Program-made: the position numbers and the translations under genes
Assembly (NCBI GenBank): GCA_000708835.1
Contig: DF237003.1
Location: forward strand, 43,419-107,418
From: Klebsormidium nitens
Taxonomy: Eukaryota > Plantae > Klebsormidiophyceae
Direction: 5' to 3'
Length of the DNA: 64,000 nucleotides
Notes under the pieces: model-generated
The model's database searches: none
What the model was told of the DNA's origin: nothing
The model's input: the letters and a program-made list of their open reading frames with translations, nothing else
Shown here: piece after piece, positions 1 to 64,000 of the stretch
How the letters are laid out: every line of letters begins with the position of its first letter
Position numbering within the stretch: the stretch's first letter is position 1

Positions 1-1099
1 ACTGGTCTTGACTAGAAAAGCAATCAAGTTCTAGCGCGTACCAAAAGCACATGCCAGGCCAAGCGAACTCGTAGAACGAAGCCTGTACAACAGTCATCGA
101 TCAGCCTTAACCTAAATATTAGCTACTGAAGATGAAGGACCACCTGGTGTTAGTAAACTAGTATAACTTTGACGTGGCGTTGAAGCGGCTTCTTGTGACG
201 TCCGGAGCCGTCCCCCTTTGTGCCCATAAACGGCACTCTCCATTATTACAGCTCAGGCCCAATTCGATATTATAGCATTGGTTGTCACAAACTCCGCAAT
301 TATTGTTGTCGAACAAAGTGTCAGCGCGGGATTGCAAGGAGCCGCCGGCTCGTTAGGGCCAGCCTCGGAGTCGCCCCCGAAGTGACGTTGAACGGCGTGT
401 GCGCCGTGACGTCAGCGTTTGCCTGCAACGCACGTTGTAAGACTGATCAGGACTTCGTCCATTCCGGAGATTCGTACGCCGGCCATTTCTCCATGCCAGT
501 ACAGGGTTGCTTTGCCTTCTGAAGTTATACAAGCAATCAAACGCTGCCACACTCAAGCGGGACAGTCCCATGTGTTTGAAACAGACTCTGACGAGAGCTT
601 GCGGTCCTCTCATCGAACGGGTGGCCCTCCAGACAAGGTTCTGAACATATTGAAAGAATTGCTCCATTATCATCAGCAGTCAAATCGGCTGCTTCGACTT
701 TGATGGTAGAGCTGAGCACTAAGACTCAACCCGGTCGATCCGCGGCAGGCAGTACCGTGGCCCCCACAGAACGGTTCGATCCAACTCCCGGCACAGCGGA
801 GAACCACACCTAACCAAGCCGGGTTCATCATGGTTAAAGTTCTACCAGACCAGACCGGTTGACAGCTGGCTGAACCAAACCCGTTAACCGGTTTGGTTCG
901 GGCAAAACCTTCCTGTGTTTGCTCCCCGCATCACCGGGTATCAAATTTACAGCTGGACGTAGTCAAGAGCATGCGTGGCAGAAATCAGGCGTTTGAAACG
1001 AACCGTACGGTTCCGCTAGGCTAAGCTTAAACATACAATGGGTACATGTTTTACAATGAACCGCCGTCGGTTCTAAGTGCGCGCGTTCCTCGTCCGACA

Positions 1100-2760
1100 G
1101 CACACCGAGGCCTCTCGCCCAGAGCTTGCGCATATTGGACATCGCATCGAATCGCCCGACCGAGCAGCCCCCGCAAACCACTTCTCCGCAAATTCCACAT
1201 CCTGGCCCACACCCGTGCCCGCTCCGTAGCAGACGCCCAGGCTGTTCTGCGCCCGCGCTGATCCCCCTTTGGCGGCCTTTCGATACCACTCAGTTGCCTT
1301 CTTTTCGTCCTTGCTCACACCCGCACCTCGCTCGTGGCAGACGCCGAGATTGAACTGCGCGCCCGCGTGCCCCTGCTCTGCGGCTCGCCGGAACCACTCC
1401 GCTCCGCGAGCCGCATCCTACGCCGCACATCTTTGCCGCGAACGTAACACAACCCCATGTCATACTGTGCGACCGCCTCCCCCTTCTCAGCGGCCTTCCA
1501 AAACCACACCATCGCCATCGCCTCGCGTCCTTTTCCACGACCCCGTTCTTGTACCATTTGCACACCTTCTTGCACGGGGCTTGCACGCAGATGCGTGTTC
1601 CAGTCGGGCGGAATTTCTGTACCATTTCAACGCCAGTTCGTTGTCCTGTCGAACGCCCACGCCTCGCTCGTAACACGCGCCGATCTCGAATAGGGCGTCC
1701 TTGTCCCCCTGCTCGGCAGCCTTACAGAAACAGTCCACACCACGCGCAACATCCCGCATCACGCGATCGCCTCGAAGATAGCAGCGACCCAACTGCACTT
1801 GAGCGCCCTCATCCCCCTGCGCCGTGCAGCCTTCCGGTACCATTGGACCGCCTTCCTCGCGTTCTCCGCGACGACGCCCTTCCGCCTTTGAGCACAGCAC
1901 CTCCCGCAGGCATTCTGCGCGCAGCTGCATGCTCCTGCTCGGCTGCTTTTCGAATCCACTCCGCTCCAGCTTCACCGCGTCCCTGTCCACACCGATGCCA
2001 CCGGTGTAACACAACCGCGAAAAGTAATGCGCGCTCGCTTCCCCTTGTTCGGCAGCCTTTCGGAACCACTCTACTGCCTTCCCCTCGTCCACGACCACAC
2101 CACTGCCCCCTCATCGTAGCAGGCTCCCATTCCGGACTGCGCGCCTGCGTGCCCCTGCTCGGCAACCCTTCGAATCAATCTCGCACCCCGCACAGCGTCC
2201 CTCCCCACACCGATGGGGCACCGATGCCTGCGAGATAGTTTTTCCCACGGAGAACTGCGCGTCCGCATCCCCCTGCTCAGCCTGCGGCCTTCCGGTACCA
2301 CTCGAGCGCACTTCTCTCGTCCTTCTTCACGCCGATTCTGCTTTCGTAACATTTCCCCAGCTTGGCTTGGGCCCCCGCATGCCCTTGCGCTGCAGCCACG
2401 CTGCAGCCTTTCGGCACCATTCGACGGCCTTCCCCGCGTCTTTGCCCACACTGGTGCCTTCTTCGTAACACGCCCCCACACTGGCATGCGCGCGCTGCGG
2501 CCTTCCGGTACCATTCGATGGCCTTCCTGTGGTTCTTGCCAGCACCCGAAGCGCGCTGTCGCAGCAGGCCCAGGTTGCACTGTGCTTCCGTGTCTCCCTG
2601 CTCAGCTCGCTCTCGAAACTCCTCCCGGCACTGAACGGCAGCCTTAGTGTACCACACGCGCCAGGGCCTTGTCCACGCTCCTGCCTTGGGTGTATCACAC
2701 GATCGACAGCTTATATTGCGAATCCCCCTGCTCGGCGACCTTCTGCAATTACTCCATCGA
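1100..2760 (-). pseudogene. Decayed intronless Sel1-like repeat (SLR) protein gene, roughly a dozen or more ~36-aa repeats
   Basis: Overlapping minus-strand ORFs in different frames each carry SLR consensus fragments: ATEWYRKAAKGGSARAQNSLGVCY, WFWKAAEKGEAVAQYDMGLCY, AVEWFRKAAEQGEASAHY, CFCKAAEQGDKDALFEIGACYERGVGV, AEQGDTEAQCNLG, ALEWYRKAAG. Repeated frame switches and in-frame stops; no splice signals are needed to explain it. Ends approximate. Confidence 0.85.
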
Positions 2761-2834
2761 GCCCGGAAAGCTGGAATCGCTGACCCCCTGCGCGTCGTGA
2801 CTCGCATTACTCCGAACTCGGTCTGGTTGAGATT

Positions 2835-3320
2835 GTGCCTATCCTTGCGGGCAATGGCAAACGCAAGTCAGTGCGTTCACCGACTGTCTATGAGAACTTC
2901 ACATACGAATTATATGACGACACAATTGGCAAGTTCAATGTTTTGACTCTCTACTATGAAGAGCTACTTAAGCATTGCCAACGTTGCGCAGAAGATGAAC
3001 CTTCGTCTGATAGCGGAGAATATAAGAGATGTGCATTTGAGAAACCTTCCCTCATTTGGAGTACCTTGATTTGGCAGGATGCAAGTACCTGCGTACCTTA
3101 ATCGGACTACATGGTAAGGTCCACTTACGAAGAATCATGGACTGTTTGTTATGTATTGCACTTTCTCAAGACGAGTGTTGACGACTTTCATAAAGCATTA
3201 CCTGAAACTACATTGGATTTTTGGGGATGATGACAGTTATGTTCCAACGAACAAAGATTTAGAAGAATATATGATCAAGTTCAATTTGAGGAATACCTGG
3301 GCATCGAATTAGACGATTGA
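2835..3320 (+). pseudogene. Possible decayed intronless ORF of unknown family
   Basis: The frame of ORF 2835-3101 continues past its TAA as SDYMVRSTYEESWTVCYVLHFLKTSVDDFHKALPETTLDFWG**QLCSNEQRFRRIYDQVQFEEYLGIELDD*. More AT-rich than neighbouring exons. No family recognised. Confidence 0.3.
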
Positions 3321-3359
3321 TCTTCCAGGGAAGGTTCTCTGGAAACACTTCATTAATCA

Positions 3360-3603
3360 TTATATCATGAAGTTAGCAACTCTGTGCTGCTTAATCAATC
3401 AATTTATTTATGAAGTTAGCAACTCTATGCTGCTTTGCATGAATTAAGAAATGACGGAAACTGTGTGAAGACTGGCCAGGGTAGTGATTTGTGTGCATGA
3501 ACCTATGAACTGGACACTCGAAAATGAGATGGTCCTCGTCCTCTGTCCTATTCAAAGGACCCAAATGAACATAATCAATGTAAGTGGGAGGAGGGAGAGC
3601 CAC
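3360..3603 (-). mobile_element. 3' remnant of a non-LTR retrotransposon (LINE) ORF2, C-terminal zinc-knuckle region
   Basis: Translation RTEDEDHLIFECPVHRF...FRHFL...RVANFINKLID resembles the EDExHxxFxCP motif at the C-terminus of LINE reverse transcriptases. A short duplication (atgaagttagcaactct, ~3367 and ~3410) lies at its 3' end. Confidence 0.6.
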
Positions 3604-3749
3604 ACGTTATACCCCAACGGCCTGTCACTCCGGCTAAATCGTGTGCTCTAGTACGAAATCAAGCTAGACAGCGACACGCCTTGGTAAAATAGGCGGCACT
3701 GAAGTATGGGGCGCAGGTATCTATCTAACTATTCCAATCTCTCAATAGA

Positions 3750-5561
3750 TCATATTCCAAATACGATCTCAAATATTCCCTCTCCACATTCAATTCCACA
3801 CTCCACACTTCTACACAGCGCGCGAGGGCACTGAGAGCCGACAACACAATTGCTACAGTCCTTGGTGCAATTGCAATCCTGATACTCCGTCTGCAAAATG
3901 CATGCACAGATGAGATGTCGACAGCACTGCTAGCTGAAGTGAACAGACCGTGTCTTGCTTTGCTGCTCTAGACAACAAAGGAAGGAATTTCTAAGGGAAG
4001 AACCATCAAATACCAACTTTCGTAACTGCTCTTGCAGAACACCAGACCACAATTAGGGCATTTCAAAAAAATGATCAGTTCAATTGCAACACTTGTGGAT
4101 TGGTTGGCTAACAACCAACAACCATGGTTCTTTCTTAATTCTGCTCATACAAAATGCTGAAAACGCCCGCTGTTGTGCTGGGCTTAGGACTGCTTACCTT
4201 GGTCGGAGTTGGAGTAGGGGTTGGGGTTTCACAGGTGGGTGGTGCGCAGCTACAACATCCTTCAGGAGGGGTTGAGAGTGACAAACAGGGGCAAGCCCCA
4301 GGACAGTCGTACTGGACGTTACAACTTCTGTCGTAGCAAGAAGTGCCAGCTGCAGTATTCTCGCGGCATTGTTCGCACGTAAGTGAAGCGGAGGATAGAA
4401 GACAAGAAAATACTGCTCCATTGCAGCTGTCACAATTGCTACTTTCAAAACCCAACCACGAAAGGAGAGTGCAGTTATTCTCCTTGAAACATATGTCATG
4501 TTCCGCGCAACAAGGGATCGTACAGGCTGTATCCAAGAAATAATCACATCCAGGATCGTCCAATAAAGCCCGCAACAGTTTCCTCCTACCCCTTGAGAGT
4601 GTAAGGGCAAAAACAATCTGTGTTGCTGAATATATTGCTGCCGTGCCCATGGCATCGACCAAAGATTGGCTGATTACAGAACCCAATAGTTGCGGAATTG
4701 GTAGAGTCAGTAGTCTTGTGCTGTTGGGGAGTGTAAAGTCAGCAGTAGCACTGTCAGTGAAAAAGTCCACTGTTAGTACAGAGGTCCCGTCACTAGCGAC
4801 TGTGATTGTCACTTGATTATCTGAGAGAAAGCGAGGACTTGCACTGTAGCTGATATTGTTCACAAGCAGTGTACTCGTGCTGGGTGTTGAAATTGGGGGG
4901 GAACTTGGCGGGGTGCTGGAGTTGAAGGGGGGCCTTGGCTGGGCGGTGGAGCTCAGGGGAGGAGCTGGGATTGAGAGAGGGGGTTCAAAGTAGGGCCCGG
5001 AGATTGAAAGGGGTGCGCATGTTGGGTTGTTTAGCTCATTCCCACCACACTGTCCAGCACAACAAACAGAGACTTTTCCAGAAGAGTCAAAGCACTGGTT
5101 AGGAAAGCCGCTACTCGGGTCACAAGGACCTGGGGAGGCGGCCAATGCACATGCTGGGGTGGGTCCAGGTGTAGCAATACAGCTCTCAACACCACAACAG
5201 ATAAATTGACTTCCATCCGCATTATAACACCTGTTTGGTTTATCTCCTGCAGGATCACAGGTCCCTGCATGAGAAGTAAGAACGGGCTGTCAGTCTGCTA
5301 CATAGAACTTCAATCTGACAGTATAAGCCTTTCCCTCCTCAAAACAATGGCCTCCAGAGATAAGGAGACTGGCAATGGTTGCAGACAAAGCAAGGGAGAG
5401 AATGCAACACAGAATTCATGAACACTACGGTAATCTGCACCTCAGGGCAGAGCACATGGGATAGCCCCCACGCATGATCTCTTACCCTGCTCAAGCATAC
5501 CGGAGCCCTCCCCCAAAGCGCAAAAGATCAGAAGCACTGTCAGGAGCACAGGAAGAGCCAT
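3750..5561 (-). CDS. Secreted Cys-rich, Pro/Ser/Thr-rich protein with a phospholipase A2-like (CCxxHDxC) domain, ~427 aa, 3 exons
   Basis: Exons 5561-5486 (signal peptide MALPVLLTVLLIFCALGEG), 5264-4198 and 3890-3750 (TEYQDCNCTKDCSNC...FGI*). All are GT-AG and total 1284 nt in frame. Contains two N-terminal C-D-P..C..CC..C repeats, a Pro-rich linker, RRKLL, then CTIPCCAEHDICFKENNC...CDSCNGAVFSCL and a TPTPTPTP linker. Confidence 0.8.
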
Positions 5562-5835
5562 CGGAGGGACTTGGGTCCTCACTTTTACTTCAACTGGACT
5601 TGTGGGATATGGTCGCATACCTATCCGCATCGCATGTCTCTGTTTGTCAACGTGACATGAAAAGTGACGGGACTTGGAAATTTGAGATCAAACGGCAGCT
5701 CCGGCCTAAGGCTATGCCATCAGAGTCCATAAAACGCGTGCAGCCATGAAAGGATGTGGTTCAGAATACCGGTAATCAGAATGTGGCCATTGGCATTTCT
5801 TCTTGAGTCCGTTTTTTAGGAGACTGTTGCTGAAA

Positions 5836-5890
5836 ACATATGACAACATATGACGACATATGACAACATATGACGACATATGACAACATA
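5836..5890. repeat. Tandem 10-bp repeat ACATATGAC(A/G), 5.5 units, alternating A/G (20-bp higher-order period)
   Basis: acatatgaca acatatgacg acatatgaca acatatgacg acatatgaca acata, read directly from the sequence. Confidence 0.95.
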
Positions 5891-6872
5891 AAACCTGTGG
5901 AATACCGGTATGATCATCATCCCCAATCATACCTACCGGTACCCCCAACAGCAGCACCCTTGCTCGGAAGCATGGCAACCAGGGGTCAAGGGCACTTCAG
6001 TTTGGGCATACGGTATAGAGATCCCCTAGCTTGACTTCTCGAACTCAATGCACAAAGCTCGACGCGACTTCTGAGTTTGGACCGTTTCGTCACGGTGACC
6101 CAAAAGTGGACCCAGGGACGGTAAGTTCTGAATGCGGTTGAATGCCATCATAAGTAAAGTAGAAGTATGGCATGATACTTCCACTTTACCTTCCTGAGTA
6201 TAGCTTCGACTTTCTTCCCTTCCATTACAAGTGTTGAGTTGCATCGCTGACGAGAGCAAAATGACAAGCCGCCACGCATATCGATCAAACTGAAATATTT
6301 CCAATGTCAAGTTCTAAACGTGCTCGTTATGGAGCTTCTCTGATGCATCTTGTGCTAGAAAAATGTGCCTGCTCTAGCATGCATACTTCGCAAGAATTAT
6401 CAGGGCAGGTCATGTCTATATGTAGTCCTCAATCCTAAAACTAAGAGTTTTACTGACTGCGTCTGGAGTGTAGATCGAGCTACTTCACAAAAGCAAGACT
6501 GCTGGCTCTTCATAAGCGCTCAAGTCACTTGACAACTCATAAAAGTAAGAGATACCTTATAGGAACAGCTCGAGTCTGCCAAAAACTGTTGACCAGGTGT
6601 CGCCGACTAAAAGTCGACGCAATAACGCTAGTTCCAACCGCTGGGAGTTGCCCACCTCAGCAAAGACAATCTTACTACTAGGAAAGTAAACCAACATATA
6701 ATTCTCCCCTTGCAAGAGCTCGCAATATATTTTCGACTCCCGCCCTAGCTTCGCCTCGCAAATTTGGACCGGCGGGCACCTCTCAATAAAAAAATTAATC
6801 GAACGAATACCACTTCTGACACCTCAACCCCGACGAAAAGCTACGCCTTCTAATTGCCGCCGCGCGTGCTTC

Positions 6873-9800
6873 CTACCGGCCCTGGGTTAGCATGGACATC
6901 TGATACGCCATGCTCATCTGGTGCGCCTCGCTGCCACTAACGCCACTCATCTCGCTCCACGTGGAATGGCTCGGGACGCTCGACTGCGCCGTACTCCCGG
7001 TCTGCATCCCGATGCTCCCGGTCCGCACCGGTCCGAACCAGTCGCCGGATCCGTCGTCCGCCGGCTCGTTCTGGGGGGTCCGGAACCCGGGCCCGGGCTC
7101 CCCCCTGGAAAGACTCTCCAGCTCGCGCAGGACGTCGGCCATGTCGGGCCGGCGGGATTCGTCGGTGGCGCAGCACGCGAGCGCGAGCGTGATCATGCGG
7201 AGCGCCGCAGAGGGGGAGAACTGGTTGTCCAGGCGGGGGTCCATGATGACAAGCGGCTGTTGACGGCCCAGCATTGAGTGGGCAGTGCGCATCACCTGGG
7301 CGGGAGGGGAAGGACTTCTAGTGTATATTTTGGAGCACTGCTTCCCATTTGGTCGACAGAATGAGACGCCAGGGATTCTGACAGCGATGTTCAGACTCCC
7401 CGTCAGGGTTGGAGGTTGAGGAGAATGAGGATCGCACTTCGGACTGCGGGCAAACTTGCCCTTTTTTCGTGACCCAAAGCGTTAAGGCTCAAGATCGGTA
7501 GGAGTTTGGAGTTAGTTACGGATTAGACGACCTGTGATTCTCGGCCAGTTCTCAAACTTCTGAACGGGACGGAGCCCCTAGAACCTTGCTCAGCTACGCC
7601 TCTTTGCCAGCTGCCTGGGAAACTGTGCTTTACGTTCGTCGTCGCCACTTCTAAAAGCGTTTGAACAGACTGGAAGCTCGACAGAGTGCTCTGGCGTCGC
7701 AGGTAGACCAAGAAGCAGAAACACGGTTTGAAAACGTGGCCCCCTAAAAAGTACTAGACCTTAAACGCCTTAGTCCTCGGATGCTCAGATCTGCTACTGA
7801 AAGCAGGTCGTAAGGATCCACATACGAAGCTTTTCGTTTGCTGGAACCGCCGAGATAGAAGGAAGGAAAAGGATCAAGGGCCCGCACAGGAGATACCTCG
7901 CCGTTACCTGCCAATTCACCTTGACGAGAGGAATCTCTGCAGAGCGACGATTGCGACCGAAACACCGAAAGAGGACTGGAAGTGCTGGCCTGCCAAAGGT
8001 CTAGAGGAGGGCAAGAACACAATCCGACGGACAATCTTCACACGTCTCATTTTGCTTTGAGTGAGGCCAATTTCCGGGGACCACAAACCTGAACCCCCCA
8101 GATTCAACTTGCTCCGCGTCCGTACCCCACCTTAACCCCGATACCTAACCCACACAGACTTCAGCCCAGGACTTGGGTCAACATAGCCTTTCTCAACGAA
8201 AAGCAGAAAACTATTGTTTGTCTAATCCTTACGGCGTCCACCAGGTTCTTGCGGCCGCCCTCGGGCGTCAGCTCGAGCGCCCGGTAGCCCGTCAGAATCT
8301 CGAGCAGCACCACGCCGAAGCTGTACACGTCACTCCGCTTCGTCACCTGCCGGTGGGGGGATGACGTCAGCAGGGCGGCAGGGGGACAACGGTGGGGAAT
8401 CAAAGATAGTGGAGTGGGTTCGTTCGTCTTTGCGAGGCAAGATTCCTATGACATTGTAAATGGGATTAGAGAAGATCACAACGAACTGCAAGTGACCTTT
8501 TGATATTTCCGTAAAGTGACGCGATACTTTTGTAACGACGTCGACTCCGAGAGAAAAGGAACGGAATATGCAGCCGTAGGGCGCCCTTCTAAGCGGATCG
8601 ACCAGAGCCTCGGATAGTGTTGCCCTCCGTTCATCAAGCCTCTCGTCTGAAGCGCAGTTCTTGCATTCAGTTTCCTCACTTGTGTCCTTCTGCGATCAGA
8701 GCACTGACACTGACCAGCCGTGCTCGTCTTCCGGTCTTCCAGAACGCAAGAATTCGAAACTCTCCTCCTCGCAAGCGGCAGTTCATATCGAAAGCAGCGG
8801 TGTTCGTCGCAACGAAAACGCTTCGACAGAAGCAAGACAAGACGAGGCACCGAAATCTGGATCAGCGCACCTGTCCATTGAGCGCGTACTCTGGTGCGAC
8901 GTAGCCGTAGGTGCCGCGCACGCGCGTGCTCTGGTGGCTGTCGCCCTCCTCCAGCAGCTTCGCCAGCCCGAAGTCGGCGACCTGACGCGCAAAAGCGGGC
9001 GGTCTGTAAGTTTTCGCAACTGCTTCGAAAACTTGCTCTGCGTGCTGAGTCTGGTGCCCCGGTCTGACTTCTGGTATGTGCGGGAATGTTTGGCAGCTTC
9101 AGGATCGTGGCGAGGAGTGATAAGGCAGGCTAAAGTTTGCAAAACAAAGCCAGCGTTGAAGCAAGGAGCGCATTGGAGAAAGGAGCGGATTGTTGTAGGA
9201 GATGCGTTAGTCAGGCGGCGCTTTGACGTGTTCCGGTAAAGGCTATTTGAACGGATGGTGGTTCAGATCGAAACGGATACCTTCCATCTCAAAAAAAGAG
9301 CGCCCACTCCGCGGCACTTCATGAAAAGGAAGACTCCGCGCCTTGGGTCGCAACTTCGCCTGATTCCGCTTTTTCCTACTGCAAATTCCTGGCTCCTTTT
9401 CACTATAAGTGGCCGCTCCCACAGTTTGCGGAAAGCGCAACACCGGAACCTTTGAGTCCCTTTGATCGACGACCATCAACAAGAAGTCCCGTTACCGACT
9501 TGCACACTGCGATTGCGGCATCGTTCCGTTTGTGTCACTAGTTGCACTTGCGTACTGCCATGTCCGGCGTCTTTCCGTTCTTGGAGCGGAATCCGGCCTC
9601 ACCTCCGCCTGCATCTTGGCGTCCAGGAGAATGTTGGCGGGCTTGATGTCGCGGTGCAAAATTGGCGGCTCCGTGTCGTTGTGTAGATACGACAGTCCGC
9701 GTGCCGCGCCCACTGCGATGTTGACACGTGTCTCCCAGTCCAGGGGGGGCTGGGAAGCTGAGATTAGGAAAGGCTCGGCGTCAGTCATGTGGCGTTATCG

Positions 9801-12800
9801 CAGGCCATTCGAGAGCAAACGCCGCTACCGCACGTTGGTCGCAACCCGTCAACAGCGTTTAACGCAAGCTCCTGCCTTTGTTAGGAAGTATCAAGGGTGG
9901 TTAGCTGAGGATTAAGTTAGGTCGCACTCGCACACGCAGCTCGGTTTCGGGGAAGCTACAATATCAGCTTGGCTTTCTTTGCACGCTCCAAGGACTCAGC
10001 TTGGAAGGGTGACAAGCGAAAACAAGGCCACGTCAGGCCGCAGTTGAAAAAATTAAGGCCCACGGGCACACACACATTCTCTTAAAAGGATATGCGCGTC
10101 CTTTGACCAGCTTATGGACTGAAAGGCTGTCATAGATGCCTAAGGAATCTGCAAAGGAGAGCAGCCAGGGGCGCCACCTGATCCTCAAACACAGAGACAA
10201 AATCAAAGCAGAGCCCCACTGGTAGCAGAGCCACGCGAAAGCACTCAGAACGGGACAGGAGACCTCCCTCCGACACGTATGAACCCTGAAACTCGAGAGA
10301 AGACATTCCTTGCACGGATACACTGCTTTGTAGGGTGCGATCACTGCAAACCGCAGTTCATTGAGGGAGCAGCAGACCAAAGCGACGGACAAGAAAGGAA
10401 GTCCCACTCACTGCTGCGCAGCGCGGCGTCCGGGTTTCCGTTGGCAGCGTAATCGGGCACGAGGAAACGGAGAATACGGTTTGCTGTTCCACAGGGCGCT
10501 GCAGAGCCACATAAAAAGGGGACGAAATAGCAATTGCGACAAGCAAACAGACGGACATACTCACTGCTGCGCAGCGCCGCATCCAGGTTCCCATTGGCGG
10601 CGTAATCGAGGACGAGGAAGCACGCGTCTGGCGTGACGCAGTGCCCGCGCAGCGCGACCAGGTTGCGGTGCCGCACGCGGCCCAGGGTGCCAAGCTCGCC
10701 TAGGAACTCGCGCTCACCCAGGCCCTGCGCAAACAGGTGAGAAACCGTGGTTCAGGATTGAGACGCGCCAGTGCAAAAGCGGAGGAGCGGAAAAAGGTCG
10801 CCAGAAATCAGATTTCTCGTACAAAGACTCATATGCCCAGCACGCCTTGTGCGCCCAATAATGCCCGCTCGCCCGGGCCCTGCACAGAATGGCGCGAGAG
10901 CGCACGTTGAGATGTTGACGCACGGAGAAGTTCCATGGTTCGAGAATATTGAGGTTTTAGGGCTTTTGAATTGTGACCGAGCTGCGATACCGCACGCGGC
11001 CTAGCGTTCCCAGCTCGCCTAGGAACTCGCGCTCGCCCAAGCCCCGCACAGAAAGTGCCCAACAACGGTGAGTCAGGTCGGAGAAGTGGCGAAGAGTGAA
11101 AGCCAACGAACGCGAACAAGTCTGCAGGAGCTTCCCTCTTTTCGCAGGACTTCATTTCTCCCTTTCTTTCGCGGAGAGCAAGGGGAACAAGGTCCGCCAC
11201 TCCAAAGAGCTTTTCTCCTTGACTTCTCACCCTGCAAGTCACGGCTATCCTCGTTCCAGGAACAGGATACTTTCGCGTAATACTAAAAGCGTGAACCGCC
11301 GGCGCCGCACCTTGTTTCCGGATTTGAGCTGCTTGACGGCCACCTGCGAGCCGTTGGCCAGAGTTGCCACGTAAACCTTCCCGTAAGCGCCCTCCCCCAG
11401 CAGTGCGCTCGGGGCGAAACTCCCGGTCGCCTGCTTGAGCTCCGAGTAAGTGAAGCGCCGCCACGAAGACCCGAGCGCCTCGTCTGCGTCCGCCTCCGCA
11501 GCTGGAAACCGAATGTTCGTGTGTAAGGGTTTCTTGCTTTCGAAAATATCACCCGTTTGGGCTGGGGCGAGGACTCGGGGGTTTTTGACAAAGAGGTGCT
11601 TTTAGACTAGTTGATGTGAGAGTTGGGGACCCTTGACGGAACGTAGTTTTGTGAGGAAAGTGCTTGGGGAGAACTGGGGATCGAGGTCAGGGGCTCGGAG
11701 CATGAAGATATGATCAATCGAATCGAAGCATGAGATATGATCAATCTAACAAGAGCTTGAACAGCAAAGCGACCAGGTTTCCGCGCTTGTTCGTCTCTTG
11801 AATCCATCTTCAGGTGTTAGTCTTAAAATGAGAGTTGCACCAACGCAAATCATCTGGTGCTTCAAGGGCCAACCTGTTGTTAGAAGTCAAGTTACGACTC
11901 AAACCCAGAAAAACACACACAAAGACGCAGAAGATTTGAGAGCCTGCGACCAGAGCAAATCTCAGCTCAGCCAAACCAAGCAAACACGGCGTTCTCCTCA
12001 CTCGACACAGTGCTCGCGGTTTTGTCCACCGCACTCCCGTCAACGCTCATCTTGGCCCCTCCGTCGTCCACGTCACCCTTGACCACCGGCAGATGGTGCG
12101 CGCGCTTCTTTTTGCGGACCGCGAGACACCCGACAATCACCCCGAGCAAAACCACCGCTCCGACGCCCGCCCCCGCCAGCCCGGCAATCAGCCCGGTCTT
12201 CGACGAGCTTTCTTTGGACGGGGCGACAGCAGGAAAGGGGGATGTGGTTCCGGCCGGGGGGGTTCCGGTCACGGTTCCGGCGGACTGGGGGGCGGAAGCT
12301 CCGGGGATTGTTGTAGTTTTAGTGGGGGCGGGGGTGGCAGACAGTGAGGAGGGGGGGAGGGCAACGGGGCCTGCACAAAGATTGTGCTACTTTGTTTCTT
12401 GTCGGCGAATTTGCAAAATGACCCTGCAAATGAACACCGTTGCGACTTGGGCTGCTGTGGATACGCGTGGGAACGCGAGACAGACCAGTCGTTGAAATAT
12501 TACGGGCTCGCTTTTGCGCCTAGGCGTGCCTTTGCTTCACGGAGTTTTGCTCCTCTGCACGATGCATCTCTCCCAGCCCTTTCGTGCGCCGCTCACGTCA
12601 AGTTGCAAAGTCTCCTCAACATGAAGCCCAGGACACCAGCTCTTTTGGGGTTCCGTGAGCTTAATCATTCTAAAAAGCGTGGCCTTTGTGGCTCACAAAT
12701 CGTACGGAGAGAACAAGTCTAAAACATCAGAGGTCCTTCACATTGCTCGACCGGCGCCCAGCAGCCGTCAGAAAGAAGGCAGGAGCAAAGCCTCGTAGCA

Positions 12801-15800
12801 TGCATGATTGTGGAAACCGACGGGCTGCACAGTACCTGCAATGACTTCTAGCATGCAGGACTTTGGATAGCCTGTCAAAAAGATGACAGGCTAAACAGAC
12901 GCCAAAATAACTAGACAGGGGGCGTCTCTCACTGGCAGCCAGGCTGACAAAGGGCGGGACGGTAAAGTTGTTGCTGGCGCCCACTGCCAGCAGGCCCGCG
13001 TCCCGGTTGTCGCACAGCCAGCCGCTCCCGCTGACGCCAGCAGGGCACGCGCAGACGGGAACTCCCCCAGAAAGAGTACACGTGGCAATGGGGTCGCACG
13101 GGTTGTTCACGCCGCAGTTGGCGAAGGCGCAGCCTGCCGCAACGAGAAGAATGGTGAAGTGAGGGATGTCGAGGGAGAGGAAATTAGAGGAATGTTTGGC
13201 GAGTTTGCCTTTCCGTTGCAACGGAATGCCGCTGCTTTTAAAGGAGAACTGACGTGGGCGTTTGTAGGGATTCTTGATAGACGGGGGAAAAACCTGTGCA
13301 GCAAGCTGAAGAAGCAGGATCCAGTCTCGACACGTTTGGAGACGTTAGCGGACCCCTAAACTTTTGCGATGTTTCCTGCCGCTTCACAACCAAACCCGCT
13401 GTATTGCAACAGGCGAAGAAACTGCTTCTCAGTTCGCAAGTCGACGTCCGGGCAACACTCACTTGAGTTGACGACCCCGCCAGCCCCCGGCACGACTATC
13501 CCCACCGGTTGGCTCGGGCAAAAGTTGGTCGTCCCGTCCGAGGGGCTGTTCGCCACCCTGATTCCGGCCCCCCCCAGCACAGAGTCTGCGCTGTTGCGCG
13601 TAAAGACGTTGGGGCTAGCAACAGTTGCATAGCTGTCGTCTAAAGACATTGCACCCCCTAACGGCGCATAGTTCTGGATGAAGTTGTTCCCGCTGAGGAG
13701 CGTGAAGTAGCTGCTCTCGTCGAACACGGCCCCGCCGCTCTCCTGCAAACGGTGGGCTAAGGTAAGGAGTCCTTCTTAGCAGGGGGGAGTAAGCAGAAAA
13801 CTTCGCCTCAGCTCTATGGTGCACAGAAGCGACGGCAAAGCCGCTCTCCTGCAAACTGCGGGCTGAGATAAGGACTCCTTAGCAGGGGGGGTGAGTAAGC
13901 AGAAAACTTCGCCTCAGCTCTATGGTACACAGAAGCGACGGCAACGCCGTTCTCCTGCAAAGTGCGAGCTAAGACAAGGACTCCATATTAGCAGGGGGGA
14001 TTCGAGCAGGAAGCTTTGCTTCAACTCCTTGGCGCACAGAAGTCGGGCCGCCGCCAAGTGGTGAGTGTATGATTCGCTACTCGCGACAGAAATGCTGCCG
14101 CGTTCCCGTCTGCGAGCGGCTCGAACGACCGTCTCATCGGGACAGACGAGATACAAGCAACACCCTTGCAAGCAAGCTCAGTACTTGTCCGTTCCATACG
14201 TTTGTGGCTGTGCACAACTGCAAGTGGAAGTGGTTCGACGAAAGCCGTCTAGAGCGGCGATGGCCCCGCCCCACCAGCATCTTTCAAAGCTCCAGCTTAC
14301 AAAGAGGACGTAAGAAGACCTGCCCAATCTCAAAGAGGAAACCTGACGCACCAGCTTTGCAGTTGCCACATGGCGGCCTTGACTCGAAGTTCAGCTGCCA
14401 TCGAAACAAACGCTTTAAAGCGCAGAGAACCCCTTGCTCGACGTCGTCTTTCGTATCATCATGCGATTACATCCAATGCAACAAGACACGGAAAAAAAAG
14501 CGGGCGGGGTGTCCTCACGTAGGCCGTATTGTTGGCAAAGGTGTTGCCAGCGATGGTGATATTCCGCGTACCCGAGTCCACGTAGACCGCCCTGCAAGCA
14601 GAACCGCACGTGCTTCTTAAGTCTGTCTCTAGCTCGAAGATTGGGGGGAGGCCAAGATAGACGAGCAGTCTAATACTTCTAGGGCTTTTTCTCATATGTC
14701 AGCAGTTGCGGGTATTTTGTTGGGGCTGTTAGGTGATGGTTTCTTTTTGCATCTTTGGTTGGATCTTGTCGACGTTTAGGGCCAGAAAACGTTCGTATCT
14801 TGTCTGTAGCACGAGAGACGGTCCGTCCTTTGCTCTCAGAAAAGGCCCGTTCGGACACTGGTCAAAACTGGCTAGGCACTATGCGGTCGGACCGGCAATG
14901 CTGATACGCAAAATGCCCTGAAATCTTTGCTTCGAATGCCTAGAAGCGGCCGTAGCTACAGAAAACAATCTGGATGACCGAACGCACGCCTTAAAGATAG
15001 GGTTAGCTTATGCTTTCGACATCCTGAATCAAGAGTACTGTCTTGCCAGACCACAGGGGACATAACAGTCAGCAAACAATGCGGCAACCAGATTGCAACA
15101 CGTTACTTGACCGCCCACCTGATCAAAATAAGATGCTCAGATTTGACGGGCCATCATCTGTCGTCGCAAGGCCTAATTACTTAATACCTGTGTCTCGAAA
15201 CGCCGAGACCTTTCGGCGGATGACCTCGATGCTGAAATCACAGTGATGAAGTGGGGCCAAAGTTCGTAATGAGGCTGCCCCAAACGGGTACAGAAACTCT
15301 TCTTGAATGGGTCCAATCACGCACCCGCCTTTCGACGTCGCATTGTTGTACAGAAAGAGGGACCCGCGGATGGAGTTCGTGGCAACCGTGGGGCCGAAGG
15401 AGTCGTACAGAGAATACACGTTGATGGCCCCGCCTTCCTGCGGCAGCGTACACAAACTTCTGGGTTAGGTTGACTGAGAGCTTGTTAACTAAAGGTTCTG
15501 CTTGGGACTACGAACGAAATCCAGAACCTAACCCGCTCTAGAACCCAGTTTAACTACCCAGATCAAAACGCGTTTTGCCGGGCAGTTTGGTTAGTCAACA
15601 TGGTCCTTAGTCAACGTGAGATTGGGGGAATTAGCGCAAACAACCCAGCGTTCTGGGCAGTCTCGGAAAATAGAGGCGAGGGAGCGAAAGCACGAAGAGG
15701 TGGCGGGCAAAGGTTGCAGGATAGCAAGAAGACGCATGGAACGTGCACCACGTACATCAAGAGGCTGCGCGTTTGCTTATATGCCGGATCGTCTGTCTCA

Positions 15801-18800
15801 GACAGCTGGTTCCGAGTGGCTATTGCCGGTGCGGAATTGTCGGGTCACGACCGTCTATCCGGAATTGCGAACCCAAGTTCAAGTTTTACACAAGCGAGTG
15901 TGGATCTGCAAAATCTTTCCTGCGACACACGTTCTCGAGATCCTGGGAAACGAACACTTGCGGCAATTATCTAGGACTCTCGACATCAAAGTAAGTGATG
16001 GATCGTTTGAGAGGATGCCATTTACACCTGGTCTCGCAGAAGAGCGAATAAAGGAGCCATCAAAATCGATCAGGGCCAAAAGGTGGCTCTTCTGCTAGAC
16101 GGCGAAGGAAAGAGAATACGATAGACGTGACCTTGCAAGCGGGTTAGCTAGAATGGTCGGAGGCCTTGTCTTACGTCCGCACTGTTCTGCGTGAAGTTAG
16201 AGTTCCTGACGTCTATGGCTGTCCCATCAGCGTACAGGGCCCCTCCGCCGGAAGATGCGCTGTTGTTCACAAACTGGCAAGCTGTGATGGTGGCGTTTCC
16301 CTGGTAGTAGATCGCACCTGCACCACCAGACTTACTTTAAGAATGATGAAACCAGGCTTCAGATTATTCTGCGGCTCCGCTTCTACGTGAGACGCCGTTC
16401 GAAGCAATGACAAGGATTACTAGTATGGATCGAAGCCTGTAGCCTTGTTGAACGGTCGAAGAGGAAGAGTCGAAGGGTATCATATAGCAACTTGACATCA
16501 CTCACAACAAAGGACCTTGAGCGTAAATCTGCTGTCTGTTCAGCAGAGAGCTGCAGTAGCCCCGTGCAGTTGGGTGCAAATCATGAAAGGCTGGACGCTT
16601 TCGGACCCTCTGCCCTTCGTGCTTCTGCGCAGGCAAGCTCGATTTCATTTCCTCCCAGGGATGTGCCCAGACCGTTCTGTCTTTGAGTACTGCCTTTGAG
16701 TACGGTGTGGGCGAGTGCAAAGTGAAGAGAGATGGGCGGAGAGAAGCGCCTCTTCCCGTTTCAGCCAAGAGGCTTTTCCGTGTCCCTTGGCAACGCCCTC
16801 CCGTTTATCTTCCCTGATCAAGCCTCTCCCATCTCCGCAACTGGTGATTGCCCCCTTTCTCCTCACTCTTCGGTCGTGCAAGCAGTCCTTCCCGGTTTGC
16901 TCTACACGTGTTCTCCCGCTCCATCGTTTCAAGATATAATCTCACCTCCGTACGACGCACGGTTGTTGGTGAACAGCACGGTATCGGCCACCAAGTATGT
17001 AGACGACCGCGCATAGATCGCGCCGCCGTATGTCCCGCTCGAGGTGCTCGATCTGGAGGTCTGCAAAACGAACCATTTCGTAAGCCGGAAATTGCGGCGC
17101 ATGGGTGTCTTACATGGACTCTCAATTGTGTGCTGAAGCACCTTCATGGGGACAAGGAGAAAGCTGATGCTAGGGCTTTCTGGAACCTAGTGAATCACCG
17201 TCGGATTCGATCGAGCGGTTCCAAGTTTCGTGAACCGCAGTCGAACAGCCTCCAATCGGACGGTTTGCGCGTTGAAAGGAGCCCTCACTAATATTGGACG
17301 ATGTCAATTGTATTTTGACAGCCCCAGCCTTTGCTTCGTTCCAGTACCGACTCTCTTTTCTCCGCTCTTTCATGACACGACATCAAGCAGCAAGAAAACG
17401 CTTCCCTTTGCAAGGACGATTGCAGGCACCAGGAATTCCAACGCGCAGTTACAAGAAAGCGAAACCCTTTTGATCATGATTTCTCCTAATCCCTGAGCGC
17501 AGCATGACAGCGATCCGCCACATACACGTGCCCTCTAACGAGCGGCCCTGGCAGTGCTACGAGAGATGAATTTGAGCAGTGGCCAAGGTAAGAAGCTCAG
17601 GAATCTAAGCTGAGGAGCGGCTTTCGGCTACAGATCCGACGTGGAGAGTTTCGAAAGCAGGGGCACTCACATCGCCTTTGTCCAGCCACAGGTTCCGGAA
17701 GATGACGTTCCCGGCGTTTGCAGCGACGTCGAAGAGTCGCAGCTGCAAGGAGAGTTATCTTCTACAAAATAGTAACACAATCGCACCCTGCTTACAGACA
17801 CGATCTTGTTATGATTTGGTTTCATGAATTTGATTGGCATCTCAGACTTGGGTGCAATGTTTGGAGTTGGAGTCTATGTAGAGGGCTAGGCATGATCGTC
17901 TCTGTAAGCATCAAGTGCTCCCTCACAGCCAAGAGAATGCGGCACATATGTTTGGCTCTGCAGTTGGGATTCGACATCCGTGTATGCTAAGCAAGAGGCC
18001 GGACGAGCATTACATGCATTTCAGAATAGATGAAGAATATAGTCTCAAGAAACAGCCCGAACCCTTGGTTGAAGCCAGACAAACAAGCAATGGACAATCT
18101 GCCATGTCAGACCGGAGACAAGGAGAATCGGTACCGGACGGAAGATTAAGGCCGGGGCCTGTTGGAACCTCAATAGCGACGTCACCCCTGTCTGCATTTC
18201 TCATTGACGCCGTCCGATTGTCGGCACCACAACATCTGACGGCGTGAACGAAGTTTGAAACCCGATTCTTGGGTTGCTGAGTCTTGTGCACAGCAGAGGT
18301 CCAATAGCAGCTTATTGAGTTCCGACGCTTCAGAACCGGAGGAGTCTACGTTTCGATTGACATAACCCGATTTCCAACTGGCCCCAGCCTCAGCTTCTTC
18401 CTGGTACCGATTCTCCTGATCCCCGCTCTGTCAGCCTGCTGCTCCAGAGCATTGAGCGGTGAGTCGCCAATATAAGGGCACAGAGGAGGACGATAGCTTA
18501 CGCTGGTGGTACTCGTGGATGGCGCAGCGTAGATGCGGCAGCCGGGAGAAGGGCATTGCCCAACTAGGGTGATGGACCGCTGGATCCCAATGGTGGCAGA
18601 AAGCGCAATGTCGCTGCAGGGGGGCACCCAAAAAACCTTTTGTTTAGCTAGGAGATTAATACACATGGACAGAGTGAGAGCTGGAGGTGTGCAACGGGGA
18701 GATTTGGGTCAGCTAACTGCGTCAACAGTTTGTTATGAATCTGAAGCGCAGCCATGCAGCTGATCTGTTGGGGGCGTATTAGACAGGACTGTGTAGGCCG

Positions 18801-20246
18801 ATGAAAGGGGACTTGAGATTGCGAAGACTGCATATCTACCACGTCATTGAGACGGGCTCCTCGGTTGAGTACTCAAGAGTAGAAGGCAGACACGACAAAG
18901 TCAAATAGCACGGAATGTCACAAACTTCAGGCCCTGGACATGTAAAACCTTCCCTGTTGCAGCCAACAGCGCTCACTTGCAAATGTTGACGATCGCATCC
19001 CCCGCCAGGTTGCTAGCGGCGCTTTGCAGCCCCAAAGCGTCCTGCACGCCGACGCACGCCTGCCCCGCAACTGCAAAGGAATCCGAAGACTTTGATTTAC
19101 AGGAGTATAAGGTTTGGCGATCGTTCTCATCCGAACTGCCCGGCCTTGCATCTGGAACCATAAAGTCTTGTTGAATTCTCAACTTTCTTGTCCGTTTGCA
19201 GTGGCGTGCAAGTATCGTATGAGTAGCACTCCGATGGTGTACAAACCCTTGCTCAAGCAAATGTTGCTTTCTGGGGGCAGAATTTTGACCCTCTGCGATG
19301 TACGGAAGAGCTCCTCAGAATCTCCTGAGCAGCCACCCCCGAATTGCCCACATTTGTGCGATTGCAGTTTCCCAGCCACCCCCTGTGAGCCCACATTCGA
19401 CATTTGATTCTGGTTCCAATTTGCAGGTCTTGGCAATTGAAGATGCTGCAGGCAGATACCAAAACAGCCCATCCCACAGCAAGCTTGTTCGGTCAAGGTG
19501 GTAGTATCTTTAATTGTAAGAGCCCGCTTCTGTCCAACGCTGCTCAATGTGCCGTCCAAGCAACACCGTGAGTGGCACGGGAACAAATATTGCGACCTTA
19601 GAATGCAAAAGCTGTGGCGAATTTGTGACAATGCTGTTTCAAAGCCTTGCCATTTACAGAAAACAAGAACGTCCCGCTCAAAAACCTGGCCCGTATACCC
19701 ACGCACATTCTTCAACAACAATTGCCCAATTGAAAGCATTCTTTGTCCAGATATGCCGTCACCAACTTCTTAGTACCGACAGATTACTTTCAACAGGACC
19801 AACCCTACCATTGGATAGCCTGTTTCCTTATAATAGCCGTCCAGATTCACAATCTTGGCAGTCGCGAGCTGTAACACACCCCGAACACCTCCTGTGTCGA
19901 TGTGCCCCATAATGTGGTAATTTCCAGCCATGTCCGCGCTTGACCAAAACTTCAGGTAAACCCTCAGAGTGGGTGCCCCTCACTTCCCAAGCATTGCCAA
20001 GCTTCTCGCAATTACAATTCCCTGTGAGAATTGCCTGAAAGCCCCAAGAAACCCTTCCTTGTCACGAGGCTCCACTTTGCGCCATCGTTAGAAAAGCCCA
20101 CGAGTCCCTCAATGCTCACAATTTCAAGGGAGAAACCGCGCATTGCCACAATTCTCTGGCTGTGGCTCACCTCCATTCATCCGGCTAGCGCAGAAGACCA
20201 CCGTCAGCCAAAAGGCGGCCAATGCCGCTGCCTTTGGGGGCAACAT
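6873..20246 (-). CDS. Receptor-like kinase, copy 1 (intact, ~933 aa): signal peptide, GGA/FxxN beta-helix repeats, EGF-like module, Pro/Thr stalk, TM, RD-type RLK/Pelle kinase
   Basis: 17 exons: 20246-20171, 19070-18977, 18613-18502, 17742-17671, 17060-16946, 16317-16175, 15437-15325, 14591-14519, 13742-13463, 13133-12933, 12370-12002, 11501-11311, 10724-10565, 9757-9603, 8981-8871, 8346-8233, 7295-6873. Sum 2802 nt, all phases consistent. Kinase motifs [86 protein letters not shown] followed by [43 protein letters not shown]. Confidence 0.93.
10400..11050 (-). repeat. Decayed partial duplicates flanking RLK1 exon 13: one donor-side copy and two acceptor-side copies
   Basis: ~10405-10460 repeats DYAANGN.DAALRS plus the gtgagt donor. 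~10860-10890 and ~11005-11050 repeat the acceptor plus [12 protein letters not shown]-like sequence. Confidence 0.85.
13740..14020 (-). repeat. ~106-bp tandem repeat triplicating the acceptor of RLK1 exon 9
   Basis: The ttgcag|GAGA(G/A)CGGC acceptor occurs at 13743, 13849 and 13955. Only the last-transcribed copy (13743) opens the exon. Confidence 0.9.
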
Positions 20247-21347
20247 TGCCTTTTGACGTCCTTGCAGTGAGGTTACTGTTCTGCCTGATATTCAAATAAA
20301 ATTACGAGTTGACTGTTCCTCAGCAGCTCAGCTAGCGGAGTTTAGCAGCTACAGGTCGCCATACGGGCTCTTTGTGTGCGTTCCATGGAGGGGAAGTGAG
20401 CTCTCTGCTTCCCCAAAAGCTTTCACAAAATTTCAGCTTTGTAGTCTTAGAGTCGCAGCTGCAGGAAAGAATGACATTGAAAGAAGCTAGGTACAGCTCA
20501 GCAATCAGTATAGAGCTCTGCATTGTCTGCACACTAACTGCACAGCTTCCTGAGCAGCCGCGTCACGGGCCACGGCTTCAATAACCGGTGCTCCTAAGTG
20601 CTCCCTCTCCAATCATCGCGTTTACCGGGCGTCATGGGCACGCACGGTACGGACACATTCGCTCAACGGTCTGCCTCAGAGAACTTGAGTCGTCGATCTG
20701 CAACATCGAACGGACCGATATGTTCTCAGTACGGACATGAACTTAGGCTAACTACCTAAGTTCTAACCATCATCAATGATGTCAGATGAACTTTACACAA
20801 TCATCATCAACTTGGATACCTGCCGGTACTTGACGTGCATTGCACACTGCGCTGTGGACACAGCACACATCACAGATTGACAGAGACTTTAAAAGTGTCA
20901 CTACCTAGGTGCCGTAGTACCGATAGGTACCGAGTCTGTAGCACTGCTTGACCCGGTTGACCAACTGTGTACAGCGCTTACAGCGCTTGATAGCGTAGGT
21001 ATCATGGTACCACCTCAGAGTCAGGGGTACGGTACCTACTACCTAGCCAGAGAAGATCCTATGAAGGAAGATTCAAGAGACGGTGAAATCAAGAAGACGC
21101 GCACTTGGAAGTTGGATGCATTGAGCAGCACACGACTTCTCTTTTGGGGATATGCAAAGATTGTTGCAGGTGGCACAACCCAATGCCAGCGGCAGGGATG
21201 CGTAAAGCATGGAGAGAGTAAAGAGTTTCCATGGCAATTTTACTGCAGTGAATTGGCAGATGAAACTTCGACAGCGGTGTGCGTGATGTGTCAGCCGCCA
21301 ATGGTTGCGGAAGGAGGGCCGGGATGTTGAAGGTTGGGCTTGCAGAT

Positions 21348-21368
21348 TAGGGTTTCAGATTAGGGTTT
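21348..21368. promoter_or_regulatory. Two telo-boxes (TAGGGTTT) immediately upstream of the RING gene ATG
   Basis: tagggttt at 21348-21355 and 21361-21368; ATG at 21375. A TGGGCT site-II-like hexamer lies at ~21335. Function inferred from land-plant promoters. Confidence 0.55.
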
Positions 21369-21374
21369 GCGACC

Positions 21375-24300
21375 ATGGAGTACACCAGTTTGCAGTGCCC
21401 CATCTGCCTGGAGATCCTTGATCAACCTGTGGAGACGGATTGCGGGCACGCATTCTGCGAGGTGAGGCATCGCCTTCCCCTCAGGACCAAAACGAAGTGC
21501 TGATGTCAGCATTGGGCGCTAATCGGGGCCCAGCAGCCAGCATGTGAGCCCGCAATTGAACAGAATTGAAGGGGATTTACCGGCAGCTCTTATGAAGAGG
21601 CACTCGGTCAGGTGTTGAACAGTCACAGATGGTCATCACGTAGGGCGCTGGTCATGCAACCATGGATTTCCATTGTCTGCTTGCATAAGTAACATTCTGG
21701 CGGTGACAAAGCCAACTGTCTGGTTTATTTACGGCGGTGGTTGGCTGGTCTGTGCAAAGGGAGCCCGAGGAAGGCCTTGCTGAAAGATAATTCATGTGGT
21801 GAACAACATCCGGGTACATGTTTGCACGGAGCTCCTCTATCCCCAAAAGTAAATGCAACGAGGATCAAACAACCTTGAAACTTGATTCATAGCCTGACAC
21901 ATACCTCCGAGCCATATCAATAGGGCGTACGGAGTTCATCGCACTCTGCTTGATGGGGCGGAAAGGAGGAACGGTAGAAGAAGACTCGCTTGTTGCCCTC
22001 CAGGAAAATACCTAACTCCGTCTTCAGTGGGCGTCCAACAGCTCAGAGCCGCCCAAGGATGACCTACACTAACTTATGTTACTGGGCTAGGGAATCTGAT
22101 CTTGAAAGGCATCATCGTTGAGTTTGAAAAGACGGGCCCACTCATGCAAGACAGCAACTTTTTAGCCCCCACTCTTCAATGGATATGAAAAGCCGTCCAG
22201 TATGCTTGTCGCTAGCAAATTACAAAGTACAAAAGATGCTTGAACCCAGATGCCCTCCCAGGCACTTGCCAGCTGTCACCCCGGCCTGCCAGTTATGCCA
22301 GCTGTCAATCTCCGCCTGCCACTTGGTGACCAACATACCAGAACGTTCCTCCTTCTTTCACCACCACAGATTGGATCGTTTTCTCACTTGCCACCACGTT
22401 CCGCCACCTGTCAGCTGATCCATATCCTTATCCACATATCAGGAGTGCCTGCTGAAGAGCGTCCAGGTGTCGCCCATCTGCCCCACCTGCCGCTTCCGCA
22501 TCACAGGTGTCATCCCCTCCTTCACGCTGCGGCACGTCGTCTTTGAGTTCAAAAAGAAGAAGCAGCTTCAGAAGAGATTGAACGAGGCAGGCGTTCAGCA
22601 GTCGACTGCAGCTCCTCCAGACACTGTGAGCTTCATCTCCTGGATTGCTTCTTCCATCGTTCCTTCCTGTCCTTCTCCACTTGTGTGTGTCCACCTTGTC
22701 TTTTTTTTCCTTCTTTTTGTTCCCTTAAGAGTGTTTGATGCTCCACTCTTTCTTTCGTTTCCAGTCTTGTCTCAAACTATTGAGCATCTAGCCTTCTGAT
22801 TGACAGCAAAAACCAAGCTTTGGGTAAAGAGACGCAGCAGTGTATCCAAGTCTGATGAAAGAGTCCCACTTCAACAACAGATGTAGGAACCGGCTGAAGT
22901 GCGGTGAATCTGAGCGCACCCCATGCTCTTGGATGCAGAGTTTTATGGACAGGCCGAGCTCTTGAGGGCCCCTTTCTCCAAGTCCCGAATCACCTGTCTT
23001 GCAGAGTTCTGCCCTGAAGTTGTTCTACACCGGCCAACTAAACGATTTTCCAAAGACTAATTAGTGGTTTTGCCTCTGTCGCAGGCCCCGGATGCACCCT
23101 CCTCCGATGTCCAGGACGAGAAGCTCGCGCCAACCCCCCCCTCCGAGGACTCAGCCACTCAGCCCCCCCTCCCTCCGGTCATCACACGTAGGGGGCCCAG
23201 CCAGCCGCTCGTGAAAAAGACGATCCAAGTGCACTTCGTCCCTCGCCACCCGTTCCTGTTCACTGGAGGGGGGTTCGATCCAGGGAACGTGTTTCTGGCC
23301 GAGGGCGTGGCGGAGTTTTGCAGCCTGACAGAATTTAATGGTGAGACCTTGTTCCTGCTAGCTGCTTGAAAGAGGCAGGGGTTTCAAGTGAGATCTGAAG
23401 ATGCTCAAGTCTCGAGAAAAGGAACAACGATTAGAAGGACCTTTCTCGTTTAAGGGCACAGCCATGAAGACTGAGTTCCAAAAGTCCTAACGTGCCTGGA
23501 AAGTCTCTTCGATCGCGTCTCAAGAACTTAACCAGCTGAAAGTCTTCCCAAGGTCAAGTCTGTGCTCGACTCTTTCTTCAATCGGTAATCCATAAATAAT
23601 TTTCGGGCTGCCACTTTTCATTTCCACTTGCAATACTCTGGACCTAAACCTAGAGCAAGCCTTGGCGAAGTAATTTCTTGTATGAGTCTTACTGTGAACC
23701 GGCATCCTTTTCATCATGCTTGTTGCACGGAGCTCAAACGCTTCGCCCTCCCAGCTGCCTTGTCAATGCTGACGTCACTCTGATGTCTCACGTAAGCTTG
23801 ACCTCAACTCCTCTCCCGTGCGCAGACTTCATTTCGGAGGCCAATATCATCGCCCGGAAGTACACCCCGACCTTTTTGGAGGTGTGGGTCTTGGGCGGGC
23901 TGCTGTGCCCGGTTGGCGGCTGTTGCCTGCTCTGCTGGTGGGCCGACACCGCCAAGGAGAAGCTCAGGTGAGAAGGCGCCTGAGGAGTGTTTGGGAAAGG
24001 AATGCTTACGGCAGAAGTTTTTTGTGAAAACAACGGAAGGAACTTTTTTCCAGAGTTGAAGGCCCGGGAACGAGGCTGCTGTTTGCTCTGCTGGTGGGCC
24101 GACACCGCCAAGGAGCTAGAAGCTCAGGTGGGAATATGTCTTTTTGTTTCCACCTCAGAAGTGTTTGGACCAAAGACAATGCTCACAATCAAAAGTCGTT
24201 TAATGGACGGGGGGAAAAGTCTTCTTGAAACAAGACTTCGGAACGAGGCTGCTGTTTGCGCTGCTGGTGGGCCGACACCGCCAAGGAGAAGCTCAGGTGA

Positions 24301-26535
24301 GAAGGCGCCTTTTTGCGGAACACTAGAGAAGTGTCTGGGAACGGAGACTGTGCTCACGAATAAAAGTCCTTTTGAGGACGGCGGGAGAGCTCTTGCTTAA
24401 ACGATACCCTGGGAACGAGGCTGCTGCCCGCTCTGCTAGTGGGCCCGACACTGCCAAGGAGAAGCTCAGGTGAGAAGGGGCCATCTCTCGTCCACCTTTG
24501 AAGTGCTCTGGACACGGAAAATCAGGCTTAGCCGACAAAGCAGCTTTCTTTAAACCCTTGGGGTGGACGGATGAACCTTTGCTTAAAAGCGAGGCCCAGA
24601 AGCGAGGCTGAGGTTCTCAGGGTTAACAGAAGCTTATTGAGACGTCTCGGGAAGTAAAGGTTGCCCCTTGGAGCGGAAGATTGTACTTGCAGTCTTAATG
24701 TAGCAGAACAGTTCTGAATTCAATACACCATCCCAGCTTATGGAGATTTATGCGCACACTTTCAAGCTGCATCAGACGCCCTTTCCCGAGGTATCGGTCT
24801 CCACCGCGACCTTGCCACACTCTTTGCGACGGAGGGAAACCGTGTCAAGCTGATTGACTCTGCAAAACACAGTCCATGTCCGTGGCTTCAATTGCTGCTG
24901 ACGTCTGCCATTCTCTTTCTCGCAGAGACTTCGTCAACGAGCAGAACGTGTTGTCACAGCCCAAGGGGTACATGTGGGCGCTCCGCTGCGACGACCACTC
25001 CACCTGCGAGGTACGTACCGCCTCCTCGCGACACGTGGTCGGGATGCTCAAAACCACGGTCAGAGATGGCCGCACTGTTCTGGATATTCGAAGTTGTTTG
25101 TATAGACTTGCTCAAACTTTATAAGGGAGCTGGTCTACTTTACTTCGAAAATGGAATACGGATACAAAGTCGGATTTAGGCGCATCAGCCGCTTACCTCG
25201 CAACCGTTGTTTTGCATTGTAAAGGAGAAGCGATTTCACGGGAGAAGGTTCCTGCTTCTCCGCGCGTGATAATTCCGTCCGTGTTTACACTTTCGAGAAA
25301 CGCGTCGATGAAACAATGGTCGCTTGCAGAAGCGTAGTTGACGAAGTATGTGGCAGCGCCAATATTCGCAGGTCATTTCATGCTGAGCTGCGGATGGGCT
25401 TTTGAATCGCACCGAATTGTTGGTCGAGCTTTTTACCCAACCTGGCCGTCCCACAAATTCAGGACGCAAACGCTCGCTTTGAAATCTGTGCTCTCATTGG
25501 TACTCTTCTCGTTGATAGCACCATGCGACTACTTCAGTAAAGTGACGTCCTGTGAGGACAGATAAGGGAGGAAGTCCCGGTTCTTATGTGAAACGCGCAC
25601 TGGTTTTGGACTCGCAAAGCCCTCTCATCGTCATTCCAAATCGAGGAACTCCAACGCGCGGAAGAAACCAAGATCTTCCTTTCTCTCTCCAGATTGATGA
25701 GCACTTCTTTTTGGAGCTGACAATGGATTCCCGGTGGCGAGTCAACGTATACAACACGCCCAAGACCAGGGAAATTCACCGGTAGGGCGCCAACGCATAC
25801 CGGACAACCCTAAACTTTCCAGAACCTCACCGCCCATTGCTGATGGTGTCGCTGGTTTCAGAAACTCAATCTCTTTCTGGTGCACTCTGGGTGGTCTTCT
25901 GCTGAAGCGTAAAGTGCTTTGTCAAGCGATTCCCTTGTGGATCAAACGGCTGAAGTGTGTCTCTTTGCTGCGTATCGTGTTCCTCAGTGTATGCTGACCA
26001 TGCTTGGAAAAAGGGGCCCAGCTTGTTAGAGCTCGCCAGCGGTGACGACAATTGTAAAGGATAGTACTGCGCGACGGCTCACGTCGTCTGCTGCGCGCCT
26101 GCCAAGGATGCAAACGGTTATTTCCGCTGGCAGCAGCAGGAATTGCGGCCCAAACATCGGATGCAGTTTTCCGCATCCCCCTATCAAGTCAAATCCCGTC
26201 CGTGTCGTTGTTATACTGCGCTTAGGTAGAATACAGAGACCTTCTTAGCCCTTATCGCCACCACTGAAGCGGCTTCTTGTTCCGACCGCAGGCTCATGGC
26301 GGACCGCACCATGTTGGAGGAGACGCTCCGCAACCGCGGGGTCCGCTTAATCCGTACGATCTCCGGGCACATCCAAGCCCTGTCCCCGCGCCACGCCAGC
26401 CGCCGGGTGTCGTCATCGTCGAGCAGCCAACCGGGGTCTAGCGGCCCCGGCTCGCCCGGTTCGGACTTCGGGGGATCCCCCACGGGAGTGCCGCTCGTGC
26501 GGGGCCCCTCGAGCGTGCCTCCCATCAGGGAGTAG
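21375..26535 (+). CDS. C3HC4 RING finger protein with a C-terminal Erf4/Golgin-A7-like domain, ~361 aa, 7 exons
   Basis: Exons 21375-21461, 22443-22625, 23085-23340, 23826-23967, 24926-25010, 25693-25781, 26292-26535; 1086 nt in frame. RING: [39 protein letters not shown]. The C-terminal segment [16 protein letters not shown]...[17 protein letters not shown]...[20 protein letters not shown] resembles Erf4/GOLGA7 (recognised by eye only). Confidence 0.85.
23918..24620 (+). repeat. ~160-173-bp tandem repeat copying the 3' end and donor of RING exon 4
   Basis: ggctg(t/c)tg...tggtgggccgacaccgccaaggagaagctcag|gtg recurs, with donors at 23968 (real), 24128, 24297 and 24470. A more degenerate unit lies near 24600. 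Confidence 0.92.
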
Positions 26536-27734
26536 AGGAGACGGGTTATGCAAAGCGTAGGAGATTGTGAAACATGACTGACCTAATTGAAAATGATATA
26601 GTAGATAGTTCTTGAACGAGGATAGACTGATTAGAAAGTCAAAGGAGAGCGAGTCAAACTGGACTGTGATCAGGTCGAAACGTACGCTGATTGCTAGCGC
26701 AATCTGCTGCAGATAGCTCTAGGTTAGATGTTGCACTGTACAAATGATGCCGGCACTGAAGAAAGCTCTAGATACAGGTTCAAACTTCTCTTAATAGAAA
26801 ACGTACAGTACAAATAGGGTTGGTTACGAGCCTGCCGGCCAATGAACGCGTGGTCTCCGGTGCTACCTAGTTCAATTCACGATTTACTATGCACAAATCA
26901 AGTTGCAGTTGACTTGCTCCGAACAGACGATCAGGCTCACATGATGCCGGGCGGCCGGCCCGGGCATGGCATGTCGATATAAGGCATGCAGTCGCGAACC
27001 GACTGAGCCAGGCTGGAATGAAAAGTCATATAACTACTTTTGAACTTTCTCGGGTCCGTTGTAAGATCAACTAGAGCAACCGTACCCCTGAGTATTTACA
27101 GGCTCGCGGGTACTTGAAACTGCAATTCGTGATGTAATACCACAATGTGTGGCAGACGTCGTCTAATGCATCATGCATCATTGGCCCTGCATGAAACATA
27201 GGCGCGTACTTATTATAATATGCAGTGACGGCATCTATCTGCTACTAGCATCATTGCTAGCAAGCTAGTAGCTGCGCAGCATCCTAGTCGCATGCCAGTT
27301 CCGTGGCCGTCTGATCGATGAGCCACATCTTATGCTGCGCGGGCCGAGACCGCGTCAGTCACTTGAGGGCCGAGAACAAGCCATGCATGAGGCCCCCGGG
27401 CACACGTACAGTCGCCGGCGCAGCATGATTCGTATTCATGCGCGCATCATGCCGCTTAGTAGCTTGTGAGCTGATGATAGAAAGCGTGGTGACCTTCAGC
27501 ACCTTCAAAGGAGACACTCTGGCTAACACAAACAGTCTCAAACACAAGGTTACCTTTCAGAGGCGGCTTTCCGCATTGGAATAAATGTGAATAAAACTTT
27601 GACCCAAACTCACCACAATCTTAACTTCCGTCCGTTTGTCTTTCACAGCTCCCAATCAACTCTCAAACAGGTTTTCGGAGTGCCAAGACTTGCTAAATCC
27701 GCAGATGCATTGGCCGTCAAAATGAGAGCCCTGC

Positions 27735-30700
27735 CTACCACATGCCTTTCAAGGCGTGCGCCCACATCACGGGCCCCCAGCTCGCGTTCTTGCCGTCCTT
27801 CGAATCGGCGGCCGTCAGAAACTCCTCGCAGCTGATCCGGCCGTCCCCGTCAATGTCGAAGATATAGAAGATAATGTCGAGGGTGATGTCATCAAAGCTG
27901 ACGCCGCACACGTCGTGGACGGCCTCCCGGAACTCGCCACGTGTCAGCCCGTCGACGCCCTCGGGGCTGTGGGCGAGAAACTGGTCGAGGGCGTCATCGA
28001 GCCGCGGAACCACCCAGCGGCAGTGGGCAAACGCCCAAAAGTCCTCATACGAGATGCGGACACTCTGCAAGGTCAAGAAACGATGGCTTATGAAGCATGA
28101 TAAAGGTTCGGAGAAGTTTCGGCCATTATTCTGAAGCCAGCAGTAGATTAGAAACTGTTCAAGACCCGTGTGGATACCTTGTCGGCTCTCGAGCACTATC
28201 TTCATTGATACGCCGCGTGAGCGTAGGGAAAACGGTGAACATTTGTTCTCTTCCACTCGGGTCAGGAATTGGGCTAACAAGTTGAAGAATGCCTTAAGCA
28301 CCTTTTGCTCCAACTTTGCTTTGCACAAGAGTTCGCACAATTGAAAACGACACAGCTTCATACCCCAAAACCCTTCAAACCTCCGAAAATCCGAAACCCT
28401 GGCACTCTAAACCCCAGATCAGATCCTTCTCACCTTGAACGCCTCCTCGGCGGCCAGCTTGTCCACACGTGCCATGAGCGGCGCCAGGTGCTCCATGTCC
28501 GCCGCAGCAACCATGGACAGCGCAAAGTCCTTCGCCGAAACGGTGCCCTCGTTGCGCCAGTCATAGTGCGCAAACTCCAAGCGCGTAATCTGCAGAGAAC
28601 GTGTGAAGAGCAACACTGCGGGGTCTGCCGACAAGGCAGAACCGTCTTCAAATCCGAACGTGGGAAGTGAGCGCCTGGAATGAGGGAGCGCCTTGCGAAT
28701 ACACTAACAGGCCACACTCCGCTTGCAATCATTCCTTCACTACGATTGTGCCCTTTATTCCGCTGACCGCCTCCAGCATCTCCACCAAAAACTACTCGCA
28801 CAACGGCAACTTTTCACTACGGTCGTGCTATCCATTCCGCTCACCTCCTCCTGCAGTTCCGCCATGAACTTCTGGAACGCCTCTAAGGTGAGGCACTGCT
28901 TGCCGTCCTTCCCGAAGAAGTACTCCACCACGCCCCCCTCGTCGACGCTCGTGCCGAGGCGGGGCGGGCTCTTCCCCGAGAGGAACCGGAGGCCCCCCCG
29001 GTTGCGCTGCCCGGCCTTGCTCTGCTTCCGAAGCACGGCCATCACCTACGGGGAACAATTGGATACTTTCACGAGCGCAGCCAGCTTCGAGTTAGATCAA
29101 TGTCAGATCTCGAACCAAGATGATAAAGCTTCGACTAGCCCACGAGCGGTAGAGTTGAGTTTAAGGCCGATTCTTGAGTAAGGCTGGTCCAACTCGCCAA
29201 TCGAAAGTGCATATACCGCACTATTTTCCAAGCGTTGCGGTCTAAATAGGTTGATAAACTGGACTAGATCACGTACAGACCTTGAATGGCAGAATATTAG
29301 AGCATCAAAACGGTCTGCGCCATCTGACGGTCTTCTGACGGTCTGTGCTAAACCTAGCGTTACTGGAGCACTATTTGAAAGTGAACGTGGTAAACACAAC
29401 GAGAAGAACAAAAAAAATTGCTGCAAGAACGCATTCCACAAGGTGGAACAGAGGAGACAGGAGAATCACCAGACACGCATAAGGGCACAAGAGCAAGCCT
29501 GTAACTGTGCAAAACTTATTTTGACTCCGAAGTTTTCAACAGAAGTTACTCAAACCGCGTGTGGTTATGGAGGACACATACGGGTAAGTCCGGAGTGACT
29601 TAACGAGTGAGTGACCTAAGATTCACGAAGCCCGACCAAACAAACTGAAACACCTACACAATTGATCACCCGCTCTGCACCCGAACCCACCCTAGCCACC
29701 CTGCTAACCCCACCCGTCCCCCGGGCGCCTATCTTAAGTCACTCGGCTGTTAAGTCACTCGTTGGTTACCAGAGTGGAGGAGACTGGCGCACCGATTTGA
29801 ATTCGTCCTTGTCGACCATTCCGCTCTGGTCCAGGTCGAAGGTGTGGAACGCCTGCTCCACCTCCCAGGGGGGGATGCTCAGCAGCGTTACGAAGAAGAT
29901 GTACTCGGGGAAGGAGATGAAGCCGTCGCCGTTCTGGCAGGAAGAGGATTACTGCTTTAGCGCCATGGTCAACGATTCTAACAACACCATTTCGCACCCA
30001 AAAAACCCTTAACCCTAAAACCCTAAAAAGCTTCTATCAAAGTAGAAGCTAGGCACCCCTCACCCTGGTAAAACGTTCATTCACGATGGAGGTGAATTCT
30101 AAATGAAATGAAGCTAGAAGCTGGATATTCGAAAGGAGTGCTACAATAGGATGCTCGACGTCAACTCAGAATGGGACACGACGAGGAAGGGTTTTTTAAA
30201 GAAGTGCTACGATAGGACGCTCGACGTCAAGTCCAAATCAGTCACGACGAAAAAGTGATTGTACTCGTCGAAGACATGCCTAAAGGTCGACTTATGCGTT
30301 GGGAACAAGACACTGGCCTTCAATTCAGTCAGCCATTTTTATAAGGGGCCCGAAACGAGGCTGCAGCACTGGCGACCCCTTCCCAATCAGGTATATTTGT
30401 TGCCCGCTCTATAGCGCACTTGCCAGAGGACGTCCCAATGGCCGGAAAAGGTATGGTCTTCATTCATTTCGTTCAGCCCCTTTGTTGATTCCAATCAATT
30501 CCGTGATACAACTTTGGCAACGGGGCTTTCTTCTGAGTGGCCAAACAAGCACGGTCGTTCCATATGACATCAGTCCTGCGCGTGAGGAAATATGCTCACC
30601 GTATCAAAGAGCTTGAACAGCTTCGACTCTGGACAGCGCAGCCCTCCCTGCGACGGCTCTCCAGACAGGCTGCCCGTGCGTGCATACGGAGAGTCTGCGG

Positions 30701-32647
30701 AAGAAGATGCAAATGCTGACTTCCATCTGCCATGCTTTCTCCAGTGTGAGCTGATTTTATAGAAACGACTTGATAACATTGAAGACGGAGTTTAAGGTGC
30801 CTGCGTAAATCCGAACTGGATCCTGCTCTTTCCGTCAAGTTTGGCACCCGAGGTCGGATCGCAACGCGCGGTCGAGACCGAGTTCGGTTCTTGATGTCTA
30901 CAAGCAACTTCCCCCCAAAGGACTCCACACATAGTTTCAGGTCACCAATCAGGGACTTCGATTGGTCGCAGTACGAATGGAATTTCGGGAGCTATGTCTA
31001 TCAACGGTGTTGGAAAGCAGATTTCAGACCCACGCGGTTTTTATCCGAGCTCGGGTGCCAAGTTTGACGTAAACAGCAGTACCAAGAAGAGCAACTTGGT
31101 GCTACTAAGTCAAGGCCGCCTCGCTCAGATCGTAACTCCTAGCATAAGCTGGGAACTGTGTTACTCACGAAAATGACAGAGAGCTGATTGAGGGGCACGA
31201 AGGCTGAGGTATCTAGGTTGGAGTATGAGTCTTCATACATAGCTGAGAGCGGCTCTAGACGCCCACCTGATGGAGGGAAGACCGGAACGACGGCCCTCAT
31301 GAGGTCCGCTGGTGTCATCAAAGTCTCTCCTTGGTCCTTGATTGAAGCAAAGTACTCAAACACCTGCATCCAAACGAGGCCGTTTCTGGCACTTTGCAGA
31401 AGAAGAAATGCGAAAGTAGAGTCACTTTCAGCACGAAACTACAGCACTCGCAGCCCGTCCTCATTGCTGAAATGGTCGTAGTCTATCATGCTCTGTTCGT
31501 TTCTGACTTCGAGGTATGTCCTGCTTTACTCTTACACAACTCTAAGAGCACGGGACTTTCAAAAAACATTGCAGAAACAAGGAGAGTTAAGTGTGACTGG
31601 ACCGGAAGCATAGGTCACCTTCTCTGGCGGTGAGCGTGTCCGGATGCGCTTCTCGTAGTAGAAGAAGATGCGTCGCCGCACCGACTGGCCCATCAGGGAA
31701 AAGCCCCACTGGCTCTGCGGTTTGGCGACAGGCGACTCGCCGGGGGGCTCTGGTCTAGTCGGCTGGTCTCCCTGCAGCAGAGTAGAGCGTAAGTAGCAGC
31801 CTTTCCTGGTCAGTTGCCGAAGAAGGTTCCTTTTAAGTACCTGTATGTGTTGCCCTACACAAGATGCATCTGTGACTGCATCCAGTGAAGCAGGAGGGCT
31901 TGAGGGCTGAGAAACTACAATTCCAAAATTGTAGAAGGCAATGAGCAAAAGTGTTGGACTGAGCATTAGGAACGCGCAAATACTCCAAGTACGCCACGGA
32001 AGGCTGAAAATTGCTGCCACAAGGATTGTCCTTGCCTTCTATGCAGATGTATGGCCTTCAGCTTTTGTGAGGGCCAGACCCAACTGAAGACCTTGGGTTG
32101 CAATTGCACTTGCACATGCTTTGAAAATCACGCCTTCTTTTGTTCAATTTCATCATCAGCGGCAGCTCACAACTATCATTAAACACTACTAGTCCTATCT
32201 GAAGAAGGCACACCAGTCCAAGCCAGTAATGTGCAGGTCATGGGACTAACAAACCTCAGCTCTTTCTTCTCCACCCTGGTCGGCTGCCTTGTGCAGGTGG
32301 GGATGGTGGTGCTCATGCTCAAGCGTCTCACTAACCTGAGCTGCATCACATGAGGCAGCGCCGAAACCAAAGCCCAGGACTAAACCCAGGCCCAGACCCA
32401 CCGCCAGGGCACCAAGCGGACTTTCGCCAGCGGCAACATTGGAACAAGCGGAAGGGGTTACATTAGGTGGAGGGTTATATGAAGGGGCTGAGGTGCCTGC
32501 AGAAGGCAGGGACTCATTCAAAAAGGCTTGCAATCCCGGCATGCTTCTGAGCGCCCCAGCCAGTGATGCATCATTGCAGCCCTGCAGCATTTGCGCACGT
32601 CTGAGGTGCCTCACGGTCTGCACAACGAACTTATCAGGCAGCCCCAT
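27735..32647 (-). CDS. MICU: Mitochondrial calcium uptake protein (EF-hand regulator of the MCU uniporter), ~516 aa, 9 exons
   Basis: Exons 32647-32336, 31906-31841, 31771-31619, 31363-31267, 30694-30600, 29933-29793, 29045-28845, 28589-28434, 28064-27735; 1551 nt in frame. Hallmarks: RRRIFFYYEKRIRTRSPPEKVFEYFAS, MTPADLMRAVVPVFPP, LFDTNGDGFISFPEYIFFVTLLSIP, FDLDQSGMVDKDEF, IFDIDGDGRISCEEF. The two N-terminal exons are less certain. Confidence 0.92.
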
Positions 32648-33447
32648 TGCAGCTGCAATTGTAATGTATATGTGGCCAGGACAAGGTTACCAACGTTTCC
32701 AAATTGCAATCCTTACTCCGCTTCAGAGTCCAGCCAATGTCTTGAAGGGCCCCATTGAGGCTATGCACTATGGTGCATAGCCTACATTCCTGTTGTATGC
32801 CCTGGCACAGTCAACTAAACCTTTCCAGCTACATGCACAGGCGCCATGTTCTAGGTACCATATTCTGCTGGCAGTGCCATATATAGCTAGACTGCTGGAG
32901 TGCTGCATGATGCCTTCTGTTGCCCACTTCAAGGGGAGTGCAATAAATCAGGAATTGAGGTGTCGGAAGATGCTCTGCAAAATCAGGATTTGGAACCATA
33001 TCCTAGGTAATATGTAATACAACAATTCTCAAAATGTTCGACGAAGGTGGCCATTGAGAACCATAAAGTTGCGCAGTATGATGTACTAATATATGCTTCA
33101 CGTGTGTCGAAGAGCGTTCTCGGTAGGCTAAGCGACTCACGGCGAGTATCTGACTAGTCGAGAGGGTTTTGTAGCTGCTGATGCACACATGCACCGGTAA
33201 TAGTATAGCCTATACTATATAGGCCTCAGAGGGGAAGAGGTTTCGCGGACCGTCAGCTCGGAGTCGCATCCCCTTCGTCTCCAGGTGGCGCAGCTTGCAT
33301 TTCGAGGGGCGCGAGTGCGGCAGAGCTCTCTTTGTCGATCCAGGGACTCCGCCAAGGTCCAGCAGCGAGCCATCCTGAGTACTAGTCAAAGTTGCCAACA
33401 TCTTGCCAAGTTGATTCTAGCTCCCTAAGGTCGGTTGCATTGAAAGA

Positions 33448-36400
33448 ATGGCAGATGTGGATGATCGCCCTCCCCGGGATGATGGTCGGGATGGGCGATC
33501 AGCTCCTCGAGATGACGATCACGATAGACGCAGAGATGTAAGCCGTCTGGTCTTTGTTCATTTGAAGCCTCTTGGTAATCTGCATCAGTTCCAACATGCC
33601 CGCATCTTTTGCAGCCATCTCTTTTCCTGTGTCTTGAGGTTTGTAGGTGCTGTTGCTTGAAACAATGTCAATGTTTTGTTCTTTATGCTTGCAGAGGTAT
33701 GATGATGATCGAAAAGATTATGATCGCCGGGAGCGTGATCGTGGCAGTGGCAGGGACAGGCACCGGAGCAGGGAAGACTATGACGACAGGCGCAGGCACA
33801 GGGATGATTATGACGATCGGCACAAGTGAGCTCTATCAATAAATCTTTTGCATGCGCAGTGAACTTGCGCAGAGGACTCATGCAGTATTAGCACTGTGCG
33901 CAAGAAGATGCAATTACCCATTGTATTATCACTTTTGCATTGCTTTGTCGAAGGTCACGCAGCCGGTTCATTAGTCGGGAGACAGGATCAACCACCATTA
34001 CCATATTATGCTCCGATACTAACAAGTTGGTAGTGACTTGCGAGATTTGCTTTTATATGCAAATGCAGAAAAATGTTGATGGTTCGTCTGGTACTTAAAA
34101 GATCTGTTTCTTGCAGTAGCGCTCAGAAGATTTTCTTAAACTGCCCTGCCCTCAAAGGAAATAATCTCGTTGAGATGCATTGACGAGCATTAACTCCGTC
34201 TGTTTATAGGGGCCGCCATTCCAGAGGTCGCAGCCGCTCGCGGTCCCGCTCCCGCTCGCGCGATCGCAGAGGGTAAAATAGCAGCTGCTTTGCTTTGTTC
34301 TCTTTTCTCAACAGATTACCTGAGGTCCTTGTCTTCAAATCCTTTTCCTGATGAAGCAGGTCCCATTGCCTGATTATTTTCAAGGTTGATTCTTGTGTGT
34401 TTGCAGCAGATCATGTTTGAGCACCTCTGTTCGTCTCCTCCTTCTGTGTCCTGCAAGGACTGAAACGATCGTGCCTTTGTGTTCTTTGTGCAGGCGAAAG
34501 GGGAGTGGGTTTGATATGGCACCTCCGGCAGTAGCTGCACCTCCAACCGCTGGTGAGACACGTCGTCCATTTTGCAGAGATTGCACGCCATAGTTGCATG
34601 GCATCTAGTTCGAGTTACTGGCTTATATTGGTGATGTAGCCATAACCTCCTGTAGGAATCCCCCATTGCTAGCATTGATACAGACAGTTCGGTGCTTGTG
34701 AAAGCACTGACCTCGGTTTGATGACTCGAAACCTGGTCAATTGCCAATGCGGAACACTTTTGTCAACTGTTGAAAGAAACAAGCTGTACTTTAGTTGCTT
34801 TCCTCTCATCTCAAACCCCCTACTGAAACTGTTTACCTGTTGTTTGTCTGTGCTGTGTCGTTTGTTGTTGTGTGTGTTGCTCTATATAGTCATGTGTTAG
34901 AGTGGGAAAGCCTGCCCTGGCCACCAACGAACTTGAAAGGCGCCTTCGGAGCATTGGCATGGCAAGGCAGCCTGCTCCACCTTCTTGAGCTGCCGTCGTC
35001 CTTGTTGTGCGGCATACACAGCAAGATAAGCAGTTGATAGATGCTAGGGCAATCGGAGAGTCAGGCATGGGTGTAGATTATCACGGTTTTTGAGCATCTG
35101 TCTCAGCATACTGCATGAACGAACACGTTTGGCACTCTCGAGCTGCGCCCGAATTGCCTGTTCTTGTGCTCAGCTGTCCATCTTACTGATATGTTCAAAA
35201 TCACCTTGTCATGCAGGCGCAGACGCTGGTGGTGCTGTGTACCCCTTTGGACAGGTAAACCTTTCCAGCATGTCTTGTTCTTGAGGTATACCTGGCATAT
35301 AATTGTGACTAGTGGACGAGGAAGGTCATTTTGGGATTTGCAGTACTAGTCTTACTTCATCCTGCGAAAATTGGTGGTTTGCTGGAGCAATAGTCAGCTT
35401 GCCGGCAGGCATGCTCACCCCCAATGTCTGCTTGCAGTTCCCAGGATTCCCCCAGATCCCTGTCGCTGCAATGACGCAGCAAGCCACCCGTCACGCACGC
35501 CGGGTGTATGTTGGGGGGCTTCCGCCGATGGCCAATGAGCAGGTAAGAGAGGAATATCTCAGACAATACTTGCATTGATTTGGCCGACAACCCCGCTTCA
35601 GACCTGTTTGTCATACCTCAAACAGATTCTGATTATTATGCTTTGATACTTTGGCACACGGATATTCATTGGGCCTGCACATCACACCGGGCTTTGTTCC
35701 TCTGACCCAAACACTCTCTAAAACCTTAACTTCGAATACTGCGTCTCGCAGAGTGTGGCGACCTTCTTCAGCCAGGCTATGCATCTGATCGGGGGCAACA
35801 CTGCTGGCCCAGGTACGTGGTGGCACTTTCGTTTCTGGTCTCTCTTCCGCGACGTGACTTTTTGTCTTCCTGAAACGCATCGCTTGTATCTTCTTGATGC
35901 ATTTTCCTTGCTAAGTGCATGTAATTTAGATTGTTCCCCAGTCTGCTTTGCTGTACACCGGTTACGCCATTGATGCTGCAATAATCAAGGTGTCTGTGAT
36001 GCATACATAGTAGTCAATGACTTTCGGGAATGCTGATTGAGGCGATTTGTCTGCAGGTGACTGTGTGGTGAACGTCTACATCAACCAGGAGAAGAAGTTC
36101 GCATTTGTGGAGCTCAGGACTGTGGAAGAAACCAGCAATGCGATGGCGCTGGATGGAGTCAACTTTGACGTGGGTGCTCTTCTTGAATAGTTATTGCAAG
36201 CAGAGTGGCTTGTCTGATTTCGAGCTGAGAAGTGTCGGAGAGTCTCTGGAGATCAAGATCGAAGTTTCACCGCAAACTTGCCTGCGTTGAGCATGCTTGT
36301 CGCCGGGGCATTCTGATCTCTTACTGGACTGTAACTCCTCTCTGTTAGAGCAGGTTGCTTTGAATCAAAGTAGGGCTGATCCGGTTGCTGCGTGCTTAGC

Positions 36401-39400
36401 TGTACTTACGGGCTGCCTGGATTGATACATTGCAATTCATGTGGCGCCATATGTAACGCCTTGATGCTCTTCTTGAGGAGGCACATCTGATGTTTGCTTT
36501 TTCTCTGCAGGGGGTTGCGGTGAGGGTACGGAGGCCAAGTGACTACAACCCGTCAATGGCAGCGACCCTTGGGCCTAGCCAGCCGAATCCCAATCTCAAC
36601 TTAGCTGCGGTGGGGCTTACGCCAGGGTGAGTTTGTCGAACTGCTGCAATCTGCTGCTACTCACTGCTAATATTTGTCTAAATTGGAGCGTCTGATGGAT
36701 CTTGGACATATGATTTACGAATGTGGTTTGCCTTACGTCCGAGATACTGGGAGTGCCGTGCTATGACAGTGTGCGTCGGCAGAGAGACTCCAGTGGTCTT
36801 GCTTGACTGACCCGGTAATTGAATTCTGCAGAAGCGGGGCTGGCGGAGCAGACGGACCTGATCGGGTCTTTGTGGGAGGCCTGCCGTACTATCTTACTGA
36901 GGAACAGATCAAGGAACTGTTGTCATCTTTCGGGTAAGGGAATGTCAACATGCTGCGTCCTTTCGGGTTGAAAGTACGTTGGCCAGTTCTCGTTTCCTGG
37001 ACGTGTCTCAGAAAAGGGTCCTTCATTGACTTCTGAGGATGATCAAGGAACTGCTGTCATCTTTCGGGTAAGGAAATGTCAAGGCTGCGTACGTTTGGGT
37101 TGAAAGTACGTTGGCCGCTTCTTGTTCCTGGACGTGTCTCAGAAAAGGACCATTTCTTGATTCCTGGGATTGGTGAAGCCGAGGAGGGTTTGTAGGGCTG
37201 AGCTCGGCAGTTTCTGTTAGATTTTTGCAAGAGCAAGTTAGAAGTTCACTAGAAGGTCGCCTCGATTTCTCACGCTCGACAAACAGCAGACGAGATCTTG
37301 GAATCGAATCGTAGGCAGATGGCTCCCTGAGGCCTCAGCAAGCCACTCAGATGCTCCTGGCACCGTCCGTGCAGGCCTCTCAAGGGCTTCGATCTCATCA
37401 AGGACCGGGAGACCGGGAGCAACAAGGGTTACGGCTTCTGTGTGTGGCAGGTGGGCCTCGTATCTTAGCCTGATGTCCTCTGTCGGTTTTCCAGGCCTCT
37501 GCGGGGCTTTGAGCTGGTCAAGGATCGTGACACTGGCAACTCCAAGGGCTATGGCTTCTGCGTGTACCAGGTGAACTTCCCTAGTGGTCATCGTGAATGT
37601 CATCTGCCTACGCTGCTTAGCTGTGTCATGCCAAATTTTAGTGTCCTCTGCTCGTTTGCGGTACACATTTCAATGTCAGGCGTTGAAGAGTTGTCAGGTC
37701 ATGAACGGCTTTCTGTAGTTCAGCAGGAGGTGTTGTCAGGGTCCATGTCGTTTCGTTAAGCCATGACAGATTGCGCTTCCCAATCTGACCCGATTCTCTT
37801 GGCCACGACAGAACCCGGCAGTGACGGACATTGCTTGTGCGGCTCTGAATGGCATGAAGCTCGGTGACAAGACTCTCACTGTGCGGCGGGCCACGTCCAG
37901 GTAAGTCTCCAGCGTGCAAGGACTTTCCGTGGGTAAGGGGCTGATTTAGTGTGTGTTGCAAACGCCCCAACTGTGCAGGATTCATCTGTAGTGGACATTG
38001 CCTGTGCGGGGCTTAATGGCATGAAAATGGGGGACAAGACGCTGACTGTGCGGCGGGCAACAGCAAGGTCCGCCTTTTCGCTGCCTCTGTTTGTCAATTG
38101 AGTGTTCCTATCCCTCTGCGGTTAGGATTTTCTGGCAGCTGTTTCGAGAACATTATGAAGTTGTATCACCCGATGGGGCTGTTTCATGGAAGAGGAGGCG
38201 TTCTTTGTGTCAAGCTTTACGTACCAAGACCTGAAGTTGGAAAAGTCCGGTATTGTTCCATCATTCAAATTGCTGCAAGCGCCATTGTGGTCCTTCTGGT
38301 CAACAACGGTGCGACCCAAAGGCTTTTAGCGCCGAAAGGGGTCAATCTTGATTCGGACGCTGCTCCTTTGAGTGCTCCACTTTTCAAGTCCTGCGGTTGC
38401 AGGCGTTGCTCTTTTAGAGAACAGGAGAAAGAATAGTAAGCAAGTCTTTGCAGTGCTTAACTGTACTCTTGAGCATTTCCTGGCCCTTTTCCGGTCTTGA
38501 ATATCAAGCGACCAATGCTGACTATTCGCTTCTCTGCAGTGGCCAAGCGAAGCCTGATCAGACTGCGGTCCTTCAGCAAGCTCAACAGCAGATTGCAATG
38601 CAGGTGAGCAAGGGAACTCTTGGGCCTCCCCTAGCAATCATGTAAACGGCTGGCTCATCTGGCTGGTGCTCCGGACTGTAGATCGTTGCTTGCTATGGAC
38701 AGTCGAGTCGAGTTACAGACGCTGGTTTGTCAAAGTATCCTTCTGGTCAGTAAGTTTGAGAGTCAACAATAACAGGCCAGCGTCGATAACTCCACGTTTT
38801 AGATCAAATGAATCAAGGTAAGGCTTATTTCTACAGCAGGTCGATTGACTGGTGTGCTCCAATCGCGATTGCAGCTGGGAGGTCTTGTCAGCCCTGGCCT
38901 TGCTGGCACGGGAGCCAACAACATTCCTCTTGGCATGCCCGCAGAGGTGCCAACCAAGGTGCTCGTGCTGCTCTCGGTGAGTTGACTCGCATATCTCCTC
39001 TCTAATCTCTTTTTCGTTTTTGCTTCAGTTGAGATCATACTGAAAGCTCTCTTGTTCTGAATATCTTCTAAGATGAATTGTGGACGATTTGAGATGTCAC
39101 GCTGTCAGCTCAACTAGTTATGCAAGGTCGTTGCGCTGGTCACTTCGCTGGTCAGTACTTCAGAACGACTGTCAAACGGATCTGGCCGCATGCAGAGCCG
39201 TTGTGGTAAGCTTGAACTGGTTTTCAAGAGGTGCTGATCATCCAACACCGCTGTCTGTCCAGGTTGTTACCCCTGACGAGCTGGTCAACGATCAGGACTA
39301 TGAGGAGATCTTTGAGGACATGAAGGAGGAGTGCGCTAAGTATGGCAGCCTTGTCAAGGTCGTCATCCCACGCCCCGATCCTTCGGGGGCGCCTCGGCCA

Positions 39401-39756
39401 GGGGTCGGCAAGGTGAGGAACCTGGGCCTCACATCAATGTTGATACCCGACTGTGGTGACTTTTGGTTACTGGTCACGAGAGGCTGTTTTCTTCGCCGTT
39501 AACCGCAGGTTTGGGATTGAAGCCTTCCGTTTTCTGCAGCATCATTCAGGGCGGTCTGCCGCAAAGTGCCCTACTGGACTGCGAGACGGTCTTTAAGCTC
39601 AGTCTCTCATTCTTGCAGGTTTTTGTGGAGTATGCCGATACCACGTCATCAGCAAAAGCCAAGCAAGCCCTTCATGGGCGGAAGTTTGGTGGCAACGCCG
39701 TCGTTGCTACGTACTATAGAGAAGAGAAGTTCCATTCTGGCGACTACAGCGGCTAG
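33448..39756 (+). CDS. U2AF65: Splicing factor U2AF large subunit (RS domain, RRM1, RRM2, UHM/RRM3) with two duplicated exon pairs in RRM2
   Basis: Exons 33448-33537, 33695-33825, 34210-34272, 34494-34552, 35217-35254, 35438-35542, 35752-35812, 36057-36169, 36511-36626, 36832-36933, [37375-37450 or 37495-37570], [37812-37900 or 37979-38067], 38540-38603, 38875-38976, 39263-39412, 39619-39756. Phases are consistent when one exon of each pair is used. Motifs RKGSGFDMAPP, QATRHARRVYVGGLPP, NVYINQEKKFAFVELRTVEETSNAMALDG, DRVFVGGLPYYLTEEQIKELL, KGYGFCVYQ, DYEEIFEDMKEECAKYG, GRKFGGNAVVA. Confidence 0.96.
36893..37140 (+). repeat. 134-bp tandem duplication of the 3' end and donor of U2AF65 exon 10
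   Basis: atcaaggaactg(t/c)tgtcatctttcgg|gtaagg has donors at 36934 and 37068, each followed by near-identical intron sequence (gttgaaagtacgttggcc...cctggacgtgtctcagaaaagg). Confidence 0.92.
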
Positions 39757-40727
39757 TTTGAGTCGTTTTTGATAGAGTCGTCATGTTCTACCTCTCTCAC
39801 TTCGCTGCTACCAGTAGAACAATCTGCAAAAGGGTTTACGCAGCCGATTTGGTGGCTCGCAAAGCACAAACGTGCCGCGCTGGCGCCTTGAACGTGATGT
39901 ACCAGCTTCTCATATAGCCTCTAGTTAGCATGCAGATCTTCATATGAATGCAGCAGACGGCAGAAGTGCGACGTATAGAGCCGTGCTTATAATACATGCA
40001 TATGTCTTGGAGATTAAACATAGGTAACGAACATGGTAAGACAATCGCACCGGACCTTGACTGCTGTTGTGTGCAGTGTGTTTGTCGACAAATTAGCATT
40101 TTGACTTTCATGAAAGGCTATAGCTTTCTGACTTGAGCAAATGATGTACAATACGGTCCTGTACAGCATGTAACGATAGGGTCAGAAGGCAGTGCATGCC
40201 AATGACATGCTGCAATTGCAGATTGAGGATGCATTGGTTGGCACATGGTAGTGCGCGCCAAATCAATGTCGAGCAAGTGGTACCAAACACGTACAAAAAA
40301 CTCAATTGTAAAGGCTTAATAAGCAAGCATGTTATACCCATGGCCAACATGTTTCATGAGCCGCGCACGATGTGCGTTCACCTGTCACACGCTCGACCAT
40401 GTCGGATAATTTCAAGTCAGCCAATTGTCGACTCAACGATGTGTTGCAAGACATCGACGTCATGATTTTACTCTCCAGCATACCTAGAAGCATACAACTG
40501 GACCAGGCATTAGAATCGAGACTCTCAGGACGTTCAAATCAGAAGCTCCAGCAAATTTCGTCATTAAAACGGACCTTCCTGAACCTCCCTGCAGTTCCTG
40601 GAGACTCAGTTTTTTGCACGACTCGATGCTTCTCTGCATACCTGTATGCTGAAGTTTAACCTTCTCGCCGCGCCGAGTCCTGCACGGCGGCAGTCCCGGC
40701 GTGTCGTCATCAAGTTGACATCAGGCC

Positions 40728-40936
40728 CAGCGTTCGACACGGACTTTCGTCGGCTCCCAGGCCGACTGTTCTCCGGTCAGTCGGCTGGAGACTTGAACCG
40801 GTCGGCTTCCCTCACCCAAACACCTCAGAAAGACCCCGGTTCTGTCGGCTTTTCGGCCGCCGCCCCTCGGTTCAGTCGGCCGAGAGGCTATTCCGTCGGC
40901 TGACGTTTGCCTGGTGTGACGGCTCGTGTCGAACTG
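40728..40936. mobile_element. Non-autonomous hAT-type DNA transposon (MITE), 209 bp
   Basis: Perfect 8-bp target-site duplication ATCAGGCC at 40720-40727 and 40937-40944. Terminal inverted repeats CAGCGTTCGACACG ... CGTGTCGAACTG share an exact 10-bp core. Seven internal GTCGGC/GCCGAC repeats. An 8-bp TSD with CAG ends is typical of hAT elements. Confidence 0.85.
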
Positions 40937-41589
40937 ATCAGGCCAGGTGTCTGTCAACAGTACGGAATCGTGATTCGTCAGGCAGAGGTAACTGTGCAAT
41001 GATTGAACCAATGAAAATACGCCCCGTTAGCCGATTTGACAATTTCCAGATTCTCTCGAACCCACAAGATCAAAATTCACACCTTGGTCACAAATGAACA
41101 TGTGAATACGTTCATGCAAACAGCGAGCCGCGCGTACAACATGAACAACTCTCACGCGAGTTTACACCGAGGATACGAAGACCCTTTTCCGCTCTTCTTG
41201 GTGTCACGCCAGAGTCCAGACTCCAGACCTTGGACTCGGAGTCGGACATCGTCGAGGGACGGTTTCTTTCGGGTCGGAGAGGGAGCGCTTGGGAGCACCG
41301 GTCCAGCTGTGCACACATGCAGCCTGAGCTAGCATTCCGATCGCGCACCTCAGCTCTACGATCGCTTCTTTCATTCTTTCCTGCAGCTGCGATCTCAGTT
41401 TGAAGTTGAAAGCTTCTGGGGACGCAGAGAGCTCATTGCCCCTCCATAGTACCTCTGCAGAAGGCCGATTTCGTATGGCGACCTGTAGTAACTTCTGACC
41501 TACGTTCAGAGATCTGCTGAAATATAGTCAGCCTGTAATTCCATTCAAGACATCAGCAGAACGGTGACTTCACTGTACATGATTTCCCA

Positions 41590-44500
41590 ATGTTGCCCCC
41601 AAAGGTAGCGGCATGGGCCACCTTTTGGCTGACGGCAGGTCTCAGCGCTAGCTGGACGAGTAGAGGTGAGTCACAGCCAAGGAATTCTGGCATTGCAAGC
41701 TTTCTCCATTGAAATCTTCAGTATTAAGGGACTCGTAGACCCTTGCGATGACACAAAGTGGAGGGCGTGGTGATGAGGGAGAGTTTCTGGGGGCTTTCAG
41801 GCAATCCTCACAGGGGATTGCGAGAAGCTTGACGATGCTTTGGGATTGAGGTGCACCAACTCTGAGGATTCATTTGGATGTTATAGTCAAACATGGAGAT
41901 TGCTGGAGATCACTACATTTTGGGCACATTGACTCAGAAGGTTTATGAGGTGATAACTTAGCTCGCGCCTGCCAAGATTGTGAATCTGGAAGGCTGTCCA
42001 AAGGGAATCAGGCTATCCACAGGTAGGAGGGGCTGATGTAAAAGCATTCTTGTTGGCATACCAAGAACTTGGTGTACTGCCTTTTTGGACATTGACCAAT
42101 TGCGCTTTGAGAACGTGCATGGGCGTAAGGGCCAGGTTTTCTGAGTATAAAATTCTTGGTTTTTGAGAAGGAAAGGCTGTGAAACAGCATGGTCACAAAG
42201 AAACCCCTGTTTCCCCTTCTAAGGTCGCACCATTCGTTTCCCATGCCAATTGTGGTGTTTCTGGGACGGCACAATGAGCGGCTTTGTCACGGCAGGCAAG
42301 AGGACAGAAGCTGGTCCTTACAAATCGAAGAAATACCATCTTCTAAGATCAAGCTCGCCGTGGCATGTCCCAAACATGGTACTCGCCAAGAAAGAAGAGG
42401 ATAGAAGAAGCTTTTACATTTCCGATCACAAGACCAGACAATTCTGACAACAATCTTGACCAGATTCTGTACTCCTGCAAATGGAGTGATTCCAATTTCG
42501 GTGCAGTTGCGGGCCAGGCGTGCGTCGGCGTGCAGGACGCTCTAGGGCTGCAAAGCGCCGCTAGCAACCTGGCAGGGGATGCAGTTGTTAACATTTGCAA
42601 GTGAGCACTTTTGACAGCAACAAAGAAGGGATTTGTGTGCCCGAGGGCTGGTTGCTGAGTTTGGCTCTCTGAATATTTACTGTGTCACTCTGCCTTTCCC
42701 CCTGAATGCTCAGTTGTGGAGCGCGTCTCGATGATGTTAGATTATCAGGTATACACAACTTCAGGTCGCCTTTTGTATCAGTATACACGGTGTATCTTTA
42801 CCCCCGCTCCGCTTGAACAGCTGACTGCGATCCAGATTTGCGACTTTCTGTTAAGGGCATTAGCTGAGAGAATTGCAATTGGCTCTGGTACCAAATTGAC
42901 ACTTTCCACTTCCCCAGGACTTACAAAGCAACATGCCTCAACTCCAGCTCTTGTCCACTTCATGCTTCTTGACTGAACAAAAGTGCTTCATCTGTCCCCC
43001 TACAGCGACATTGCACTTTCTGCCACCATCTCAATTGCGCGGCCCATCACGCTGGTGGGGCAATGCCCTTCCCCTGGCTGCCGCATCTACCCCGCACCAT
43101 CCTCCAGTAGCACCAGGGTAAGCTATGGTTCTCCTCTCTGCGCCTATGTCGAGAACAAAAATGAAATTATCACTTAGTGCTCTGATCTAGCATGGCCGAC
43201 ACATTGCTCACTGATTGTTTGTTCACAAGTCTGGCTTTGAGCATACAACAGGGTCCAGCTTTTCTTGAGAGTGCATTGGTTCTTCTATGCTGAAATGCAC
43301 TTGATGCTTGTCTGGCTCATTGCCAAACGTACACAGATTCCCGGTTTCAGTATTCTACTGTAGCTGCAAAAACATCCTTCAAGTGTAAAGTTGAAGCTTG
43401 GCGGTCAAAGTGCATTTCTAGCACTTCGTTGTGATTCATGGCTTGCTTTCCGGCTTCCCAAAAGACTCGACTCGAAAATACCCATGTCTCGGATGCCGGA
43501 AAAAGGTTAGCGAACTCATTCATACAAAGACAATGTCTGTAAGCAGGGTGCAACTGCAATTGCTCCTTCCCAACCCTCTCAATCACTCTCCTTCCAGTTC
43601 CGACTCTTTGACGCTAATGCTAACGGGACTGTTACATTCCGAAATCTGTGGCTGGACAAAGGCGATGTAAGTGCCCCAACTCTGAAAGACCTCCGCACCC
43701 GACCTTCCGCCGAAAGCTGCTCCTCAGCTTAGATTCCTAAGCTGCTCGCTTTGGCCACCACTCAAGTCATGTTACCGTAAACTCTGTGATTGCCAGGGTC
43801 GTTTCTGAGAGGGCACATGTATCTTCAAACACTTTGTCTTGAGCTGATTTATGGCTCGCCGCTTGAGGATCAGGAAGGGTCAGCATGAAGGGGATTACGG
43901 GCCAAAATTGCTTGACCGCTCTTCTGGTGCCTGCAACCGTCCTTGGACAGGAAGAAGCGTTTCCTTGCTGCTTGATGCGTGTACTGGTAGAGCGAGGGAA
44001 AGGAGAGTCGGTGCTGAGAAGAATCAGAGGCTAGGGCCTGTTTAGAAACGGTGGTACATCTTCCAACGTCAGTGAAAGCTCATTTGAACGCTCGAGCCGT
44101 CCAATTCGAGGCTGTTCGACTGCGGTTCTTGAGACTCTGAACTGCTCAATCGGATCCGACGGTGATTCACTAGTGTCCAGAAAGCCTTAGCCTCAGCTTC
44201 TTTGCGATATCAATCCTCCTTTTCCCTTATGAAGATGCTTCAGCACACAGTTGAGAGTCCATGTAAGACACCCATGCATTGCCACAATTTCCGGGCTTAC
44301 AAATTGGTTGGTTTTGCAGATCTCCAACTTGGCCACCCATGCATACGGCGGCGCGATCAACGCGCGGACGTCCACATACCTGGTGGCCGATACCGTGCTA
44401 TTCACCAACAACCGTGAGTCGTCCGGAGGTGAGGCCACCCTTTTCGATGGAGCGGGAGCAACGTGAAGAGAAATCTCCGAAGGATTGCTTGCAGGAGAAA

Positions 44501-47500
44501 GGAAAAAGAGTGCTGAAACCAGCCGCGGATGTATCAGATCCTCGAACATGGACAGTTGAGGATGAAGGTTTATTGGCAAAAGAGATGAGAGTCTCTTGGC
44601 TGAAACGGAGAGATTTTCTTCTTTTGGCCCATCTGCAGTCACTCTGCATTCGCCCAGACCGTTGGCAAAAGGGACATGCCAGAAGAAATAATTATAGAGC
44701 TTGCCTCCGCAGGAGCACGAGGCAGAGTGTCCGAAACGCGAAGCCTTTCACGATCTTGTACCAAACCCGAAGGGTGCACGGAGCTACTGCTCCAGCTTCT
44801 TGCAGAACGAATAGCTACACTCCTCAATCTTTCTATCACGTTGCTGTTCGAAACCCTCTGACTCTTCTTCTTCAATCTGTCGACCGGCCTAACGTTCTAA
44901 TCTTACTAGTGACCCTTGTCATTGCTTCTTACGGCGACCATGCAGAAGCAAGCCGCAAATGCCTTGAAGACTGGTCTCGTGATTGTCGGACTTTGGTGTT
45001 GCAGGTGCGATCTACTACCTGGGAAACGCTACCATCAACTCATGTACCTTTGTGAACAACAGCGCAATCTACTCCGGAGGAGCCCTGTACGCCGAAGGGA
45101 CAGCAATGGAAGTCAGGAATTCCAACTTCACGCAGAACAGCGCGGTCGTAAGACAAGGCCTCCGACCAATAAACCGCTTCTGAGCTCACATCTATCGTTT
45201 TTGATTAATTAATGTCAAGCATAAGAGCCACCTTAATTTTGGCCCTGATCGAGATTGATTGCTCGTTTATCCGCTCTTTTGCCAGGACAGGTGTGAATCG
45301 CATCCTCGAGTGACCTTAAATGTACTTGTTGTCGGACCCAGTGTTTGCCGCAAGTGTATGCTTTAGAGGACCTCGAGAAAGTGCACCGGCAAAAGTGCCT
45401 TTTATTCCACACCCGCTTGTTAAATCTACTCAGACTTTTCTTCACAAGTCTGGATAGACGGTCGTCACCCGACACTTTCGTAGTGGCACTATCCTTTGAA
45501 CCACTCGGCACCGAAGGGTCTGAGAGCGACGTTCCGGCCTTCACATAAGCGAACACGCGCATCGCCTCGAATTCTTTGGCCCACGTCCCATGATTCCTCC
45601 TTGTTATACAGCAAGCTTTGCCCGCCTTCCCTTCGTCCTCTTCTCTGGTTAGCCTCTATTGTTTCCGGAACTGCTCGGAACGCTGTGTTGTTTGCGCTGG
45701 TTCTCACATTGACTAAGGGCCATGTTGACTAACCAAAGTGCCCGGAAAACGCGTTTTTGGTTTGGATAGTTAGGATGGGTCGAGAGCGGGTAAGGTCCTC
45801 AGGTTCGTTCGTAGTCGCAAGCAGTAGTTTAGCTAAGATGCTCTTACTCAACCTGAGCAAGAAATTTGTTTGCTCTCGCTGCAGTATGGCGGGGCTATCA
45901 GGGTGTATTCCCCGTACGACTCCTCCGGCCCCTTCATTGTCAAGAACGCCATCCGCGGGTCCCTCTTCCTGTACAACCATGCGTCATACGGCGGGTGCGT
46001 CGTTGGATCCATTCAAGAAGATTGATTCGGACTTTTTGTAACCGTTTGGTGCTACCTCGTTACAGTTTTGGCCCCACTTCATCACTGTAGAACCAGCTTT
46101 CAAGTCATTCGTCGCAACGTCTTGGCGAGTCGAGACTAAGGTCTTATTTCATCAGGCCTTGCGACGACAAACAATGGGCCCGTCGAATCATCAGCTCGTT
46201 TGGCAATTAGGTCGGCGGTCGAGTAACGTACTTTAACTGTCACGTTGTTGGCTGACTGTGATGTCCGCTGTGGTCTGGTAAGATTGTACCCTTATGTCAA
46301 GATGAAAAAAAGTAAAGCTAGCCCTTCTCTAAGGCGTGCGGTCAGTCATCCTGATTGTACTTTGCCGCCGCTTCCTAGTCATCATAAGCAAAGCGTTCAG
46401 GAACCATCCAAGCTTCAGCATTGCGTTTACGACCGCACAGCGCTTAATCAGACGATTGCAAGGCTTGCCTCGGTTCCGGACGGGCTTTTTCTGTAAGAGC
46501 AAAGGGCGTACCGTGAGAAGCAGGTACGGCTGTGCTTGCAGGGCGGTCTACGTGAGTTCGGGAACGAACAACGTCACTATTGCCGGCAACACCTTCGCCA
46601 ACAACACGGCCTACGTGAGGAGAACCCGCCAGCTTCTTGTCCTTTCCTGTGTCTTGTTGATTGCACATAAAAGCTGGTGGGGTGTCGAGCAAGGGTTTCT
46701 CTGCGCTCTAGAAGGTATGTTCTTATGGCAGCTAGGTTACGACTCAAGGCCGCCTGCTAGTAGGCATGCGGCAACCGCACTGCCGGGCATCCCCATAGAG
46801 ACCTCCTCCTTTATGAGAGACGCTGGCTGAGCGGAGCAGTTGAAACACTAGACAGGCTTTCGTTGAAGAAATTGTTGTATTTCTGCACCGATCATCAACG
46901 CCTGAAACGGACAAGTACGAGCTTGCTTTGCAAGGGTGCTGCCATTGTTGCGTCCAGTCAACAGAAACAACAGGAAACAACAGGAAACAACGCTTGCAGT
47001 CGGTTCGCAGGAGCAAATCTGTCGCGGGTAGGCATTCAAGTACTCGCCATTGGCGGCGGCCCGACTTCTGATAGTCAATGAGCTGAAGCGAAGTTTCCTA
47101 CTTCAATTCCCTACTTGTTATTTAGGCGTCTTTACCTTTACCCGCCTTTTGCAGTCGAACGGCGGGGCCGTGAACGACGCTGGCGGTTACTTGACGCTCC
47201 TCAGCGGCAACAGCTTCATCCAGAACTACGCGCCGGATGGGGGCGCTGTATCTTTATATGACAGCTATGCGATTTTTGCCAGCCCCAACGTGTTCATCCG
47301 CAACAGCGCAGACTCTGTGCCTCAGGGGCCTGGAATCAGGTTATCTTATGGGACGACCAATTTTTGCCCAAGCGAGCCCGTCGGGATAGTCACAGTCCTG
47401 TTTGGGGGGGTGGTGAATTCGGGTGAGTGTTTCCTGGAAGTCGACTTGCAAATGTGAAGCAGTTCCTTCGCCTGTTGCATACTGAGGGGTTGGTTGTGCA

Positions 47501-50500
47501 GCGTTAAGGAAAATTGAGAAAGTCTTACAGCTCTGCTGACGCCTCTGACGTGCCATCACTGAAGCCTGCTTCTTCAGCTTCCTACACACATGATTCCATT
47601 CTTCTAACAATAGGTTGCGCAAACGCGCCACGTTAAGATGTCTTCTGAAGCAGTGATGTCCGCAAGCGGAAAAGTACAGTGTGTCAAGGATTTTTCTTAA
47701 CTTACTTCTCCCCTAAAAAGCCCTGACTCCACGTTTCTTCTTGTTGCTGCAGGCTGCGCCTTCGCCAATTGCGGCGCGAACAACCCGTGCGACCCCACTG
47801 CCACGTGTACTCTTTCCGGGGGAGTTCCCGTCTGCACGTGCCCTGCTGGCGTCAGCGGCAGCGGCTGGCTGTGCGAGAACCGGGACGCCGGCCTGCTTGC
47901 GGTCGGCGCCAGCAACAATTTCACTGTCCCGCCATTTGTCAACCTGACTGCTGGTGAGAAATGCCTCCTGTCTAGTTATCTTGTCAGCCTGGGCTGCCAG
48001 TGGGGAACGCCCCCTGTCAACTTACTTTTCAGCCCTGGCCGCCAGCTAGAAACGCCGCCCGTCTAGTTACTTGTCAGCCCTGGCTGCCACTAGAATTGCC
48101 CCCTGTCCACTTTTTTTGCCAGCCTGGCTGCCAGGAAGAAACGGCCCCTGTTCCGGAGTTAAGGTCAACCTCGGTTACCGTTTATTTGCCAGTAAGAAAC
48201 GCCCTTGTTTCGGGAGTAAGGTCAAAGTTCTGCTACCCTTTAACTTGCCTGTGAAAATCGCCCCCTCTTTGTGGGTTAGGATCAATCTTAGCTCCTGTTT
48301 GGCCTGTCAGTGTCCGAAGTCAATCATACTACAAGGATTGTCTTGCCTTCGTTCTGACGGCTGCCGGTCGAGCATTGGAAAAGCCCCCAGGTTTGGGTCC
48401 TGTTCGGGAGCGCTAAAGCCGCTTACGAGTGGACCAGACAGGTTACTGCATGGATTTATTAAAATTAGTATGCTCGCGGAGCGTCGAAAGAGCTGGTGTC
48501 CTGGCTGTAAGTCGAGCAGACTCTGCAATCTGACGTCACGAGCGCACAGAATGGGGAACTGCTGCTATGATTGACACATTTCTTGGCAGAGGAGCAAAAT
48601 CCCGTGAAGCAAAGGCACGCCTAGGTGCAGAAGCGAGCCCCTCTTTTTCCGAGCGATCTTATTGGTTCTGCGTTCCCCGTCCGAGCATACTTACAGCTGC
48701 CCCCAATCGAAACGGTGTCCATTTGCAGTGTCGTGCTGCCCGCGTTCTGCATATCCGCCGACAACAAACAAAGCAGCGCAATCTCTCCTGCAGGCTCCGG
48801 AGCTTCACCCTCCCAATACGCCGTGACCGTGAGCGGACCCCCCCCGGCCGGAACCACTTCCCCCGCCGCCGCCGTTGCCGCGGCTGAAGAAAGCTCGTCG
48901 ACCGGGCTGATTGCCGGGCTCGCCGGGGCGGGAGTCGGGGCGGTGGTCTTGCTCGGGGTGATAGTCGGGTGTCTCGTGTACCGAAAAAAGAAGCGCGCGC
49001 ACCATTTGCCGGTGGTCAAGGGTGACGTGGACGACGGAGGGGCCAAGATGAGCGCCGACAAGAGCGCCGTGGACAGAACTGCGAGCACAGTGTCGAGTGA
49101 GGAGATCCGGAGGGTGTTTGGTTTGGGAAGTTCGTTGGTTCCGCCGAGGTTTGCTCTGGTCGAATCTTGTGTATCTTTGTGAGTGTCTCTTTGACGTTCA
49201 AACGTGGCTTGACTTCTGGAAGCGGGCTGGCCCATGACCCATACACAGTTGTGTTGGCACGACTTACAGATCGTAAAGCGCACCTAAAGTCTGTTTCGGC
49301 GCAGAGAGCTGGTCTCTTCTGTTCTGCAAGCCCTAGATTGATCAACCCGCTTTGCGTTCCGGGCACCCTATTCTGATAGCCAGTTTCTGCTCAAGCCCCT
49401 ACCTAAAACCGTGTTCCGCTTGATCGGTCCTCACTTCGTCTTCAAAGCACCCTTCTGCAAAAGCCCCCCAAGCCAGCTTCCCGCTCATCGCCACGGCCTA
49501 GAAGGTTAACATTCCCAGCGCCAGAAACCCTGAATTGCGAAACGCTCGGTTCCAGCTGCGGAGTCGGACCCTACCTCACAAAAGGTAGGGTCTGGCTATA
49601 TCTCCGAAGCCAATTCCGAAGCACCTTTCTGCAGAAACATCAAGTCTTGTTTTCCGTCCCTCGCCCCAGCCTAAATGGTTAACAAACTCAAAGCCAGAAA
49701 ACCTAAAAGAGAATCGCTCGTTTCCAGCTGCGGAGGCGGACGCAGACGAGGCGCTTGGGTCTTCGTGGCGGCGCTTCACTTACTCGGAGCTCAAGGAGGC
49801 GACCGGGGGTTTCGCCCCGAGCGCACTTCTGGGGGAGGGCGCCTACGGGAAGGTTTACGTGGCAACCCTGGCTAATGGCTCGCAGGTGGCAGTCAAGCAG
49901 CTCAAATCCGGGAACCAAGGTGCGGCTTACGGGATTGTCGGTGTGCGCGCTTATGTCTTCTTTCATAGCGTGTGAATATGCCACAACACAACCGTTCTAC
50001 TTTGGCATACGGTTTCAGGGTGTAACGAACCTTAGGTCTGGCGATGCTTGGCGAGTGTCTTGTCAGGAGAGTACCGCGAACTGTAGCTTCGAGAAGAACG
50101 CCTTTTGGAACGGAACATATCCATTCCTCCAACGACTATAGCACAGATCGGCTCTCTTCAACAATGCCTACCCTTCGTAACGCACATCATTCTGCCAATT
50201 TTTCCGAGCCGCACGTTCATCTGCGCTCCCCCATCCTGACCAACGCTATGCCGCGCTTCGCCATGGAGAATGCACGTCTTCGGCGTATCCACACACTTGG
50301 TTGCGCCCCTCCACTCAAATACACGGGGTCGCGCGTAACTTGCGCAAGGCCTGGGCGAGCTTGGGGTTATGGGCGCGCTGGGCACTCTAAGCCGCGCGCG
50401 CTGCTGCGATCTGGTCACGACCTGAGATTCGAGAACCTCAAAACCCTCCATTTCTATTTCGTGCGTCTCCATCCTAACGCAAGCTTTCGCACGATTCTTC

Positions 50501-53500
50501 ACAGGGCCTGGGGCGAGGGCAAGTTTCTAAGCGACTGGGCACGCTGGGCCGCGCGCGCACCGCAACCTGGTCGGACTCAAAACCGAAAACTGCAAAGCCC
50601 TAAACCCAATCTTTAAACTTAAAACCCTGAACGCTTCTGTGCTCGCAGTGCCTGGGCGAGCTGGGCACGCTCGGCCGCGCGCGCACCGCAACCTGGTCGG
50701 ACTCAATACCGAAAACTGCAAAGCCCTAAGCCTTAAGCCCTGAACCTTGAAACCCTAAGAGATCTCCGCGCTTCTCCATCTTAATGCACGGTGTTGCGCG
50801 ATTTTGACGGAGGGCCTGGGCGAGCACGAGTTTTTGAAGGAGTTGGGCTGGGCCATGTGCGCCACCGCAACTTGGTCGCTCCCTAGATTCTTGGAAATCA
50901 GTGATTACTAACAGAGTTTCTCCGTCGTTAAGCCCGCTTTCGCGCCTTTCTGTAGGGCCTGGGCGAGCGCGAATTCCTAGGCGAGCTGGGCACGCTAAGG
51001 CACGTGCGGCACCGCAATCTGGTCCTAACCTCAAAAACCTCTGAACCCCAAAACTCTAAAACCTTGCAGTCTTTCTGTGCGTCTTCATCTCAATGCAAGC
51101 TTTCGCGCATTCCTGCAGGGCCTGGGCGAGCGCGAGTTTCTAGGCGAGCTGGGCACGCTGGGCCGCGTGCGTCACCGCAATCTGGTTGCGCTGCGTGGCT
51201 ACTGCATCACGCCTGACGCGTGCTTCCTCGTCCTCGACTACGCTCCCAACGGGAACCTCGATGCCGCGCTGCGCAGCAGTGAGTCTGTGCGTCTGCTTGT
51301 TAGTCGAACTTGCTATCTCCTCCCATGTTTACAGCTTGATGTGGCTCGTTAGTTGGGCTCTAACGGGAACCTGGATGCCGCGCTGCGCATCAGTGAGTCC
51401 ATGCGTCACTTTTTGGGTTGAGCTTGCTATCCCTCCCAGGGTTACCATTTGATGTGGCTCATTAGCGCTCTGGAAACCAGGAAAGCTTGTTCCTTCTCCT
51501 GTTGCCCTGGACTACGCCTCCAATGCAAACCTGGATGCCGGGCTGCGCAGCAGTGAGGCTGGGATTACGTGTTCCTGTTCGAACTTGCTGTTCCCTCCAA
51601 TTTACGTTGAACGGGGCTCATTGGCGCCCTGCTTTCCTGTCCGAATCTGCAATCTCAATTCTGATCTCACACCTTGATGTGGCTCATTGTGCGCCGTGTA
51701 ACAGTAGATTTGGTTCTCAATTCCCTGATTGAGTTGCGCTCCCTTTACTGGACCCCTTTCCCCCACTTGTGTTCCCCTGAGATTCCCCAGACTTTGCTCC
51801 GAACCTTTTGTATCGCTCTTAATTCTGTTGCTTGGCTTGCATGGATCGAGCCGTCGCCTACGTTCGCCTCTTCCTTGTGTCCGAAGTTTGAGCGCCCTTT
51901 TCTCCATCTACTTCCCTTCCTTGAGAAGCTTAGAGGCTTCGCTTCTGTTCCTCGCCTATCGGCCCTTCGTACGTGCAGTCCCGCTGTTCTTGCCTTGTTC
52001 TGCTTCGCAGCTTCTAAAGCGTGTCCGCGACTTTTGTGCTGACGTTTTAAATACCAAAATCAGCAGATCGCAACGACCATCAGTCACGGTTTGGCGTTGG
52101 CGAGCAGACTAGCTTAAAAGTTTGCGGAGGAAAGCTTTACTCAACTGACGCCGTGTATCTCTGTCCAGCTTCTTCGCCCCCCCTGGACTGGGAGACACGT
52201 GTCAACATCGCGTGGGGCGCGGCGCGCGGGCTGTCGTATTTACACAACGACACGGAGCCGTCGATTCTGCACCGCGACATCAAGCCCGCCAACATCCTGC
52301 TGGACGCCAAGATGCAGGCGCAGGTGAGGCCGGAATTCTGCTCCAGGAACGGAAAGACGCCCGGAAACGGAAGTGCAAATTCGAACAGGAACTTCTTGCG
52401 GGACGACGTCGTGATTTACGAGAGGTGAGGGTTCGTGCTTCTTTGCAAGATCTGGGGGTGGCTACCTAGTAAGGAGAGAGCACGGCGCAAGCATGTGAAT
52501 CTTGCGGTTCAAGGAGTGAAGGTCACAATTTTTATCAAGTGCCGCGAAGTGGGCGCTTTGTTTCTGAAAGGAGGGTATTTCTTTATCGAACCACCATCCG
52601 TCTATAGCCTCTATCCGGGCAGGTCAAAGCGCCGCCTAAAAATTGCATTTCCGGACGAACGCGCTCACATTCCCGTATTCCGATCAACATATCAGTCGCT
52701 CCTTGTGCTGAATTGGACCTGTGCCCTGCAAGGATTGGCCTTCGTCGTCATTCCGCACCACCATCTCCCTGGTTCGCAAATCTTCTTGCAAATTTAAGGA
52801 CAAATATGAGCACCTGACTAAGGACTCGAGGAATTCTGAAATCCTTTGCATAAACTGTTTGCAGCTGACCGCCCGATTTTGTCCCTCAGGTCGCCGACTT
52901 TGGGCTGGCGAAGCTGCTGGAGGAGGGCGACAGCCACCTCAGCACGCACCTGCGCGGCACATACGGCTACGTCGCACCAGAGTACGCGCTCAACGGGCAG
53001 GTGCGCTGTTTCAAGCTTTGGTGCCTCGGTTTATGTTGGTCCTATCGAGGATTTCTCATTGCAACGAACACCGCTGCTTCCGAGGGACAAAGAACAGGAG
53101 GCGAAATTCGCATCCTGCATTCTGCAAAGGCAGAAGACGAGCTCGGCTGGCCGGTATCAGTGCTCCGATTGCAGAGGACGCAATTAAGAAAGAGACTGCA
53201 GGGGTTTGCAGCGCATCAGACGGGAGGGCATTACTTCTCAAGCGCGATCTGCTTAGAAGGGCTGCCATACGGCTGTATTCGGTTTCTTCCTATTCTCGGA
53301 GTCGACGCTGTTGCAGAACGTACCCCGTCAATTCACGGACTTGCTGCATAGAACTCGTATGCGGTCCGTTGTGACCTTCTCTAACTTCGATCACGCGTCA
53401 CAGGACTCGGCCCCCCGGAGACGAACCCACTCGATTGTATTTCATCCTTCACCGTTGTCCTCCTGCCGCCCTGCTGACGTCACTTCCCCCCGGCAGGTGA

Positions 53501-54722
53501 CGAAGCGGAGTGACGTGTACAGCTTCGGCGTGGTGCTGCTGGAGATTCTGACGGGCTACCGGGCGCTCGAGCTGACGCCCGAGGGCAACCGCAAGAACCT
53601 AGTGGACGCCGTAAGGATTATGCAAACAAGTGTCCTCACCGACCTGCTTTTAGGAGCGGATGTGGACAGTCGGAGATTGAGATGGTCTAACCTTCGAAAT
53701 CCAATAGTCATCAGTGGGTTACTTTTTTGATCGTGTTTCGCTTCTTGGTCCTCCTGTAACGCCAGAGCATCTGAATCTCGTTTGGCGCCTGTCCGCCCAT
53801 TTGTACGCTCAGTCCGAAACACGTCTGAATCAGGTCTGAAACAATCTGAACTCGATCTGAACCTTACTTCGATTCGGATTTGATTCAGATGTTATTCAGA
53901 CAAAAGCTTTCTCAAAGTGGCACTGGGTCGAGCTTCCAGTCTGTATAGATGCATTACGACCTGGAGCAACGACTGCAGAACACAGTCTCTCATGCAGCTG
54001 TGAACAAAATGCAGCTGACGAAATCCTAGGGGCTTCGTCAATTTCAAAAGCTCGAGCGATCGGGCGAGAACCACCCGTCATTTCACTGCTTGCTACTTCC
54101 GAATTCCTATTGACTTTAAGCTTTGACCCCGTTGGGCCATGAGCAGAGCATGGGCGCTCGCCTTCTGGGCTGCGGTCTCCATTCTCCTCACCCCCAAATC
54201 TTGACCATGAATCCGGTCAGAATCCTCTCTGTAGTAGACCAAATGAAAAGGCAGTACTTCCAAAGCACACACTAGGCTTACCCACCCCCCTCCGCTCAGG
54301 TGACGCGAACCGCCCACAAGACGCCGGGGCGCCAGCAGCCGCTGGTAATAATGGACCCCCGGCTGGAAAAGCAGTTCTCCACTTCCGCGGCGCTCCGCAT
54401 GATCACGCTGGCTCTCGCGTGCTGCGCGAGTGAGGACTCCCGCCGGCCCGACATGGCCGACGTCCTGTACGAGCTGGAGAGTCTTTCCAGGGGGGAGCCT
54501 GGGCCCGGGTTCCGGATCCCCCAGACCGAGCCGGCGGACGACGGCTCGGGTGACTGGTTCGGGCCGGTGCGGACTGGGAGCCTTGGGATGCAGTCAGGGA
54601 GTACGGCGCAGTCGAGCGTCCCGAGCCATTCCACGTGGAGCGAGATGAGTGGCGTCAGCAGGAGCGAGGGGCATCAGATGAGCATAGCGTATCAGATGTC
54701 CATGCTGAGTCAGGGCCGGTAG
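41590..54722 (+). CDS. Receptor-like kinase, copy 2 (inverted paralog of 6873-20246), with an apparent +1 frameshift at the end of exon 12; possible recent pseudogene
   Basis: 17 exons: 41590-41665, 42507-42600, 43006-43117, 43598-43666, 44320-44428, 45005-45147, 45885-45994, 46542-46614, 47155-47422, 47753-47953, 48794-49096, 49728-49919, 51119-51278, 52169-52323, 52890-53000, 53497-53610, 54300-54722. Sum 2713 nt (3n+1). Exon 12 is 192 nt against 191 in copy 1. Same domain order and kinase motifs as copy 1. Confidence 0.88.
47930..48150 (+). repeat. ~45-bp tandem repeat, about four decayed copies of the exon 10 end and donor region of RLK2
   Basis: ttgtcagcc(c)tgg(g)ctgcca...aacgcc(c/g)cc(t/c)gtc recurs four times after the real donor at 47954. 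The unit matches the single exon-end/donor junction of copy 1 (tttgtcagcctggctgcca|gtgagagacgccccctgtctag). Confidence 0.85.
50340..51560 (+). repeat. Five decayed acceptor-side copies and two donor-side copies of RLK2 exon 13
   Basis: (g)gcctgggcgag...ctgggc...gcaccgcaa(c/t)(c/t)tggtc-like units start at ~50348, 50504, 50649, 50813 and 50956, ahead of the real exon at 51119. aacctggatgccg(c/g)gctgcgca.cagtgag copies lie at ~51368 and ~51528. Confidence 0.9.
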
Positions 54723-56668
54723 GATGCGCGCGCAGCGGCGTTAAGATGGTGATGCGTTTTGTCGCGAGGGGTCAAATAGGTCGTACCTGTAGATCCTCTA
54801 AAGAGGTGCCCGCCGGTCAATGTTGCAAGGCGAGAGGGCAAGAGTTGAGCGTTTTGCAAGCTCTTTGCGAGGATCATGATAATGTTTGCCAATGTAACAT
54901 AGGTGAAAAAACAAAAAATAAAGTAATGTAGAGTAAGGTAAGATAAAGTACGATAAAGTGAGGTAAAGTAAGATCGAGATTGCACTATTTCATGTCTCCA
55001 GATTCTTTGGAAGCAACATTACGCCGATACTGATGCTCTGGCTGCCCGCCTGAGCTGTACTCGCGGCAACAGTCGGGGTAGACTAACATGTGTGCTTTGA
55101 TTGGGTCGCTAAGCTGCGACATGATACGTCATGCAATGAGTATCCGGGCCGCGATCGGACACAGAATGAGCTATGCAGCGAACTAGCTAGCTTGCAAAGT
55201 TTTCAGCGCATATACGGAGCGCGTACATACGTAATGTTGCTGCTCGCCTAAATATACTCGGTCCAGTTTCATGTTGTGCCAGGCAATATGATAGAGCGGA
55301 TGCCTGGCTGCAGCCGCGGGGCGGCCACCACGTTGCATGGTTCAAAGCCGCGCATAAGCTGCATGGTGCGCCGGGCATTGGTTTAAGGATTTGAAGCAGA
55401 AAAGCCCATGGGGCGGCGCATTGAACAATCGCCTGTTGCGCACGGCCCTTGACTCAAATCATTTCGGAGGTCCAAGGAGTCAATGCCTGCCACTGAGCTG
55501 GCGGCTGCATGCGGGCATCGGGCCTTCCATGCCTCTCCGGGCAAGTCAGCCGCACAAGTCACAAAGTCCTAGCACCTTTACAATTCTCGCTTTGCATAAA
55601 ACTTAGCTTTCCTTCGATTCTGAGACGCGCAAATTTGCGATGTGCACCAGGACCGTACTCGGAGGCAGCGGAGCCAAAAGAGTCATTAAGAGCCGTTATA
55701 GCCTAAAGCTGCACATGCTAATGCTCAGGTTTTCAGCTGCTTGATTGAAACTGAGGCACAATTAATCCGATCAGGGCCTGCCGCCAGGTTGACTATCATT
55801 AAGTTACGATCACGTTTTAGTGCGCGGGCAGCTCATGCGGATAAGGTAGCTCAATGAGCTGAGCGGCCTTTGTGCTTCGTGCGCGCGATCATGCAAGCCT
55901 GCCGCTACCATTGGCAACCTCCCACCAATCGGCAATGCACCTTATGCCCAGCTTGACAAGCAGATGCTTAGTGGCTTAGGAATAGACCTCCTGACTCTGC
56001 CCGTGAATGCAGCATGTCATCAGGGCTATGATCGACGATTTATGGAATCTCTTGAGTAACTTGTTCTTCCAGTCTGTGGCCTGGCGCATGTTCTCCAAAT
56101 CCCGAAGTGCCACGTGTAGCACCTAGATACTGTACCGGAGTCGCTCCGGGCCGTCCCTCCTGTGACTGTATGATTCTGAGGAGCTCGCCGGAAAGTATGC
56201 TGATGCCACAACGCTATTCTCGCCATTACTGATCCCACGCTGCACAAACGCAAGAACAAGGCTGATTTAGGTGCGCCGCTCGAGAAGTCCTTCCACCAAA
56301 AAGCTGACTTTTGCAGCAGTCGATGACATCCGAAGAGGGCCGCTATAGTAACTGATTGCCGAATTCGGGAGCAGACTCGCTTTCCATTGCTTAGATATGC
56401 ACTTGTGCAAGTCATTGTCACGCGTCTATCGAAGAAAGGTTCATGCTAAGATTGGGTGAACATCTGACGACTACTGAGGACAAAACAATGATGAGTTCAG
56501 CCGTGCTCGTCTTCTAGCTCTGAAGGTCTGCCCGTTCAGCAGCTGAGAGTTCTCTCCCCCAAGTTGAATACATCAGAAGTGATTACCTGTCTCTGATGAG
56601 GCGGCTGTTGATCAGTTAGTAGCCAAATTAAAGCCATTCCCTGGAGGTTCCAGTGCTGCAGCCTCAAC

Positions 56669-59600
56669 ATGGCAAGAGATGCATCTAGCGAGGAGATGGA
56701 AGAATTCCTGGTAGCCGACATTGCACCTGCTGCGGAGGTAATGTACATTCTTATCAAATATTGATCTGAACGGAAGACGCGCCAGGAATGCGGCTCTAAC
56801 AGTGCGTTCGGCAGCCAAATTTGACCAAAGAACAATCTCATCGTTGGCCTCAAACCTCTGGACCTCTAGACTTTGTCTCGAGATGAGGACGACCACTCAG
56901 GCACAGCGAATCTGAAGCCCTGCCATACTCCCAACCAAACACCCCTATCGCTGATCAAAGGGAACCATCTTGAACCTCAGCTATGCCAAGACCTGGAATA
57001 CATCTTAATCTCGCGGCCTTTCGAGCAGGTATGCGCTCGCATTGAGCAGCTCGTGGTACGCTTCCTCTTGGCAGCGTCTGATGACGAGGATCCTACGGTG
57101 CTCGACTTCGACATGGTGAGCTGCTGATAATTCTCGGCTTCCAAGATCGATGGTGTTAAAGAGACACACTGACAAGTGCTACATGCGGAGCACGTGTAAG
57201 ATATCGCAAAGTGCTTAGCTGAACTCCGCGCATGCTTTCTGTGCCTCCAGGTAGACCGAAATACAAGGAACGGGGTCTACTTCGATGGTAGGGACGAGCA
57301 GAATGGTGCAAACGCGGCTCTATACCTGGTGGGAGGGACGAGGACCATCTCGTTACGCAGCGGAAACACCAGGAGCTATTTGCGGGGTCCGCCTCAATGC
57401 CCATACTCCTTCTTTCGAGATAATTTAAAAGATATGGACTCTCCTCTCTTGCAGTTTCTTCAATCATGTAGGTCAGCTTCAGATTAGTGCCATAGCCAGA
57501 TTGTACGAAGAACGAAGACAAAATGAACGAACGTTGACAAGCGGTGGTCAATCAATCATGGATTCTTGTCGAACTTCTTTCAGCATCTGACGAATGACAA
57601 TCTTTTCGACAGTTTGGAAGGTCCTAGAACAGTCCTACAAGCTCCTTTTAGCGCGGAAATCGTGTACCTTGCGAGAGGTGAGCCTTCTTTACCGTAAACT
57701 TACCGAATATCCTCGATACAATCATTGTGCTTTGATTTGGTGATTGAACTGCATACTTTTCTGGATTCTGGATCCCTTTTATCAACTAAATTCACATCGA
57801 AGCACACCAGAGCTGCATAGATTGTCCGGTGAATGTGCATGGCTGAAGGTTTAGTGCAACCTTGCAGCTCTATTACGTTCTGGTGTCGCAAGCGTCTGAG
57901 TACTTTTCGAACCAGTCGCAAGTCAACGAGGCTATTCAAGGTGAGGCTTCTACTCATGGCAGACATGCAGCACGATTGACACCTCTGACAATGTTATATC
58001 CACAGTGTCTACTTATGGAAGCACTTCCTTTTCCCTCTGTTCACTAAAATACTAATACTAATGTTTGCCTTCTATCTTCGAACCAGTCCTTTCCTCTCGA
58101 ACGGAAAAATGATTGCTGATCATCGGTCTTCGTATTCGGAAGCTACAGACCAATGTTGTGAATTTTCTGTAACTCTCCATATTCATTCAAGGTTGGATAC
58201 AAAGTATGCCCCTCGCGAAACGATTGGCCTTGGCGTTTCTGCAGATTGCGTCTCCCTGCTCCGATGCACTCGCCAGAGCCTTGGCATCGTGGCAGCCAGC
58301 AGGGGCGCAGTGGTTGGGCGTCTGATGATCAAAGAGCGTCCCACCAGCCGCTGGATCGATTGCACACAGCTCGGAACGAACGGCATGCAGATAACGGGCG
58401 ACATCCGCAGCCTGGAAGCCTACACTTTCCAGTCCGATGCTAGATACATTCTTGTTGTGGAAAAGGACGCGGTCTTTCAGCGACTGTCAGAGGACCGTTT
58501 CTTTATGGCGGTTCCGAGCATCCTCGTCACGGCGAAGGGCTTCCCGGACCTCGCAACTAGGTGAACATTCCTCAAAACAAAGTAGATCAAAGTCTTCCAG
58601 ACAAGCTCCTTCGTTTTCATTGCTGAGGTATGCAAACATCACACGTTTGCACACATTACTCATCCTCAAGAAAGTGCTTCGTGACTCAGGGTCTGAATAA
58701 AGCCGCACGTACTTTGGTGCTTCGCTTTCAGGGCATTTTTGCGGCTTCTTCACACGAGCTTTCCGCAAGTACCGATCTTCGTCCTCGTGGACTGGTAAGT
58801 GTGGCCTTCTTGACGTAATCAGCCCCTGTAGCCACCTTGAGCTTGAAGTCGCTTTGGACGCCGACACTGATCCCGCTTATCGGATCCGCTTGATTTGTAC
58901 ATCTTTGCCATGTATTTCTGGGCCAGGATGTATCCAACCGCAAGTGCTTGGGAATTACGGTGTGACCTTGATTCTGTTTACGGGACAGGAACCCCTCGGG
59001 GCTTGGCATCCTCTGTGTCTACCGTTTTGGAAGCATCCGCATGGCCCTCGAAGGCTCTCGATACGGTGAGATCTCAACCGTTTGAGTCGCAAAAGGTGTC
59101 ATCTTCGTAATAGAGGAAAGTCATGGAGTAAAGCTCCCGGATGTTAAGGTTTTCAGCTGAATGGAAGAAAGTGTAATCTACCAGTCACCTTGCTTGATGC
59201 ATCCCCTGATCAATCTTGCTGGAGTGGGAGGCAGACTGAGATGCTTGTTTCTGATATTTTGCCTTCGGCTGTGTTATTACTTGGGGCTATTTCACCACGA
59301 AGCGACAATCTCCGAAGTCTTGCTTGGATTGTTGCAGTGTGCGACGTCAAGTGGCTCGGCCTTCGGTCGGAAGACGTGCCACAAATCGCAGCACGGGGCC
59401 TCCAGCCGTTGACTGCGAGAGATCGAGCACTGATCGCCAACATGAAGCTGGCGCCTCACATCCGAGTGAGCAGTGCATTACCAATGACTATTTGTTCTCT
59501 GGACCATCATCTTGTGTCATGCACGTTCTGTGAAGAAGTATCTAGTCTCATACCAAGAAGACGTGTCTTCTGAGAACGCTCAGGTAAAAGACTCGCATCT

Positions 59601-60035
59601 TAGACCGTTTCTATAACGACTTGCAAGAACTTATTTTTTCGTACTATGGGAAAGCCTGCAAGCATCGTGCATCGCCAGCAGAAAATTGCGCTTCGTTGTC
59701 TAGCTAGCCTCCAGGGGGCTTATTGCGTTGACCGTGCCCGAATTGAACGGGCACTTTCTGACATTTGCTCGCCCTAACTAGTTTTCTGCTTGCAATAGGA
59801 CGTTTTTGTGTGTCTTATCGAGCGTTGCTGCAGTCGAAGTGGCTGGAATGCCTCATCGGCCAGGCGAGAAATCCACGCAATCTCTCGCATGCAGAACAAT
59901 CCTGCTTATCTGGAGGAGTTCGAGAACATGGAGGCTGGCGGAATGAGAGCCGAAATTGAGGCTTTATATGCTCAAGGCAACAATGACCTCGGTCAGTACA
60001 TTACGAACAAAATAGTGCGAGGGCAGTATCTTTAG
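56669..60035 (+). CDS. SPO11-2: Meiotic recombination protein SPO11-2 (topoisomerase VI subunit A family), ~384 aa, 10 exons
   Basis: Exons 56669-56737, 57029-57115, 57251-57386, 57613-57677, 57868-57940, 58245-58560, 58732-58794, 58989-59065, 59338-59465, 59895-60035; 1155 nt in frame. Motifs ADIAPAAEVCARIE, VWKVLE, TLRELYYVL (catalytic Tyr region), LLRCTRQSLGIVAASRG, YILVVEKDAVF, AKGFPDLATR, LVDWNPSGL, RAEIEALY, YITNKIVRGQYL. These match plant SPO11-2 rather than SPO11-1 or -3. Confidence 0.94.
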
Positions 60036-60794
60036 AAAGTTACGTGGTTGCTGATGGCTTGCGGTACAACCAAATACTTGTCTCCAGCGAGCTGGTCTTC
60101 AATTCATTTGCAAAGATGTCCTCAACATAGCCGTTTTGCCCCCGCTCTCTACGTGTCTAACGCAATCGGAGCTTGTGAAAGCATTGGTCGCAGTCTCTCT
60201 TTGAAGCGGATGGATGTCATGTAAAGGACGCTACATGACGTTAAGACTCATGTTATCGAACATCGGTAAATAGCTATATTCTAGTTTCTTGTTGTTCAGT
60301 GTGACACAACGTCGTCAAGCACTCGTTGACTGCAATGGTCAGCTAGTGGACACAACGGACACCGGATGCCTAGCACGGAAACAGCAAGTTAATATTTGGA
60401 AGAAGAATCTTCGAACTTCGAAGGAGGATCGAAGCCAGACAACGATGACCCCTAAGAGCTTGCACATATATACTCCAGCGCCTGTATTCTTCTGGATACC
60501 GCAGTGCGCCTACCGTCACTTACTGCCGCTCTAGCTGCCACTGTTTATTGCATAGATTTCAGGTGTGTAGATGCATATCAGCAGAAGTTTGAGACAGCAT
60601 AATGCGTGTCTACGTGGCATATGATGCAGCCGGACAGGCCAGAAGCTGGCAGTGGGCCGCGAAACCGGCCGGGCACGGCCGCGGGTTTTAAAAGCCGGCC
60701 GCGCGCAGTGACAGTGCGCACGAAATGTCACGGCCGGTTCGACTGGCCGGCGGCCCGGCCACTCTAGCGAGGGTTTTAGACTGGTTTTAGGGGC

Positions 60795-60802
60795 AAACCC
60801 TA
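60795..60802 (+). promoter_or_regulatory. Telo-box (AAACCCTA) upstream of TAD2
   Basis: aaacccta ends 85 bp before the ATG at 60887, just after a GC-rich segment. Confidence 0.45.
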
Positions 60803-60886
60803 TAGCCAGCAGAAGACAAGCAAGACGGTTGCAGCTTGGGAGATGATCGGACGTACGTACAGCTGCAGGCGCATTCAAAGGTGGCA

Positions 60887-63964
<3,078 letters not shown>

Positions 63965-64000
63965 GCCAAATCTGGTCTATAAGAGCCGCAGTCTTTCAGA

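What the first reader, a model, noticed from the sequence alone, without database searches (positions are those of the whole stretch)
6873..20246. Receptor kinase with a Pmp-like beta-helix + EGF ectodomain, an architecture I do not recognise among land-plant RLK classes
Seen in sequence: after a signal peptide and cap region come about eight GGA(I/L/V/M) motifs alternating with FxxNxA-type motifs ([101 protein letters not shown]). These are followed by an EGF-like module, a Pro/Thr stalk, a TM helix and an RD-type RLK/Pelle kinase with catalytic motifs intact. Established: GGA(I/L/V)/FxxN repeats define the right-handed beta-helix of chlamydial polymorphic membrane proteins, related to the pectin-lyase fold; WAK receptors pair a pectin-binding domain with EGF and a kinase. 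Inference: an algal receptor family that reached a WAK-like layout convergently and may sense wall polysaccharides or microbial surfaces.
Basis: partly seen in the sequence, partly recalled or inferred. Interest (0 to 1): 0.8.

Follow-up and report, generated by a model that had tools for sequence, protein, structure and literature searches.

The report
Algal receptor kinase with beta-helix head
A Klebsormidium-type green alga expresses a plant-type receptor kinase whose outer part is a bacterial-adhesin-style (Pmp-repeat) beta-helix plus an EGF module; I found this design described in no paper, and what it senses is unknown.

Summary
Window 20246..6873 (minus strand) is one 17-exon, all GT-AG gene of 933 aa. 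It encodes a signal peptide, an N-cap, seven strictly alternating GGA[ILVM]/FxxN Pmp-type repeats, a Cys-bearing C-cap, one EGF_3-like module, a Pro/Thr/Ser stalk, a TM helix and an RD kinase with all catalytic motifs.

- **Transcript:** spliced contigs from four studies confirm seven introns, and one contig runs from exon 4 into exon 14.
- **Repeats:** the Klebsormidium subtile ortholog ectodomain (89% identical) scores Pfam Chlam_PMP at 4e-13.
- **Fold:** its AlphaFold model (pLDDT >90 over residues 30-330) superposes on solved right-handed beta-helices at Z 24-28.
- **EGF:** EGF_3 sits at or just below Pfam's threshold in five homologs. The fold itself could not be modelled.
- **Kinase:** every kinase exon tested hits plant RLKs or RLCKs first, and IRAK kinases follow for two of the five. 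The subfamily is unresolved.
- **Family:** an intact paralog lies at 41590..54722 (+). Four metagenome or sequencing-run loci carry the same layout at 33-68% identity.
- **Selection:** purifying overall (dN/dS 0.15-0.16), relaxed in the repeats (0.49).

It is neither a WAK nor a chlamydial Pmp. A 2026 survey reports lyase-like heads on chlorophyte receptor kinases. The scan also noted a similar Pmp+EGF kinase on another piece of this genome. I rate it a new variant of a known kind; the ligand is untested.

The parts
20171..20246 (-). Exon 1: start codon and signal peptide ([25 protein letters not shown])
   Evidence: Hand model, donor GT, phase 1. The K. subtile transcript ORF P0002 begins the same way and joins to exon 2 identically.
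17671..19070 (-). Exons 2-4 (19070-18977, 18613-18502, 17742-17671): N-terminal cap of the beta-helix, with four Cys (31, 56, 77, 82)
   Evidence: In the AF2 model of the ortholog this is a helix at 37-46 followed by the first rungs, pLDDT >90. Conserved in L001, L006 and L007.
13463..17060 (-). Exons 5-9 (17060-16946, 16317-16175, 15437-15325, 14591-14519, 13742-13463): seven GGA[ILVM]/FxxN Pmp-type repeats, a degenerate eighth, and a C-cap with a conserved Cys (NFCPSQ)
   Evidence: Motif positions. TIGR01376 above cut-off on exons 5, 6 and 9. Chlam_PMP 4.2e-13 on the ortholog. All introns confirmed by spliced contigs. Predicted beta-helix, Z 24-28 to solved beta-helices.
12933..13133 (-). 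Exon 10: EGF_3-like module (six Cys at 366-400 plus Cys 361), followed by a conserved ~25-residue tail ([15 protein letters not shown])
   Evidence: Pfam EGF_3 1.4e-5, 25.7 bits against a cut-off of 28.5, matching model positions 3-36 of 36. Four homologs score 1.5e-6 to 1.6e-4, and the L001 copy is above the cut-off. The structure of this part could not be modelled.
12002..12370 (-). Exon 11: Pro/Thr/Ser stalk (residues 427-485), TM helix (486-511), RKKKR stop-transfer and start of the juxtamembrane segment
   Evidence: Composition and hydropathy. Both flanking introns confirmed by spliced contigs.
6873..11501 (-). Exons 12-17 (11501-11311, 10724-10565, 9757-9603, 8981-8871, 8346-8233, 7295-6873): juxtamembrane FTYSEL motif, RD-type RLK/Pelle kinase, and a 70-residue Ser-rich tail ending [11 protein letters not shown]-stop
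   Evidence: Pfam Pkinase/PK_Tyr_Ser-Thr on the exon ORFs. Top PDB hits are BAK1, BRI1 and BIK1, then other plant RLKs/RLCKs such as SYMRK, with IRAK4 next for exons 14 and 16. Motif positions. Tail motif conserved in L001 and L007.
41590..54722 (+). Paralog, head-to-head with gene 1 and 21 kb away: same 17-exon layout, 939 aa, intact. The acceptor of exon 11 is uncertain.
   Evidence: tblastn of the model against the window. Exon mapping. 83% amino-acid identity and dS about 0.36.
13734..13999 (.). 106-bp tandem repeat (2.5 copies) in intron 8 that copies the acceptor and the first bases of exon 9
   Evidence: Tandem Repeats Finder and the sequence. Transcripts use the last copy.
10406..11055 (.). 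Dead partial copies of both ends of exon 13 in the flanking introns (10975-11055 copies the 5' end; 10406-10466 copies the 3' end plus donor)
   Evidence: the repeat finder. The paralog has the same copies, in triplicate. Transcript loose ends match the real exon 13.

Best explanation
This is a single-pass, type-I receptor kinase of the plant RLK/Pelle (IRAK) group. Its ligand-binding head is a capped right-handed parallel beta-helix of about 11 rungs, built from Pmp-type GGA[ILV]/FxxN repeats. The C-cap probably links by disulfide to one EGF_3-type module. A probably O-glycosylated Pro/Thr/Ser stalk holds the head off the membrane. Shown: the gene structure, its expression as one mRNA, the repeat family, the predicted fold, intact catalytic motifs, purifying selection, and conservation of the layout in at least six genes. 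Inferred: it sits in the plasma membrane, and the long face of the helix binds an extended extracellular partner. That partner would most likely be a wall or microbial polysaccharide, or a surface protein, as in bacterial and archaeal Pmp-type adhesins. Binding would bring kinase domains together for activation-loop phosphorylation, as in other RD-type RLKs. The repeat region evolves about three times faster than the rest, which fits diverging ligand specificity between the paralogs.
For: - **Gene model and transcript:** 17 GT-AG exons encoding 933 aa. Seven introns are confirmed, and one contig spans exon 4 into exon 14, in runs from four studies.
- **Repeats:** POMP_repeat is above its cut-off on three exons. 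Chlam_PMP scores 4.2e-13 on the ortholog ectodomain.
- **Fold:** AF2 gives pLDDT >90 for residues 30-330. VIA-align gives Z 24-28 and rmsd 2.6-3.1 Å over 280-300 residues to RbmB, AlgE4/6, AlgG, tailspikes, PfbA and Rhombotarget A. The nearest ESM Atlas shapes are archaeal and bacterial Chlam_PMP adhesin-like proteins, TM 0.64-0.72.
- **EGF:** EGF_3 hits in five homologs.
- **Kinase:** plant RLKs or RLCKs are the top hits for five exons, with IRAK4 next for exons 14 and 16. Catalytic motifs are intact.
- **Selection:** dN/dS is 0.16 in the kinase, 0.15 in the EGF and N-cap, and 0.49 in the repeats.
- **Conservation:** the same layout occurs in the paralog and in L001, L004, L006 and L007.
Against: - No ligand, localisation or kinase activity has been tested.
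- The fold rests on AlphaFold2, which can over-predict beta-solenoids for repeat proteins (bioRxiv 10.1101/2024.10.30.621056, listed). The model is of the K. subtile ortholog, not of this exact protein.
- The C-cap and EGF part could not be modelled (pLDDT 32-51; 42).
- The top structural matches are enzymes (lyases, epimerases), so a catalytic head is not excluded.
- The kinase subfamily is unresolved.
Confidence: 0.7

Rival explanations
1. It is an adhesion receptor. The Pmp-type helix mediates homophilic or heterophilic protein-protein adhesion (cell to cell in the filament, cell to substrate, or cell to microbe) rather than glycan sensing, and the kinase reports contact.
For: The closest sequence and shape relatives are surface adhesin-like proteins of Methanobrevibacter and Methanosphaera and bacterial outer-membrane repeat proteins. 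Chlamydial Pmps are adhesins that oligomerise (reference list of PMC10715098). Scan notes report Pmp+EGF modules in secreted or adhesin-like proteins of the same genome (not tested here).
Against: No binding data exist. Identity to adhesins is about 24-39% and largely confined to the structural repeat motifs, which say little about what is bound.
Confidence: 0.2
2. It is an enzyme-coupled kinase. The beta-helix head is a working polysaccharide lyase, epimerase or hydrolase, and the kinase is regulated by substrate turnover.
For: The best structural matches are RbmB lyase, AlgE4/AlgE6/AlgG epimerases, PL6 lyases and tailspike depolymerases, at Z 24-28. A survey of chlorophyte receptor kinases reports many lyase-like ectodomain regions (PMC12757656).
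Against: Sequence identity to these enzymes is 11-18%. The sequence families that match are the non-enzymatic Chlam_PMP/POMP repeats. No CAZyme family was hit in Pfam. I did not check catalytic residues position by position.
Confidence: 0.07
3. It is a gene-model artefact: two neighbouring genes (a secreted beta-helix/EGF protein and a separate kinase) wrongly joined, or a decaying duplicate.
For: The K. subtile transcript ORF P0002 is flagged complete and ends right after the EGF exon, at 431 aa. The introns hold dead copies of exon ends.
Against: Spliced contigs join exons 10-11 and 11-12 in four runs, and one contig runs from exon 4 into exon 14. The ORF is intact in both paralogs. dN/dS is 0.15-0.16 in the kinase and EGF parts. 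Four diverged loci show the same order of parts.
Confidence: 0.03

Closest known systems
Wall-associated kinases (WAK/WAKL) of land plants
   Same: A type-I RLK/Pelle receptor with a non-LRR head thought to contact a polymer, followed by an EGF-type module, a TM helix and an RD kinase.
   Different: No GUB_WAK galacturonan-binding domain was found. There is one EGF_3-type module rather than EGF/EGF_CA repeats next to the membrane. A 59-residue Pro/Thr/Ser stalk lies between the EGF module and the TM helix. The head is a Pmp-repeat beta-helix. Whether the kinase falls in the WAK clade was not tested.
Chlamydial polymorphic membrane proteins and Pmp-repeat adhesin-like proteins of Methanobrevibacter, Methanosphaera and various bacteria (Pfam PF02415, TIGR01376)
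   Same: The same alternating GGA[ILV]/FxxN repeat family and the same predicted right-handed beta-helix. These are the closest non-algal relatives by sequence (about 24-39% identity) and by shape.
   Different: Those are prokaryotic surface proteins anchored by an autotransporter barrel, Ig-like domains or sorting signals. Here the helix is on a spliced eukaryotic gene, followed by EGF, stalk, TM helix and a plant-type kinase. None of the 203 proteins fetched carries kinase motifs.
Chlorophyte receptor kinases with lyase-like ectodomain regions (PMC12757656, 2026)
   Same: Green-algal membrane kinases whose ectodomains resemble pectin-type lyases by structure search, which probably means beta-helix heads.
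   Different: They are reported only as a functional class, from Foldseek and pLM-BLAST annotation in Chlorophyta. The text does not mention Pmp repeats, EGF or a beta-helix, and streptophyte algae were not included. The supplementary tables are not held.
Right-handed parallel beta-helix carbohydrate-active proteins (RbmB 9ozl, AlgE4 2pyg, AlgG 4nk6, PL6 lyases, phage tailspikes) and the adhesins PfbA (4mr0) and Rhombotarget A (9cdv)
   Same: Same fold: Z 24-28, rmsd 2.6-3.7 Å over 267-313 residues.
   Different: Identity is 11-18%. No shared enzyme family signature was found, and none of them is fused to a kinase.

Membership tests
RLK/Pelle (IRAK) protein kinases | Complete eukaryotic protein kinase catalytic core (G-loop, VAIK Lys, HRD, DFG, APE) | tested here: met
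   GEGAYG at 585, K606, HRDIKPAN at 701, DFG at 721, APE at 747, RRPDM at 841. Pfam Pkinase/PK_Tyr_Ser-Thr on the exon ORFs.
RLK/Pelle (IRAK) protein kinases | Closer to plant RLKs and animal IRAKs than to other kinase groups | tested here: met
   For exons 12, 13, 14, 16 and 17 the top PDB hits are BAK1, BRI1 or BIK1, followed by other plant RLKs/RLCKs (SYMRK, FERONIA, CERK1, PBL2). IRAK4/IRAK1 come next for exons 14 and 16.
RLK/Pelle (IRAK) protein kinases | Falls inside the RLK/Pelle clade, and in a named subfamily, in a kinase-domain phylogeny | not tested
   No reference set of subfamily kinases could be fetched, because the word search only returns proteins of 0.55-1.75 times the query length and every exon is short. 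The joined kinase domain was not sent to search tools.
WAK/WAKL receptor kinases | N-terminal galacturonan-binding GUB_WAK domain (PF13947) | tested here: not met
   No such hit in Pfam scans at E<=1 of most ectodomain exon ORFs or of the whole ortholog ectodomain.
WAK/WAKL receptor kinases | EGF or EGF_CA repeats directly before the TM helix | tested here: inconclusive
   One EGF_3-type module, separated from the TM helix by a tail of about 25 residues and a 59-residue stalk.
Chlamydial Pmp autotransporters | Repeated GGA[ILV]/FxxN motifs (PF02415, TIGR01376) | tested here: met
Chlamydial Pmp autotransporters | Pmp middle domain and C-terminal autotransporter beta-barrel | tested here: not met
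   No such Pfam hits. After the repeats come EGF, stalk, TM helix and kinase.
Right-handed parallel beta-helix (pectin-lyase-like) fold | Stacked three-strand rungs forming a right-handed solenoid | tested here: met
   This is a prediction only. The AF2 model of the 89%-identical ortholog has pLDDT >90 for residues 30-330. Z 24-28 and rmsd 2.6-3.1 Å over 280-300 residues to crystal structures of this fold.
EGF_3 (PF12947) module | Six-Cys EGF pattern matching the family profile | tested here: inconclusive
   This gene scores 25.7 bits and its window paralog 27.6 bits, against a cut-off of 28.5, both covering nearly the whole model. The L001 homolog scores 28.8 bits, above the cut-off. The Cys spacing fits. 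The AF2 model of this part is unusable.
PERK / extensin-like RLKs | Ectodomain made of Ser-Pro(n) extensin-type repeats | tested here: not met
   The stalk is Pro/Thr/Ser/Ala-rich (12 P, 11 T, 11 S in 59 residues) but has no SPPP-type repeats and is only a linker.

The most novel reading that the evidence does not exclude
This would be a receptor-kinase subfamily specific to Klebsormidiophyceae. Its sensing head, a capped Pmp-type beta-helix plus EGF_3 cassette, would also be used by secreted and wall proteins of the same alga. The cassette would have been captured from prokaryote-type surface-adhesin repeats, possibly by horizontal transfer, and the kinase would monitor a wall or biofilm polymer or a microbial surface in a land-dwelling alga. 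That would be an independent, non-LRR, non-lectin solenoid solution to surface sensing at the base of the land-plant lineage.
Probability: 0.2. Interest if true: 0.7.

Novelty: new variant of a known kind. Interest (0 to 1): 0.45.

Why it matters
Plant receptor kinases are grouped by their outer domains, and land plants use a limited set: LRR, lectins, LysM, malectin, WAK, DUF26 and a few others. Klebsormidium lies near the base of the lineage leading to land plants and lives on land. An expressed, conserved, multi-copy receptor kinase with a Pmp-type beta-helix head shows that early streptophytes tried head designs that land plants did not keep.

It also offers a concrete candidate for wall-polymer or microbe sensing in an alga whose receptors are uncharacterised. 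In addition, surveys that call any kinase with an EGF hit a 'WAK-RLK' may overstate how old true WAKs are.

The interest is moderate. Lineage-specific ectodomain-kinase fusions are already known to be common in algae, and no function has been shown here.

Tried and rejected
1. **Joined protein not sent to search tools.** Exons were searched by reference. The joined sequence was used only inside local scripts, for coordinates, tblastn against the window and fetched loci, and dN/dS.
2. **Exhaustive HMMER search with exon 9.** It gave only 58 hits. The library seems to hold no full-length protein of this gene, so it cannot show absence from other plants.
3. **Word search with P0002.** This search can only see proteins of 237-754 aa. 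None of the 120 listed hits carries a kinase family in its precomputed Pfam list.
4. **First alignment for folding (A1).** It put the exon fragments on the wrong repeats. I dropped them and used A2.
5. **AF2 of the C-cap plus EGF piece.** It failed, with pLDDT 42.
6. **One wrong frame.** In one search the exon 2 reference was one base out of frame. That row is void.
7. **PDB sequence searches with exon 9 or P0002.** Nothing useful.
8. **Literature.** Searches for Chlam_PMP or Pmp together with receptor kinase or alga, and for Klebsormidium with beta-helix, returned nothing. Gong and Han 2021 and Dievart 2020 are not held.
9. **Alternative exons.** I considered that the exon-13 junction copies might be alternative exons. 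I rejected this for the 5' copy, whose acceptor AG has become GG, and transcripts use the real exon.
10. **Kinase subfamily tree.** Not possible without reference sequences.
Full report
**What is there.** From the ORF list and the sequence I built a 17-exon model. Every intron is GT-AG and the phases are consistent, giving a 2802-nt CDS of 933 residues. The parts, in order, are:

- a signal peptide;
- a cap region with four Cys;
- seven GGA[ILVM] motifs (residues 130-295) strictly alternating with seven FxxN(x)A motifs (148-313), plus a degenerate eighth GGAG;
- a C-cap with a conserved Cys (NFCPSQ);
- a seven-Cys stretch with EGF spacing;
- a 59-residue Pro/Thr/Ser/Ala stalk;
- a strong TM helix (486-511) followed by RKKKR;
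- an RD kinase with G-loop, K606, HRD, DFG and APE intact.

**Is the model real?** Twenty public runs from seven studies hold part of the stretch. Most shares (0.20-0.45) are near or above its 26% exon content. I laid contigs of four runs from four studies on window 11300-17100. All seven introns between exons 5 and 12 are skipped exactly as modelled. One 2259-nt contig runs from exon 4 into exon 14. Its loose ends match the end of exon 4 and the true start of exon 13. So the repeats, EGF, TM helix and the start of the kinase are on one mRNA. Exons 1-10 are joined in the same way in a Klebsormidium subtile transcript ORF (P0002, EukProt). That ORF is 89% identical to the model over 427 residues. 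Exons 13-17 rest on canonical splice sites, kinase homology and conservation in other loci. The runs are flagged only as 'RNA?', but spliced contigs can only come from RNA.

**Which organism.** The 89% ortholog is from K. subtile, and earlier scan notes call this genome Klebsormidium nitens. I take it to be a Klebsormidium.

**The repeats are Pmp-type and more than chance.** NCBIfam TIGR01376 (POMP_repeat) passes its curated cut-off on exons 5, 6 and 9 separately. Pfam Chlam_PMP is at threshold on single exons. It reaches 4.2e-13 (48.5 bits, cut-off 20.6, four stretches) on the ortholog ectodomain.

**The fold.** I folded P0002 with a 49-sequence alignment of Pmp-repeat homologs (A2). The model has pLDDT >90 for most of residues 30-330 and shows regular short strands. 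Foldseek returns only right-handed beta-helix proteins. VIA-align gives Z 24-28 with rmsd 2.6-3.1 Å over 280-300 residues. The matches are RbmB lyase, AlgE4/AlgE6/AlgG epimerases, phage tailspikes, the adhesin PfbA and Rhombotarget A. The nearest ESM Atlas shapes are archaeal and bacterial Chlam_PMP adhesin-like proteins, with TM 0.64-0.72.

There are three caveats:

- AlphaFold2 is reported to over-predict beta-solenoids for repeat proteins (bioRxiv 10.1101/2024.10.30.621056).
- The model is of the ortholog, not of this exact protein.
- The last 100 residues (C-cap and EGF) are not modelled.

**The EGF module.** A separate fold of residues 300-431 failed, with pLDDT 42, so the fold is untested. 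By sequence, the EGF exons of this gene, its paralog and three diverged homologs all match Pfam EGF_3 over essentially the whole 36-position model. E-values run from 1.5e-6 to 1.6e-4, and the L001 copy is above the gathering score. I treat it as an EGF_3-type module, with that reservation.

**The kinase.** Each kinase exon tested (12, 13, 14, 16 and 17) finds plant RLKs or RLCKs first in the PDB: BAK1, BRI1 or BIK1, followed by others such as SYMRK, FERONIA, CERK1/LysM kinases and PBL2. IRAK4 and IRAK1 come next for exons 14 and 16. This is the signature of RLK/Pelle. I could not place the subfamily. No reference kinases could be fetched with exon-sized queries, and the joined domain was not sent to search tools.

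**It is a family.**

- **Paralog in the window.** tblastn of the model against the window finds a second copy on the plus strand, head-to-head and 21 kb away. I mapped it as 41590..54722: 17 exons, 939 aa, intact. The acceptor of its exon 11 is uncertain.
- **Selection between the two copies.** Between the copies dS is about 0.36. dN/dS is 0.15-0.16 in the N-cap, EGF, TM/juxtamembrane segment, kinase and tail. It is 0.49 in the repeat region and 0.68 in the stalk.
- **Exhaustive search.** HMMER with exon 9 against 1.84 billion representatives gave only 58 hits. The close ones are P0002 and exon-sized ORF fragments. The next are Methanobrevibacter and Methanosphaera adhesin-like proteins and bacterial repeat proteins, at about 36% identity over about 55 residues.
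- **Diverged loci.** The contigs behind four fragments carry the same order of parts at 33-68% identity. L001 and L007 are two diverged members from one JGI metagenome, and L007 shows exons 3-17. L006 and L004 come from sequencing-run assemblies, and L004 shows no EGF exon.
- **Conserved tail.** The cytoplasmic tail motifs DWF, S[TS]WS and a terminal [AP]YQM[ST][MI]xxGR are conserved across these loci.

**What it is not.**

- **Not a WAK.** No GUB_WAK domain was found. There is one EGF_3 module rather than EGF/EGF_CA repeats, and it sits far from the membrane.
- **Not a chlamydial Pmp.** The middle domain and the autotransporter barrel are absent.
- **Not a PERK or extensin-type RLK.** The stalk has no SPPP-type repeats.

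**How it most likely works.** I read it as a plasma-membrane receptor kinase whose elongated beta-helix face binds an extended partner. Binding would bring kinase domains together for activation, as in other RD-type RLKs. The faster-evolving repeats fit a specificity-determining surface. Whether the partner is a glycan or a protein is open. The fold's solved relatives mostly act on polysaccharides, whereas the sequence relatives are adhesins. An enzymatic head is unlikely on family grounds but was not excluded residue by residue. All of this paragraph is inference.

**Novelty.**

- Searches for Chlam_PMP/Pmp with receptor kinase or alga, for Klebsormidium with beta-helix, and for PF02415 found no description of this fusion.
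- A Pmp structural paper lists Trichomonas, Phycisphaerae and Methanobrevibacter as non-chlamydial carriers. My term search of that paper turned up no algae or kinases (PMC10715098).
- A 2026 survey of chlorophyte receptor kinases does report many lyase-like, pectin-type ectodomain regions (PMC12757656). A beta-helix head on a green-algal membrane kinase therefore has a generic precedent.
- Ngou et al. 2024 class any kinase with an EGF hit at E<=10 as 'WAK-RLK', and their sample includes Klebsormidiophyceae (PMC10834447). This gene type may be hidden in their algal WAK-RLKs; that is an inference.
- The two key surveys of streptophyte-algal RLKs are not in the library.
- The scan itself noted a similar Pmp+EGF kinase, and Pmp+EGF secreted proteins, on other pieces of this genome. 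I did not check those notes.

**Verdict.** I rate it a new variant of a known kind, with moderate interest (0.45).

**Rules followed.** The joined spliced protein was not sent to any search or folding tool. It was used only in local scripts.

Noticed in passing
window 41590-54722 (+): A second, intact copy of the same receptor kinase (939 aa, same 17 exons, 83% amino-acid identity), head-to-head with the first. About 21 kb holding unrelated genes lies between the two start codons.
   Followed up: partly
window 10406-10466 and 10975-11055; paralog 50811-51023 and 51362-51591: Both ends of exon 13 have dead partial tandem copies in the flanking introns: one copy each in gene 1 and two each in gene 2. 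The duplications therefore predate the gene duplication. The 5' copy in gene 1 has lost its acceptor AG.
   Followed up: partly
window 13734-13999: A 106-bp tandem repeat (2.5 copies, 86% matches) in intron 8 repeats the acceptor region and first bases of exon 9. Transcripts use the last copy.
   Followed up: partly
window 6873-7090 (tail of exon 17); L001 20100-20308; L007 14600-14807: The Ser-rich cytoplasmic tail ends in a conserved motif, [AP]YQM[ST][MI]xxGR-stop, with upstream DWF and S[TS]WS motifs. These are kept at 45-50% overall identity and may be a docking or regulatory site.
   Followed up: no
P0002 (Klebsormidium subtile transcript ORF): The ortholog ORF is flagged complete but stops four residues after the EGF exon (…SLAAS-RRFG-stop). 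This could be a soluble ectodomain isoform or a retained intron. No contig lay on intron 10 in the four K. nitens-type runs laid.
   Followed up: partly
L004 2580-3330: This diverged family member goes from the last repeat exon to the stalk/TM exon with no recognisable EGF exon between them, so the EGF module may be optional in the family.
   Followed up: partly
window 27735-28361 (-): An ORF with an EF-hand-like motif (DIDGDGRISCEEF) lies between the two receptor genes. It is probably an exon of an unrelated calcium-binding protein gene.
   Followed up: no

What the first reader, a model, noticed from the sequence alone, without database searches (positions are those of the whole stretch)
37375..38067. 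Two consecutive pairs of apparently mutually exclusive exons in RRM2 of U2AF65
Seen in sequence: exon 11a (37375-37450, PLKGFDLIKDRETGSNKGYGFCVWQ) and 11b (37495-37570, PLRGFELVKDRDTGNSKGYGFCVYQ) are both 76 nt. Exon 12a (37812-37900, NPAVTDIACAALNGMKLGDKTLTVRRATS) and 12b (37979-38067, DSSVVDIACAGLNGMKMGDKTLTVRRATA) are both 89 nt. All four have AG/GT ends, the correct phase and no stops, and many of their differences are synonymous, which suggests both copies are under selection. 11a and 11b are only 44 nt apart, probably too close to splice together, and including both members of either pair shifts the frame. Established: these exons encode the RNP1 motif and beta2-beta3 loop of RRM2, which reads the polypyrimidine tract; mutually exclusive exons are rare in plants; vertebrate U2AF35 has a tandem mutually exclusive pair. 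Inference: up to four U2AF65 isoforms with different 3' splice-site preferences, so the core 3'-splice-site factor would be tuned by its own alternative splicing.
Basis: partly seen in the sequence, partly recalled or inferred. Interest (0 to 1): 0.9.

Follow-up and report, generated by a model that had tools for sequence, protein, structure and literature searches.

The report
Swappable duplicated exons in U2AF65
In a green alga related to land plants, the gene for the protein that recognises the ends of introns has two adjacent pairs of duplicated exons: RNA data show one pair is swapped in a condition-dependent way, and the other pair, also present in mosses and liverworts, is conserved but mostly uses one copy.

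Summary
All four exons sit at the stated coordinates. They are paralogous only within exon borders, and every border except the 12b donor matches an RNA junction.

- **11a/11b:** a true, regulated mutually exclusive pair. Exon 10 joins either copy and either copy joins 12a. 11b makes up 55, 2, 57 and 52% in four runs. No 11a-11b joint or double skip was seen.
- **12a/12b:** 12a is the default. The 12b acceptor is used rarely (0-17%) and only from 11b. Every contig carrying 12b runs unspliced into exon 13. Productive 12b use is not shown.
- **12b is not decaying.** dN/dS between the paired exons is about 0.12, and 12b is nearly identical to the canonical streptophyte exon. In a related species (L003) all four exons are 98-100% identical. 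Their synonymous divergence is 0.04, against 0.42 in the gene's constitutive exons.
- **New here:** the same tandem exon-12 pair exists in a liverwort (Riccia) and in mosses. There the downstream copy is spliced productively, and Physcomitrium annotation already carries both isoforms. The exon-11 pair was found only in this alga and L003.

I found no paper describing either pair. Different RNA-binding preferences of the isoforms remain an inference. The scan has unchecked notes of other such exon pairs elsewhere in this genome.

The parts
33448..39756 (+). U2AF large subunit (U2AF65) coding region; the start is approximate and the 5' exons were not mapped by RNA
   Evidence: tblastn of Marchantia, Chara and Closterium U2AF65 against the window; ORF listing; RNA joints for exons 9-15
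36832..36933 (+). Constitutive exon 10 (start of RRM2), donor CGG|gtaagg
   Evidence: Joints 36626>36832, 36933>37375 and 36933>37495
37041..37178 (+). Recent tandem copy of 36907-37040 (last 27 nt of exon 10, its donor site and about 105 nt of intron); no RNA joint uses it
   Evidence: the repeat finder families D3-D5, 78-95% identity; absent from L003; only low-depth unspliced contigs cover it
37375..37450 (+). Exon 11a, the derived copy (K, I, SN and W at positions that are R, V, NS and Y in every homologue matched)
   Evidence: Contigs exon10-11a-12a at depth 285/818-900/42/258; comparison with the 269 fetched homologues, about 110 of which matched the RRM2 pattern
37451..37494 (+). 44-nt spacer intron holding the only CTRAY branch-point motif for 11b (A at 37473, 22 nt from the 11a donor)
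   Evidence: 43/44 identical in L003; no 11a>11b joint
37495..37570 (+). Exon 11b, the ancestral-like copy (one difference from the streptophyte consensus)
   Evidence: Joints exon10>11b at 345/18/55/283 and 11b>12a at 280/0/34/242
37812..37900 (+). Exon 12a, the default copy, strong donor CAG|gtaagt
   Evidence: Joints into it from 11a and 11b, and 12a>13 at 574/1003/44/502
37901..37978 (+). 78-nt spacer intron, CTGAT branch motif (A at 37944, 43 nt from the 12a donor)
   Evidence: 83.5% identical in L003 against 34-55% for the other introns (62% for the alternative intron 11b-12a); no 12a>12b joint
37979..38067 (+). Exon 12b, canonical-like copy, weak donor AAG|gtccgc; acceptor used rarely and only from 11b
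   Evidence: Joint 11b>12b at 0/0/16/16; contigs 37976-38566 run unspliced through the donor; 88/89 identical in L003; 28/29 residues identical to P0166
38068..38539 (+). Intron 12b-13, retained in all 12b-containing contigs; read-through gives a stop after 11 codons
   Evidence: records 6, 13, 20 and 27; ORF listing
38540..38603 (+). Constitutive exon 13
   Evidence: Joints 37900>38540 and 38603>38875

Best explanation
The gene encodes the large subunit of U2AF in a streptophyte green alga. My guess is a Klebsormidium; this was not verified. Two old tandem exon duplications inside RRM2 created two adjacent clusters of mutually exclusive exons.

Cluster 1 (11a/11b) is shown to work. Either exon is spliced between exon 10 and exon 12a, at roughly equal levels in three studies and almost entirely 11a in a fourth. 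The choice is therefore regulated. I infer that exclusivity is enforced sterically. The spacer is 44 nt, and the only branch-point motif for 11b lies 22 nt from the 11a donor, too close for both sites to be occupied at once. A frameshift followed by nonsense-mediated decay would remove any double inclusion or double skipping.

Cluster 2 (12a/12b) uses 12a by default. 12b has a weak donor that is conserved. It is chosen rarely, only after 11b, and in the sampled cultures it stays joined to an unspliced downstream intron. I infer that 12b is a conditionally used coding exon whose donor needs an activating factor. The unspliced form would be a detained or unproductive by-product.

The exon-11 swap changes beta2, including the position equivalent to human N289 (an RNA contact), the beta2-beta3 loop and the last RNP1 residue. 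It probably alters how RRM2 binds polypyrimidine tracts. The exon-12 swap changes the alpha2 side, not the beta4 contact residues.
For: - **Joints and depths:**
- **Frames:**
- **Selection between copies:** omega 0.11-0.13 with dS about 1.3.
- **Related species L003:** the four exons show 4 differences in 330 nt, against 80 in 960 nt for constitutive exons. Synonymous divergence is 0.038 against 0.42, Fisher p = 2e-8. The 44-nt spacer is 43/44 identical.
- **Which copies are ancestral-like:** 11b and 12b match the streptophyte consensus, and 11a carries residues seen in none of the homologues matched (about 110 of the 269 fetched).
- **Bryophytes:** Riccia (L064) and a moss (L014) have the same exon-12 pair. 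Moss transcripts 100% identical to L014 join exon 11 to the downstream copy and then to exon 13, although its donor is weak. Physcomitrium isoforms differ only in a 15-residue indel near the start of RRM1 and in the exon-12 segment.
- **Branch motifs:**
- **Mapping to human RRM2 and its contact residues:** (PMC3616741).
Against: No 12b>13 joint was seen in any of four runs, so a 12b protein isoform is unproven here. Depths are assembler word depths of contigs, which drop rare variants, and only four runs could be laid. The conditions behind the 11a/11b switch are unknown because run names are coded. The steric explanation rests on sequence distances, not on mapped branch points. No binding data exist for any isoform. 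Nucleotide-level conservation alone cannot separate coding constraint from splicing-signal constraint.
Confidence: 0.75

Rival explanations
1. In this alga 12b is no longer a coding alternative. Instead it acts as an unproductive splice choice. Selecting its acceptor traps the transcript with a retained intron and a premature stop, which lowers U2AF65 output. This would be autoregulation of the kind common among splicing factors.
For: All 12b-containing contigs retain intron 12b-13, and no 12b>13 joint was seen. Read-through stops after 11 codons. The weak donor GTCCGC and about 25 nt after it are conserved in L003. Extreme synonymous conservation fits a regulatory RNA element. An earlier scan note describes another gene of this genome whose second exon copy is used mainly non-productively (s1-273832, unchecked).
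Against: A purely regulatory exon need not keep the protein sequence. Yet 12b differs from 12a mostly at third codon positions (omega 0.11) and is 28/29 identical to the canonical exon of another alga. The matching downstream copy in a moss is spliced productively despite an equally weak donor. Both roles could coexist.
Confidence: 0.3
2. One member of each pair is a dead duplicate that drifts neutrally, and only one isoform matters.
For: 12b is rarely used in the four runs.
Against: 11a and 11b are both abundant in spliced RNA. All four exons are 98-100% identical in a species whose constitutive exons have dS 0.42 and whose introns no longer align. Real decayed copies of the exon-12 duplicate look quite different, as in the Sphagnum and moss loci with broken remnants.
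Confidence: 0.03
3. Exon choice is directed by competing RNA base-pairing (docking and selector sequences), as in insect Dscam or 14-3-3 xi, rather than by spacing and frame.
For: The exons and the 44-nt spacer are conserved far beyond coding needs, which could reflect RNA structure.
Against: Folding of 37345-37600 and 37780-38100 gives no excess stability (z = +2.3 and +0.6; 199 of 200 and 76 of 100 shuffles fold at least as well). With almost no substitutions between the two species, covariation cannot be tested. Long-range pairings outside the folded stretches were not searched.
Confidence: 0.1
4. The duplicated exons are an assembly or haplotype artefact.
For: None found.
Against: RNA contigs from four independent studies match at 99% or better (a single differing base) and cross the 12a-12b spacer, intron 11b-12a and the exon-10 duplicate; no listed contig crosses the 44-nt 11a-11b spacer. 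A 49-kb contig of another species carries the same order.
Confidence: 0.01

Closest known systems
Vertebrate U2AF1 (U2AF35) exons 3 and Ab, a mutually exclusive pair from a tandem exon duplication (PMC5224494)
   Same: It is the partner subunit of the same 3' splice-site factor. Its duplicated exons are of equal length, are used exclusively and give two protein isoforms. One copy has weaker splice signals.
   Different: It is a different gene and domain (the UHM of the small subunit, against RRM2 of the large subunit), a single cluster rather than two adjacent ones, and in a different kingdom. The origins are independent.
Bryophyte U2AF65 exon-12 pair: Physcomitrium patens isoforms (NCBI 'isoform X1' P0192 against UniProt A0A7I4EZU9 P0168), Riccia fluitans R1flu_000708, moss contig L014
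   Same: The same exon is duplicated, both copies are 89 nt, and the spacer is 65-75 nt (78 nt here). The upstream copy has the stronger donor and the downstream copy ends in (A/G)AG|GT with a weak donor. The downstream copy is ultra-conserved (82/89 nt between moss and liverwort) and shares a 20-nt identical stretch with 12b.
   Different: In the moss the downstream copy is in the assembled mRNAs; here the upstream copy dominates. Bryophytes have a single exon 11. Common origin against parallel duplication is unresolved: the tree groups 12b with the bryophyte downstream copy at only 57% bootstrap, and intermediate lineages such as Closterium have one fused exon. I found no paper describing the bryophyte pair.
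Alpha-tropomyosin exons 2/3: exclusivity through a branch point too close to the upstream donor (from my own knowledge, not checked here)
   Same: A two-exon cluster in which the spacer is too short for the two exons to be spliced to each other. Here the spacer is 44 nt and the branch motif is 22 nt from the donor.
   Different: The branch point was not mapped here. Tropomyosin choice is governed by known tissue-specific repressors; no regulators are known here.
Docking-site/selector clusters of mutually exclusive exons (Dscam, 14-3-3 xi; from my own knowledge)
   Same: Tandem arrays of paralogous exons with strict one-of-N choice and conserved intronic sequence.
   Different: No excess RNA structure was found, and there are only two exons per cluster.

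Membership tests
U2AF large subunit (U2AF65/U2AF2) | N-terminal RS region, U2AF35-binding motif, RRM1, RRM2 and a C-terminal UHM in that order, with close similarity to known orthologues | tested here: met
   Exon translations align along Marchantia, Chara and Closterium U2AF65 at 65-92%. Exons 9-15 are 74-76% identical to Closterium. The RS-rich and GFDMAPP pieces appear in the ORF listing. The best solved-structure matches include human U2AF65 RRM2.
Mutually exclusive exon cluster from tandem exon duplication | Adjacent paralogous exons of equal length and phase with intact splice sites | tested here: met
   76/76 nt and 89/89 nt with AG/GT ends; similarity is confined to the exons
Mutually exclusive exon cluster from tandem exon duplication | Each copy is spliced to the common flanking exons in mRNA | tested here: met
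   Met for 11a and 11b: exon 10 joins each copy and each copy joins 12a
Mutually exclusive exon cluster from tandem exon duplication | Each copy of the second pair is spliced to both flanking exons | tested here: inconclusive
   12a meets this. For 12b only the acceptor joint (from 11b) was seen, and no 12b>13 joint appeared in four runs. Contigs drop rare variants.
Mutually exclusive exon cluster from tandem exon duplication | The copies are not joined to each other, and both are not skipped, in stable mRNA | tested here: met
   No 11a>11b, 12a>12b, 10>12 or 11>13 joints. All such forms carry early stops. This holds only within the detection limit of contigs.
Mutually exclusive exon cluster from tandem exon duplication | Both copies are kept by purifying selection | tested here: met
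   Omega 0.11-0.13 between copies; 98-100% identity in L003, with synonymous divergence eleven times lower than in constitutive exons
Steric-hindrance type of exclusivity | The distance from donor to branch point between the two exons is too short for splicing | tested here: inconclusive
   By sequence, the spacer is 44 nt and the only CTRAY motif is 22 nt from the donor. The branch point was not mapped, and the minimum intron size of this organism was not measured.
Docking/selector RNA-structure type of exclusivity | Conserved competing base-pairings between an intronic docking site and a selector at each exon | tested here: not met
   Local folds are no more stable than shuffles. Long-range pairs and covariation could not be tested.
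Unproductive (poison) splicing for autoregulation | The alternative choice introduces a premature stop, is conserved, and responds to the protein's own level | tested here: inconclusive
   The 12b path seen here retains an intron with a stop and is conserved. Dependence on U2AF65 level or on NMD cannot be tested with these tools.

The most novel reading that the evidence does not exclude
The exon-12 swap is a single ancient invention, older than the split between this alga's lineage and land plants. It has been kept for hundreds of millions of years in the core 3' splice-site factor and lost repeatedly elsewhere. This alga later added a second, independently regulated swap of the RNA-contacting strands (exon 11). 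By switching exon combinations according to conditions, the cell would then change the genome-wide reading of polypyrimidine tracts. An unchecked scan note of a duplicated exon pair in a UHM domain elsewhere in this genome (s1-290900; the gene name is hidden and I take it to be U2AF35) hints that the small subunit may do the same.
Probability: 0.25. Interest if true: 0.85.

Novelty: new member of a known kind. Interest (0 to 1): 0.62.

Why it matters
Mutually exclusive exons are regarded as very rare in the plant lineage, and U2AF65 is the protein that defines 3' splice sites. This gene offers a clear, RNA-supported case in which the RNA-binding strands of RRM2 are swapped at ratios from about 1:1 to 50:1 between data sets.

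There is also a second swap. Its counterpart is conserved, down to synonymous sites, in mosses and liverworts, and is already present but undescribed in their annotation.

This gives plant splicing research a natural pair of U2AF65 variants to compare for polypyrimidine-tract preference. It also shows diversification by exon duplication where seed plants use gene duplicates (U2AF65a/b). The eleven-fold drop in synonymous divergence marks dense, still unknown splicing control signals.

Tried and rejected
- **This species' own protein isoforms.** I could not retrieve them. The representative search and a full-length search with the nearest transcriptome protein listed no own-species entry.
- **12b ORF search.** A protein search with the 12b open frame gave a single hit, which led to L003. 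No RNA-derived fragment with a 12b-13 junction was found.
- **A third, more distant relative (L001/L002).** Its contigs are too short to reach exons 11-12.
- **Locus look-ups.** Look-ups for P0063, P0081, Chara, Marchantia, Physcomitrium and Sphagnum magellanicum failed with 'not on record'. Charophyceae and vascular-plant reference loci therefore remain unchecked, apart from metagenome contigs.
- **Metagenome patterns.** The first pattern, on exon 12, found nothing. The second, on exon 11, gave 59 loci.
- **Rejected readings.** RNA-structure control was rejected for lack of excess stability. An assembly artefact and a dead duplicate were rejected.
- **Tree of exon-12 copies.** It is too weakly supported to decide between common origin and parallel duplication.
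- **Reads.** Only one read-laying run was available, so I could not follow the 11a/11b switch across more runs or hunt for 12b-13 joints.
Full report
**Observation**

They are 11a 37375-37450, 11b 37495-37570, 12a 37812-37900 and 12b 37979-38067. Each is preceded by AG and followed by GT.

Pairwise alignments with 20-nt flanks show that similarity begins and ends at the exon borders (repeat families D1 and D2). All four a/b combinations keep the frame from exon 9 to exon 15. Double inclusion or skipping of either pair gives early stops.

Between copies, 13 of 20 and 15 of 23 differences fall at third codon positions. The Nei-Gojobori omega is 0.13 for exon 11 and 0.11 for exon 12, with dS about 1.3. 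Placing the same number of random substitutions gave as few amino-acid changes without a stop in about 1 of 10,000 trials.

**Identity of the gene**

Marchantia, Chara and Closterium U2AF65 align exon by exon across 35.4-39.8 kb. The RS-rich and U2AF35-binding pieces lie upstream.

The exon-11 and exon-12 peptides match human U2AF65 RRM2 among solved structures. Exon 11 covers beta2, the beta2-beta3 loop and RNP1 (KGYGFCV[W/Y]). Exon 12 covers alpha2 to beta4.

The organism is a streptophyte alga, and the best full-length match is Closterium at 74-76%. I suspect Klebsormidium from composition and the pattern of run labels, but I did not verify this.

**RNA evidence**

The contigs come from four studies. 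Depths are given in the order X1/X2/X9/X11.

| Joint | Depth |
|---|---|
| exon 10 > 11a | 285/900/42/258 |
| exon 10 > 11b | 345/18/55/283 |
| 11a > 12a | 285/818/42/258 |
| 11b > 12a | 280/0/34/242 |
| 11b > 12b | 0/0/16/16 |
| 12a > 13 | 574/1003/44/502 |

- No joint links 11a to 11b, 12a to 12b, 11a to 12b, 12b to 13, or skips a pair.
- 11b therefore makes up about 55, 2, 57 and 52% of exon-11 choices. This is a true mutually exclusive pair whose ratio differs sharply between data sets.
- The contigs that carry 12b (37976-38566, depth 10-27) run through the 12b donor and the whole downstream intron into exon 13. In these samples the 12b acceptor is used at 0-17%, but productive splicing of its donor is not seen.
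- These depths are assembler word depths and contigs drop rare forms, so absence here means 'minor at most'.

**Conservation in a related species**

A protein search with the 12b open frame found one 60-residue product on a 49-kb contig of another sequencing project. That locus, L003, is collinear with the whole gene.

| Feature | Identity to L003 |
|---|---|
| Constitutive exons | 87-95% |
| Introns | 34-55% (62% for intron 11b-12a) |
| 11a | 98.7% |
| 11b | 100% |
| 12a | 97.8% |
| 12b | 98.9% |
| 44-nt spacer | 97.7% |
| 78-nt spacer | 83.5% |

Synonymous divergence is 0.42 in constitutive exons and 0.038 in the four alternative exons (Fisher p = 2e-8).

The weak 12b donor (AAG|gtccgc) and the next 25 nt or so are conserved as well. 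This pattern is typical of regulated alternative exons and rules out neutral decay of any copy. L003 lacks the 134-bp partial duplicate of the exon-10 end described in the side observations.

**Which copies are ancestral-like**

I compared the RRM2 segment of the 269 fetched homologues; about 110 of them matched the pattern I used.

- 11b differs from the streptophyte consensus at one residue.
- 11a has K, I, SN and W where every matched homologue has R, V, NS and Y.
- 12b is 28/29 identical to the exon of another alga's transcript (P0166).
- 12a is more derived (N for D, L for M, S for A).

**Wider distribution**

- Closterium has exons 11 and 12 fused and in single copy.
- A degenerate pattern on exon 11 retrieved 59 metagenome loci. 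Only one, the moss-like contig L014, has two intact exon-12 copies, 75 nt apart.
- Two metatranscriptome contigs are 100% identical to L014's exons. They join exon 11 to the downstream copy and then to exon 13. The downstream copy is therefore spliced productively there, although its donor is weak (AAG|gttggc).
- The liverwort Riccia fluitans has the same pair with a 65-nt spacer.
- Physcomitrium patens proteins P0192 and P0168 are identical except for a 15-residue indel near the start of RRM1 and the 29 residues of this exon. Public annotation therefore already holds both isoforms.
- A Sphagnum paralogue and several moss loci keep only a broken remnant of the downstream copy about 50 nt after the upstream one. 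This shows what real decay looks like.
- Vascular-plant loci show no remnant.

The downstream copies are ultra-conserved (82/89 nt between moss and liverwort, against 69/89 for the upstream copies). They share a 20-nt identical stretch with 12b.

In a tree of the 89-nt exons, 12b groups with the bryophyte downstream copy, but with only 57% bootstrap support. A single ancient duplication and two parallel duplications both remain open. I put them at roughly even odds.

**Mechanism**

Shown:
- exclusive use of 11a and 11b;
- a variable 11a/11b ratio;
- 12a as the default copy;
- rare use of the 12b acceptor, coupled to 11b;
- premature stops in all aberrant combinations.

Inferred:
- The 44-nt spacer holds the only CTRAY motif for 11b, 22 nt from the 11a donor. 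The two exons therefore cannot be spliced to each other, as in the tropomyosin exon 2/3 case (my own knowledge).
- In the 78-nt spacer the motif is 43 nt from the 12a donor.
- Folding gives no sign of docking/selector structures.

Mapped onto human RRM2, the exon-11 swap changes several elements:
- the position of N289, which with K260 and F304 contacts a central uridine;
- the beta2-beta3 loop;
- the last RNP1 residue.

D293 and F304 are unchanged (PMC3616741). The beta4 positions equivalent to K329, L331 and Q333 are the same in 12a and 12b. The exon-12 swap therefore affects the helical side rather than direct base contacts. Functional differences between isoforms remain untested.

**Comparison with what is known, and novelty**

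Tandem-duplicated mutually exclusive exons are a known kind. Vertebrate U2AF35 exons 3/Ab are the nearest precedent, in the partner subunit (PMC5224494).

Searches of the paper library found no description of such exons in U2AF65 of any organism. A 2025 survey of plant U2AF65B genes that included bryophyte isoforms does not mention them either.

I class this as a new member of a known kind. Two points add interest: there are two adjacent clusters, and one of them is conserved in bryophytes.

Earlier scan notes, all unchecked, report other candidate exon pairs in this genome. One is a UHM exon pair 41 nt apart, probably U2AF35. Another is a fucosidase whose second copy is used mainly non-productively.

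**Limits**

- The conditions of the runs are hidden.
- No spliced protein could be submitted to the protein tools.

Noticed in passing
window 36907-37040 and 37041-37178: A third tandem duplication of about 134 bp copies the last 27 nt of exon 10, its donor site and about 105 nt of intron. The copies are 95% identical in the exon part and 78-86% in the intron part. It is absent from the related species L003, so it is recent. No RNA joint uses the second donor. Its unit size (134 bp) resembles those of the older exon duplications (120 and 167 bp).
   Followed up: partly
L065 8124-8174 (Sphagnum troendelagicum); L006, L017, L023, L033, L036, L048, L049, L061: Moss U2AF65 paralogues keep a decayed remnant of the downstream exon-12 copy about 50 nt after the intact upstream copy (for example SSVDITCATLQGKVRDD). 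These are pseudo-exons left after loss of the alternative.
   Followed up: partly
L004 6381-6542 (Closterium sp. Naga37s-1): Exons 11 and 12 are fused into one exon with no intron between them and no duplicate.
   Followed up: yes
window 37345-37600: The exon-11 cluster folds less stably than 199 of 200 shuffles (z = +2.26). This may reflect selection for an open, accessible RNA.
   Followed up: no
This suggests a tandem gene duplicate rather than exon duplicates. Their loci could not be fetched.
   Followed up: no
Same genome, other pieces (scan notes s1-290900, s1-337130, s1-355357, s1-316277, s1-273832): First readers noted further tandem paralogous exon pairs in this genome. They include a UHM exon pair 41 nt apart (probably U2AF35), prolyl 4-hydroxylase, FKBP16-3 and a GH29 fucosidase. 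Short tandem exon duplication may be unusually common in this organism.
   Followed up: no
L001, L002 (Logan SRR14092358/9): This is a third, more distant relative. Its exon 15 is 86% identical to the window and 88.5% to L003. Its contigs stop before exons 11-12, so its full locus would date the exon-11 duplication.
   Followed up: partly
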